From NCBI GenBank assembly GCA_052327205.1, contig CM126218.1, positions 81,096,001 to 81,160,000 on the forward strand: a DNA stretch of 64,000 nt. Reading direction: 5' to 3'. The notes under the pieces were generated by a model. That model made no database searches, was not told the DNA's origin, and worked only from the letters and a program-made list of their open reading frames with translations. Numbering within the stretch: position 1 is the stretch's first letter; every line of letters begins with the position of its first letter. Positions 1-64,000 of the stretch are shown here, one piece after another. This DNA comes from Somniosus microcephalus. Its lineage: Eukaryota. Both the position numbers and the translations under genes were made by a program.

Positions 1-1475
1 TCAAAGCCTCTGACTTCAGGAGCGTGTCCTTTGCTGTCATGAACGCCTCCTGGCACTTGTTAGTCCATTCCCACTTCTTGTCTTTACATAGCAACCAATG
101 CAGCAGCCTCAGCATCGAGGCTAGGTTCGGTAAGAACCGTCCACAGTAGTTCAGTAACCCTAGAAAAGAACGCAGCTGGCTGATATTTTCAGGTGCTGGG
201 GCATCCACGATTGCCTTGGTCTTGGACGGTGCCTTGTGAAGGCCTGTGGCATCGATCACATGACTGAGGTACTCAACTGGTGCCTGAAAAAAATCGCATT
301 TATCCCTGCGAACTCTGAGTCCGTAATCCCTCAGTCTCTGTAGCGTTGCGTCCAAGTTACGCAGATGGTCTTGGTCATCACACCCAGTAACTAAGACATC
401 ATCTAAGTAGCACTGAACTCCAGGCAATCCACTAAGGGTCTGGTCCATAGCACGTTGGAAAAGTGCTGGAGCTGATGTAATTCCGAAAGGAAGTCGATGA
501 TATCTAAATAGGCTCTTATGCGTCACAATAGTCAGCATTTCTCGTGACTGTTCATCCACATGCATTTGCAGGTAGGCTTGACAGAGGTCGATTGTGCTAA
601 ACTTCTGGCCCCCAGCAAGTCCCGCAAACAAATCACCAATATGGGGAAGCGGATATTGCTCCACTGACAATACAGGGTTAACAGTTACTTTAAAATCTCC
701 ACATATCCTAACTTCACCCCCTTTCTTGAGCACTGGTAAGATGGGCGTTGCCCATTCACTCACGCTGACTGGTTCTAGTACTCCACTTTCAACTAGGGCT
801 TCTAAGTCAGCCTCGACTTTTGGTCTGATGGCATAAGGTACGGATCGTGCCTTCATGAACTTGGGTTTGCTATCCTGCTTAATACGAAGCTTCACAGTAA
901 TATCTTTCATGCTACCCAGTTCTCCATTAAAGACTTCTGCATGTTTCTTTAAGATGGCGGGTAAGCCTGGATCATTGTGTGACATCATGTAGACTGATGA
1001 CCAGTCTAATTTTATTCTCTCCATCCACGAACGTCCCAGCAGGGAGGGGTAGTCTCCTTTAACTACGTAGAGTGGTAACTTCCTAGTTTGTCCATTCAAC
1101 TGAACTGTGACCTCAGTGATACCTCTCACGGTTACTCTTTCACCGGTATATGTCTTTAACGCTATGTTAGCTGGCTGAAGTGGAAGGTGCTTTAATGTCT
1201 TTTTGTAGACTGTCTCTGACATAAGAGATACTGCTGCCCCGGTATTGATCTGCATTCGCACAGGCTGCCCCTCTAGCAAGGGTGAGACCCAGTAGCCATG
1301 TGAATCCCCAGCTACAGTCAGCACGTTCAGTAATAGTTCCTCCTCTGAAGTGTCACTTGCCTCTGTTTTGTCCTGTTCTACAGAGCGGACATGCTTCTTT
1401 GTCTTTTGTCTGAATGGTTTTTTTCTTCCTTCCGTCTTTGACGTTTTCTCTGTATCCTTTTTATTTCTGCAGCGC
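1..1475 (-). pseudogene. pol: Gypsy pol (protease + RT), truncated by the window edge
   Basis: Manual translation gives MQINTGAAVSLMSE (catalytic DTG mutated to NTG), LLGRSWMERIKLDW, and the RT motif VQCYLDDVLV near 400-420. Confidence 0.85.
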
Positions 1476-2136
1476 GCTGAATATGTCCCTTTTTACCACA
1501 GCTGTGGCAATCCATGTCCACACACCAGCATGCAGACGCAAGATGCCCCGTTTTGCCACAACGGAAGCATGGCCCTTGGCTCTCTGTTCTTACTTTGTGC
1601 ACTTTTTCTGTTGCACCAAACTGTTGAGCTTCCTTAGCTGCCAATTCCATGGAAATACTGATTTCAATGGCCTTTTGTAGAGTCAGATTACTCTCCGTTA
1701 ATAGTCTCTTCTGTATGGCTTCAGTTCCCTTACCACACACTAGCCTGTCTCTTATAGTATCATTTAGCACATCATTAAACTCACAGTGCTCTGATAGTCT
1801 TTTTAGTGCAGCTACAAACATGGTCACTGTTTCTCCTTCTTCCTGGTTACGCCTGTGGAACCTAAACCTCTCAGCTATGACTAGGGGTTTGGGTGAAAAA
1901 TGCCCTTTTAGTATCTCCACAATTTCGCTATATTGTTTAGTCCCTGGTTTATCTGGATGCACTAAAGTACGCAAAAGATTGAAAGTCTTTGGTCCCATCA
2001 CACTTAACAATGTAGGTACTACTTTGTTCCCTCCAATGTCATTTGCTTGTGTGAAGTATTCAAATCGTTCTGTGTATGAGCTCCATTGTTCGACGTTCTC
2101 ATCAAACGGTCCAATGTTACCGATAATTCCAGCAAT
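1378..2136 (-). pseudogene. gag: Gypsy gag (start codon apparently lost; 1-bp frameshift near 1475 in the second knuckle)
   Basis: HFSPKPLVIAERFRFHRRNQ..DRLVCG..IQKRLL capsid motif; CFRCGKTGHLASAC and CHSCGKKGHIQRA[C] zinc knuckles. Confidence 0.9.
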
Positions 2137-2959
2137 TTTCCTTCTCTTAGGCTCCTAATTATCATTCACTAAGGATCCTTCCAATGTTGATCTCAACTAA
2201 AATCACTATCAGTTATTTAGTGCTTCAATTCACAGATCGTTTCACAGTTGAATAAATGTCCTTCCCGATTTACTCACTGCTTTTCCTCCCCTTCCTCAAG
2301 TCGTTAGTACCTTATACGCCGTCTCGTCTTCCCGCCATTGTAAGCTCCTTTATCCTCGAGCCAGCCTCACTTTAATTAACTGTCCACGACAAAAATAACA
2401 GTTTTAAACACGTAAAACCCGACTATCTTCCGCACAGCAGAGCCACGTACGTTCAGACGTCCCCGTCGCCACTTTTGTTAAATCTCAAGAGTTTAATAAC
2501 CTTGCTTGTATAACAATTAAAAAAGTACGCAGGAGACAGAGTTCAGTTAACAGCCATCTTTTAAGAGAAACTTCTCAACCCAATGCACTCTATTTCCCAT
2601 AGTGCATTGCACATCACAACTACGGTAAGCTATGTGGGATAATTCAAATACAACATTCAAAATACACAACATCTACGACTCGCTATATAACTGATGGGAG
2701 CGTGATGTTTGGTGTTCGATAATTGTGAATGAGTGGAGCATTTTTTGAAGTGTAAAGTTGAGGATGTTGGTGCCAGTGAAAGAATAAGTAGAGCTGGGAA
2801 AAGATAAATAGAAAGTATGATCCTTCCTACTTGGACTTTGGATTCACGTTTACTGATTCTCGACTGCAATGTGTTGTCCCTTAGAAAAAGGGAGGCATGC
2901 ATTGGCCCTGAACCTCCGAAGAACAGGCTGTAGCAAAAAATGTTTGGGAACCTCTAGGT

Positions 2960-5200
2960 TAACACTTCAGCTCTACAAGCCTTCAAGATCTCTGTGCTCC
3001 TCCAATTCTGGCCTCTTGCGCATCCCCAATTTTTATTGATCCACCATTGGTGGCTGTGCCTTCAGCTGCCTCGGCCCCATGCTCTGGAATCCCCTCCATA
3101 AAGCTCTCCGTCTCTCTACCTCTCTCTCCTCCTTTAAGATACTCCTTGAAACTTACCTCTTTGACCAAGCTTTTGGTCATCCATCCTGATATCTCCTTAG
3201 AAACATAGAAAAATAGGAGCAGGAGTAGGCCATTCGGCCCTTCGAGCCTGCTCCGCCATTCAATGCAATCATGGCTGATCATCCAAATTCAGTGCCCTGC
3301 TCTATCTATCTCCTTCTTAAATATATTCAGTGACTTGGCCTTCACAGCCTTCTGTGGTAGAGAATTTCACAGGTTCACCATCCTCTGAGTGAAGAAATTT
3401 CTCCTCATCTCAGTCCTACATGTCCTACCCTGTATCCTGAGACTGTGACCCCTCATTCAGTGAGATCCCCTCTCATTCTTCTAAGCTCTAGTGAATACAG
3501 GCCTAGTCGACCCAATCTCTCCTCATACAACAGTCCTGCCATCCCGGGAATCAGTCTGGTGAACCTTCGCTGAACTCCCTCTATGGCAAGTATATCCTTT
3601 CTTAGGTAAGGAGACCAAAACTGCACACAGTGCTCCAGGTGTGGTCTCATCAAGGCCCTGTACAACTGTAGTAAGGCATCCTTGCTCCTGCACTCAAATC
3701 TTCTTGCAATGAAGGCCAACATATCATTTGCCTTCCTAACTGCTTGCTGCACCTGCATGTTTGCTTTCAGTGACTGGTGCACAAGAGCACCCAGGTCCCT
3801 TTGTACATCAGCTTTTCCTAATCTAGCACCATTTAAATAATACTCTCCCTTTCTGTTTTTCCTACCGAAGTGGATAACTTCACATTTATCCACGTTATAC
3901 TGCATCTGCCATGTATTTGCCCACTCACTCAAATTGTCTAAATCGCCTTGAAGCCTCTTTGCATCCTCCTCACAACTCACAATCCCACCTAGTTTTGTGT
4001 CATCAGCAAACTTGGAAATACTACATTTGGTTCCCTCATCCAAATCATTGATATATATTGTGAATAGCTGGGGCCCAAGCAACTGATCCCTGCGGTACCC
4101 CACTAGTCACCGCCTGCCACCCCAAAAAAGACTCATTTATTCCTACTCTCTGTTTCCTATCTGTTAACCAATTTTCAATCCATGCCAGTATATTACCCCC
4201 AATCACATGTGCTTTAATTTTGCACACTAACCTCTTATGTGGGAATTTATCAAAGGCCTTCTGAAAATCCAAATACACCACATCCACTGGTTCTCCCTTA
4301 TCTATTCTACCAGTTACATCCTCAAAAAACTCCAGTGGGTTTGTCAAACACAATTTCCATTTCATAAATCCATGTTGACTTTGTCTAATCCCATTGATAT
4401 TTTCTAAGTGTCCTGTTATCACATCCTTTATAATAGACTCTAGCATTTTCCCTACTACTGATGTTAGGCTAACCGGTCTGTAGTTCCCTGTTTTCTCTCT
4501 CCCTCCTTTTTTAAATAGTGGGGTTACATTTGCCACCCTCCAATCTGCAGGAACTGTTCCATAATCTATAGAATTTTGGAAGATGACAACCAATGCATCC
4601 ACTATTTCCATGGCTACCTCTTTTAGTATCCCTAGGGATTTATCAGCTTTCAGCCCCATTAATTTCTCCAGCACTATTTTTTTACTAATACTAATTTCCT
4701 TTAATTCCTCCTTCTCACTAGACCCTTGGTTCCCTAGCATTTCTGGGAAGTTATTTGTGTCCTCTTCCGTGAAGACAGAACCAAAGTATTTCTTTAATTG
4801 CTCTGCCATTTCCTTGTTCCCCATTATAAATTCACCCGTTTCTGACTGTAAGGGACCTACATTTGTCTTCACTAATCTTTTTCCTTTTACATACTTGTAG
4901 AAGCTTTTACAGTCCGCTTTTATGTTCCTTGCAAGTTTACTCTCATACTTTATTTTTCCCCTCTTAAATCAATCTCTTGTTCCGTTTTTGCTGGATTCTA
5001 AACTGCTCCCAATCCTCAGGCTTGCAACTTTTTCTGGCAACTTTATATGACTCCTCTTTGGATCGAATACTATCCTTAGTTTCTTTGTGTAGCTCGGTGT
5101 CAAAAATGGTTTTATTGATATTTTATTGATATCGCTCTTGTTAAGCACCTTGGGACATTTTGCTACATTAAATGCGCTCTATAAATGTAAGTTGTTGTTC
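2960..5200 (+). mobile_element. L2-type LINE 3' end split by a CR1 insertion (pieces ~2960-3197 and ~5086-5200)
   Basis: The two pieces join into the same L2 tail seen intact at ~32200-32548 and 43487-43905 (..gaccaagcttttggtca..atctcctt|..gctcggtgtcaaa..tataaatg.aagttgttgtt). Confidence 0.75.
3198..5085 (-). mobile_element. CR1 LINE, 5'-truncated, degenerate ORF2 (RT)
   Basis: ORFs 4045-4872 and 3453-4103: NYRPVSLTS, YLDFQKAFDK, GVPQGSV, KFADD; CR1 3' tail with short terminal repeats. Confidence 0.95.
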
Positions 5201-5316
5201 AGTGTCTACAAAACAACTGTGTCAACAGCTCTAATTTTAACCTAACCCAGCCACAGGTTCAGGTCAGAGGCTCCTTTTACACCCCGCCCAATTTCTTGAA
5301 GTCAATGGCGTGTAAA

Positions 5317-5791
5317 AGAAAAGAAAGACTTGCATTTCTATAGCGCCTTTCACGACCACCGGACGTCCCAAAGCGCTTTACAGCCAATGAAGTACTTTTG
5401 AAGCGTAGTCACTGTTGTAATGTTGGAAACGAGGCAGTCAATTTACGCACAGCAAGCTCCCACAAACAGCAATGTGATAATGACCAGATAATCTGTTTTT
5501 AGTGATGTTGATTGAGGGATAAATATTGGCCCCAGGACACCGGGGAGAACTCCCCTGCTCTTCTTCAAAATAGTGCCATGGGATCTTTTACGTTCACTTA
5601 AGGAAGCTGACGGGGCCTTGGTTTAATATCTCATCCGAAAGACAGCACCTACTGAAAGTGCAGCACTCCCTCAGTACTGCACTGGAGTGTTTGGGCTGGA
5701 ATTTTGTGCTCAATTTCCTGGAGTGGGACTATGAACCCACAACCTTCTGACTCAGAGGTAAGGGTGCTACCAGCTGAGCCACGGCTGACAC
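5317..5791 (-). mobile_element. SacSINE1-like tRNA/Deu SINE, near full length
   Basis: tRNA-like head (gtggctcag..ggttca), Deu-domain core (gatgag..ttaaacc..aaagatcccatggcact), L2-like tail ending (tttc)n; many copies in the window. Confidence 0.8.
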
Positions 5792-6070
5792 ACAGGCCTC
5801 CACTCTGAACTTGGCCCGTTGACGAGAGCCAAATTGCACCGAACAGAGGCCCAACAGGCCCCAGGCCCTAACTGAGTCCGTTCCACCAGGAGGGCTAGGC
5901 TAAAATCGAGGCTTGACCTTCAAAAGTAATTAATTAGTTGTGAAGCACTTTCAGATATACTGAGGGAATGGAAGGTGCTATATAAATGCAAGTTCTTTCT
6001 TTATAGAGATTGGTGAGTAAATCCCATGCAATAGACTTTCAAACAGACATCGTTAGAGCAACTGGACCAC

Positions 6071-6530
6071 AGAAAGAAAGAAAGACTTGCATTTATATAG
6101 CGCCTTTCACAACCACCGGACATTTCAAAGCACTTTACAGCCAATGAAGTAGAGTCACTGTTGTAATGTGGGAAACGCAGCAGCCAATTTGCACACAGCA
6201 AGCTCCCACAAACAGCAATGTGCTAATGACCGGATAATCTGTTTTTGTTATGTTGGTTTGAGGGATAAATATTGTCCAGGACACCGGGGATAACTCCCCT
6301 GCTCTCCTTTGCAATAGTGCCATGGGATCTTTTACGTCCACCTGAGGGGGCAGACCGGGCCTCGGTTTAACGTCTCATCCAAAAGACAGCACCACCGACA
6401 GTGCAGCACTCCCGTAGCACTGCACTGGGAGTGTCAGCCTGGATTTATGTGCTCAAGTCCCTGGAGTGGGACTTAAACCCACAACCTTCTTGACTCGGAG
6501 GCGAGTGTGCTACGAACTGAGCCACAGTTA
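6071..6530 (-). mobile_element. SacSINE1-like tRNA/Deu SINE
   Basis: Same head, core and tail as 5317-5791. Confidence 0.8.
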
Positions 6531-6552
6531 ATGCTAGGGAGCCACTTGTCTG

Positions 6553-7010
6553 CTTGCACACAACAACTTGTATTTATATAGCGCCTTTAACATAGTAAAA
6601 CGTCCCAAGGTGCTGCACAGGTGTATTTTAAGACAAAAAATTTGACACCGAGCCACATAAGGATAAATTAGGGCAGGTTTGGTCAAAGAGGTAGTGTTGA
6701 ATCCGTGATTCTTAAAGTATGATGTTTTCCAATAACTACACGGAGGCTGTAACTTAACAATCAACAGGTGTTTACTGGAGGAGGGTAGTCTAAAGACTGA
6801 CAGCACAGAGGCATGCTCAAGGCTTATATACAGGTGTGGTCACTGCTGGTACTACAGTATACAGGAGCTGTAAAAGTAGTTCTCCCCTTAAAGGTACATA
6901 CACTACAGGTAGGTTTTTAAGGAGCGTCTTAAAGGAGGAAAGAGAGGTGGCGAGGCGGGGAAGTTTAGGCAGGGAATTCCAGAGCTTAGGGCCTCAGCAA
7001 CAGAAGGCAC
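6553..7010 (-). mobile_element. L2 3' end interrupted by a solo LTR
   Basis: L2 tail continues on both sides of 6695-6907. Confidence 0.7.
6695..6907 (-). mobile_element. Solo LTR (213 bp)
   Basis: TG..CA ends; 5-bp TSD GGTAG (6690-6694 / 6908-6912); U3 similar to the LTRs at 33528 and 39246. Confidence 0.9.
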
Positions 7011-7064
7011 ATCAGAAGGGTTGTTAGTCAGGATGCTATAATTGGGTTAAGAAGGGGAGAAAAT

Positions 7065-7277
7065 TGTAGTGTATGTAACTTTAAGGGGAGAACTACTTTT
7101 TACAGCTCCTGTATACTGTAGTACCGGCAGTGACCACACCTGTATATAAACCCTGAGTAGGGATCTGTACTTTCGTTTTAGAGTAACCCTTATCCAGTAA
7201 ACACCTGTTGATTGTTCCTCTGCAGTCTCTGTCGATTTATTGAAGGACACCATACATCAAAATTCACGGATTTAACA
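7065..7277 (+). mobile_element. Solo LTR (213 bp), related family
   Basis: TGTAGTGTATG..TTAACA; 5-bp TSD AAAAT (7060-7064 / 7278-7282); TATA-like tatataaa. Confidence 0.88.
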
Positions 7278-8542
7278 AAAATCAGGAAAGAAAGGGTTCC
7301 TGTTCCTAATTACTGTCAGTGACCTGCGCTGAAACGTACGTTATAGTGAACATTGAGTAAGATTATGATTCACCGTAACCTTGGTGCTATCCTAGCACAT
7401 AGTCCAATAGTCTGCCAACACCCGGCTCATAGATGAAGAAAGGGAACTGTGGGTGAGGTACCAGCACTGGAGGAACTCCAGTCCACCAAGAGATCAGTGC
7501 TTTCAGGACAGCAGAGGAAAAGACTGGGATTTTAAAAAAATTAATTACTTGAAAGCTCATCTTGTGATATAATGCCTTGCGCAGAAACACATTCATACCC
7601 AGGGGCCATGGAGACAAAGGCTTCTACATACATTTCTATTCAGTTGTAAATGGCCTGAAATGTTTGGGGAGTCCTAAAGGTCTGAGTCTTTTTGCAAGAA
7701 GTTTTACCGGCGCACACACACACACACACAAAATCACAATTTTTCATGGATAAGCCCTGGGTTTATTAGTGTAAACATCGAGTTAACAAAAGAATGTAAC
7801 AATCTTTCCTTTGGGAAAATTCCAGGAGCCAAAGTAGGCGTCATTGTAAAAATGTTTGGATTAACAGGGGTTAATGAAGTAAACAAAGCACCAGCCCTTG
7901 AAGGGAAGGGGTGGGGAATAAACAGTTCCAAAAACAGCAAATACAACAGCAGCCACAAATCAGCGCAGTACAGTACACACACACAAATGCAGCCTTCAGG
8001 GTCCCTCTGTGCTTCACAATTATCAGTACCTAATGCTCACAGTCAGGTTGATCGGGGTGGGGGGGTGGGGGCCAGTTGAACCTGTTGTCTGTTTAACATA
8101 TTTAGTGAGGCTTGAAAGGAGTCACCACTTAGCCTGGGCCTGTGCGTCTATGTGCAATCACTACGTCTGCCATGGTGTTGAATAATTCATGTCCTACATA
8201 AAGAACTGGCTTGAAAACTTGCTTCAGGGCTAGACCTGTTAGACCAGTCAAATTTTCACCAACAACCACTAAATTTGCATTGCCGAATTTGTTTACCAGC
8301 CTTAGAATTATTTATTTATCCAAGCGTAAGAAAGGTGAAAAAGCACGGAAGAGTTGGACGATGTGATGGATGGGTAAAGACACCATTAGTGCTTGCAATT
8401 GGTGACTTTGCTGAGATCAGATCGAAAGTAGCTCACCCCATGGTGAATAGAATTTTCTACACCGAGACCAGGCCCATCATAATGTCCCTATTTCCTCATT
8501 GCATTCTAAAGCTTTTTTTTCATCAACTTTCTGGTGAAGTGC

Positions 8543-8980
8543 CAGCTGTGGCTCAGTGGGTAGCGCACTTGCCTCTTAGTCAGTGAAGGTTGTGGGTTCA
8601 AGTCCCCATAAAGCTAGCCTGACTCTCCAGTGCAGTGCTGAGGGAGTGCTGCACTGTCAGAGGTGCCGTCTTTCGGATGAGACGTTAAATTGAGGCCCTG
8701 TCTGCTCTCTCAGGTGGATGTAAAAGATCCCATGGCACTATTTCAAAGAAGAGCAGGAGAGTTATCCCTGGTGTCCTGGCCAATATTTATCCCTCAACCA
8801 ACATTACTAAAACAGATGATCTGGTCATTATCACATTGCTGTTTGTGGGAGCTTGCTGTGCGCAAATTGACTGCCGCGTTTCCCACATTACGACAGTGAC
8901 TCTACTTCATTGGCTGTAAAGTGCTTTGAGACGTCCGGTGGTCGTGGAAGGCGCTATAGAAATGCAAGTCTTTCTTCGTT
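8543..8980 (+). mobile_element. SacSINE1-like tRNA/Deu SINE
   Basis: gctgtggctcagtgggtagc..ggttcaagtccc head, Deu core, aaatgcaagtcttt tail. Confidence 0.82.
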
Positions 8981-9817
8981 CTCTTGATGCAATATTCGGT
9001 TAGTCATCCAATCCCTAAGCATTCTGTGCCTAGGGAAGTGAGGGTGGAGAGCTATTCTACTCTGGGTGCATCACCGTTAAGCCTGATTCTGTTTCCGCCA
9101 TCAAAGCATTCAACTGTTTCTTAAATTGTTCCAAGTTTTTTTTGTTGCCTCCACTTCCTTACTCAGAAATCCATTCCGAGTGTGGGTCGCTCGTTGTGGA
9201 GAAAAGCTTCCTGGTGTTATTTCTCCTCCAGGTTCTCCCCGCCCAGGGCTGCAGAGGCTGATCGTCGAGCCCCCACTGCTGCCCTTGGCTGCGATCAATA
9301 ATTCAGCACAGGTAGGGGAATCTGTCATAAATATAAACTTTTTTGACCCCCAAGGCTATCCCAAGGTCAAAAAATCTTCCTATAAAATAGAACATGCAAG
9401 ACTGCAGGCAGTTTTCTAGTTACGCATTCTAAACATAGCTCCAATAAAATTGTATCGTGCTTCCTGGATCTTTGGCACGTTGTGTGAGTATTGGAGTACA
9501 TTATGTTTTCATAATCTTCCACAGTAAAAAGAAGTCTACGCCCAAATTCCTTCACCCAAAGTATTTTAATCTCCTTTAACATTATGGCCAAGGCCGCTGT
9601 CTGATGACTTTCATTAAAAAAATAGACAAGAGTCGAGAGAACACTGTCGCCAAAAACACTCATAAAAAGCCGAGAGAGTTGCTGCAGCCCTTGTAATAAA
9701 AAAAAGAATTTGACTGATTCAGTCACCATAAACCAGTGACCCTGGTTATTGTAAACCGGAGGCTGCCAGTGTTGGTCTTAAATCTGGCCCCATAGACCAA
9801 TACCCGTCAACTGTTGG

Positions 9818-9995
9818 GTGTAATTTTGGCTTCATGTGATCGCGTAAAATGGGGACGGGCAGCCTGCTTTACGTCACTCCCGATTTTCTATCACTATTGG
9901 AGTCGACGGAAATAAAACTGGGGAGAGGTGTTTAAGCAGGAGGCTGAGCCGATATCGCCCATTTCACACTATCGTCTAAAGTCAAAGTTACGAGC
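9818..9995. mobile_element. Old hairpin MITE
   Basis: Imperfect fold-back (gtaattttggctt..ctcccgatttt / aaaactgggag..aagtcaaagttac). Confidence 0.4.
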
Positions 9996-10149
9996 ATGTC
10001 TAGAAGAAAAGTGCAACAGAAAATAAAAATATAACGAATAAAAAAAACACACAGCTAGCTTTAACTGTTAGCTCAGTTAGGGTGAGGTTTGTTGGATGGT
10101 GCAAGACTATTTTGGCGGGGCCAAGCCTGAAATACTTTGAGAAACCACT

Positions 10150-10505
10150 GGTCCATTAGGTAAAAGCGCCAGCAGTGAAGTACTAACCCGCGCAGACCAG
10201 AAAGCCTCAGGTTCAGGTCTTGGCCAGTGCTGAGTGAACTGAGCTCACCTGGGACAGCATTTGGTGCACTCCCATTGGCCCAACGCCCTGGACTAGGGAA
10301 TGAAAAGTCAGCCAGAGTTCTCCCTCCTGATTGCTATCCAGTAACCACCCCCCACCCCCCCAACCCCCCCACACCCCCGCCACTGGAAAGTGTCTGTGTG
10401 CGGCGGTCAGGTGACAATAGGATCAGGCTCGGCTGCGATGCCCCTCCCACAGTCCGATACTCTGCTAACACATTTAGGTTTACTCATGAAGAATGGCTAT
10501 TTGGG
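10150..10505 (+). repeat. Old SINE-like interspersed repeat (related fragments at ~7280-7460 and ~45380-45560)
   Basis: Shared motif ..ctgattgctatccagt.acc..ggaaagtg..aggatcaggct..tgaagaatggc; family not identified. Confidence 0.4.
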
Positions 10506-10842
10506 ATGAGCGAGATGTCCTATGAGGAGAGGGTGAGTAGAATGGGCCTGTGCTCTCTGGAATTCAGAAGAATGAGAGGTGATCTCATTGAAACATGTAA
10601 GATTCTGAGGGGGATTGACAGGGTAGATGCTGAGAGGTTGTTTCCCCTGGCTGGAGTGTCTAGAACTAGGGGTCACAGTCTCAGGATAAGGGGTCGGCCA
10701 TTTAAGACTGAGATGAGGAGGAATTTCTTCACTCAGAGGGTTGTGAATCTTTGGAATTCTCTGCCCCAGAGGGCTGTGGATGCTGAGTCATTGAGTATAT
10801 TCAAGGCTGAGACAGATAGATTTTTGGACTCTAGGGGAATTT
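10505..10842 (+). mobile_element. CR1 ORF2 3' fragment
   Basis: SYEERVSRMGLCSLEFRRMRGDLIE..RRNFFTQRVVNLWNSLP. Confidence 0.9.
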
Positions 10843-11792
10843 GAAATTAGGCAAGGCTGCTGAAAAGTGTGACAGTCTAAAGCAGTGCTTAAAGGGGAAT
10901 TAAATCGTCATTTAGTTTGCCAAGTGATCTTGGTGACTGATTAAACCAAGCGGTAGCATTGTGGTTATGTGACTGAACTAGTAATCTAGTTAGGCCTAAT
11001 GATCCAGAAACATGAGATTCAATGGCTCAATGAGTCCAAATCATGATTCAACTGATGATTTTTGCACCCACCTGTCTCATGCAAATTAAGTGACTTGCAA
11101 ATTGGCTGCTGCGTTTCCCACATTACAACAGCGACTCCACTTCAAAAAGTACTTCATTGGCTGTGAAGTGCTTTGGAACGTCCGGTGGTCGTGAAAGGTG
11201 CTATAGAAATGCAAGTCTTTCTTTCTTTATACAATAAAGAGAACTTCATATTATGAATTTATTTCCTCTCCATTTGCTTGCTTGGTATTCTAAAACAAAC
11301 ATTGTCTTATGATTTCCTTTAGGCTTTGGGATTGGTGCAATGAATCGTCTTTCATCACCATGTTTACAAATTGCATCACTGAGGTTAGTTGCTTGGAACC
11401 TGCTCAAGAGTCTTTTCTCTTCAGATTTATTCCTCCCTCCCCCCCAACTTGTTTTTCTGCCCGTCTAATAGATGCTTGTTTCTGTCATCAACTCATTCTC
11501 ACTATTTTCATTCTTTCGGTCAGGGTAGTTAGTGGTTGTCTGCTTCTAACTGATAGTAGGCGACAGGAAGTTTAGAGCACCATAATTATTTCCTTAGTTA
11601 GTGGCTTTTCCTTGCACCCAGTATGTTAAAAGCTGGAAATCTAACATTCCTGACTATGGGTCATTTGTTAAAAATGTTTTCAGGCTAATTTTATTCTTGG
11701 CATTTTCCTACAATTTTCAACACATCATTCCAGTGTGTGACATTGTGTGCCTTTCCAATGCGTACAAATGCTGTTTAGCTTAAGTATACAGA

Positions 11793-14700
11793 GACATGAA
11801 TTGGGTCTGTGGTGGAACCGTTGGTCAGGATCACGGCTTCCATGTCGTCGTGAAGCAGGCGGACAACGGTGACAAACTTTTGAGGGCAGCCGAATTTGAG
11901 GAGGATATTCCATAATCCCTCACGGTTGACAGTGTCAAAGGCCTTTGTGAGGTCAAAGAAGGCCATGTACAGTGGTTGGCGCTGTTCCCTGCATTTCTCT
12001 TGTAATTGCCGCGTGGTGAAGATGATGTCCATTGTGCCCCTTAGTGGGCGGAATCCGCATTGCGACTCTGGGAGGAGCTCTTCAGCCACTGGGAGAAGGC
12101 GATTGAGGAGGATTCTTGCAATGACTTTTCCTGTGGCAGACAGCAGGGAAACTCCTCTGTAATTACTGCAATCGGACTTGTCACCTTTCTTGAAGATGGT
12201 CACAATTACGGCATCTCTGAGATCCCCTGGCATGCTCTCCTCCTTCCAGATAAGAGAAATTAGCTCATGAATTCGTGCTAGTAGTGTTTCTCCGCCATGC
12301 TTTAGCGCCTTGGCAGGGATTCCATCTGCTCCTGAGGCCTTGTTGTTCTTCAGTTGCCGGATGGCCTTTTCAACTTCATGCCGGGCTGGGGTTGTGCTGA
12401 GATGGTGGCGGGTAGCATGCTGCGGGATGGAGTTGAGGACACTTGCGTCGAAGACAGAGTCTCGGTTAAGGAGATCTTCAAAGTGCTCCTTCCAGCGGGC
12501 ACTGGCAACCTCCCTGTTCTTGATGAGTACCTCTCCATTCTTGGCCCGCAGTGGGGTAGGACCTTGCGTGCTTGGGCTGTAGGCGGTCTTGACTGCGCTA
12601 AAGAATCCACGCACGTCGTGGTTGTCGGCTAGCTGCTGGATCTCCTGCGCTTTCTCCACCCGCCACCTGTTCTTTAGGTCACGAGTTTTTTGTTGGACCT
12701 CGGCCTTCAGGCTTCTGTAGAGCTGCTTTCTTGCTCTCGAGTTGTGTTGCTGTTTCCAGATCAGGAATGCCTTGCGCTTGCAGCTTATTAACTCCTGGAT
12801 CTCCTGGTCGTTCTCATCGAACCAGTCTTGGTGTTTCCTGGTCGAGTGACTGAGTGTCTCTTCACAGGTGCTGATTATGGAGGCCTTGAGTGCAGGCCAG
12901 GCGCTGTGGACACTCTGTGTCTCTGCGTCACTGGGAGTCGTCAGGTTGTTTGTGAGGCGCAGGCTGAATTGGGCTTTCTCAGCGGGGACTTTGAGTGCTC
13001 CAGCGTTGATTTTCCTGCGGCATTGTTTCTGTGGCCACCGCTGTTTTGGGGCTACATTGATGGAGATGACAGAGCGGATTAGGTGGTGGTCTGTCCTGTA
13101 GTCGTCAGCTCCTGTCATGGCGCGGGTGATGCGTATGTCCTTGCAGTCCCTCGCTCGGACGATGATGTAGTCCAGCAGATGCCAGTGCTTGGAGCGAGGG
13201 TGCTGCCATGAAGCTTTGTCTCTCTGCTGGAACATGTATGGACCGGAGTCAAGCAAGGCTGTGTCATCGCACCAACGCTCCTCTCAATCTTCCTTGCGGC
13301 AATGCTCCATCTCACCCTCAGTAAGCTCCCCGCTGGAGTGGAACTACTTTACAGAACAAACGGGAAACTGTTCAACCTCCGTCGCCTCCAGTCCAGATCC
13401 AAGGTCGCCCCTTCCTCTGTCGTCAAATTACAGTATGCAGACGATGCTTGCGTCTGCGCACACTCGGAGGTCAAACTCCAAACCATCATTAACACCTTCA
13501 CCGAAGCGTGCGAGAGCATGGGCCTTACATTAAACATCCGTAAGACAAAGGTCCTCTACCAACCTGCCCCCGCCACACAGTACTGCCCCCCGATTATCAA
13601 AATCCATGACAAGACCTTGGACAACGTGGAAACACCAAGACTGGTTCGATGAGAATGACCAGGAGATCCAGGAGCTAATAAGCCACAATCGCAAGGAATT
13701 CCTGATCTGGAAACAGCAACACAACTCGAGAGCAAGAAAGCAGCTCTACAGACGCCTGAAGGCCAAGCTCCAACAAAAAACTCGTGACCTAAAGAACAGG
13801 TGGCGGGTGGAGAAAGTGCAGGAGATCCAGCAGCTAGTCAACAACCACGACGTGCGTGGATTCTTTAGCGCAGTCAAGACCGCCTACGGCCCAAGCATGC
13901 AAGGTCCTACCCCACTGCGGGCCAAGAACGGAGAGGTACTCATCAAGGACAGGGAGGCAGCCAGTGCCCGCTGGAAGGAGCACTTCAAAGATCTCCTTAA
14001 CCGAGACTCTGTCTTCGACGCGAGTGTCCTCAACTCCATCCCGCAGCATGCTACCTGCCACCATCTCAGCAGAACCCCAGCCCTGCATGAGGTTAAAAAA
14101 GCCATCCGACAACTGTAGAACAACAAGTCCGTACCTCGGGAGCCTACTATCAACAAGGGCAGATGTCGATGACGAAGTCCAACACCACCTTCAGTGTGCC
14201 AGTGCAGCCTTCGGTCGCCTGAGGAAGAGAGTGTTTGAAGACCAGGACTTCAAACCCAGCACCAAGCTCATGGTCTACAGAGCAGTAGTAATACCCGCCC
14301 TCCTGTATGCCTCAGAGACATGGACCATGTACAGCAGGCACCTCAAAACACTGGAGAGGTACCACCAACGCTGCCTCTGCAAGATCCTGCAAATCCATTG
14401 GCAGGATAGACACACCAACGTCAGTGTTCTCACTCAGGCCAACATCCCCAGCATCAAAGCTTTGACCACGCTCAATCAGCTCCAATGGACGGGTCACATT
14501 GTCCGCATGCCCAATACAAGGCTCCCAAAACAAGCGCTCTACTAGGAGCTCCGACATGGCAAGAGAGCCCCAGGTGGGCAGAGGAAACGCTTCAAGGACA
14601 CCCTCAAAGCCTTCTTAAGAAAGTGCAACATCCCCACCGACACCTGGGTATCCCTGGCCCAAGACCATACAAAGTGGAGGAGAAGCATCCGGGAAGGCGC

Positions 14701-14937
14701 CGAATACCTCGAGTCTCTTCGCTGGGAGCAAGCGGAAGCCAAGTGCAAACAGTGGAAGGAGCGCACGTCAACCCAAGCACCCCACATCCACCCGCCCCTT
14801 CAACCACCGTCTGCCCCACCTGTGACAGAGACTGTAGGTCCCACATTGGACTCATCAGTCACCTGAGAACTCATTTTTAACGTGGAAGCAAATCATCTTC
14901 GGTTCCGAGGGACTGCCTAAGAAGAGAAGAAGAGAAG
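11793..14937 (+). mobile_element. RTE-clade LINE with an inverted 5' segment (11793-13240 on -) and an extra internal segment (13629-14127)
   Basis: RT motifs NYRGVSLLS, ESQCGFR, FFDLTKAFD, GVKQGC, LQYADD; C-terminal CPTC..HLRTH; (aag)-rich tail; flanking repeat ACAGAGACA at 11788-11796 / 14938-14946. Confidence 0.92.
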
Positions 14938-14952
14938 ACAGAGACAGCACCA

Positions 14953-15345
14953 GAAAGAAAGAACTTGCATTTCTACAGCGCCTTTCACAACCCCAGGTTG
15001 CCCAAAGCGCTTTACAGCCAACGTGCTACTTTTGAAGTGTTGTCACTGTTGTAATGAAGGAAACGCGGCAGCCAATTTGCGCACAGCAAGCTCCCACAAA
15101 CAGCAATGTGATAGTGACCAGATAATCTAGTTCTTCTTTGAAATAGTGCCATGGGATCTTTTATATCCACCTGAGAGGGCAGACGGGGCCTCGGTTTAAC
15201 ATCTACATCCAAAAGACGGCGCCTCCGACAGTACTGCTCTGGAGCGTTAGTGTGAATTATGTGCTCAAGTCTCCCTGGAGTGGGATTTCGAACCACACAA
15301 CCTTCTGGACTCACAGGCAAGAGTGCTACCACTGAGCCAAGACTG
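14953..15345 (-). mobile_element. SacSINE1-like SINE, internally deleted
   Basis: Deu core and tail homology with the other copies. Confidence 0.75.
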
Positions 15346-16414
15346 AGACATTAATATTCAGGCGATGGATGTAAATACAGGTTAGGAACCATATGTGCCA
15401 TATGTGCGTGTTGTAAAATGGCACGTGGCTCTTTGGGGTCCTTTGCCTCCCTGAAACACCGACGAAGCTTCCTGTGCCCTCTTTGAAACTACATTCGTAT
15501 CGTGTCGAGACTTGTGCTGGTGACGCTGGCACTCGACACGTGGATCTCACGCAATGGCTGCAGCCCAAAAGTGAACTCACCGTGATTGACTGAGGTCGGT
15601 AAGTTTGATTCCAGTTTGCAGACCCACATGTCGGGAACTCTGCACCATTAGCACGGATCTTCCATAAAGCAGCTTGAGTAAAATTGCCACTTTAGTGCTA
15701 ATTAGTACTGAATTGGGGGAAGTTTAGTGCTGTCAGGCCACACCCATTAGAAGCTGGGTTGATACTGCCCAAACCCACTTAAATCTGCAGAGCGAGGAGA
15801 CGTTCATCCTGTCCATCTGAGTTGGATTTGAACATGGATTGCGGAGAGTCTGAACACCATTTAAAATTACTGGCCCACACAAATTGCTTTGCTACTTGCA
15901 GGTTGTAAATAAAATGTAGAAATCGTGGCCTAGACGTTCGTCCCGGGCAGCGGCGCAACATAGGCGGTATCGGTTCATCCGCCCGTTATACGCAGCACCC
16001 GATATTTAGTTCCATTACACTCAAGAATGTAAAAAGAAAAAGACTAGTGAAGACAAATGTAGGCCCCTTACAGTCAGAAACGGGAGAATTTATAATGGGG
16101 AACTAGGAAATGGTTGAGCAATTAAATAAATATTTTGGGGGAAGTTTAGTGCTGTCAGGCCACACCCATTAGAAGCTGGGTTGATACTGCCCAAACCTGT
16201 CTTCACGGAAGAGGACACAAATAACTTCCCAGAAATGCTAGGGAACCAAAGGTCCAGTGAGAAGGAGGAATTAAAGGAAATTAGTATTAGTAAAAAAATA
16301 GTGCTGGCGAAATTAATGGGGCTGAAAGCCGATAAACCCCCAGGGCCTGATAATCTGTATCCCAGAGTATTACAAGAGGTAGCCATGGAAATAGTGGATG
16401 CATTGGTTGTCATC

Positions 16415-16873
16415 TTAACATAGAAACATAGAAGATAGGAGCAGTAGTAGGCCATTCGGCCCCTTGAGCCTGCTCCGCCATTCAATGAGATCATGGCTGA
16501 TCATCCAAACTCAGTACCCTGTCCCTGCCTTCTCCCCATATCCCTTGATCCCTTTTGCCTTAAGAAATATATCCAACTCCTTCTTGAATATATTTAATGA
16601 ATTGGCCTCAACTGCCTTCTGTGGTAGAGAATTCCACAAGTTCACCACTCTCTGGGTGAAGAAATTCCTCCTCATCTCTGTCCTAAATGGCTTACCCCTT
16701 ATCCTTAGACTGTGACCCCTGGTTCTGGACTCCCCCACCATCAGGAACATCCTGCCTGCATCTAGTCTGTCTAGTCCTGTTAGAATTTCATAAGTTTCAA
16801 TGAGATCCACTCTCATTCTTCTAAACTCCAGCGAGTATAAGCCCAGTCGACCCAATCTCTCCTCATACGTCAT
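16415..16873 (-). mobile_element. CR1 3' end inserted antisense in CR1
   Basis: ORF 16511-16873 is a CR1 C-terminus; host CR1 resumes at ttccaaaattctata. Confidence 0.88.
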
Positions 16874-17320
16874 TCCAAAATTCTATAGATTATGGAACAG
16901 TTCCTGCAGATTGAAGGGTGGCAAATGTAACCCCACTATTTAAAAAAGGAGGGAGAGAGAAAACAGGGAACTACAGACCGGTTAGCCTAACATCAGTAGT
17001 AGGGAAAATGCTAGAGTCTATTATAAAGGATGTGATAACAGGACACTTAGAAAATATCAACAGGATTAGACAAAGTCAACATGAATTATTGAAAGGGAAA
17101 TCGTGTTTGACAAACCTACTGGAGTTTTTTGAGGATGTAACTGGTAGAATAGATAAGGGAGAACCAGTGGATGTGGTGTATTTGGATTTTCAGAAGGCCT
17201 TTGATAAAGTCCCACATAAGAGGTTAGTGTGCAAAACTAAAGCACATGGGATTGGGGGTAATATACTGGCATGGATTGAAAATTTGTTAACAGACAGGAA
17301 ACAGAGAGTAGAAATAAATA

Positions 17321-18112
17321 ACAACAGAAAATGCTGGAAAAACTCAGCAGGCCAGGCAACATCCGTGGAGAGAAAATAGAGTCAACGTTTTGGGTGAAAA
17401 CCCCTTTGTCAAGACTAAAGAAGCACAGGTGTCCATACTTAAGAAAGGACATACTTGCTCTCGAGTCAGTACAAAGAAGGTTCACTCGGTTAATCCCGGG
17501 GATGAGGGGATGGACATATGAGGAGAGGTTGAGTAGATTGGGACTCTACTCATTGGAGTTCAGAAGAATGAGAGGCGATCTTATTGAAACATATAAGATT
17601 GTGAAGGGGTTGGATCGGGTGGATGCGGGGAGGATGTTCCCGATGATGGGTGAAACTAGAACTAGGGGGCATAGTCTTAGAATAAGGGGCTGCTCTTTCA
17701 AAACTGAGATGAGGAGGAACTACTTCACTCAGAGAGTGGTAGGTCCATGGAATATGCTGCCCCAAAAAGCTGTAGAAGCTACATCATTACATAAATTTAA
17801 AACAGAAATAGACAGTTTCCTAGAAGTAAAGGGGATTAAGGGTTACGGGGAGCGGGCAGGAATTTGGACATGAGTCTAGGTTCGGATCGGTCATGGCCCT
17901 GTGGGTAGCGGAGCGGGCCCAGGGGCCATGTAGCCTGATCCTGCTCCTATTTTGTGTGTCTAATTCTGTTAGATTCAGGAGATGGTTCTGTGATAGTGGA
18001 TTGGCGGTTAGGATCAGATCAGCCATGATCTTATTGAATGGCGGAGCAGGCTCGAGGGGCCGATTGGCCTACTCCTGCTCCTATTTCTTATGTTCTTATG
18101 TTCTTATGAAAT
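17321..18112 (+). mobile_element. Chimeric insertion: Penelope-type terminal segment plus CR1 3' end
   Basis: 10-bp TSD GAAATAAATA (17311-17320 / 18113-18122); first ~105 nt match the 52834-52892 arm family; the rest is CR1 C-terminus and tail. Confidence 0.78.
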
Positions 18113-18480
18113 GAAATAAATAGGTCTTTTTCAGGGTGGTAGGCAGTGACTAGTGGGGTACCACAGGGATCAGTGCTTGGGCCCCAGTTATTCACAATAT
18201 ACATCAATGATTTGGATGAGGGAACCAAATGTAATATTTCCAAGTTTGCTGACGACACAAAACTAGGTGGGATTGTGAATTGTGAGGAGGATGCAAAGAG
18301 GCTTCAAGGCGATTTAGACAAGTTGAGTGAGTGGGCAAATACATGGCAGATGCAGTATAACGTGGATATATGTGAAGTTATCAACTTTGGTAGGAAAAAC
18401 AGAAAGGCAGAGTATTATTTAAATGGTGATAGATTGGGAAATGTTGATGTACAAAGGGACCTGGGTGTCCTTGTACACCA

Positions 18481-19052
18481 TGGTGTGGAGATGCCGGAGT
18501 TGGACTGGGGTGGACAAATGTAAAAAGTCACACAACACCAGGTTATAGTCCAACAGCTTTATTTGAAATCACAAGCTTTCGGAGCGCTGCTCCTTCTTCA
18601 GGTGAAGTGGAGAAATGCATAAGGACACAGCTTATATAGTCAGAGAATCATGTCAGATGTTTACAGGTAACCTTTCCAACTGCCATTTATCACACCTCGG
18701 CAGAGAGATAATCACAGCAGTCAAAGGTGTGAATGGTGTCCAAACAGGTCAGTCAGGGAAACATTACATCAAAGAACAATGAGGTGGGGTCACAAGGGGT
18801 CAAATATTGCAGATGCTGGGGTCTGTATGAAAAACAAAAAAACAGACAAAAAACATTTTTTTTGGCTGGAAATCACAGCAGGTCCGGCCGCATCGCTGTA
18901 GAGAGAACAAGCCAATGTCGACTCGAGTCTGGATGACCCTGCATCAGGTGGGGTTACATGTAGCGTGACATGAACCCAAGATCTCGGTTGAGGCCGTCCT
19001 CATGGGTGCGGAACTTGGCTATCAGTTTCTGCTCGACGATTTTGCATTGTCG
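18481..19052 (-). mobile_element. Penelope-like element 3' end (short truncated copy)
   Basis: Nearly identical to 23660-24232; 9-bp TSD TGTACACCA (18472-18480 / 19053-19061). Confidence 0.92.
18569..18605 (-). ncRNA. Minimal type I hammerhead ribozyme
   Basis: UCAC-CUGAAGA-A-GGAGC-agc-GCUCC-GAAA-GC-UU-GUGA: core boxes, stem II, palindromic stem III, stem I UCAC/GUGA. Confidence 0.8.
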
Positions 19053-19602
19053 TGTACACCAGTCAGTGAAAGCAAACACGCAGGTGCAGCAAGCAGTTAG
19101 GAAGGCAAATGGTATGTTGGCCTTCATTGCAAGAGGATTTGAGTACAGGAGCAAGGATGTCTTACTACAGTTGTACAGGGCCTTGGTGAGACCACACCTG
19201 GAGTACTGTGTGCAGTTCTGGTCTCCTTACCTAAGAAAGGATATACTTGCCATAGAGGGAATGAAGCGAAGGTTCACCAGACTGATTCCTGGGATGGCAG
19301 GATTGCCGTATGAGGAGAGATTGGGTCGACTAGGCCTGTATTCACTAGAGTTTAGAAGAATGTGAGGGGATCTCATTGAAACTTATAAAATTCTGACAGG
19401 GCTAGACAGACTGGAAGCAGGGAGGATATTTCCCCTGGCTAGGGGCTCTAGAACGAGGGGTCACAGTCTCCGGATACGAGGTAGGACATTTAGGACTGAG
19501 ATGAGGAGAAATTTCTTCACTCAGAGGGTGGTGAACCTGTGGAATTCTCTACCACAGAAAGCTGTGGAGGCCAAGTCACTGAATATATTTAAGAAGGAGA
19601 TA

Positions 19603-19951
19603 CAGGAAACTCTCATTTAAACGGCACCTAAATATCCGGAATTCTCTATTAACCAGCAAAATTCATACTCCGAAAACAAAACCTCAATAACTGGAAATGT
19701 TGTCGAGTCTGAGTTTCCCGCGATGGCTGAGTTCGTCAGTGGGGGTAGTTCTCCAAACTGCCACTACCCGACTTCTTGGCGCTGTCAGAAGTCTCTGTAG
19801 GCGAGTACCCAATTATACTGCACATTTCTTGATTTTTTAATTTTTGTTTGTTAAAAATAGCCTCGTTAGATAACCCTCTCCGTTATCCGGAATTTTTAAT
19901 CAACCGGCACCATCCCAGTCCCGTCGGTGCCGGATACGAAAGAGTTTCCTG
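19603..19951. mobile_element. Tc1/mariner (pogo/Tigger-like) MITE
   Basis: TIR CAGGAAACTCT..AGAGTTTCCTG; TA duplication inside the CR1 sequence. Confidence 0.85.
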
Positions 19952-21152
19952 TAGATAGATTTCTAGACACAAAAGGCATCAAGGGGTACGGGGAGAGAGC
20001 GGGAATATGGTATTGAGATAGAGGATCAGCCATGATCATATTGAATGGCAGAGCAGGCTCGAAGGGCCGAATGGCCGACTCCTGCTCCTGAACATCGGGT
20101 GCTGCGTACAACGGGTGGCCGACCCGATGCCGGCCTTTTTGCCCCACTGCCCAAGATGAATTTCTAGGCCCATAACTTTTGTGCCTGAAATAATTGCTTG
20201 TTAAGGGAATGACGTTCTATACGCTCTGCTTTGAGACCAGCCCCTGCTTCAAACAGAACGCAGCCAATCGACCTAAGTTATACTGTCAGCTCTGCATTGT
20301 TCTCGGGAGCTCAGTAGCTGTGTTTATATAGACGCACCAAGCTCTGTTCATCAATCTGTAATTGCATTTTTAATTTCGAAAAAAGAAAGACTTGCATTTC
20401 TATAGCGCCTTTCACGACCACCAGATGTCTCAAAGTGCTTTACAGCCAATGAAGTGCTTATGGAGTGTAGTCACTGTTGTAATGTAGGGTAAAAAAACAC
20501 AAAAGAGCAATCAGCTCTTTGCTAACAGCAAACAAAGAAAGAAAATAGAATCATGGAATCAGAATGGTTACAGCACGGAAGAAGGCCCATTGAGCCCATG
20601 CCGGCTCGCTGCAAGAGCACTTCAGCTAGTCCCACTCCTCCGCCCTTCCCCTGTAGCCCTGCAAATTTCTTTCCTTCAGATACTTATCCAACTACATTTT
20701 GAAAACTGTGATTGAGTCTGCCTCCACCACTCTTTCAGGCAGTGCATTCCAGATCTTAACCACTCGCTGCGTAAAGGAGTTTTTTCTTACGTCGCCTTTG
20801 GTTCTTCTGCCAATCACCTTAAATCTGTGTCCTCTGGTTCTCAGCCCTTCTGCCAATGGGAACAGTTTCCCTCTATCTACTCTGTCTAGACCCCTCATGA
20901 TTTTGAACACCTCTATCAAATCTTCTCTCAGCCTTCTCTGCTCTAAGGAGAACAACCCCAGCTTCTCCAGTCTATCCACGTAACTGAAGTCCCTCATCCC
21001 TGGAATCATTCTCGTAAATCTTTTCTGCACCCTCTCTAAGGCCTTCACATCCTTCCTAAAGTGTGGTGCCCAGAATTGGACACAGTACTCCAGTTGGGGC
21101 CGAACCAGTATTTTATACATGTTCATCATAATTTCCACACTTTTGTACTCTA

Positions 21153-21680
21153 TGGGCTGGATTTTTTGAATGGAGACGAGTTGGAGGCGGGACTGCTGCT
21201 TGTCGTGTCAATGTCCCGCCTCCATCCTCGCCTGACCAACCAGAGGGATTTTCCCCTGATTGAGCTTGTTAAGCCCACCCTGCGGGCTCAGCAGGCCAAT
21301 TAGGGAGGAAGTCACTGACAGAGCACGTCAACGTCAGACGTGCTATCTGTCAAGACTTCTTGAAAGAAGAAATGTCAGCGTTTGACAGCCCTGTGAAGCT
21401 GTCAAACACTGACATTCTCTTTAGTTTGATGCGTCCTTGTGTTCAGGACTCATCAAACCTTTCAGCTTTGTAAATTTCACAAGGCTGTTGGTTCGGAGGT
21501 TCCAACAGCCAGTCTGTGAAATTGACGAGGAGGATGTCGGTTCTCCCGATCCAGCGCAGCTGAAGGCTGTAGGAAGAAAACAAGGTAAGTGAACACTTTT
21601 TGAAACTTATCACTCACCTTGCATACTTACCACTCCACACTTGCACCCATCACTCACCTCTACAGCTTACTTCCAGGAGA
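21153..21680. mobile_element. Non-CR1 insertion, probable DNA-transposon remnant
   Basis: Replaces part of CR1 ORF2; begins gggctggattttt; internal hairpin aatgtcagcgtttgacagc/gctgtcaaacactgacatt. Confidence 0.45.
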
Positions 21681-23747
21681 CCCCTGGTCTCTCTGTTCAT
21701 GCACCCTCTTCAGGATTGTACCATTTAGTTTATATGTCCTCTCCTCATTCTTTCTACCAAAATGTATCAGTTTACAGGTTTCTGCGTTAAATTTCATCTG
21801 CCACGTGTCCACCCATGTCACCAGCCTGTCTATGTCTTCCTGAAGTCTATCACTCTCCTCCTCACTGTTCACTATATGTCCAAGATTTGTGTCATCTGCA
21901 AATTTTGAAATTGTGCCCTGTACACCCACGTCCAAGTCATTAACATATATCAAGAAAAGCAATGGTCCTAGAACTGACCCCTGGGGAACCCCACTGTATA
22001 CCTTCCTCCAGTCTGAAAAACAACCGTTCACCACTACCCTCTGTTTCCTGACACTTGGCCAATTCTGTATCCATGCTGCCACTGTCCCTTTTACTCCATG
22101 TGCTTCAATTTTGCTGGCAAGCCCATTATGTGGCACTTTGTCGAACGTCTTTTGGAAATCCATGTACACTACATCAACTGCATTGCCCTCATCAACCCTC
22201 TGTTACTTCATCAAAGAACTCGATCAAGTTAGTTAAACACGATTTGCCTTAACAAATCTGTGCCGGCTTTCCTTAATTAATCCACACTTGTCCAAGTGAC
22301 TGTTAATTTTGTCCATGATTATTGTTTCTAAAAACTTCCCCACTACCGAGGTCAAACTGACTGTCCTGTAGTTGCTGGGTTTATCTTTACACCCTTTTTT
22401 GAACAATGGTGTAACATTTGCAATTCTCCAGTGCTCTGGCACCACCCCCATATCGAAGGAGGATTGGAATATTATGGCCAGTACCTCTGCGATTACCTCC
22501 CTCAATTCCCTCAGCATCCTAGGATGCATCCCATCTGCTCCTGGTGATTTATTTACTTTAAGTACAGTCAGCCTTTCTAATACCTCCTCTTTATCAATTT
22601 TTATCCTATCAAGTACCTCCACTACCTCCTCCTTTACTATGTCTCTGGCAGCATCCTCTTCCTTGGTGAAGACAGATGCAAAGTATTCGTTTAGTACCTC
22701 AGCCATACCCCCTGCCTCGATGTGTAGGCCTCTGTTTTGGTCCCTAATTGGCCCCACCCCTCCTCTTACTACCCTTTTATATTTATATGCCTAAAGAAGA
22801 CTTTGGATTCCCTTTTATGTTGGCTGCCACTCTATTCTCATACCCTCTCTTTGCCCCTCTTATTTTCTTTTTTACTTCTCCTCTGACCTTTCTGTATACA
22901 ACCTGATTCTCAGATGTATTTGCAACTTGACATCTGTCATACGCTCTCTTTTTCTGCTTCATCATATTCTCTATCTTTTTCGTCATCCAGGAACCCCGAC
23001 TTTAGTTGCCCTGCCTTTCCTCCGAGTGGGAATGTACCTCAACTGTACCTGACTATTTCTTCTTTAACGGCAGCCCATTGTTCCATTAGAGTTTTGTCTG
23101 CCAATCTTTGATTCCAGTTTACCCGGGCCAGATCTGTTCCCATCCCATTGAAATTGACCTTCCCCTGGTTAAACATTTTTACTCTAGATTGCTCCCTGTC
23201 CTTTTCCATAGCTAATCTAAACCTTATGATACTATGATCACTGTTCCCTAAATGTTCACCTACTGACACTTGCTCCACTTGACCCACCTCATTCCCCAGA
23301 ACCAGATCCAGCAATGCCTCCTCCCTCGTTGGGCCGGAAACATACTGATCAAGAAAGTTTTCCTGAACACACTTTAGAAATTCTTCCCCTTCTCTGCCCT
23401 TAACACTATTATGATCCCAGTCTATACTAGGATAGTTGAAGTCCCCCATTATTACTACTCTATAGTTCTTGCACCCCTTTATAATTTCTCTGCAAAGTTG
23501 CTCCTCCATATCTTTCCCACTAGTTGGTGGTCTATAGAATACACCTAGTAGTGTAATGGCACCTCTATTATTTCTTAACTCTAGCCATATAGATTCTGTC
23601 CTTGACCCCTCCAGGACATCCTCCCTCTCCAGCACTGTAATATTCACCTTGACCAATACTGGTGTGGAGATGCCGGAGTTGGACTGGGGTGGACAAATGT
23701 AAGAAGTCACACAACACCAGGTTATAGTCCAACAGCTTTATTTGAAA

Positions 23748-23784
23748 TCACAAGCTTTCGGAGCGCTGCTCCTTCTTCAGGTGA
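23748..23784 (-). ncRNA. Minimal type I hammerhead ribozyme in the Penelope pLTR
   Basis: Same motif as 18569-18605 (CUGAAGA / stem II / GAAAGCUU / stem I). Confidence 0.82.
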
Positions 23785-24132
23785 AGTGGAGAAATGCATA
23801 AAGACACAGCTTATATAGTCAGAGAATCATGTCAGATGTTTACAGGTAACCTTTCCAACTGCCATTTATCACACCTCGGCAGAGAGATAATCACAGCAGT
23901 CAAAGATGTGAATGGTGTCCAAACAGGTCAGTCAGGGAAACATTACATCAAAGAACAATGAGGTGGGGTCACAAGGGGTCAAATATTGCAGATGCTGGGG
24001 TCTGTATGAAAAACAAAAAAACAGACAAAAAACATTTTTTTTGGCTGGAAATCACAGCAGGTCCGGCCGCATCTGTGTAGAGAGAACAAGCCAATGTCGA
24101 CTCGAGTCTGGATGACCCTGCGTCAGGTGGGG

Positions 24133-26085
24133 TTACATGTAGCGTGACATGAACCCAAGATCTCGGTTGAGGCCGTCCTCATGGGTGCGGAACTTGGCTA
24201 TCAGTTTCTGCTCGACAATTTTGCGTTGTCGTGAGTCTCGAAGGCCGCCTTGGAGAATGCTTACCCGAAGATCGGAGGCTGAATGTCCTTGACTGCTGAA
24301 GTGTTCCCCGACTGGGAGGGAACACTCCTGCCTGGTGATTGTTGCACGGTGTCCGTTCATCCGTTGTCGCAGTGTCTGCATGGTCTCGCCGATGTACCAT
24401 GCTCCGGGGCATCCTTTCCTGCAACGTATGAGGTAGACAACGTTGGCCGAGTCACATGAGTATGTACCATGTACCTGGTGGGTGGTGTCCTCACGTGTGA
24501 TGATGGTATCTGTGTTGATGATCTGGCATGTCTTGCAGAGGTTGCTGTGGCAGGGTTGTGTGGTGTCGTGGTCGCTGTTCTCCTGAAAGCTGGGTAATTT
24601 GCTGTGAACGATGGTCTGTTTGAGGTTAGGCGGCTGTTTGAAAGCGAGTAGTGGAGGCGTGGGGATGGACTTAGCGAGGTGTTCGTCGTCATCGATGACA
24701 TGTTGAAGGCTGCGAAGAACATGGCGTAGTTTCTCCGCTCCGGGGAAGTACTGGGCGACGAAGGGTGCTCTGTTGGTTGTGTCCCGTGTTTGTCTTCTGA
24801 GGAGGTCTATGCGATTTTTCGCTGTGGCCCGTCGGAACTGTCGATCGACGAGTCGAGCGTCATATCCCGTTCTTACAAGGGCGTCTTTCAGTGTCTGTAG
24901 GTGTCCATCGCGTTCCTCCTCGTCTGAGCAGACCCTGTGTATTCGCAGGGCTTGTCCATAGGGGATGGCTTCTTTAACGTGGTTAGGGTGGAAGCTGGAG
25001 AAGTGAAGCATCATGAGGTTGTCCGTGGGCTTGCGGTAGAGTGAAGTGCTGAGGTGTCCGTCTTTGATGGAGATTCGTGTGTCCAGGAATGAGACCGATT
25101 CTGAGGAGTAGTCCATGGTGAGTTTGATGGTGGGATGGAACTTGTTGATGTTATCGTGTAGTCTTTTCAGTGATTCTTCGCCGTGGGTCCATAGGAAGAA
25201 AATGTCGTCGATGTATCTGGTGTATAGCGTTGGTTGGAGATCCTGTGCAGCGAAGAAGTCTTGCTCGAACTTGTGCATGAAGATGTTTGCGTATTGGGGT
25301 GCGAATTTGGTCCCCATGGCTGTTCCGTGTGTTTGGGTAAAGAACTGGTTGTCGAAGGTGAAGACATTGTGGTCAAGGATGAAGCGGATGAGTTGTAGGA
25401 TGGCGTCTGGAGATTGGCTGTTGTTGGTGTTGAGTACTGAGGCTGTCGCAGCGATGCCGTCATCGTGGGGGATACTGGTGTAGAGTGCCGAGACGTCCAT
25501 CGTGGCGAGGAGTGTTCCTGGTTCAACTGATCCGTGGGTGCTGAGTTTCTGTAAGAAGTCTGTAGTGTCGCGACAGAAGCTGGGGGTTCCCTGTACGATG
25601 GGTTTCAGGATGCCCTCGACATATCCAGAGAGGTTCTCACACAGGGTTCCGTTGCCTGATGCGATAGGACGTCCAGGTGTGTTGGCTTTGTGTATCTTTG
25701 GGAGGCAGTAGAAGTCTCCCACGCGGGGAGTACGTGGGATGAGAGCATGTAGGATGCTTTGAAGGTCTGGATCGAAGGTTTTGATCAGTCTGTTGAGTTG
25801 GCGGGTGTGTTCTTTGGTCGGATCTGCGGGTAACTGTCTGTAGTGTTCCTGGTTGTCCAGTTGTCGGTATACTTCTTTGCAATAGTCCGTTCTGTTCTGT
25901 ATGACGATGGCACCTCCTTTGTCTGCTGGTTTGATGACGATGTTGCGGTTGGTCTTGAGAGCGTGGATGGCGTTGCGTTGTGCTCGGGTGACATTCTGGA
26001 CTGTCTTGTGAGTGCGGCTGATGAATCTGGCGTTGATGCATCTCCTGACAGCTTGAGCATACATGTCAAGCTTAGGGCAGCGACC
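24133..26085 (-). CDS. Penelope RT + GIY-YIG endonuclease (open frame, N-terminally truncated)
   Basis: PADKGG, LPKIHK..PGRPI, DVSALYT, GTAMG, RYIDD, FLD, VVYLIRC..YIGET..RMNGH..GLN. Confidence 0.95.
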   Translation of the reverse strand, partial: GRCPKLDMYAQAVRRCINARFISRTHKTVQNVTRAQRNAIHALKTNRNIVIKPADKGGAIVIQNRTDYCKEVYRQLDNQEHYRQLPADPTKEHTRQLNRLIKTFDPDLQSILHALIPRTPRVGDFYCLPKIHKANTPGRPIASGNGTLCENLSGYVEGILKPIVQGTPSFCRDTTDFLQKLSTHGSVEPGTLLATMDVSALYTSIPHDDGIAATASVLNTNNSQSPDAILQLIRFILDHNVFTFDNQFFTQTHGTAMGTKFAPQYANIFMHKFEQDFFAAQDLQPTLYTRYIDDIFFLWTHGEESLKRLHDNINKFHPTIKLTMDYSSESVSFLDTRISIKDGHLSTSLYRKPTDNLMMLHFSSFHPNHVKEAIPYGQALRIHRVCSDEEERDGHLQTLKDALVRTGYDARLVDRQFRRATAKNRIDLLRRQTRDTTNRAPFVAQYFPGAEKLRHVLRSLQHVIDDDEHLAKSIPTPPLLAFKQPPNLKQTIVHSKLPSFQENSDHDTTQPCHSNLCKTCQIINTDTIITREDTTHQVHGTYSCDSANVVYLIRCRKGCPGAWYIGETMQTLRQRMNGHRATITRQECSLPVGEHFSSQGHSASDLRVSILQGGLRDSRQRKIVEQKLIAKFRTHEDGLNRDLGFMSRYM

Positions 26086-27313
26086 CTCCGGAGAAGGAGC
26101 AGCGCTCCGAAAGCTTGTGATTTCAAATAAAGCTGTTGGACTATAACCTGGTGTTGTGTGACTTCTTACATTTGACCAATACTGCCACACCACCTCCTAT
26201 CTTTCCTTCCCAATCTTTCCTGAACACTTTATAACCAGGAATATTTAATACCCAATCCTGCCCTTTTTTGAGCCAGGTCTCAGTTATTGCCTCAACATCA
26301 TATTCCCATCTGGCTATTTGTGCCTGCAGTTCACTTACTTTGTTTACTACACTTCGTGCGTTCACATACATACACTGTAAACCCATCTTAGACCATCCTG
26401 TATTCTCTCTTCATTTGACCCCACCTAATACTTTACTATTTCTTACTTTAGTGCTCTCTGCCTCTCCCAATTCTTTGAGCACTTTGTTTCACCTTTCTAA
26501 TGTTACATCCTGGTGCCCATCTCCCTGCCATATTAGTTTAAACCCTCCACAACAGCACAGCAAACCTCCCCGCGAGGATATTGGTTCTGGCCCTGTTGAG
26601 GTGCAACCCGTTCGGCATGTATAGGTCCCACCTCCCCCAGAACCAGTCCCAATGCCCCAGGAATCTAAAGCCCTCCCTCCTGCACCATCTCTCCAGCCAC
26701 GCACTCATCTGCACTATCCTCCTACTTCTATACTCACTAGCACGTGGCACTGGGAGTAATCTGGAGATTACTACCTTTTGAGGTCCTGCTTTTTAATCTC
26801 TTTCCTAGCTCCCTGAAATCTGCCTGCAGGGCCTCATCCCTCTTTCTATTTATGTCGTTGGTACCGATATGGACAATGACCTCTGGCTGTTCACCCTCCC
26901 GCCTCAGAATGTTCTGCAGCCACTCGGTGACGTCCTTGACCTTGGCACCAGGGAGGCAACAAACCATCCTGGAGTCATGTCTGCGGCCGCAGAAAAGCCT
27001 GTCTGATCCCCGAACTATCAAATACCTTACCACTATTGCTTTCCCACTCTTCTTCCTCCCCCCCTGTACAGCTGAGCCACCCGTGGTGCCGCAGACTTGG
27101 CTCTGGCTGTACTCCCCAGAGGAACCATCGCCCTCGCCAGCACTCAGAACCAAATACTGGTTGGAGAGCGAGATGCACTCAGGAGACTCCTGCACGACCT
27201 GCCTGGTCCTCCTCTTCTGTCTGGTGGTCACCCATTCCCTTTCTGCCTGCACACTCTTTATCTACGGGGTGACCACCTCCTGAAACGTGCTATCCACGAA
27301 ACCCTCAGCCTCA

Positions 27314-27620
27314 CTTGCATTTATGTAGCACCTTTCATGACCTCAGGATGTTCCCGAAGCGCTTTACAGCCAATGAAGTACTTTTTGAAGTGTAGTCACT
27401 GTTGTAATGTAGGAAACACGGCAGCCAATTTGCGCACAGCAAGCTTCCACAAACAACAATGAGAAAGTGACCGGATTATCTGTTTTAGTGGCATTGGTTG
27501 AGGGATTATTATTGGCCAGGACTCCCCTGCTCATCTTCGAAATAGTGCCATGGGGATCTTTTTGCATCCACCTGAGAGGGCAGACGTGACCCTGGGTTTA
27601 ACGTCTCTTCCGAAAGACAG
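27314..27620 (-). mobile_element. SacSINE1-like SINE fragment
   Basis: Deu core and tail homology. Confidence 0.72.
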
Positions 27621-27822
27621 ATTAAAAGGCCGTTTGAAAAGACTGACCAACTGTCCAACTGACTGACGTAAGAAAACTACTAGGCACTTGGTCTGAGTAT
27701 TAAACAAGGCTTTAATCAACTGTTTTCCAACATGGAGATCTAGTTGTGTCCTTCACTAGTTCCTGTTAAAGAATGTCCTGAGTAAGCTGGGCCCATGCCC
27801 GAGTATTTTTACTCTCCCTGGA

Positions 27823-27840
27823 CAGCGCCACCAGCAGGCC
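27823..27840 (-). promoter_or_regulatory. Candidate CTCF-like motif
   Basis: GGCCTGCTGGTGGCGCTG resembles the CTCF core consensus, in non-repeat DNA; motif match only. Confidence 0.25.
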
Positions 27841-28689
27841 ACCCAGTATTATTTCAGAAGTCATTTCCACATGAAAAACAAAATTCATGTCACTGACCAT
27901 CTGGGGAACTTTTCAATGTTCGCTTTGCCTTGGTTGCAGCCAGACTGCGGCTGGTACGATAACGAAGCGGTGTGAGTGCGGCGCTCCAACGTGACTCCTG
28001 ACTGGCCTCAGCGCCAAGACCATTGAGCACGGGCGCTAACTGTGCAATCTAACTGACCTGTAAACGTAAGTGCAGTTACTCAAGCTGGAGGATGTTGCCA
28101 TCCTGCGTGAAACAATAAACGATCGCTGTGGCTTCTAGGTCAATCATCAAAGAAAAAAAAAGTCTGGTTCTTCAGAACACCTGAAACATGAAGAAAACAG
28201 GAAATGACATCTCACACCCACTGAAGAAAAATCCCAAGGACACAGACACAGACCCCAACAAGGTTTTCATTTCCTGCGTGCAAGCAACTGCTATTTTTGC
28301 ATTGTAGAAAAATAAGATAGCTACAGAATGAAAATAAAGCGACAGCGCACGCCAGGACATAATATCAAAAGATTTCTACCAAACTGGCTGCTGCCAATGC
28401 TTTTGTTATTAATCCAGAATTGATGAGTTTTGAATAATATGAGTGCGTGGCTTGAACGTGCAACACGCATCATGTGTTTTTTTTTCCTAGTTCGATTTCT
28501 TAAGGAATTAAATTATTGGCACAATGTTTATGCTCGTTTATATATCCAGAGCAGGCAGCGAGCACGGAGATACAGGAGACAATTCATTGAGTGACGTTGA
28601 GAGGATGTGACTTTTAAGCCCAGACAGTGAATGGGTTACTTCCTGCCCAGTGTTGCGACTTGAATTATTTTCATGTATTTTTTAAAAAT

Positions 28690-28941
28690 ATTCATTCATG
28701 GGATGTGGGCGTTGCTGGCGAGGTCAGCATTTATTGCCCATCCCTAATTGCCCTCGAGAAGGTGGTGGTGAGCTGCCTTCTTGAACCACTGCAGTCCGTG
28801 TGGTGAAGGTACTCCCACAGTGCTGGTAGGGAGGGAGTTCCAGGATTTTGACCCAGCAACGATGAAGGATCGGTCGATATATTTCCAAGTCAGGATGGTG
28901 TGTGACTTGGAGGGAAACTTGGAGGTGGTGGTGTTCCCGTG
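28690..28941 (-). mobile_element. 3' tail of the CR1-group LINE family also found at 32548 and 44260
   Basis: gggatgggcaataaatgctg..cccacatcccatgaa tail. Confidence 0.75.
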
Positions 28942-28943
28942 TA

Positions 28944-29194
28944 CAGTAAACTCTTGTTTAAATGACACTTAATCATCCGGAATTCTTTAATAACTGGCAA
29001 AATAGATAACCGGTAATCTTGCCGAATCCATCCATTTTTCGTTTTTCCGAGTCCGAGTTTCCCGCGGTGGCTGAGTTAGTCGGTGGTTTTTATTTTTTTT
29101 GTGTTAAAAATTGCCTACCTCTCTGTTATCCAGAATTTTTCATCAACTGGCACCATCCTGGTCCCGTAGGTGCCGGATGTGAAAGAGTTTACTG
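28944..29194. mobile_element. pogo/Tigger-like MITE
   Basis: CAGTAAACTCTT..AAGAGTTTACTG; homologous to 19603-19951. Confidence 0.75.
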
Positions 29195-29286
29195 CATATC
29201 AAGTTGCACATTCTATTCGTGCCACGTATTTGTGTGACCCGAGAATAAAATGAATATATAATTCGACAATTAAAGTGTCTGCTGAC

Positions 29287-29460
29287 CAATGTCCCTCGTC
29301 AGCTGCACTGCCACCTGCGTGGCCTGCCTTCCCTCGCCCCCCCCCCCAATGCACAGCCCATTCAAATGTTTGCGCATGCACGGTATCTACACTGTAAAAG
29401 CCGGTGAGCGGCCTGCGCGGGACCTTGCAGATGACTGCGCGCAGCTTAGCGAGGGCATTG
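29287..29460. mobile_element. hAT-type MITE (174 bp)
   Basis: TIR caatg..c(t)cg..agctgc; exact 8-bp TSD CTGCTGAC (29279-29286 / 29461-29468). Confidence 0.8.
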
Positions 29461-29689
29461 CTGCTGACTGTATTTGCTGGTATTTACTGGTGCCAGTGCT
29501 GGTACTAGCACTGGTGCAGAAATGTTGCTAGAATGGTAAAGAAATACAATACCTTAGTGCTAAATGCACTGTCTGCTGTAGTACAGAACCATACATTCTC
29601 GGCGATTCCAACGTGCTATAATGTGATTGGCTATATTATAATCAGTCAAAGTTTTCATTTTTTTACCAGTTATTGTAATGTTACTCAAT

Positions 29690-29902
29690 ATTCTCTACCC
29701 CAGAGGGCTGTGGAGGCTGAGTCATTGAATATATACAAGGCGGAGATAGGCAGATTTTTGAACTACAGGGGGAGTCAAGGGTTATGGGAAGCGGGCAAGA
29801 AAGTGGAGCTAAGGCCAAGATCAGATCAGCCATGATCTTATTGAATGGCGGAGCAGGCTCGAGGGGCCGAATGGCCGACTATTTCTTATGTTCTTATGTT
29901 CT
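29690..29902 (+). mobile_element. CR1 3' tail
   Basis: SLPQRAVEAESLNI..; (ttcttatg)n end. Confidence 0.8.
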
Positions 29903-30402
29903 AATATTGCAGCTCTATCAGTGGAATCACCAATACAAGTTTTGTAAATGAATAAACTCAACGATCTAATGAACTAGAACATGACTGCCTTGACATCGCA
30001 TGTGCAATATTATTAACAAACATGTTAATGCAACTGAATTTTTATTTAAAAAATTTATCCATTATTTTAATGAAGATAGGCAGGTTAACACCTTTGTTAA
30101 AATAGTGAGTGGAATTGCACACTGACATGTTCACATACTAATAGTGCACAGCACAACCTCAGCCAATACATCTTTGGATGGGCAGACACACTGATGGAAG
30201 TTTGGCCTTTCACAGGATCTCACACCTGTTGAAATCCTCACCTCCCTGCTACAATCCGCCCAAGCTTGACATCACCTTCATCACTACTTAGATAAACCTA
30301 CAAATGCCCATTGGTAATAGGAGCAGATGATATATAACATATTCACGTGTCATTTCCCTGCCTGTTTTATAAAATAGCGGACAGAGCATTGCAATAGGAA
30401 CT

Positions 30403-30870
30403 ATTTCTTCTTCTTAGGCAGTCCCTCGGAGCCGAGGATGACTTGCTTCCACATTAAAAATGAGTTCTCAGGCGACTGATGAGTCCAATGCAGGACCTAC
30501 AGTCTCTGTCACAGGTGGGGCAGATGGTGGTTGAAGGGGGCGGGTGGGTGGGGTGCTTGGGTTGACGTGAGCTCCTTGCGCTGCCTGCGCTTGACTTCCG
30601 CTTGCACCCGACGAAGAGGCTCGAGGTGTTCGGTGCCTTCCCGGATGCTTCTCCTCCACTTTGTGCAGTCTTGGGCCAGGGATTCCCAGGTGTCGGTGGG
30701 GATGTTGCACTTTTTCAAGGAGGCTTTGAGGGTGTCCTTGAAGCGTTTCCTCTGCCCACCTCGGGCTCTCTTGCCATGTCGGAGCTCCGAGTAGAGTACT
30801 TGTTTTGGGAGTCTCGTATCGGGCATGCGGACAATGTGGCCCGTCCGTCGGAGCCGATCGAGCTTTGAAT
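30403..30870 (-). mobile_element. RTE LINE 3' fragment
   Basis: MPDTRLPKQVLYSEL..GGQRKRFKDTLK; same 3' UTR as 14880-14937. Confidence 0.9.
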
Positions 30871-31294
30871 GTTAAACACTCGCCCACTAATATTACCAAT
30901 GGTACGTTCTACGTTGCAATCTCTCTGACTCTTTTCAACCTTCATGGTTTCCTACGCTATCTTTGGTCCTTATTCAGGTTTCATCATTTTAAAGAGAAAC
31001 AGACCAGAAAGTGCCTTTGACGTTTTACCACCTTAAAGCGCCTTACACGGTTTAAAAGGCACTATAAAAGGTGGCGTTAAAGGCACTATATAAATGCAAG
31101 CTGTGGTTGTTGAAAGTGTTTGCTGATAGGCCTCTTTTGCTTTGCTAGATTTAGTTAGCAAATTGGATTAGACCATCCCAAATCAAAGCTTTTCCTGATG
31201 GCGGCCAGGATTTTATATTTCCCAAACTTGAAGCATTTAAAAAAATAAAATAACTCCTCCATTTCCTTTTCAAAAGAAGCACCTATCTAATATA

Positions 31295-31535
31295 GAGTCG
31301 TAGAATCGTAGAATAGCACCGCACAGAAGGAGGCCACTCGGCCCATCGAGTCTGCGCCGGCTCTTTCGAAGAGCGATCCAATTAGTCCCACTCCCCCGCT
31401 CTCTCCCCATATCCCTGCAAATTTTTCTCCTTCGAGTATTTATCCAATTCCCTTTTGAAGGCTACTATTGAATCTGTATCCACCGCCCTATCAGGCAGCG
31501 TGTTCCAAATCCTAACCACTCGTTGCGTAAAAATC
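31295..31535 (-). mobile_element. CR1 3' tail
   Basis: Homologous to 20545-20780. Confidence 0.75.
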
Positions 31536-32199
31536 CAGATCTAAATAAGCGATGGGCAGGCCTGCACCCTTAAATCGTTGTCCATGAGTGAATTATAAAG
31601 TTGTGGCCTATCCCTCAACTGGAACTCTTGATGTTTAGTTCATGATTTCAGTTTGCTGCCACTCATTTTCTGAAGTCTGCTTTTCCTAAGTGCCTAGAAT
31701 TGTATTCCAAAGAGCTTGGGATATTTCTGCATTTGTACTCTGGTTTTTGTGTTGCACACCTTGTTTATACTGAATCCCGCAAGGTGATCCCTGCACACAC
31801 TGCCAGAGTACCACCACCAGCGAATGTAAGTAATCAGCTCTGCCAACGCACTCGTGCCAAGCTGCTATTTATACTACTTGGGAAGTGTTCAATCTGCCCA
31901 CTCCTGCCAGCAAAGTGATTTCTTTAATGCTGTTCACCTATAATACCCGAAATCAGGGAAGGTCTGAGGGGAGAAAATTTAAATCATAATTGTGTCTTTC
32001 AAATGTCACAGTTGGTTTTATGTTGCTGCTCGTTCTCTGAAATCCGGCCACAAATGTTAGATCCCAGAGCATCAGGGGTTGAGATTGATCGACATATTTC
32101 CAGTTGAAGGATTATTTTTAAGTTGTTCATTACTTGCCAAATCGTTCCCTTCCCCTGTGCTCGCTGACCGACAATGGCTCCCAGTCCGGCAACGCCTCG

Positions 32200-32548
32200 A
32201 TTTAAAAATTCCTTGTTTCCAAATCCCTCCGTGGCCTCGACCCTCCCTATCTCTGCAACCTCCTCCAGCTGTACAACCCATTGAGATCTCTGCGCTCCTC
32301 CAATTCTGGCCTCTTCCGCATACCATGATTTCCATCGCTCCGCCATTGGCAGCCGTGCCTTCAGCTGCCTCGGCACAAAGCTCTGGAATTCCATCCCTAA
32401 ACCTCGCTCTCCTCCTTTAAGATGCTCGTTAAAACCCACCTCTTTGACCAAGCTTTTGGTCACCTGCCCTAATATCTCCTTACGTGGCCCGGTGTCAAAT
32501 ATTGTTTGATAATCGTTGCTGTGAAGCGCCTTCGGATATTTTACTACT
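32200..32548 (+). mobile_element. L2 3' fragment
   Basis: L2 tail (..ctccctatctctg.aacctcctccag..gaccaagcttttggtcacctg). Confidence 0.75.
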
Positions 32549-32990
32549 TATCCAGGACAAAGCAGCCCACTTGATTGGCGACCCATCCACCACCTTAAAC
32601 ATTCACTCCCTCCACCACCGGCGCACCGTGGCTGCAGTGTGTACCATCTACAAGATGCACTGCAGCAACTCGCCAAGGCTTCTTCGGCAACACCTCCCAA
32701 ACCCGCGACCTCTACCACCTAGAAGGACAAGGGCAGCAGGCGCATGGGAACACCACCACCTCCAAGTCCCCCTCCAAGTCACACACCATCCTGACTTAGA
32801 AATATATCGGCCGTTCCTTCATCGTCGCTGGGTCAAAATCTTGGAACTCCCTCCCTTACAGCACTGTGGGAGCACCTTCACCACACGGACTGCAGCAGTT
32901 CAAGAAGGCGGCTCACCACCACCTTCTGAAGGGGCAACCAGGGATGGGCAATAAATGCTGGCCTTGCCAGCGACGCCCACATCCCATAAA
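32548..32990 (+). mobile_element. CR1-group LINE 3' fragment
   Basis: IQDKAAHLIG..LHHRRTVAAVCTIYK; same family as 44260-45350. Confidence 0.8.
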
Positions 32991-33527
32991 CGAAAATGTT
33001 TTAAAAATCTACGTTAAAGACTGTAAATACAAGTTGTTGTTTTTTGTTGTTGTTTTGCAGAAGGCATTGTCCTCTTACTAAGTTACAGTTCTGCTGGTGT
33101 TGGTCACTCCCTCAATTAAATGGCCATCATTACCTTCCCCTAGGGGCATTGAGGCCACTACCACTATTCCAGCTCAGAACAGCTAATTCAGCAAAGATCG
33201 GAGCTCAGACCTGAGACATGCCTTGTCAGCTATTCATTGGTAAACTCACTGGGCCAACTGGGAACCATTTGAAATGGTTCTGTACAATATAAGCGCACCA
33301 TAAATGTCTAACTACTTGGTGGTACATTTTGTTGTGTGTATGTGTGAGCCATTTCCTTCTCTTACAGTTTGCAGGAGACCCTGTCATTTAAATCCATTTT
33401 TGACATTCACAGGTTTCAACCAGCAAACCACATTATTGTTACGAATGTCTCCTGAATCATGTTTAGTTCCTCTTTTGAATCAACTTTGGCAAAACTACTG
33501 ACAGATGAATAATGAACACTTTGACAC

Positions 33528-33782
33528 TGTAGTGTATGTACCCGTCTACCTTTAAGAGAACTATTGTATGTAACCGTTCACCTTTAAGAGAACTACTTTA
33601 GGTGTGGCACTACTTGTTTGGCTTCTGTATACTGTAATACCGACGGTGACCACACCGGTATATAAGTGTTGTGGCATGGTTCCTTGGGCAGATTCGCCCT
33701 GACCTTCGAATAGTAAAGACCTGTTTGTTTGTTATTCCTGAAGTCTGTGTCGTTATTAACTGTACAACCCACAGACTTTACA
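33528..33782 (+). repeat. 5' LTR (255 bp)
   Basis: TG..CA; 4 mismatches to the 3' LTR; ~33-bp duplication in U3; tatataa and agtaaa signals. Confidence 0.96.
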
Positions 33783-33783
33783 G

Positions 33784-33793
33784 TGGCGACGAG
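33784..33793 (+). promoter_or_regulatory. Primer-binding site, tRNA-Ser(GCU)-like
   Basis: TGGCGACGAG 1 nt after the LTR; complements a tRNA 3' end ..CUCGUCGCCA. Confidence 0.85.
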
Positions 33794-34304
33794 TCCGGCC
33801 GTACCCTGCGGCAAGACTACCAAAGCAACTAAAGAGCGTCGAAGAGAGGCAACCGCCCTCGCCGTTCTGCTGGAAGAAAACACGAGGCTGCAGCAATAGA
33901 AAGGAGGAAGACTTTAGCAACAAAAGCTTCCAGCAGCAACAGGCACTGACTACCCTTCTACCACGGTGCGGAGTGAGCCGACCAGCAGGGAGCAAGGCGG
34001 CCGAAGAGACTGTGAGTAGGGGAAGGTGTAACGAAATCCGGAGGATAAGGGCTGTGCACTCGACCACGGTCGAGGGGGAGCAGAGCTGGTCAGGAAGTCG
34101 GGTCCAACGGCGTCGTGAGATAGCCGGACCGCGATCGGCGGGAAAAGCCGGGCAGCGACCGAAGTCACGAAGCGCTGAGACCGGGAGCAAGCGCGGGAAG
34201 AGAGAAACTCAGCCGCAGCCGGGGAGGGAAGCACCGGACTGCGTGAGGGCTGGGAGGCGAACGGGAGCCGGGCGTGTGGGAGAGGCAGAGCCGACCAAAG
34301 GAGG

Positions 34305-34560
34305 CTGCGCGAGAGCCAGTCCAGCGGCTGAACTGTTCTCCACCAACGGGGTACCCAGCGCCGGTAGAGCCGAACGTGGGGGAGAGAGAGACAGAGCCAA
34401 GCAAGGGGAGAGAGACTGCGCGAGAGCCAGTCCAGCGGCTGAACTGTTCTCCGTGAACGGGGTACCCAGCGCCGGTAGAGCCGTGCGAGCGGGAGAGAAA
34501 GACAGAGCCGAGTAAGGGGAGCTGTGCGGAAGCCAGCCCAGCGGCTGAACCTGTCCGCTG
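34305..34560 (+). repeat. ~111-bp tandem repeat (~2.5 units) in the element leader
   Basis: gagagccagtccagcggctgaac at 34311 and 34422, degenerate at ~34530. Confidence 0.8.
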
Positions 34561-34775
34561 TGGGGAAAGCATACCCCTCCCACCAGGGAAGAAACACGGG
34601 AAGCCGCCATTAGGCGGAGAAGACGACAGACGTGGGAGACCGCCATTGAAGGGGCGGGGAGAGAAGGAAAGAGCGGGAAACCACAATTTTCGCGGGAAAA
34701 ACCGCCATCTTAGAAATAAATAAATAATAAATAAGAATTTAAAGAAATACTTGTGCTGCTCCCAAGGAAAGGAAG

Positions 34776-36173
34776 ATGCCTAAGCGAGGGAATATTAACG
34801 ATTTTAATTCTGAGATAGAAGACTGGGCCACGTACGTGGAATGCATCGAGATCTATTGTGAAGCCAACAAAATAGAGGAAGACGACAAAGCGATAACATT
34901 GCTAAACTCGATGGGCGCAAAGACATACGGGCTCTTGAAGCATCTACTAGCACCAGCTAAACCGGCGGATCAGACTTTCGAAGGGATTGTGGCTGTTCTG
35001 AAGGACCACTTGAACCCCACACCGTTGATGTTGGCTGAACGATTCAAATTCTATGCAAGAACGCAACGGAAAGACGAAAGCAACGCGGAATATTTGGTCG
35101 AACTGCATAGGCTAGCGAAATGCTGCCAGTTCGGAGGGAATCTGACAGAGGCACTGCGAGACAAGTTCGTATGCGGATTGTCCAAGGAAGGGACACAAAA
35201 GCGACTACTCGAAGAGAACGACCTCATACTTGACAGGGCTGTCCTTATAGCCGCATCGCACGAAGCCGCAGCGAAAGGAACGGCGGAAATGCAGCTACAG
35301 GCGGCGGCACTCGGGGTGGACCAAATTACCTCAAGTACAACAAAATGCTATCGTTGTGGGAAGACAACACACGACCAGACTCAATGCTGGTTTAAGAACC
35401 AAGAATGTAGGAAATGTGGCAAACTGGGTCACATCGCTAAGGTATGCCGGTCAGGGAAGAAGACCAACAACCAAAGGAAGCCACCACAAGAAAAGTACAA
35501 CAAGGTACACAAGGTGGCTGAGAAGAGTTCAGACGAACAGAATTCAGACTCAGACCCAAACAGCCAGGAGCTGGGTAGTCTGAGAATTCACAATGTGAGT
35601 AAGGAAGCTGACCTACAAACTATCTGGGTCATACTAAAAATAGCTATAGTCCAAGTAAGAATGGAGTTGGACACTGGATCAGCTCTATCAGTCATAAATC
35701 GAAGGGACTACCACCGGCTATTCTCTCACATCCCCTTAAGAAATACCAAGTTCGTATTGCAGACATACACGGGGCATAAGGTATACCCCATGGGGAAGAT
35801 AAGAGTCAAGGTGAGAGATAGGGGTAAAGAACACCCAAGAATGAACTTGTACGTATTATCTGAGGGAGGACCACCACTTCTAGGACGAGAGTGGATCAAG
35901 AAAATAGACATGGAATGGCACTATCTAAAAGCCATAATGAGTGAGGACTCGGTGCAAGCTATCAGCTCAGATTCTGAAACGGATGACGATAAGACCAACT
36001 CAAATATGGAAGACAAGGCTAAAATGAACTTGCCGACTATGGTGGAGAAAATGAAGACATGCATAAAGGCTTATGCTACCGAGAAGAATAAAGCTTCAGA
36101 GCAGAACTCCAGTTTGACAGAGAATTCTGAGCCTGTTCAAGTTAAGGACTTATCCACGACGGAAGAACACTGA
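34776..36173 (+). CDS. gag: Gag (two CCHC knuckles) + aspartic protease + non-pol extension
   Basis: AERFKFYAR.Q, DKFVCG..QKRLL, CYRCGKTTHDQTQC, CRKCGKLGHIAKVC, LDTGS, LLGREW. Confidence 0.95.
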   Translation: MPKRGNINDFNSEIEDWATYVECIEIYCEANKIEEDDKAITLLNSMGAKTYGLLKHLLAPAKPADQTFEGIVAVLKDHLNPTPLMLAERFKFYARTQRKDESNAEYLVELHRLAKCCQFGGNLTEALRDKFVCGLSKEGTQKRLLEENDLILDRAVLIAASHEAAAKGTAEMQLQAAALGVDQITSSTTKCYRCGKTTHDQTQCWFKNQECRKCGKLGHIAKVCRSGKKTNNQRKPPQEKYNKVHKVAEKSSDEQNSDSDPNSQELGSLRIHNVSKEADLQTIWVILKIAIVQVRMELDTGSALSVINRRDYHRLFSHIPLRNTKFVLQTYTGHKVYPMGKIRVKVRDRGKEHPRMNLYVLSEGGPPLLGREWIKKIDMEWHYLKAIMSEDSVQAISSDSETDDDKTNSNMEDKAKMNLPTMVEKMKTCIKAYATEKNKASEQNSSLTENSEPVQVKDLSTTEEH

Positions 36174-38162
36174 ACTCGGACTCAAACTTATTTCAAAGTA
36201 CGACAACAATTAGAACAGTTGAGTTACCGTCTCGTACAAGAGATGAAAACAATGGAAAAGTTCTGGGACACCGAATGGGAGAACCTGGAAAGACAGCAGA
36301 GGCAGCTAGCTCAAGCAAAGAGCGACCATAGAGCCATCGTGACCAATTACCGATCACATCTCCCTTATGATGTTCAGGAGTTAGAATATTTGCATGATCT
36401 AGAGATACAGCATAAAGGCAAACCACGCTACACTGAGGATTTTGTTCTGCAATTGGAGACGGAGCTAGTGCAAGCAAGGTTAAGAGAAGCTGAATCGCAG
36501 TGTGCACTTAAAGATATGCAGAAAAAAATCTTGGACATGGAAAAGAGAAACGCTTCTTTTCCTGATGTGAATAATGTGGCCATGTTGCAAGAGGAGCTTA
36601 TAGGGGCGAAACTGAAAGAAGCTAAGCAAAGGATGTTGGAACTTGAAACACAGAACCAAATCAGCAGTAACCAGCTATGTCGAGCAGAGAAGGAGTGCTA
36701 TGGTCTACATGAGAAGGTGCAATATCTCTCAGCCCAGAATAAGGGACTACTCACTCAGTTAAATGAAAGTAATCGGAAAATGGCTGAGATAGACTGCAGG
36801 AATAAAGAAGATTTGATGGCAGTGAGACTTCGAGAGGCAGATAGCATAGCAGCCTTGGCTGAACTCCAACAGGAAATTGCGAAAGAAGCAAATGAAGAGG
36901 AATCTTCAGGAAGCCAGGATGTTATTCCAGTTCTTCTCTACGACTCCTTACAAGCAGAGTGTGAGAAGTTGAAAGAACAGTATGAACAGGCCCAGGCTAC
37001 GATTCTGGAGGGGGTTAACTCGGCAACCTCCGAAAAGCTAGTTTCAGTAGAAGCATATGAACAACTAAAGGTTGAACATGAGCAAGAAGTCCAAAGGCTG
37101 CAGGAAATTCTTGATGAGCTCAAGGCCAAGACAGATTCATCGGTAGAAGTTCCATCCATAGATGAGAAATTAGAGGTGAAAGACATGGCAGAACATGAAA
37201 GACAAGATGTCCAAGAACTCATAAAAATATTGAAGGAAACCCAAGACAAATATGAGGCGGCAATGTCCGAGGTTCAACAACTTGAAGAACAGATTCAACT
37301 GGGAATCCTTTCAGTGGAAGAAAAGGAAACTGTAAGAAACACAGAGACTGTAAGAATGGTCCCTGAACATGAGCTAGAGAGCATCAGGGCGCAACTTTTC
37401 CGAGCGCTGAAAGCCAAAGTACAAGAGGAACAGAAGGTGGAAGCATTGGAGGAAAAGGTGGATGAAATGGAGAAGACTCTGATCCACAGTGTTCCCGTGG
37501 AAGAGTTAACGGTCAGCCAACTCCTTCATATGCTGAGGGAAAAGACTCTGCAATGGGAACAATCTGAACACGAGCTTCAATCTTCAACGGGAAGGAGTTC
37601 GGAGCTCTCAAAAGTTTGGGAAATAGCTGAGGTTGCAAAACAGACTTTACTGGGATGCCAAAAGTATGCTGAATCGCGTCTATGTGAACAACAGAATGTT
37701 GAAACAGCTGCTCCAGTAGAAGGATTGAATAGCCCGATCAATCAATCCCCGAGGGAAGGGGAAGTGTTGAAATCACAAATGAGGTCATTAGTGAAGGATT
37801 TGCAGGAAACCCAGGAAGAGCGGGATGAAGATGAATGCATGAAGAAGTCTTTTCAAGAACGATGTCTAGGGAAGGATCCACAGTCAGCTAACGTCCAGAT
37901 GGGTAAGGAGGAAGTAGAAGGCCCTCTCGCTGGCCTAACTCAGGACGAACCCAAATATTACCATGACCTGTTGAGTGACACTGAATATTACGAGGATGTG
38001 GTCTGCCCAGTTTGTGATGAAAACTCCCAAAGTGCCGAAATCAGGATGAAGCACTTAAAGTCGAAGGAACATAGAGAGTTGGTGGCGCTACAGCTGGCAG
38101 CTGATAAGGGAGCCCCGAGAGTCTCCAAAAAGCAGAAAAGAAAAAGAAGAAGCAGAAGATGA
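36174..38162 (+). CDS. Chimeric coiled-coil cargo ORF, in frame with gag-PR across a single TGA
   Basis: 36219-34776 = 1443 (multiple of 3); no other stop until 38160-38162; heptad-rich E/K/Q/L sequence ending in a zinc finger and a basic tail. Confidence 0.88.
   Translation, partial: TRTQTYFKVRQQLEQLSYRLVQEMKTMEKFWDTEWENLERQQRQLAQAKSDHRAIVTNYRSHLPYDVQELEYLHDLEIQHKGKPRYTEDFVLQLETELVQARLREAESQCALKDMQKKILDMEKRNASFPDVNNVAMLQEELIGAKLKEAKQRMLELETQNQISSNQLCRAEKECYGLHEKVQYLSAQNKGLLTQLNESNRKMAEIDCRNKEDLMAVRLREADSIAALAELQQEIAKEANEEESSGSQDVIPVLLYDSLQAECEKLKEQYEQAQATILEGVNSATSEKLVSVEAYEQLKVEHEQEVQRLQEILDELKAKTDSSVEVPSIDEKLEVKDMAEHERQDVQELIKILKETQDKYEAAMSEVQQLEEQIQLGILSVEEKETVRNTETVRMVPEHELESIRAQLFRALKAKVQEEQKVEALEEKVDEMEKTLIHSVPVEELTVSQLLHMLREKTLQWEQSEHELQSSTGRSSELSKVWEIAEVAKQTLLGCQKYAESRLCEQQNVETAAPVEGLNSPINQSPREGEVLKSQMRSLVKDLQETQEERDEDECMKKSFQERCLGKDPQSANVQMGKEEVEGPLAGLTQDEPKYYHDLLSDTEYYEDVVCPVCDENSQSAEIRMKHLKSKEHRELVALQLAADKGAPRVSKKQKRKRRSRR
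36408..36881 (+). other. EVI5: Captured EVI5 coiled-coil segment (intronless, internally deleted)
   Basis: EDFVLQLETELVQARLREAESQCALKDMQ..EKVQYLSAQNKGLLTQL..MAVRLREADSIAA closely matches the vertebrate EVI5 C-terminal half as I recall it. Confidence 0.88.
36882..37505 (+). other. Captured ANKRD24/RAI14/UACA-family coiled-coil segment
   Basis: VIPVLLYDSLQAECEKL resembles ANKRD24 VIPLALYDSLRAEFDQL; LKETQDKYEAAMSEV..QIQLG resembles RAI14-family LKETQEKYEEAMKEV..QMKLG (from memory). Confidence 0.7.
37500..37913 (+). other. OPTN: Captured optineurin-like segment
   Basis: EELTVSQLLHMLRE vs OPTN EELTVSQLLLCLRE; LKSQMRSLVKDLQE..MKKSFQERC vs LNLQVTSLFKELQE..MKKRLQEKC (from memory). Confidence 0.72.
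37974..38159 (+). other. DNAJC21: Captured DNAJC21-like C2H2 zinc finger plus basic tail
   Basis: YEDVVCPVCD..KHLKSKEHRELVAL vs YDDLYCPACD..NHEKSKKHREMVAL; SKKQKRKR vs SKKQKKKK (from memory). Confidence 0.62.
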
Positions 38163-38500
38163 TAACTATCGCAAATATTATCACTTCTACCAGATCATGC
38201 GTGGACCCTACGAAAGGAGTTAAATCAGTTGGGAAGTAGGAAAATATCAAGGCAACCCAGTTGTTGTAAAAGTCAGCACTGCTGGTTCAGCAGGACGAAA
38301 GTTCAAGCTGTTACGTCAAGAAAAGGATATGGAGGAGTCACGCTAGCAATGTGAACCATCTACACCAAAGAGATGTTGTTCGGACCGAGTCAAGATCAGA
38401 GACTGAATCTGTGAACTGTTCCCGCAGAGACTGAACCTGTGAACTGTTTCCCACCGAGACTATGTCTGTAAATTGTGTTATATGAAGTTGAAGATATGTT

Positions 38501-39197
38501 GGCCTAGAAATTGAGTTTGCGCTGCGCCGGGGCTTAACGCTGGAAATTTAGCGCCGGTGCTAAGTCACGCTGTGCGCGCCAAAAATTCAGTAGCGCCGCG
38601 CCCAAACGGCTGCCGGCGCTACTGAAGGCTGTTTGCGCCTGAAAACTGGCGCTACGCGCCGCATTGCGGCGCTATTCCGGCGCTGCGGCACCCGATGCGG
38701 TGCGGCAGGCTCGGGAAGTGCAGGCCTCCTCCTTCAGTTAAGGAGGAGCTGCCTGCACCCGCCCGCTGGCCGGTTAAATCGCCACAAAAATGAGCCCGGC
38801 ACCTCGGGGAAGTGCCGGGCTCGCAGCCGAGAAGCATCTGTTCCGCGGGGGGGGGGTGGGGGAGTCCGGGGAGGGAGGTGCGGGCAGGCGGCCGGCGGGA
38901 AAGCGGCCGGCCGCCGCTCCACCTTTATGCGCCGGCGCAAAGTCGTGTAAGACTCTGTTGCCAGAGTCTTAGTTGCGGCTGCCACGGGCGAGGCGGCCGC
39001 AACTGAATTTCGGCGCTGGGGCCCGTCACCACGGCAACCGGGACGCTGCGCACACCGATGACGTCATCGGTGCCGGCGCAGCGCTACCGGTGTAACGCCG
39101 ATGTTGGGCCCTAGTCAATTTCAAAACCGGCTGTAAGTCCAGCGCAATGCCCTCTAGCGCCGCAAAATGGGCGCTAAGCCCACTCAATTTCTAGGCC
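38501..39197. mobile_element. Harbinger-family MITE (697 bp) inserted in the LTR element 3' UTR
   Basis: TIR GGCCTAGAAATTGAGT..ACTCAATTTCTAGGCC; 3-bp TSD GTT; GC/CpG-rich. Confidence 0.92.
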
Positions 39198-39232
39198 GTT
39201 ATGTTTAATGGGGACTCTGTATGTAATAAGCT

Positions 39233-39244
39233 AAAAAGGGAGGA
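39233..39244 (+). promoter_or_regulatory. Polypurine tract
   Basis: AAAAAGGGAGGA just before the 3' LTR. Confidence 0.88.
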
Positions 39245-39245
39245 T

Positions 39246-39500
39246 TGTAGTGTATGTACCCGTCTACCTTTAAGAGAACTATTGTATGTAACCGTTCACC
39301 TTTAAGAGAACTACTTTAGGTGTGGCACTACTTGTTTGGCTTCTGTATACTGTAATACCGATGGTGACCACACCGGTATATAAGTGTTGTGGCATGATTC
39401 CTTGGGCAGATTCGCCCTGACCTTCGAATAGTAAAGACCTGTTTGTTTGTTACTCCTGAAGTCTGTGTCGTTATTAACAGTACAACCCACAGACTTTACA
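39246..39500 (+). repeat. 3' LTR (255 bp)
   Basis: Direct repeat of 33528-33782. Confidence 0.96.
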
Positions 39501-40436
39501 GACACCATTTGGGAGCACCTCAAACTTTTAGATTTCTTTCAGCGGGTTATTTTTATTAATAGGCTATATTTTGTCGGGTAGCTCTGCAGTATCTGAAGTT
39601 TTGGGTTTTCCGACTGTCGGAGTATTTGTAAGTATTCTTTTTGTTATTCGCACATCAGATTTCATAAAAGCGTATTTGCATGGCCGAACATACTTTCTTC
39701 AAATCGTTACATGTTCTCGGCTGTATTAATGTCTATACATTTTCAATTTTCTCTCCACCTCTGCTAGTGCTAGAAGCTGTCCAGTATCTGCCCAAAGTCA
39801 CCACTCTCCATGTGTGAATCTTGGCAGGAAATGTCAGCAGGTTATTCAGCCACAGAAACTATCTCAGTCGAGCCCTATCCTGTCCCCCGTCTAATATACC
39901 ACTTTGACTCCACCTTTGATCATAACAACAACAACAACTTGTATTTATATAGCCCCTTCAATGTAGTAAAGCGTCCCAAGGCGCTTCACAGGAGATCAAG
40001 AAAAAAAATCATCTCTTCTCCCGATATCCTCCTTGACATCCTGCCCTTTTGAAGCATCTTGTGATGTTTCACTATGTTAAAATGCTATAGGTATATATAT
40101 ATGTATAATAATGTGGCTGAGACTTTCCCCCCTCCCTAGTTCAGCAACACTGGGGCTAATGGTTGCACCCAGACTCCCACCCAGGCCAACTGTGCAGTCC
40201 AGGGATCAACCTGGAGCCTTCTTCATGTGTATGCTTCAGTGACACAAGGCACACTGCCTTTACCCACTGCGCCATCTGAGGGACGAGCATTCATTTAATT
40301 TTTAGTGACCAGCCATTGAGTATCTCAGGTAGGCCAGCATTTCCAATTTCACTGGCAGATCCCAGTTTTGAGCAGACACCTGATACCCTTCCCACATATC
40401 CTGCCACTCTTTTCAGCATAAATTACAATTCACATA

Positions 40437-40884
40437 CAGGAAACTCTTTCGTATCCGGCACCGACGGGACCGGGATGGTGCCGGTTGATTAAAAATTCTG
40501 GATAACCGAATTAGCGCCAGACAGTTAGCGCCCGACGCGGGAGTACCGCCCCAGCGCAGAAGCGGAGCGCTATCTCGGGCAGTCCACTTCCTCTCGGGGC
40601 GGTGTCTGGAGCGCAAAGCGCGGTGAGCACGACGCGGCCGCTCCACATAGCGCTGACGCGTTTCATCGCCCCCCCCCTTCCGTTAAAGGGGAGGGGTGCT
40701 GCGCAGTCTGCAGGCCGTTTGACGGCCTCCACTAGCCTCCACTGACTAACTCGGCCACTGCGGGAGACTCGGACTCGGACTCGGCAACATTTCCGGTTAT
40801 TGAGGTGTTGTTTTCGGAGTATGAATTTTGCCGGTTATTAGAGAATTCTGGATATTTAGGTGCCATTTAAACGAGATTTTCCTG
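40437..40884. mobile_element. pogo/Tigger-like MITE with a GC-rich foreign core
   Basis: TA|CAGGAAA..TTTCCTG|TA; ends match 19603-19951 in opposite orientation. Confidence 0.82.
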
Positions 40885-40894
40885 TACTAATTTT

Positions 40895-41235
40895 CTTTCG
40901 GATGAGACCTTAAACCAAAACCCCATCTGCTCTCTCAGGTGGACATAAAAGATCCCGTGGCACCATTTCGAAGAAGAGCAGGGGAGTTCTCCCCAGTGGC
41001 CCTGGCCAATATTTATCCCTCAATCAACATTGCTAAAAAAAACACAGATTATCTGGGTCATTATCACATTGCTGTCTGTGGGAGCTTGCTGTGAGCAAAT
41101 TGGCTACCGTGTTTCCTACATTACAACAGTGACTGCACTTCAAAAAGTACTTCATTGGCTGTTAAGTGGCGTTGGGACATCCGGTGGTCGTGAAAGGCGC
41201 TATAGAAATGCAAGTCTTTCTTTGTCTTTCTTTTT
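40895..41235 (+). mobile_element. SacSINE1-like SINE (5'-truncated)
   Basis: Deu core plus tail. Confidence 0.78.
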
Positions 41236-41399
41236 CTCGGCACCCTGATTCACCTGAGTAGCGTGACTCACAAAATCTTGCATTCTTATGATAATTGCAG
41301 TGTATGTTGCGTGTAACCTAGAAACAAACTACCGTGACCATGATATTACTCAGCTGCAATAGGGATTATTTTAATAACACCTTTTATAATCACAATGCA

Positions 41400-41930
41400 T
41401 TCTGTTTTTAATGATGTCGATAACGAGACAAACATTGGCCAGGACACTGGGCAGAACTCCAGTACTCTTTTTCCAAGAATGCCATGGCATCTTTTACACC
41501 CACCTGAGGGGGCGGATGGGGCCTCGGTTTTATTTCCTGCATTACAACCGTGACCACACTTCAAAAAGTACTTCATTGGCTGTCAAGCGCTTTTGGACGT
41601 CCGGTGGTCATCAACAACATGCGAAGATACGAATCAGGAGCAGGAGTCGGCCACTCGGCCCCTCGAGCCTGCTCCGCTATTCAATAAGATCATGGCTGAT
41701 CCGATTACTCCACATTCCCGCCTACCCCCGATAACCTTTCACCCCCTTGCTTACCAAGAATCTATCTACCTCTGCCTTAAAAATATTCAAAGACTCTGCT
41801 TCCACCGCCCTCTGAGGAAGAGAGTTCCAATATAAAGACACTATATAAAGGCAAGTCTTTCTTTCTCATCCGATAGACGGTACCTGCGACAATGCAGCGC
41901 TCCTTCAGAGTGACAGCCTAGATTATGTGC
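41400..41930. mobile_element. Scrambled SINE fragments with a CR1 tail inserted (~41615-41832)
   Basis: Pieces of Deu SINE in both orientations; CR1 3' hairpin tail. Confidence 0.6.
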
Positions 41931-41946
41931 TTAAATTAAATCGTAC

Positions 41947-42322
41947 TGTAGGAATGTCTAGTTCCTATCCAAAAGACTGAGGTCCACTCAGGCGATCAAA
42001 TAAACGAGGTTTAATGAAAAGTAACAGAGTTTAACAGATAACTACAGGAGAACATCGAATATAGGTCTAGTCAGTTCGGAGGATCCACGAGGACTGCTAG
42101 GGCGGTCCCGTGGCTGACGTCATGACGTCATCACGTTTTTCCCGCCGGTGGGGGATCACGTGATGAACGGCATGACGTCATCGCGTTTGCCCGCGCTATT
42201 AAAGTGATCGCGCTCTGTACATGTAAACAGTGAAAACAAAGATACAGACTCAGGCTGTAGCCAACATATTATTAAAGGGAATTATATACAATTGATTGGA
42301 GTCCCTTAGTGGCTCCGCCACA
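41947..42322 (-). mobile_element. Solo LTR (376 bp) of an unrelated family
   Basis: TG..CA; 4-bp TSD GTAC (41943-41946 / 42323-42326); repeated TGACGTCA (CRE-like) motifs; ATTAAA on the - strand. Confidence 0.72.
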
Positions 42323-43486
42323 GTACAATGATTTAATTCATACGTAGATTAAATGGTTAACTTCCATTGAATACAGAGTATCTACAGGGCATATTCCCTG
42401 GGGTATTTTAAAGTTTCAGAGAATCAGAGTTCATTACTTTAAGTGTTGCCTTGTCTAATCTCACCTACATGTAATGTGCCCTGTGGCAGTCTCACATGCC
42501 GTAGCAGTGAGGGTTGTCGGTTCGCCAGAAAGAGGCACACCTGCGTGAAGATGCTGAGAATTATCCAACTGTTGCTGCAACTTCTCAGATCGGGATTCAC
42601 AAAAAAAAAATGAAACACAAGATGAGCCGATGCGGAGACGTGGTTTGTTTTCTCATGACAATGCCTCGCCTTACCTCGCCTCATTTGATTAGAGGCTAGC
42701 TTGGCTATTGCAAACAGTTGCAAAAGAAAGTGAAATCTGAACCCAGCAGTGAAGCATTCAATGCACGTCTCAATGTTTGAAAGAGAAAAAAAATACGTGT
42801 AATGGAAGGCTACAGTGAGAAGAAGGTGGTCTCCAGGATAGAAGGTAAGCGTATTCTCTTTTGTTCCCACCCTATTCATTAATGGCAGCTGACAGGTTGA
42901 AGTAACTAGCAGATCTCACCTGGGCTTGTCTTCCCCTGCAGGCCCCAGTGGAGCCTATTGTAATTGAAGCACTCCAGTAGTAAAGCCTCTAGGATTACCA
43001 CTGAATAACAGAAAAGCACGCAGTTTCTTAAGTGTAACACTGATCTCTTACATAGAGGCAATCACCTAACAATTATACCTGTAATTTGCATTTTTCAGCT
43101 CGCACCAGGATCATTTTTTTCATTGTAGCGGGAAGAATAAGCTAATTCAGGCGAGAGTCCGGGAGCGTGCAGGGCAGGCTGTGCGTTTGCTTTTGTTTTT
43201 TTTCCCCAGAAGTCGGAGGAGGGCAGGTCTGTGTCTCGAAGGCTGCTATTTTTAAGGAGAGATTGTGCTCCGAGTAAAATGCATCTCTCAAATATTTCAC
43301 CGCTCCAGCTTTCGTGGGGTACATCCAGCTGAAATCATTCCCGTGGTTGCGTGTCGTTTGTCAGTTCTCTCTGACGTCACCCAGCCACCGCAGCCTGGAC
43401 ATGGTAATATTCTAATAGTCCTGTGGCTAGAATGACATCCGCAGCACTCACCAAAGCTTTGTTGCACAGGCCCTCATGGTGAATAA

Positions 43487-43905
43487 AAACAACAACAATT
43501 TGCATTTATATAGCGCCTTTAACGTAGTAAAACGTCCCAAGGTGCTTCGCAGGAGCGTTATCAAATAATATTTGGCACCGAGCCGCATAAAGAGATATTA
43601 GGACAGGTGACCAAACGCTTGGCCAAACAGGTAGGTTTTAAGGAGCGTCTTAAAGCAGGAAAGCGAGGCAGGGAGGTTTAGGGAAGGAATTCCAGAGCTT
43701 CGGACTTAGGTAGCTGAAGGCACGGCCGCCAATGGTGGAGCGATTAAAATCGGGGATGAGCAAGAGGCCAGAATTGGAGGAGCGCAGATATCTGGGAGGG
43801 TTGTAGGGCTTGGAGAAGATTACAGAGATAGGGAGGGGCAACTCCGTGGAGGGATTTGAAAAAAAGGGTGAGAATTTTAAAATCGAGGCGTTGCTTAACT
43901 GCCGT
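43487..43905 (-). mobile_element. L2 3' end
   Basis: YNPPRYLRSSNSGLL..GGRAFS..PKLWNS; (ttg)n terminus. Confidence 0.82.
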
Positions 43906-44259
43906 GTCGTAAGATATGTGACAATGTGCACCGTGTTATTGCTTGATTTGATGTGGTTTCCACTGAGTGACATCCAGGGTACTTTCCTATTGAACTTGTT
44001 GGAACATATCCAATTGTGTGCAATGCTAATTAAACAAAAACAGACACATGGGTGTACAAGGGCACAGAACTTAGGGTTTACTGCTTGTTGCAGGGCCTAG
44101 AATGGTGTTGCTTCTCCCTTATTCCACAACACAATACGTTCATGAATGGATTGTAGATAGTCACCTGCAACATGGAAATAAATGGAAATTATTGCATTGT
44201 GGCGTTAACTGACAAAGCGTGTTCTGAGGATGTTTACTGATCAAATTGTATTGTTTTAA

Positions 44260-45350
44260 AATTCATTCAAGGGCGTCATTGGCAATGCCAACATTTATTG
44301 CCCATCCCTAATTGCCCCTGAGAAGGTGGTGGTGAGCCACCTTCTTGAACCGCTGCAGTCCGTGTGGTGAAGGTGCTCCCACAGTGCTGTTAGGGAGGGA
44401 GTTCCAGATTTTGACCCAGCGACGATGAAGGAACAGCGATATATTTCCAAGTCAGGATGGTGTGTGACTTGGAGGGGAACTTGAAGGTGATGGTGTTCCC
44501 ATGCGCCTGCTGCCCTTGTCCTTCTGGGTGGTAGAGATCGAGGATTTGGGAGGTGCTGCCGAAGAAGCCTTGGCGAGTTGCTGCAGTGCCTCTTGTGGAT
44601 GGTACACACTGCAGCCACAGTACGCCGGTGGTGGAGGGAGTGACTGTTTAAGGTGGTGGATGGGGTGCCAATCAAGCGGGCTGTTTTGTCCTGGATGGTG
44701 TCGAGCTTCTTGAGTGTTGTTGGAGCTGCACTCATCCAGGCAAGTGGAGAGTATTCCATCACACTCCTGACTTGTGCCTTGTAGATGGTGGAAGGTCTTT
44801 GGGGAGTCAGGAGGTGAGACACTCGCCGCAGAATACCTAACCTTGTTGCCACAGTATTTATGTGGCTGGTCCAGTTAAGTTTCTGGTCAATGGTGACCCC
44901 CAGGATGTTGATTGTGGGGGATTCAGTGATGGTCATGCCATTGAATGTCAAGGGGCGGTGGTTAGATGCTCGCTTGTTGTAGATAGTCATTGCCTGGCAC
45001 GTGTGTGGCGCGAATGTTACCTGCCACTTATCAGCCCAAGCCTGAACGTCGTCCAGGTCTTGCTGCATTCGGGCATGGACTGCTTCATTATCTGGGGAGT
45101 TGCGAATGGAACTGAACACTGTGCAATCATCAGCGAACATCCCCACTTCTGACCTTATGATGGAGGGAAGGTCATTGATGAAGCAGCTGAAGATGGTTGG
45201 GCCTAGGACACTGTCCTGAGGAACTCCTGCAGCGATGTCCTTGGGCTAAGATGATTGACCTCCAACCACTACAACCATCTTCCTTTGTGCTAGGTATGAC
45301 TCCAGCCAGTGGAGAGTTTCCCACCCCCCACCCCCCGACTCCCATTGACT
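44260..45350 (-). mobile_element. CR1-group LINE ORF2 3' half
   Basis: GVPQDSVLGP, MFADD, LGVTIDQKLNW, YKAQVRSVMEYS. Confidence 0.88.
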
Positions 45351-46309
45351 TCACTGACTTCATTGAATTGGTCTCACTTGTCCTGGTCTACGAAAGGGAA
45401 CAATCAACCATGGTTTCCAGTCCAGATGACCATCCAGTGACTCTTCCTGGAAAGTGGGCCGGTGAGGTGAGAATTGGGTTCAGCTTGGATGTCTCCGACA
45501 GCTCAATAGCCTGCCAGAACTCACCGACTTGGCTGACGCATGAGGAATAAGCCAGTTGGCCGAACAACAACAACAAGAACTTCTAGTTATATACCGCCTT
45601 TAATGTAGTAAAGCGACCAAAAGCTTTGTCAAAGAGGTAGGTTTTAAGAAAGACTTGCATTTATATAGTGCCGTTCACGAACACCAGACATCTCATAGCA
45701 CTTTACAGCCAAATAAGTACTTTTTAAGTGACTCCAGGCCCACAGCAATGTGGTTGACTCTTAACTGCCCTCTGAAATGGCCAAGCAAACCACTCAGCTG
45801 TAACAAGAAGGCGGCTCACCACCACCTTCTCAAGGGCAATTAAATGCTGGCCTTGCCAGCAATGCCCACATCCTGTGATGAAATTTAACCAGCCATCACT
45901 GCACCTCAAAAATATTATAAGTAATTAGTTACATGTTGGGACAATTCTGAGAGCTGTGGTGAGGTGCCATATGATCACAAATCTTTGTTTCTCTCACATA
46001 TTAAAGTTTTGAATGCAGTACACAAAAAAATTGTGATTGCCTCACATTTCCCAGGAAACATTTACCTAAATAGTAACAGTAATTTGCAATTTTTATTTTT
46101 AGCCCTTCCTGCTCACGATAGTGGCCGCACTAAGAAAGTGTTGTATTGTAGGGAATGTTATCCTTTGGATGACAACTGAGGCCCCATTTGCCTGTTCCAG
46201 TGGTTTGAACACTCCCAGTATTCAAAGTTGTTGTCTGTGGTTTCGTATGACGGGAAAAGCTCAAAATGGGATGTCCAGTTTGGCTGAGATGCCGAGTGGA
46301 GAAATAAAA

Positions 46310-46770
46310 AGAAAGAAAGGCTTGCATTTCTATAGCACCTTTCACGACCATCAGACGTCTCAAAGTGCTTTACAGCCAATGAAGTACTTTTTGAATGGAG
46401 TCGCTGTTGTAATGTGGGAAATGCGGCAGCCAAATTGCGCACAGCAAGCTCCCACAAACAGCAATATGATAATGACCAGATAATCTGTTTTTTGTTATGT
46501 TGGTTGAGGGATAAATATTGGCCCCAGGACACCGGGGAGAACTCCCCTGCTCTTCTTCGAAATAGTGCCGTGGGATCTTTTACGTTCACATGAGCGAGCA
46601 GACAGGGCCTCGGTTTAATGTCTCATCTGAAAGACGGCACCTCCAACAGTGCAGCACTCCCTCAGCACTGCACTGGAGTGTCAGCCTAGCTCAAGTCTCT
46701 GGAGTGGGACTGTGAACCCACAACCTTCTGACTCAAAGGCGAGGGTGCTACCCACTGAGCCACAGCTGAC
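46310..46770 (-). mobile_element. SacSINE1-like SINE, full length
   Basis: Head gtcagctgtggctcagtgggtagc, Deu core, tail. Confidence 0.82.
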
Positions 46771-47110
46771 AAGGAGCGTCTTAAAGGAGGAAAGAGAGGT
46801 AGCGAGGCGGAGAGGTTTAGGGGGGGAATTCCAGAGCTTAGGGCCTCGGCAACAGAAGGCACGGCCACCAATGGTTGAGCGATTATAATCAGGGATGCTC
46901 AAGAGGGCAGAATTAGAGGAGCGCAGATATCTCGGGGGGTTGTGGGGCTGGAGGAGATTACAGAGATAGGGAGGGGCGAGGCCATGGAGGGATTCGAAAA
47001 TACGGATGAGAATTTTGAAATCGAGGTGTTGCTTAAATGGGTGCCAGTGTAGGCCAGCGGGCACAGGGGGTGATGGGTGAATGGGGCTTGAAAACAAGGA
47101 TGAGAATTTT
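46770..47110 (-). mobile_element. L2 ORF2 3' fragment
   Basis: LHWHP..DFKIL..LHGLAPPYL..LRSSNS..GGRAF..PKLWNS. Confidence 0.82.
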
Positions 47111-48284
47111 AAAAGCCTGTGGAAGTGTGAGCCGGCGCCTTCAGGAGAAGAAGGGGAAAAGTTGGGCGGGTGGTGCGCTGATGGGAGTTGCGGTGGGGCT
47201 GGAACGGAAAGCTGGATCCAAATGTTAAAGTAGCATTGCAAGTGACATTCCAGAAAGGGGAGGAGCTGCACAAAGGGAGGCGAAGAGGCCGGATTGCAGG
47301 CACTTAATGAGGACAAGATGGGAATGGAGAACTGACTGGAAGAAGGAAAGAAAATACTGGACAAAGAAACAGTTAAAACAAGCCATGCAGCCCAGCGATT
47401 GTGTAAGATCTTTTTCAGAAGGTAAATGAAAATCTTGTGGATTTCAAAAGGTATAAACATAGAGGTGCAGCTAACCCCACTGTTACACTGCTGAGCAAAA
47501 TAGAATAAACATAAAGCAATAAAAAATAAATAAGGTATGTCTTTACAATGTTTGAAATTAAGGAGTAATTCTTTTTACTACTTTCAAAATAAGTGCAAAA
47601 TGAATGGAGCAATAAATAAAGGAATGCTGTTTAAGGAATGTTATAAATTGCAACATTATTTGCCTGCTGAGAGCGTGTACATTGCTCTATTTGCAAAATC
47701 TTCAAAGGCCTGTCTCCCGAGCTTTGGGAGGACAAGCCAGTTAGAGAATCACAGCACAGAAGCAGGCCAATCGCAGCACTGCTTCTGCGCCAGCTGTCTG
47801 AAAGTGCTAGCCACTTAGTCCCATTCCCCTTCTCTATACCCAAACCTTTTTAAACGTTCCTCGTTGATCCAGAACCCTTCTTATTATGGATTCTGCTTCC
47901 ACCGACACTCGTAGGCTCCTCCCGGTACTTGATGGCGCATCGGCCTCGATGTAACTGGATGCTGATCCCACAGCCCGCACAGACCTCAGACGACTCCCGG
48001 GAACCCTTGGGTTACTGCTTCGCTTGGTTGAGATGAGGAGGGTAGTTGATTTTCTCACCAGTGTGGTAAGCAGATTAACTAAAGAAGCCAACCAGCTTTG
48101 CCAAAGTGCTCCCAGTCAAATTGCTTACATATCACACATCACATAATCATGTGCCTCTGGATATTACCAGTCTGAACAAGTCCCTTTATATGTTTGGAAT
48201 AATCTAATGCAGCAAGATTGTAAACTACGGTGAACTCTGATAAAGAATGTAATGAGGGATGGTCATGGAACCATGCCCCAGCGT

Positions 48285-48968
48285 CAACTATGGCAGATAT
48301 GTGAAATAACAGCAGAAAACGCTGGAAAAACTCAGCAGGCCAGGCAGCATACATGGAGAGAGAAACAGGGTCAACGTTTTAGGTCGATGAACCTTTCGTC
48401 AGAACTGGAAAAAAAGCAGGAAATGGAAAGCAGGTTTAGGGGCTGGGAAAAGGGGGAGGGGGTGAAAGAACAAAAGGGAAGCTCAGTGATAGGATAGAAA
48501 GCAGGAGAGGTTAAGAGACATTGAGAGACATTAAGAGATATTCAAGGTGAGAGGAGGTGGTAATTGTTGGATCCGTGGTTCAGTGGGTATGCTATTATTA
48601 AATAATCACACGGATGCTGTACATTAACAAATAACAGGTCTTTACTGGAGGAGGGTAGTCTCTAGACTGGGGGTACAGAGGCATGCGCAAAGCTTATATA
48701 CCGGTGTGGTCACTGCCGGTACTACAGTATACAGGAGCTGTAAAAGTAGTTCTGACTTAAAGGCACATACACTACAGTAATGGGACAGGTTAAGGAACAA
48801 ATTATGGCTCTAGATGGAGTGTGAATTGCGCTGGCAGAGTGAAGGACAGCTGCCCTGTGGGAGGGCAGAAAAAAAAAGAAGAAAATATATATATGTGATA
48901 GGGGCCGAGGTTATGATCTGAAATTGTTGAACTCTATGTTGAGTCCAGAGGGCTGTAGAGTGCCTCAG
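48285..48968. mobile_element. Penelope-type terminal fragment with a degenerate hammerhead, interrupted by a solo LTR
   Basis: Same arm as 52834-52892; - strand CUGACGA-AAGGU..ACCU-AAAAC-GUU at ~48370-48405. Confidence 0.65.
48565..48776 (-). mobile_element. Solo LTR (212 bp), same family as 6695-6907
   Basis: TG..CA; 5-bp TSD GTAAT (48560-48564 / 48777-48781). Confidence 0.9.
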
Positions 48969-49344
48969 ATATGTGCCCTGGTCTATTTGGATAGACTCTC
49001 CACACCCATTTTTTTGGGTGCAAATCAGGGGCAGGAAGGTTTAACTTTGCAGCCCAAAGGGCACCTGAAATAGATCCACGGCATTTTTAGATCAAATGAT
49101 ATCCAGGCACTCTTGCAGCTGCCTAATGCGTGTTTAAGGACACTAACCCCCCCCCTGGAAATTGGTCAGTGCTGAGTGGAGCCTGCCCCGGGGGCATTCC
49201 GCGCAGATTTCCCCTGTTCCTGCTGCAGCCTAGTCAGTGGTCCTTAAAGGGACCGCGGAAGGCCACCAACAAAGAGGTACGGTCCTTCCTTTTAACACCT
49301 TCGTGTGGGGCCAGGAGGAGCACTCTTGAAAGCCACTGCTGACT

Positions 49345-50120
49345 CGCACTCACCCGCACCCCCCATCCCATTCTCTCCCCCCACCCTCACCCCCCATCCA
49401 ATTCTCCCCCCACCACCCTCCCTCCCCATCCCATTCTCCCCCCCGCCACCACCCTCACCCCCCCACCCGCACCCCCCATCCCATTCTTTCCCCCCCACCC
49501 TCACCCCCATCCCATTCTCTCCCCCATCCCATTCTCTCCCCCCCACCCGCACCCCCATCCCATTCTCCCCCCCACCCGCACCCCCCCATCCCATTCTCCC
49601 CCCCACCACCCTCACCCGCACCCCCCATCCCATTCTCCCCCCCACCACCCTCCCTCCCCATCCCATTCTCCCCCCCGCCACCACCCTCACCCCCCATCCC
49701 ATTCTCTCCCCCCCCACCCTCACCCCATCCCATTCTCTCCCCCACCCCATTCTCTCCCCCCCACCCTCACCCCCCATCCCATTCTCTCCCTCCCACCCTC
49801 ACCCCCATCCCATTCTCTCCCCATCCCATTCTCTCCCCCCCACCCTCACCCTCACCCCCATCCCATTCTCTCTCCCCCACCCGCACCCTCATCCCATTCT
49901 CTCCCTCCCACCCTCACCCCCATCCCATTCTCTCCCCCATCCCATTCTCTCCCCCCCACCCGCACCCACCATCCCATTCTCTCCCCCCCACCCTCACCCT
50001 CACCCCCATCCCATTCTCTCTCCCCCACCCGCACCCTCATCCCATTCTCTCCCCTCTTCTCTCCCCTCCCCCACCCTCACCCCCCATCCCATTCTCCCCC
50101 CCCCACCCTCACCCCTCCTC
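49345..50120. repeat. C-rich minisatellite (cccatcccattctc-ccc-accctca units)
   Basis: More than 20 degenerate units; G-run-rich on the - strand. Confidence 0.9.
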
Positions 50121-50261
50121 CGACCCCGCCTCCCAGAACCTACCTGTGGGCTGCTGTTGGCATTGCAAGTTGGTGGGGAGCCAACCGGCGAGCTGCCTCT
50201 GGAGGCACGGTCGGCATCAGAAGCTTGCTGGAATTATGCTAACGAAGTAGCATAGTGGGTG

Positions 50262-50700
50262 TCATAGCATAGTGGGTATGTTACTGGACACTTACTCCAG
50301 TGGCCTGGACTAATGATCTCTATAAATGCAAGTTTAAATCTCACGTAGGCAGCTGGGGAATTTAAATTCAGTTAATTAAATAAATCTGGAATTTAAAAGT
50401 TAGTATGAGTAATTGAATGTCATATCAAAACCCATCTGGTTCACTAATGTCCTTTAGGGAAGGAAATCTGTCATCCTTACCTGGTTTGGCCTCTATGTAC
50501 TCCAGACCCACAGCAATGTTGGTTGATTCTTAACTGCCCCTCTGCAATAGCCCAACGAGACACCAAACTGCTACAAAAAGGGACTTCACCACACGGACTG
50601 CAGCGGTTTAAGAAGGTTGCCCACCACCATTCTTCTTAAGGGCAATTTGGGATGGGCAATAAATGCTGGGCTTGCCAGCGAGGCTCACATTCTGTCAATT
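50262..50700 (+). mobile_element. tRNA-headed SINE sharing body and tail with the CR1-group LINE
   Basis: tagcatagtgg.. head; body aacccatctggttcactaatgtcctttag..; tail gggatgggcaataaatgctgg. Confidence 0.65.
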
Positions 50701-52799
50701 AATTTTAAAAAAATAAGCACAAGGCCCAATTTTAGCCAAAGCCTCAGGCCTCTGGCTTCTGGTGTGGGATCCGAGCCCATCGCCTGTTTTGGGCCCTAGA
50801 AATGGGCCTGACCCAATTTCTAGCCCTTGTCTTGTATTGGTAAATTCAAAGATGGAATTGTGGAGGATCCTGCCACAGGTCTGTAGTTCTCCCAAGGCTC
50901 AGCACCATGGCGTAAAACCTGCTTTGTGGACTTTGGGCTCTGAATCTTATAGAACTTTAGGACCTGTAGCTCACACGGCACGTCAACATCAGCCTCATCA
51001 TTTTCAATGACCTCCTCCAAGTAATGCTGGGTTGTGGGTACGACACTGAGGAACTGGAAACAGATGAATCATCTGTGGTGATGAACTAATTGGCTTTGAC
51101 TTCAGATGATTTCACAATAAAGTTTCTGAAGACAGGAAATCAAAAGTTCATCAATATACGCGAAGCACAGTCAGCGGTACAGAATACTCTACATGATTTG
51201 CGAGACTTTACTTCATGACGCTGGAAAGTCCATTGTGAGGAACCTTGCGAATACTGCAATGATACTAGTTCTTATTTTGGAGTCAGTTAGAACTTCTGTT
51301 AACTTCAGGTATGGTGGGTCAGCCCTTACAATAGATTTCTGTTGAGGGCAATAGTATTTCAGTGGCAATTCGGCACCTTAGCGCCGGCCGTTAAGGCCAG
51401 TTCGGATGAAACAATGGCGGCCGTCTCGCTTCTGCCCACTTCCGGCGGGTCCGGCAGCGGCCGCCATTTCTGTGTTAGCTTCGCGCTGCCTGCGCCCATT
51501 TTCATAGGCCTTAGAATCTGCTGTGCTGGCTTACCAATACATGCAGTTTGGCTTCCCCAACAAAATTCCCAAAGGACTTCTCCTTTTGGGTGTCATATTC
51601 ATTCCGACATTAATGGTTCAACGTGAAATGCACGAAGCGTGACACTGGTAAATCGTCTGAAGTGTCTTTATGCCTAACAGTCTGAAAACAGGTCGCACCG
51701 AAGTGCTTATATACATCTAGATGCTTAAAGGAAAAATTAAATGTAAGGGGAGGAGAACTATGTTCAATACAAAGTCCTAACCCCAACCCCATTTAGGAAC
51801 CATTAAAAAAAAAGGTTCCTCTGGAAATCGACCAAACAAACCCATCTGGATCAGGAGAGGAGAGCTGACAGGAAAATTCGGTGCTTACTAAATGTTGCTA
51901 CTTGCAAAAACTGGCAAAAAGAAAATTGGCCCAAGATTTCCAAAAAGCTGAGACTAAAAAGCAACCTTGAAGGTGGGCCTGTGATATGCAGTCACTCTGC
52001 AGGCACAGGTTGGACAGGTATCTATATCCAACATTCCTTCACTTGTATAATTTGGATTGTGGCAAGAATTTCTTGTGGAGAACTCTTAAGCTATTGTGGG
52101 TATGCATTGGCACTTTCCATTGGTTAATCTAATTGCTGGATTGTTTTAAAGTTGTTCTCATGGTTGTCACAGGTGGCACAGAAGGACTGGCCTCCCTGCC
52201 CTGCCCCCCACCGCCACTCCCAGTTAACAAAGACCATCTTCTTCTCACCCCTCGCCCTCCTGTCGGCACTGGTACACTTCCCCATCTTCACCTCAGTTCA
52301 CACTGGCATTCCTTACCCTCTCCCAACTAGCTCACTCTGGAACTCTTGTCCACCCATTGCCCATCAGTTCGTGCCAGTACTCTTTTCCCTCTTCCCTCTT
52401 ACTTTAAACTGGCAGAACCCCTCCCTCTCCTCCTCAGTTCATGCTGAAAGTCTTCTCTCACCGCCCCGCCCCTTCACAACCCCTCCACTAATGATTCAAA
52501 GTGGCACACTTCTCCTAATCTCCCCCATAAATTCAGATACTCTACTTACCCCTCTGCCCAATTGAGGCTAACTTTTCTCCCCCCCGTCCCAGTTTCATGC
52601 TAGAACCCTGCTCCCTCCATTTTATGCTGGCAGTCTTCTGTTCCCCCAGTTCCCCAATTCATGGTGGCAACAACCCCCACTCCCTCCAGATTCATGCTGG
52701 TACTTTCCCCCAAACCCCCCCACCACCACCACCATCTCATGCTGGGATTATTCTCCCCCCAATTCATGCTGGCATTCTCTTCCCATTCCCCAATTCATG

Positions 52800-52993
52800 T
52801 CGATCGCAAAATACTGCGGATGCTGGAAATCCGAAATAACAACAGAAAATGCTGGAAAAACTCAGCAGGCCAGGCAACATCCGTGGAGAGAGTTCCTGAC
52901 GAAAGGTCTTCGACCTGAAACGTTGACTCTATTTCTCTCTCCACGGATGTTGCCTGGCCTGCTGAGTTTTTCCAGCATTTTCTGTTGTTATTT
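52800..52993. mobile_element. Mini Penelope-type hairpin (59-bp perfect inverted arms) within a degenerate ccccaattcatgctgg minisatellite
   Basis: Arms 52834-52892 / 52935-52993; flanked by TTCCCCAATTCATG on both sides. Confidence 0.8.
52889..52930 (+). ncRNA. Minimal type I hammerhead motif
   Basis: CUGACGA-A-AGGUC-uuc-GACCU-GAAA-CG-UU-GACUCU; stem I imperfect. Confidence 0.7.
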
Positions 52994-53919
52994 CCCCAAT
53001 TCATGCTGGCATTCTCTTCCCACTCCCCAATTCCTGCCATTCTCTTGCCAACCTTTTCAGGTCCACTCCCAGCACCTCCCTGCTGCTTCGCAAGAGGTCA
53101 GCATCCAACTGCACACTGCGAATATAAATACCCGTCATAGAACGCAGTTCTATGAGAGGGTTAGAAAATCTAGGACAGTGATGGATGAACCTTTGACAGA
53201 AGGACTATCATGCGGAATGTGAGATAGGCTCATGGGATATGAAGTCAGTGATATTTAGGACCAGATAGAAATGATCTTTTGCTGGTCCAGTCCAGTGCTA
53301 ATAAAGACACTGGGACATATTGGGGAGGGGGTATGTGTAGTAATGCATTGTATGTAGCCATGGTTTTTGGAGCTTGCTTGATTATGAGGGTTGAGGAGTT
53401 TTCATTGAAATTGGACACAAGGGCCTAGAAATTCAGTTGGTTGCGCCAGCCGGTAATGCCATAAGAGGGGTATATTTCCAGCGCTAGGCACTTAGCGCCC
53501 GGGCGCAGACCGATCTACGCCAACGCCCAAATTCAGTTGACATTTAGCGCCGGCGCAAAGTGTTTGCGCCCGCTCAGCTGCGCGCGCAGCTTATGACGTC
53601 ATTTCGTCGTGCAACGCTGTTTGTGCGCCCAAACCGGAAATTCAGTGGCGCCCGCCCAATGTGGGCGTGGCGCTGCTAAGAACTGTGAAGTGGAACGCAA
53701 CAGAGGCCCTGCGGGCCTCGGGGAGCGCTAATTAAAGGGCACTTACACTGACCTATAAAGCCCAGCCATTTTGCTGCAATGACTTTACTGCTTTGGATTT
53801 CTGGACAGAGACCAAGGGACAGAGCTTACTGATTTGGGACAACATAGGAGAGGTATTTTTGGCTTCTGGCCAGTGCTTTGACATTTGATTCATTTGATTT
53901 CACTGTTTTCAACTTTATT

Positions 53920-55059
53920 ATGGGGGCTGTATGGGGGTCCAACCCTCAGTTGCAGCATTATGTGCGAAGGGCTCGCAGACGCTGTGAGAGAGGGCCAGCC
54001 ATGCCTAGACGCAGAGGGGCCATCAGGCGTCGGCAACGTAGGCCTTACCCACTCAGGCAATACCGGCAGCAGGTGTCCTATCTCACCATGACTGCGGCGC
54101 ATTGTGTTAAGAGGCTGCGCTTCAGAAGGGAGGTGGTTGCAGAGATCTGCCAGCTGCTTCACAGAGATCTGCGTCCACAGCTGATGTGCAGGACGACTCT
54201 CTCGGTGGAAGTGAAGGTCACGGTGGCTCTGAACTTTTATGCAAGCGGCTCCTTCCAAGCCGCTGCTGGGGACATAGCGAACATCTCCCAGTTCGCCGCG
54301 CATCGCTGCATCCGGCAGGTCACCGATGCACTTTTCGCGAGGAGACACCAATTCATCTCCTTCCCCATGACCCGACAGAGGCAGGAGCAGCGTGCAGTCG
54401 GATTTGCCAGGATCGCGCGCTTCCCCATGGTGCAGGGCGCCATTGACTGCACGCATGTGGCTGTGCGGGCACCTATCCACAATGCCGAAGATTACCGCAA
54501 CCGGAAGGGCTACCATTCCCTAAATGTACAGCTGGTGTGTGACCACAGGCAGCGCATCCTAGCTGTCAATGCCCGCTTCCCAGGAAGCAGCCACGATGCA
54601 TTTATCCTGCGCCAGACTACTGTGGCTGACATGTTCGAGGCACAGCCTCCACCAAGGGGATGGCTTATCGGGGACAAGGGCTACCCTTTGTGTACATGGC
54701 TCATGACCCCGCTCCGTGCGCCCAGGACCCCAGCGGAGGAGGCATACAACGAAAGCCATCAAGCCACAAGGAACATCATAGAGCAAACGATAGGCGTCCT
54801 CAAGCAACAGTTCCGCTGCCTGGATCGTTCTGGCGGATCTCTACAGTATTCGCCGGATAGAATCTCCCAGTTCGTCGTCGTGTGCTGCATGCTGCACAAC
54901 CTGGCTATCCGCAGGACTCAGGCACTGCCACCTGACATTGCACCACCACCTCAGGAGGACGAGCAGGAGGACCATGAGGAGGAGGAGGAGGAGGAGGAGT
55001 ACCAGCCCAGGAGGGAGCCACAAGGTCCAAGGGCCGTCCGCCGGGGGCTTATTGATTGA
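53920..55059 (+). CDS. Harbinger DDE transposase (stop 3 codons early relative to copy 2)
   Basis: GAIDCTHV, YRNRKGYHSLNVQLVCD, PGSSHDAFI, LIGDKGY, EQTIGVLK, CCMLHNL; CGA->TGA at the end. Confidence 0.95.
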   Translation: MGAVWGSNPQLQHYVRRARRRCERGPAMPRRRGAIRRRQRRPYPLRQYRQQVSYLTMTAAHCVKRLRFRREVVAEICQLLHRDLRPQLMCRTTLSVEVKVTVALNFYASGSFQAAAGDIANISQFAAHRCIRQVTDALFARRHQFISFPMTRQRQEQRAVGFARIARFPMVQGAIDCTHVAVRAPIHNAEDYRNRKGYHSLNVQLVCDHRQRILAVNARFPGSSHDAFILRQTTVADMFEAQPPPRGWLIGDKGYPLCTWLMTPLRAPRTPAEEAYNESHQATRNIIEQTIGVLKQQFRCLDRSGGSLQYSPDRISQFVVVCCMLHNLAIRRTQALPPDIAPPPQEDEQEDHEEEEEEEEYQPRREPQGPRAVRRGLID

Positions 55060-55477
55060 CACTTCTAGGCCCCCTGTCAGGGAATGGGCTGTGGCAATGA
55101 ACGCACCTGAAGGCAGCCGCACCGCAAGCCCTCAGCCGGTTAACGCAACAACCACTTGAAACCTGAGACGTGGACATGCTGAATAAATAAAAAGCTTTAT
55201 TTCACAAACTCAGGGCCCTTCCCACATGAAACAGAAAAACAGACAAGACCCCCAAAAAACAGTCAAAAACATCTGTCACTCCCAAAACCTGGGGAGGACT
55301 AACAAAACTTGCCCATCCAAATGGCCTTCATCATCGGCCTTACAAAAATAAGCCCCCCCCTCCACAACACAAACACCCCCATAAAAACAAAAAATGCCTT
55401 GATCCTCGGCCTTACCAAAATAATGCCCCCCCAGAACACAAGCCCCCCAATATAAAAAAAACCGCTATCACCACACT

Positions 55478-57487
55478 CTAATGGGTGTGCCGAGAGGGCG
55501 AGTCCTTAGACAGGCTTCTCTGGCCCCTGCCCGACCTGCTGCTCCGCCTCAACCTGGGCCCTGCACGTGTGGCAAGGCTGGGGGAAGGCTCATGAGGGCC
55601 ACAATGCGTGTCGGCAGATGCCCTTGGGGGTCGGCCTAGACGAGGCCCAGCCCGGGAGGGGCCGGCTGCTGACTGCTGCAGCTGTGGCTGGCCAGCATCA
55701 GTCTCAGCAGCAGCTCGTCGCACCTTGGCTGGGGGAGTGGCAGTGTCGGCTGCACCAATGGGGGCAAGCTGGCTGATGGCAGGCGCGCGCTGCTCGCCAG
55801 AGACACTGGCACTCGGCCGGGCTGGCAGTGCAGCAAGCGCAGCAATCTGGTGGAGGCCAGACCGCTGTGCTGCAGCAGGGCGGCGGGTGCCCTGGCGATG
55901 CTTCCGCGCCACAGCAAGTGTGGCAGAAGTGAGTGCCCAAACTGCCCTGGTATGTGCCCGCATCAGCTCTGCCAGTGTCTGGACGGCACCACTCATCTCG
56001 TGAGTCGCGTCCTGGGCTGCCGCGAGTTGCTGGACACCCCTGTCGTGCGCTGCCGCGAGTTGTTCGACCCCCCTGGCCTGTGATTCCCCGAAAGCGACCA
56101 CACTATGAGCCAGGGACTCAATGGCCTGAGGCATCTGTTGCACAACCCCCATGAATTCCTGGTGGCGCCGCTCAGACACCGCCGACATCTCATCGAGGAG
56201 GCGCACCTCCTGGGCGAGGACCGTCTCCGGACTGGAGGGCGGACTCTCCCTCTGGGGAGAAGGCCGCCGAGCTGCCCGACCCTTCCCGCGTGCCTCGAGC
56301 CCACTGGACCCAGGATCTGCCCTCCCCTGCAACACCTCCCCCCTCTGGGGAGAAGGCCGGCGTGCTGCCGGACCCTTCCCGCGTGCCTCGAGCCCACTGG
56401 GCCCAGGATCTGCCCTCCCCTGCAACATTTCCCCCTGGCTCTCCTGCAGGCCAGACGTCTCCCCTCCATTGCCATCCCCTGGCGCGGATGAGGGTTCCCC
56501 CGATGTGCCGCCTTCCTCCTGGTCCTCGTCGTCCTCCTCCTCCAAGGGCCTGGCACTCTGAGCTTCAGGGACCACCTCCTCCTCACCAGCTGAAAGCAGG
56601 AAGGCACAAGAGTAGCTTTAGAGTGAGGACAGGGCGTCAGCGAGGGAGGCCTGAGTGGTGGCATTATGCGCATTTGTCGGTCAGTGCGAAAGGATGTAGA
56701 TCTGAAGCGCAAGGGCAACGACAGAGGTCCAACCGGTCATGTCCTTACCAGTGGGTCCCAGTACAGGGTCCGCATCTCCGATCGCAACAGGGCCAGTCAC
56801 CCGGGCACGCATGAGTCGAGCCACGCTCTCCTCCAGCTCACTGAGCGGCTGGTACTGGGGACGGCCTCCCCCGGTGGCAGACTGGCTCCTCAAATTCTGC
56901 GCCAGCTTGGCCTGCAAGAGAAAGGACGGCCTCTAAGTACAGTGTGGTGCCCTGTTGCTGTGTGCACTGCCTCCCATGGTCGAATAGCTTGGCCAGTGTG
57001 GTGCCCTGTTGCTGTGTGCACTCCCTCCCATGGTCGAATAGCTTGGCCAGTGTGGTGCCCTGTTGCTGTGTGCACTGCCTCCCATGGTCGAATAGCTTGG
57101 CCAGTGTGGTAAGTGCAGAAAGTGCTATTGATGATCATGCCAGTGCCATTGCTGCGGGAGGAGGGCTGCCCATCAGTCCTTTGAGGTCCCTTTGCCCATA
57201 ATGTGAGGTGCACATGCAAGGATGAGGAGGACACTGGAAAGGGTACTCACCTTCACCATCCGAGTGAGGTCGTTGTACTTCTTGCGGCATTGGTCCGCAA
57301 TCCTGGGGACATCGCAGGTGGATGACACCCTGCGGGCGATTTTCCTCCAGGCTTTCCTGTACCGGCTCCTGGGAGCCTTCTTGCCACTGTCCGGGCACAA
57401 GATCTCTCTTTTGTTTTCGACACCATTAATCAGCACCCTCAGAGCATGCTCTGAGAAGCACTGCGCTCGTTCACAGGCCCTCTCCAT
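55478..57487 (-). CDS. Harbinger Myb/SANT-like DNA-binding protein; 3 exons (57487-57251, 56911-56749, 56589-55478), ~503 aa
   Basis: FS..L.VLI..V..KREIL..AW.KIA..V..R.ADQC.KKYNDL trihelix; TGGG motif; GT/AG junctions keep frame (phases 0 and 1). Confidence 0.85.
56941..57102. repeat. 54-bp tandem repeat x3 in the Myb gene intron
   Basis: agtgtggtgccctgttgctgtgtgcact..cgaatagcttggcc, three times with no spacers. Confidence 0.9.
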
Positions 57488-58279
57488 GGCTCCAGGCGCT
57501 ATTTTGGCCCACCAGCAGTGTTGAGGCCTAGCTGCAGGGCTCCAGTATGCAGGGCGTGGCAGCAGTCAAAGTCGACCCTTCCCCCTTTAAGAGCTGGCCG
57601 GCGTCAGGGTGTCTGCTGTCAATCAAAACATGACCGCACCTGCGCTGCGCCCGGCCTCGGCGTTATCGGGCTGCATCGCCGGCTTAGCGCCTGAAGAGAG
57701 CATTGCAACGCCAGTTTCAGCGCTCAGCCAAACTCTTGGCCAACTCTACTGAATTTCAGCGATGTGGCCTACACTTTCCGGCGGGCGCTAACTTTAGCGA
57801 ACGCCCGACTTTAGCGCCCCAAAAGTGTCCAGACTGAATTTCTAGGCCAAGTTTTTTTCCTTTTTTTTTGGCACCCTACGGGTTAACATTAAGAAGGTGC
57901 TGCATAAGATGGCATCATCTGGTAGATAGAGTAAGTATTGATGGGTCTGATGGTCCTTCTCCCCTCTCACATGTTTGCAACCACATGGACTTCCTGTTTA
58001 TTCAGCGGAGTATGACCTAACTGATTCATCCGACAACCTAGTTAACCAGTCAAAAGTTTTAAGCACAAAGTAAAAACAGTTGTAGATTTGTAGGATCAAT
58101 TCAGTTTTCTTACTGAAGTCATATTGAAAAGGTGTGTTGTACAGTTGGCTCCCTGGATTCCTTCAGTGGTGTATAATGGATGAGAGACACACTTTTTGCA
58201 TCAGTTGAGCATAACTCTTATTGTATTTGATAGAATTAACTACTCAAGTAAGTGTGAAACTTACGACCTTGTATAGAAA

Positions 58280-59065
58280 GGTCTAAATCTGGAATAAAAA
58301 GCTAGTATCAGTAATGGTGACCCTGAAACTATCGGCTCATCGTAAAAACCCATCTGGTTCACTAATGTCCTTTAGTGAAGGAAATCTGCCGTCCTTACCC
58401 GGTCTGGCCTATATGTGACTCCAGACCCACAGCAATGTGGTTGACTCTTAACTGCCCTCTGAAATGGCCTAGCAAGTCACTCAGTTGTAAAAAACTGCTA
58501 CGTAAAACAATAAGAATAAAACTGGATGGACCACCCGGCATTGACCTCGGCACCGGCTATGGACATGACAGCGGCACAACCAGCCCAGTCAACCCTGCAC
58601 AAGTCCTCCTCATCTGGGGACTTGTGCCAAAATTGGGAAAGCTGTCCCACAGGCTAGACATAGTCATACTCACAGAATCATACCTTTCAGCCAATGTCCC
58701 AAACTCCTCCATCACCATCCCTGGGTATGTCCTGTCCCACCGGCAGGACAGACCCACCAGGGTGGCAGCACCGTGGTATACAGTCGGGAAGGAGTGGTCC
58801 TGGGAGTCCTCAACATTGACTCCGGACCCCATGAAGTCTCATGGCTTCGGGTCAAACATGGGCAAGGAAACCTACTTACCGCCCTCCCTCAGCTAATGAA
58901 TCAGTACTCCTCCATGTTGAACATCACTTGGAAGAAGCACTGAGGGTAGCAAGGGCACAGAATGTACTCTGGATGGGGGACTTCAATGTCCATCACCAAG
59001 AGAGGCTCAGTAGCACCACTACTGACCGAGCTGGCCGAGTCCTGAAGGACATAGCTGCCAGTCTA
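58280..59065 (+). mobile_element. 5' part of a LINE: SINE-like leader followed by a degenerate APE endonuclease
   Basis: DIVILTESYL..IPGY..RQDR, YRPP, MGDFNVHH. Confidence 0.8.
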
Positions 59066-61013
59066 TTGCCCGCTTGAATTGCAGTATAGCTAGGGTGACA
59101 TTTGCAAAATGGGAATCCCCTCAAGTATGTATGTATAAAATGATAGTGAATTAAAGCATTGATTTTTTAAATTACAAATACATTGGTTATTCAGTGTATT
59201 CAAGTGCTGCCCAGATTTTTATGTCAGGTTTGCTCTTTGGCCAGCCCTTGACCATGGACAGACAGATCTAATGTAATGTATGTCCGACTTACGGGGGCCT
59301 GTTCTTTTTGGGAATATCCCGGTGCTGCTGCAGCCGGATGGTAGTCGGGACAGGATCTTTGTTTGCAGTCGGTCGGTTCCTCTCCGAACATCTGGCCCTG
59401 CTCCCGATCCTTATCTTTCTATATTAAAAATAAAGCTGCATCTTGTAAATGTGATCTTGGCCGGCAGGGCTGTGTGCCTGTGATCTGAAAGCAATGGTCA
59501 TTCAAAACTCCAAGGCCTTCTTTACATTTTAAATCCTTGTCTTACTTTCTCTGCAAGTCACTGTTTATGGCTCGTAAGTGAAGATTATAACGTGAGAGAG
59601 CAGTTGCAACATGATCAAGAAAGGTTTCAAAAGTGAGATAAACCAGTTATATCAGTCAGTATATCCAGTCTTGCCGTGACACAAGGCCCTGCGCTTTTCC
59701 GCCTCCAACTCCTGCTGTGGGCGGGCGCATTGCGGCCGCTACTGGCCCCTTCAGTCTTCTCCCCTCCCGCCTTCTCCTCTTCTTCCTGCAGGGAAGGGAA
59801 TTGTAAGAAATAGCTGTTAGATTCAAAGATGGGTTTTAATTCTTAGACCAGGGATTGACAACAGGCAAGTGGAAAAAGATAGCATAAATGCCAGCAAGGT
59901 CGAATATCAAGCATCAAAAGACAAATAGAAATGATAAGGGAATGGTAAAATGCAAGGAAACAGGGAGGATAGCACCTGCTAGATAACAAGGAGCCACGAA
60001 GCCATAAAATGCCCTTGAAGAATCTTGACAAAACACTCCTCAGAAAGATAAGAGGGAGGCCTTGTACAATAGGATGGGGATCAAATTGTGTGTTTCTGTT
60101 GATTAAATGTGCTTGCCACCAGGCTGCTGCTGCCCCGTGGGCAAGACGCCTTGCTGGTCGCCGCAGACCATTTTTACATCTTAAAGGGGCATGTTATATT
60201 TAGTTGCTAGATTGTTTTGTACCTTTTTACTTTTTAATTTTTACCTGAATGTATTTTTCAAAGCCATAAGCTGAGGGGAGCTCCTCCCACTTTTTAAGAT
60301 GCACTAATTAATTTAAGGCCATGAAATCAATTAACTTATTAAAACCAGGCTTTTACTGTGGCCACGTAAAATCCTGGTTGATGTAAATTTCTGCAGAGCC
60401 ACTGATCCGGACAGTGGCAAAACACAGCAATGATTGATTATATTTTTAATCTGACTCTTTATTTTTATGATTCAATTTTTGAAAGAATCAAAGGGGGGAG
60501 TGTTAGGGAATATAGGCCTAGAAATTCAGTTGCGTTCGCCAGCCGTTAGCGCCTTAGGAGGAGTAGATCTCGAGCGCTAGGCACTTAGCGGCCGACGCAG
60601 AACGATTTGCGCCTACGCCCAACTTCAGTAGACATTTAGCACCGGCGCAAAGTGTTTGCGCGCGCTCAGCTGCGCGCGCAACTTATGACGTCATTTCGTC
60701 GTGCAACGCCCTTTGTGCGCCCCAAACCGGAACTTCAGTCGCGCCCGCCCAATGTGGGCGTGGCGGTGTTAAGAACTGTGAAGTGGAACGCAGCAGAGGC
60801 CCTGCGGGCCTCGGGAAGCGCTAATTAAAGGGCACTTAGACTGAACTATAAAGGCCAGCCATTTTGCTGCAATGACTTTAGTGCAACGGATTTCTGGACA
60901 GAGACCAAGGAAGACACCTTACTGATTTGGCCCAACATAGGAGAGGTATTTTTGGCTTCTGGCCAGAGCTTGGAAATTTGACTCATTGTGATTTCACTGT
61001 TTGCAAGTATATT

Positions 61014-62165
61014 ATGGGGGCTGCATGGGGTTCCAACCCTCAGTTCCAGCATTATGTGCGAAGGGCTCGCAGACGCTGTGTGAGAGGGGCAGCCATGCCT
61101 AGACGCAGAGGGGGCATCAGGCGTCGGCAACGTAGGCCTTACCCACTCAGGGAATACCGCCAGCAGGTGTCCTATCTCACCATGACTGCCGCGCAGTGTG
61201 TTAAGAGGCTGCGCTTCAGAAGGGAGGTGGTTGCAGAGATCTGCCAGCTGCTTCACAGAGATCTGCGTCCACAGCTGATGTGCAGGACGTCTCTGTCGGT
61301 GGAAGTGAAGGTCACGGTGGCTCTGAACTTTTATGCAAGCGGCTCCTTCCAAGCCGCTGCTGGGGACATAGCTAACATCTCCCAGTTCGCCGTGCATCGC
61401 TGCATCCGGCAGGTCACCGATGCCCTTTTCACAAGGAGACACCAATTCATCTCCTTCCCCATGACCCTAGAGAGGCAGGAGCAGCGTGCAGTCGGATTTG
61501 CGAGGATCGCCGACTTCCCCATGGTGCAGGGCGCCATTGACTGCACGCATGTGGCTTTGCGGGCACCTATCGACAATGCCGAGGATTACCGCAACCGGAA
61601 GGGCTACCATTCCCTCAATGTACAGCTGGTGTGTGACCACAGGCAGCGCATCCTAGCTGTCAATGCCCGCTTTCCAGGCAGCAGCCACGATGCATTTATC
61701 CTGCGACAGACTACTGTGGCTGACATGTTCCAGGCACAGCCTCCCCCAAGAGGATGGCTTATCGGGGACAAAGGCTATCCTTTGTGTACATGGCTCATGA
61801 CCCCGCTCCGCGCGCCCAGGACCCCTGCTGAGGAGGCATACAACGAAAGCCATCAAGCCACAAGGAACATCATAGAGCAAACGATTGGCGTCCTCAAGCA
61901 ACGGTTCCGCTGCCTGGATCGCTCCGGCGGATCTCTGCAGTATTTGCCGGATAGAGTCTCCCAGTTCGTCGTCGTTTGCTGCATGCTGCACAACCTGGCT
62001 ATCCGCAGGACTCAGGCACTGCCACCTCACGTTGGACCACCACCTCAGGAGGACGAGCAGGAGGACCATGAGGAGGAGGAGGAGGAGGAGGAGGAGTACC
62101 AGCCCAGGAGGGAGCCACAAGGTCCAAGGGCCGTCCGTCGGCGGCTTATTGAACGACACTTCTAG
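61014..62165 (+). CDS. Harbinger DDE transposase, intact (~383 aa from the ATG)
   Basis: All catalytic motifs as in copy 1; ends ..RRLIERHF. Confidence 0.95.
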   Translation: MGAAWGSNPQFQHYVRRARRRCVRGAAMPRRRGGIRRRQRRPYPLREYRQQVSYLTMTAAQCVKRLRFRREVVAEICQLLHRDLRPQLMCRTSLSVEVKVTVALNFYASGSFQAAAGDIANISQFAVHRCIRQVTDALFTRRHQFISFPMTLERQEQRAVGFARIADFPMVQGAIDCTHVALRAPIDNAEDYRNRKGYHSLNVQLVCDHRQRILAVNARFPGSSHDAFILRQTTVADMFQAQPPPRGWLIGDKGYPLCTWLMTPLRAPRTPAEEAYNESHQATRNIIEQTIGVLKQRFRCLDRSGGSLQYLPDRVSQFVVVCCMLHNLAIRRTQALPPHVGPPPQEDEQEDHEEEEEEEEEYQPRREPQGPRAVRRRLIERHF

Positions 62166-62504
62166 GCCCCCTGTCAGGGAATGGCTTGCGGCAATGAACG
62201 CACATGAATGCAGCCGCTCCGCAAGCCCTCAGCCGGTTAACGCAACAACCACTTGAAACATCACACATGGACAAGCTGAATAAAGAAAAAGCTTTATTGA
62301 ACAAACTCAGGGCCCTTCCCACATGAAACCGAAAAACAGACAACACCCCCAAAAAACACTCAAATACATATCTCACTCCCACAACCTGGGGAGGAATAAC
62401 AAAACTTGTCCATCCAAATGGCCTTCATCCTCGGCCTTACCAAAAGAACCCCCCCCATAGACAAGACAACCACCCCCATATAAAAAAACATTTGCCAACA
62501 CACT

Positions 62505-64000
62505 CTACTTTGTGTGCCGAGAGGGCGAGTCCTTGTCCAGGCTTTTCCGGCCCCTGGCCGACCTGCTGCTCCACCTCAACCTGGGCCCTGTGGGTGCTGC
62601 AAGGCTGGGGGAAGGCTCCTGAGGGGCACATTGCGTGACGGCAGATGCCCTTGGGGGTCGGCCTAGACGAGCTCTGGCCCTCGAGGGGCCGGCTGCTGAC
62701 TGCTGCAGCTGTGGCTGGGCAGCATCAGTCCCTCCAGCAGCTCGTCGCAGCTTCGCTGGGGGAGTGGCAGTGGCGGCTGCAGCAATGGGGGCAAGCTTGC
62801 TGATGCCAGGCGCTCGCTGCTCGCCTGAGACACTGGCACTCGGACGGGCTGGCACTGCAGCAAGCGCAGCAATCTGGTGAAGGCCAGACCGCTGTGCTGC
62901 TGCAGCGCGGCGGGTGCCCTGGCGATGCCTGCCTGACATAGCGAGTGTGGCAGCAGTGAGTGCCCGTACTGCCCTGGTCTGTGCCCGCATCAGACCAGCC
63001 AGTGACTGCACGGCACCACTGATCAACTGTCCACTCGCTGCCTGTGCTGCCCTGAATTCGTCCCGACTCGCGTCCTGTGCTGCCCTGAATTCGTCCCGAC
63101 TCGCGACCTGTGCTGCCCTCAATTCGGCCCGACTCGCGTCCTGTGATGCCCCGAATTCGGCCCGACTCGCGTCCTGTGATGCCCCAAATTGTTCGAGACC
63201 CCTGGCCTGTGCTGCCGCGAGTTGTTCGAAACCCCTGGCCTGTGAGGCCCCGAAATCGGACACACTATGAGCCAGGGACTCGATGGCCTCAGGCAACCGT
63301 GCCACAACCCCCATGAACTCGGTGTGCCGACGATCCGAGTCCGCGGACATTTGATCAAGGAGGCGCACCTCCTGGGCAAGGACCGTCTCCAGACTGGAGG
63401 CCGGACTCTCCCTCTGGGGAGAAGGCAGCCGTGCTGCCCGACCCTTCCCGCGTGGCTGGACGCCACTGGGCCCAGGAGCTACACTCCCCTGCAACACTTC
63501 CCCCCTCTGGGGAGAAGGCAGCCGTGCTGCCCGACCCTTCCCGCGTGGCTGGACGCCACTGGGCCCAGGAGCTACACTCCCCTGCAACACTTCCCCCCTC
63601 TGGGGAGAAGGCAGCCGTGCTGCCCGACCCTTCCCGCGTGGCTGGACGCCACTGGGCACAGGAGCTACACCCCCCTGCAACACTTCCCCCCTCTGGGGAG
63701 AAGGCAGCCGTGCTGCCCGACCCTTCCCGCGTGGCTGGACGCCACTGGGCCCAGGAGCTACACTCCCCTGCAACACTTCCCCCCTCTGGGGAGAAGGCAG
63801 CCGTGCTGCCCGACCCTTCCCGCGTGGCTGGACGCCACTGGGCACAGGAGCTACACCCCCCTGCAACACTTCCCCCTGGCTCTCCTCCAGGGAAGACGTG
63901 TCCCCTCCATTGCCATCCCCTGGCGCGGATGAGGGTTCCACCGATGTGCCGCCTTCCTCTTGCTCCTCCTCGTCCTCCTCTTCCGAGGGACTGACACTCG
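62505..64000 (-). CDS. Last exon of the Harbinger Myb/SANT partner gene, with expanded in-frame repeats
   Basis: Homologous to 55478-56589; 93-bp unit x5 (63411-63875) and 33-bp units (~63035-63245). Confidence 0.85.
   Translation of the reverse strand, partial: SVSPSEEEDEEEQEEGGTSVEPSSAPGDGNGGDTSSLEESQGEVLQGGVAPVPSGVQPRGKGRAARLPSPQRGEVLQGSVAPGPSGVQPRGKGRAARLPSPQRGEVLQGGVAPVPSGVQPRGKGRAARLPSPQRGEVLQGSVAPGPSGVQPRGKGRAARLPSPQRGEVLQGSVAPGPSGVQPRGKGRAARLPSPQRESPASSLETVLAQEVRLLDQMSADSDRRHTEFMGVVARLPEAIESLAHSVSDFGASQARGFEQLAAAQARGLEQFGASQDASRAEFGASQDASRAELRAAQVASRDEFRAAQDASRDEFRAAQAASGQLISGAVQSLAGLMRAQTRAVRALTAATLAMSGRHRQGTRRAAAAQRSGLHQIAALAAVPARPSASVSGEQRAPGISKLAPIAAAATATPPAKLRRAAGGTDAAQPQLQQSAAGPSRARARLGRPPRASAVTQCAPQEPSPSLAAPTGPRLRWSSRSARGRKSLDKDSPSRHTK

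Follow-up and report, generated by a model that had tools for sequence, protein, structure and literature searches.

Helper-dependent gag-onc retroviruses carry host sequence that has been fused to gag by reverse transcriptase (RT) recombination. LTR-mediated retroposition in animals, as presented in the available text of Tan et al. 2016 (PMC5131818), places partial host RNAs between LTRs through template switches at microsimilarity; two-gene chimeras and re-transposition as non-autonomous elements are reported there, and a word search for "circular" in that text gave 0 hits. In maize, the available descriptions of Bs1 (PMC5131818, PMC5408686) present an LTR element with three cellular gene fragments in a hybrid ORF, found in 1-5 copies and with one fragment out of frame. 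Back-splice junctions fixed in DNA are known from circRNA-derived pseudogenes such as mouse circRFWD2; Dong et al. 2016 (PMC4897178) give 33 high-confidence copies with LTR-rich flanks and call the mechanism mysterious. TR-GAG elements, which in the available text are defined in plants, consist of LTRs, GAG and an aspartic protease only, with no RT (PMC6022998).

Here, a non-autonomous Gypsy LTR retrotransposon was found in the window (the whole 64,000-nt stretch of shark DNA analysed), with gag and protease followed by host gene pieces in the same frame (Table 1). Unlike gag-onc retroviruses, this element has neither env nor a signalling domain, its coiled coils are unconstrained, and it spreads by germline copy number rather than by infection. 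Compared with the retrocopies described in the available text of Tan et al. (PMC5131818), the shark element fuses at least five sources in frame to a constrained Gag-protease, exists in thousands of copies and appears to include two circular templates; compared with Bs1 as described, the fusion is vertebrate, has about 4,000 copies and includes staged intermediates and back-spliced pieces. The putative circles differ from circRFWD2-type pseudogenes, as far as these are described, in lying within the coding frame of an LTR element, in the presence of an empty precursor and in one circle having been copied exactly once. TR-GAG elements, in the text available, are without host cargo, whereas the shark element adds 740 in-frame codons after the protease. 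Literature searches across listings and abstract starts returned no description of this composite family.

Table 1. Features of the element at 33528..39500 (window positions)
Feature	Position	Strand	Remarks
5' target-site duplication GACAC	33523..33527	.	Copy at 39501-39505
5' LTR, 255 nt, TG...CA	33528..33782	+	251/255 identical to 3' LTR
PBS-like motif TGGCGACGAG	33784..33793	+	Assigned by position and motif only
5' UTR with short internal repeats	33794..34775	+	Many non-triplet indels between subfamilies
gag, CCHC knuckles at codons 191 and 211	34776..35585	+	Starts at ATG 34776
Aspartic protease, DTG at 35670	35586..35939	+	Motif and domain search
U1, acidic low-complexity segment	35940..36161	+	About 74 codons; no source found
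SLK/STK10 PKK coiled-coil piece	36162..36308	+	Pfam PF12474
Premature stop, window copy	36171..36173	+	1/58 young copies; also in older copy L067
ANKRD24/ankycorbin-like piece a	36303..36394	+	Exon end, whole penultimate exon, back-splice junction 36377|36378, large-exon start
EVI5 piece, one full round of the putative circle	36395..36880	+	Back-splice junction 36410|36411
ANKRD24/ankycorbin-like piece b (large exon)	36881..37506	+	601/626 nt identical to host exon at G000:C13
OPTN coiled-coil piece	37500..37913	+	Compensated 20+1 nt frameshift near 37647-37686
Acidic linker and C2H2 (JAZ-type) zinc finger, DNAJC21-like	37914..38090	+	Pfam zf-C2H2_jaz
Basic C-terminal tail SKKQKRKRRSRR and stop	38091..38162	+	ORF end
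3' UTR	38163..39245	+	Homologous to pol-like tail still translated by subfamilies C and E
MITE of about 700 nt, GTT duplication	38498..39200	.	Ends match Harbinger-like elements at 53422-57848 and from 60515
Polypurine tract (PPT)	39233..39244	+	PPT-like motif at expected place
3' LTR	39246..39500	+	251/255 identical to 5' LTR
3' target-site duplication GACAC	39501..39505	.	Pairs with 33523..33527

The preliminary description of this DNA had recognised an LTR retrotransposon with intact ends, gag and protease and no RT, RNase H or integrase, and each of these points was borne out: the LTRs carry 4 mismatches between GACAC duplications, PBS-like and PPT-like motifs are in place, gag has two CCHC knuckles, and the protease has its DTG motif. 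The gag and protease family matches (E 0.0005-0.005) lie below the Pfam cut-offs and are supported by these motifs; a domain search of both ORFs gave no match to an RT, RNase H or integrase family. As in TR-GAG-type elements, GAG and protease are the only retroelement domains between the LTRs and the insertions are multiple, recent and dispersed. The element thus lacks the enzymes of an autonomous LTR element, and RT and integrase would have to be borrowed from a pol-bearing relative. In subfamily C, the end of the protease and the linker can be aligned with a related family, a candidate helper, which is present at 19,054 places and continues into a PR-RT linker; the single copy examined (one 157-nt stretch) shows this passage into the RT linker, and U1 in subfamily C starts at that point.

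Single-copy cargo, which the preliminary description had named as a way in which its reading could fail, is not what the genome holds: the ANKRD24-like back-splice junction occurs at 4,022 places (control 0), and 40/40 scored matches are 99-100% identical and spread over many contigs. The frame is open over 1,128 codons in 13 of the 29 fully covered young copies and broken in the other 16. The earlier claim of about 740 further codons in one frame stands for the position of the cargo in the gag-protease frame, but not for the window copy as a single open frame, owing to its premature stop; programmed read-through at 36171 was ruled out, since the stop is rare among copies. The MITE in the 3' UTR was found in 2/30 copies by a motif check. 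With the window copy stopped and private changes neutral, the element does not resemble a domesticated retrogene, one locus kept open by host selection, a statement that covers the window copy and the young copies examined. Raw RNA reads show that the family is transcribed; in run X23, 18,922 of 30,174 reads were only 90-95% like the window copy, and in run X24 reads fell on both strands without clear strand bias. Such element-derived reads mimic host back-splice junction reads.

The cargo had been described as consecutive, intronless fragments of four host genes. EVI5 (best E 2.4e-70), the ankycorbin/ANKRD24-like gene (3.3e-83) and OPTN (1.2e-26) were recovered, whereas DNAJC21 was not, in any database search. 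The absence of introns was upheld, in that a 6.7-kb host intron is missing at the LA|QA join and intronless partial host RNA lies between the LTRs. The fragments are not consecutive: EVI5 is inserted within the ANKRD24-like piece, and each of the two shows circular permutation. The host donor and acceptor of the ANKRD24-like gene were read in the genome, in L067 and L065; the host penultimate exon ends in GTTCAG|gt, the large exon starts at ttttcag|GAG, and the element joins the two, fusing the donor of a late exon to the acceptor of an earlier one. The EVI5 insert is exactly 486 nt long, and its points of entry and exit are neighbouring host bases, with none lost; its entry has no microhomology in register, and its joint is identical in 4/4 RNA read runs. 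The EVI5 unit is 678 nt, of which 192 nt are deleted near 36612. Its donor, ATACAG|GT, has a single genomic match, and its acceptor was placed with the help of annotated isoforms, which show three alternative exon ends upstream. L067 is a surviving copy without EVI5, that is, the empty precursor.

Both pieces thus show non-colinear junctions at exact exon ends, as expected of a circRNA-derived retrocopy. We regard this as direct evidence, at the level of sequence, that both would have been templated by circular RNAs and that an LTR element can mediate circRNA retroposition. Because the CAG at the ANKRD24-like joint doubles as microhomology, a switch on partly spliced pre-mRNA, instead of a circle, could still account for that junction. 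It is very unlikely that trans-spliced or exon-repeated linear RNAs or tandem exon duplications gave rise to these junctions. One of the 77 annotated EVI5 isoform ends does join non-colinearly to an earlier exon, and PMC4897178 states that such junctions can arise otherwise, but entry and exit at adjacent bases around one exon-bounded unit are what a circle, unlike a longer linear repeat, would produce, the pattern occurs in two independent genes, and the EVI5 donor motif is single-copy.

A fifth host source, absent from the preliminary description, precedes the ANKRD24-like piece; it derives from SLK or STK10, either gene being a candidate, and against PF12474 (cut-off 25) L067 scores 28.4 bits and L071 62.8 bits. 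For U1, a profile-free library search gave one repeat-rich chance match, and neither Atlas nor Pfam gave any; a PDB search found no relative of the cargo or of the linker. Within the OPTN piece, the element tolerates a stretch of 14 codons in a frame other than that of OPTN. The zinc finger keeps all four metal ligands, and its zf-C2H2_jaz score of 13.6 bits in the window copy against 36.3 bits in subfamily E (cut-off 22.6) indicates drift from the family model. DNAJC21 is a candidate source, in that a DNAJC21 motif occurs at 540 places in a sister subfamily (control 0); protein searches gave no DNAJC21 match, a first degenerate motif was not found, and no host locus for the finger was recovered. 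No gene was named by Atlas (best score 0.88, leads only) or by the PDB, whose best match (E 0.011) is to a dsRNA-binding finger, and no matching finger lies in the 20 kb downstream of the locus reached by the PF21884 search, presumably DNAJC2. The basic tail arises from a 32-nt deletion relative to a sister subfamily, whose frame continues into a pol-like tail; the translated ends are poly-basic in both subfamilies, although they are different stretches in different frames.

A pairwise codon model gave an omega of 0.12-0.36 for gag and protease, and purifying selection on gag-protease, with the open frame kept, is supported by these comparisons. Only 1 frameshifting indel was found in the cargo against 16-20 expected (one pairwise comparison), all 12 small indels listed, of 36 from reads, lie outside the ORF, and in-frame deletions of 192, 150, 48 and 18 nt are tolerated. 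The finger and tail appear constrained, at an omega of about 0.22 (0.21-0.23, p 0.0002-0.007 over four non-independent pairs), a value built on about 10 synonymous and about 10 non-synonymous differences and reflecting higher dS rather than lower dN. The coiled coils, at 0.71-0.90, are indistinguishable from 1, and private changes across 30 young copies look neutral, stops included. Selection on a new rod-like protein, as proposed earlier, thus fits the preserved frame and not the drifting coiled-coil residues; a cargo dN/dS near 1, given in advance as a result that would count against it, applies to the coiled coils and not to the finger and tail. The suggested roles as trafficking adaptor or autophagy decoy are unsupported because the coiled coils drift, and the TBC, ankyrin, kinase and UBAN domains of the host genes were left uncaptured.

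Serial capture by RT template switching, inferred in the preliminary description, is directly readable, since copies without EVI5 (L067), with SLK and long OPTN but no finger (L070/L071) or with a host-like finger (L072/L073) survive; three junctions also carry in-frame microhomology (6-8 nt), which may point the same way; at two of these, sister copies stood in for the host sequence in the comparison. Overlooked at that time were the two circular RNA templates, the thousands of copies and the broken window copy. We propose, with a probability of about 0.55, that this is a non-autonomous Gypsy family whose cargo was acquired by serial RT switching onto host RNAs, including circles, and in which selection keeps Gag-protease, the frame and the basic end. 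Within shared particles, RT would switch repeatedly onto co-packaged host RNAs and then back. To judge from the surviving subfamilies, SLK/STK10 and OPTN would have come first, then the DNAJC21-like finger and the ANKRD24-like circular RNA (left unranked between themselves), and the EVI5 circle last. RNase H would destroy a circle behind the enzyme and force a switch back at the entry point, so that exactly one round is copied. The unit of selection would be the replicating lineage rather than the individual insertion, with Gag-protease and an unbroken frame kept down to the finger and tail, which most likely form an RNA-binding or nuclear-targeting end that aids packaging or routing of the element's RNA in cis. 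The coiled coils would mainly serve as a soluble spacer free of stops, with little depending on their residues. More tentatively, and as something we hold possible rather than probable, circRNAs may be routine templates in Gypsy particles, copied once owing to RNase H, with the finger and tail conferring a cis advantage over the helper in a selfish, host-exon-built pol replacement whose assembly and expression would be continuing in several related species.

An open frame might matter by itself, if ribosomes near the 3' end avert nonsense-mediated decay or keep the RNA packaging-competent while the cargo peptide, tail included, is functionless. The near-neutral coiled coils, the foreign-frame OPTN stretch and the many tolerated in-frame deletions would agree with this; we nevertheless consider it unlikely, given the low omega and retained metal ligands of the finger, the presence of a basic end again after the terminal frameshift, and the expansion of the focal subfamily despite a shorter ORF and longer 3' UTR than in C and E. 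It is more doubtful still that, in line with the scaffold role suggested in the preliminary description, the coiled coils bring Gag-protease into oligomers, standing in for dimer contacts that were lost with RT and integrase, and so tune protease activation or particle assembly. Four of the five named captures are coiled-coil segments with no catalytic or globular domain kept, a structure model from the single sequence consists almost wholly of long helix, with low confidence (pLDDT 53.8), and in HIV-1 a leucine zipper beside the protease enhances its activation, according to PMC5899837; set against this, omega is near 1 in just these segments, and codon-periodic, purine-rich microhomologies alone can favour in-frame capture of coiled-coil RNAs.

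Service to the host, through small RNAs or dominant-negative fragments directed against EVI5, OPTN, SLK and the ANKRD24-like gene or through restraint of the pol-bearing family, seems to us highly improbable. Thousands of transcribed copies with host-like sequence (96% identity) and the both-strand reads of run X24 would suit it, but single insertions decay neutrally, with private stops and more than half of the covered copies broken, and constraint on a replicating lineage is the signature of selfish selection.

The route from circRNA to DNA was left open when circRNA-derived pseudogenes were first reported (PMC4897178), and the shark family appears to show its product inside an LTR element, beside the empty precursor. 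The geometry of exactly one round predicts an RNase H mechanism that can be tested. In shark genome studies the copies will be mistaken in their thousands for "retrogenes" of EVI5, OPTN, SLK and ANKRD24, and in shark circRNA studies they will yield false back-splice reads. The family also offers a staged fossil series of exon shuffling in one coding frame, in thousands of copies, in which the frame, the ends and the middle can each be tested for selection.

The anatomy proposed here for the element, namely its family, its five cargo sources and its two back-splice junctions, is in our judgement very probably correct. The preliminary description had reported LTRs with 4 mismatches flanked by a GACAC duplication, and gag and protease without reverse transcriptase (RT), RNase H or integrase; sequence comparison bears out both points, and a Pfam search of the element ORFs recognized none of the last three families, the gag and protease scores themselves lying slightly below the cut-offs. 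The element falls within the TR-GAG definition (PMC6022998). In the 6.4-Gb host genome, all 40 scored matches from the 4,173 candidates of a DNA search were 99-100% identical, and protein searches found the closest proteins to the window sequence in sharks and rays. The frame through the cargo, described earlier as continuous, is broken in the window copy by a premature stop. One of 58 young copies (a set from which two duplicate loci were removed) has this stop, as does the older L067; the frame is open over 1,128 codons in 13 of the 29 fully covered young copies. Two identical-looking copies (L033 and L034, at G000:C1:56140697 and 56146010) lie 5.3 kb apart and are probably a tandem pair with a common LTR or a local duplication.

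Features of the element and of the surrounding window
Feature	Position	Strand	Remarks
5' LTR	33528-33782		255 nt; GACAC flank
PBS-like motif TGGCGACGAG	after 5' LTR		assigned by position and motif
Gag-protease frame	ATG at 34776		two CCHC knuckles; DTG protease motif
Premature stop	36171-36173		window copy
EVI5-less form	36365-36890		more diverged, many substitutions; ANKRD24-like back-splice join kept
EVI5-internal deletion form	36600-36751		extra 150 nt, in frame; 56 and 52 reads in the two RNA runs; low depth in run X1
SLK/STK10 piece joined straight to OPTN	loose end at 37503		in frame; abundant in RNA run X23 (366 reads), also in X4
Purine tract	ahead of 3' LTR
3' LTR	39246-39500		255 nt; GACAC flank
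Separate Gypsy element	1-2154	minus	gag, protease and open RT region; its PR-RT linker served as reference
687-codon ORF	24133-26196	minus	presumably akin to Penelope-type RT with GIY-YIG end
C-rich tandem array	49300-50250		14-37 nt units; very strong GC skew
Two tandem DNA transposons, which we take to be Harbinger-like	53422-57848; 60515-64000		transposase-like ORFs at 53848-55059 and 60882-62165; a second ORF contains 93-nt repeats; ends match MITE in element 3' UTR

The protease is followed by about 74 codons (U1), for which a library search, Atlas and Pfam yielded no source, and then by an SLK/STK10-family coiled coil of the PKK type (cut-off 25 bits; L067 scores 28.4 and L071 62.8), a piece that had been missed when EVI5, an ANKRD24-like gene and OPTN were rightly named. 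The ankycorbin/ANKRD24-like piece shares 171 of 221 residues with a shark protein and 601 of 626 nt with an exon of the same genome; EVI5 matches at 84-86% across two pieces, and OPTN was matched in protein searches. The cargo closes with a C2H2 finger of the JAZ type and a basic tail. Its earlier attribution to DNAJC21 found no match in any database search, but a degenerate motif for that gene occurs at 540 genome places versus 0 in the control. One of the 540, the sister copy L072, carries a far more canonical finger (36.3 bits); we therefore take DNAJC21 to be the likely source. Subfamilies A (focal) and B terminate earlier than C and E, via a 32-nt deletion, in SKKQKRKRRSRR, whereas C and E end in RVRKRRRR.RRD. 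No catalytic or globular donor domain is retained in the cargo.

Judged by their exon joins, two of these pieces are best read as derived from circular RNAs. The ANKRD24-like piece opens with the final codons of one host exon, followed by the entire penultimate exon, the 6.7-kb host intron being absent; the penultimate-exon part stops at the host donor GTTCAG/gt and is followed by the first base of a much earlier large exon (acceptor ttttcag/GAG), so that a late donor is spliced to an early acceptor in a back-splice junction. This junction was found at 4,022 places with at most 2 mismatches (control, 0). The EVI5 piece is inserted six codons inside the large exon. Its first 16 nt are the 3' end of an EVI5 exon, and the donor of that exon matches the genome once. 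The piece then returns to an earlier exon start, which we infer because annotated isoforms show three different upstream ends, and it stops on the host base immediately preceding its first. The unit measures 678 nt in three shark isoforms; 192 nt were subsequently deleted in frame, and L067 lacks exactly the remaining 486 nt at an otherwise complete site, an EVI5-less joint present in all four sequencing runs examined. One exact round would be expected of a circle if RNase H degraded the template behind the RT and so forced it to switch back. The element shows the junction that marks circRNA-derived pseudogenes (PMC4897178), whose mechanism is left open in that paper. Among the annotated EVI5 isoforms, one links this donor to an exon that lies before it; another vertebrate may therefore make EVI5 RNA that is circular or has repeated exons.

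The stages of serial capture are still readable in the surviving subfamilies, and the proposal of serial mRNA capture stands on these intermediates (C, E and B with one copy apiece, C and E partial) and on in-frame microhomologies of 6-8 nt at three cargo junctions. Subfamily C (L070/L071) has the protease, a native linker, a longer U1, a longer SLK/STK10 piece, a long OPTN piece that matches at 77% over 186 residues, and an in-frame pol-like tail; E (L072/L073) has the C-type set plus the finger; B (L067) combines the ANKRD24-like circle with the finger; and A adds EVI5 to the B-type set. At the EVI5 entry, the closest microhomology sits one base off register, and the join used leaves EVI5 in its own frame. 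A marker base occurs in 56 of 58 EVI5-bearing loci and, by hand count, at about 55 of the first 100 back-splice places listed, so roughly half of all such places may be form A. The L067 copy (771-5662 of that locus, G000:C13, minus strand; TSD CTCAC; LTRs 251/255 identical) lies antisense within the host ANKRD24-like gene. It occupies the same intron whose removal is recorded in the splice join of the element.

Two raw runs of coded organism B gave 30,174 and 25,174 RNA reads on the element, host mRNAs included, with all 30 bins covered. First mates over the ORF in X23 are chiefly minus-strand (190-980 vs 7-99), which would be sense RNA if the library was stranded in the usual way; strands are mixed in X24. 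Most reads are only 90-95% alike and thus come from other subfamilies or a related species, and depth over EVI5 is about one third of that in its flanks; the EVI5-internal deletion form in RNA shows transcription of EVI5-bearing elements. Runs from three coded organisms contained half or more of the words sampled from the cargo. A loose end in the RNA reads has matches at 19,054 places, which belong to a very large related Gypsy family transcribed in the two RNA runs. The one copy examined (L074) runs on into a linker. This linker aligns at E 0.004 with its PR-RT counterpart in another window Gypsy element and at E 9e-9 with the native linker in subfamily C, which puts the capture breakpoint where RT begins; by these alignments, the family is a candidate helper.

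Selection was assessed segment by segment with a pairwise codon model. Omega (dN/dS) was 0.12-0.36 for gag and protease (p at most 0.0006), 0.51-0.58 for U1 (not significant) and 0.21-0.23 for the finger and tail (p 0.0002-0.007 in four non-independent pairs, based on about 20 differences), the finger having drifted away from its family model; counting methods concur and are sensitive to the transition ratio. Between the window copy and L067, 29 of 34 indels in non-coding parts are non-triplet versus 1 of 3 in the cargo, where 16-20 non-triplet indels were expected after dS scaling (P at most 3e-6; one comparison). Selection on the cargo protein, as previously suggested, is supported for the frame and for the finger and tail; it is not supported for the coiled coils, whose omega of 0.71-0.90 in six pairs is significant in none. 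These values make a coiled-coil scaffold, for which the excerpt of PMC5899837 offers an HIV-1 zipper analogy (that of PMC11998509 adds nothing further), rather doubtful. That the frame alone matters is somewhat more plausible, though still unlikely: the OPTN piece carries a compensated shift of 20 nt plus 1 nt, which shows the reading frame preserved at a site where the peptide has not been.

Non-circular templates are improbable given exactly one EVI5 round with entry and exit at neighboring host bases, and service to the host is more improbable still: the changes private to individual copies, among 30 young ones, look almost neutral and include stops, so single insertions decay and constraint acts on the replicating lineage. 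These explanations partly overlap and are not all exclusive. The element works like LTR-mediated retroposition (PMC5131818) and like maize Bs1 (PMC5131818, PMC5408686). Searches of the openly accessible journal literature listed no description of the family; every ingredient has precedent, and we found none for their union at such copy number, with intermediates and a one-round circle. We favor, at a probability of about 0.55, a selfish, helper-dependent lineage under selection for Gag-protease and for an unbroken frame; it would borrow replication functions from its helper, the frame would run on to a C terminus that binds RNA or serves in targeting, and the coiled coils would serve as a spacer.
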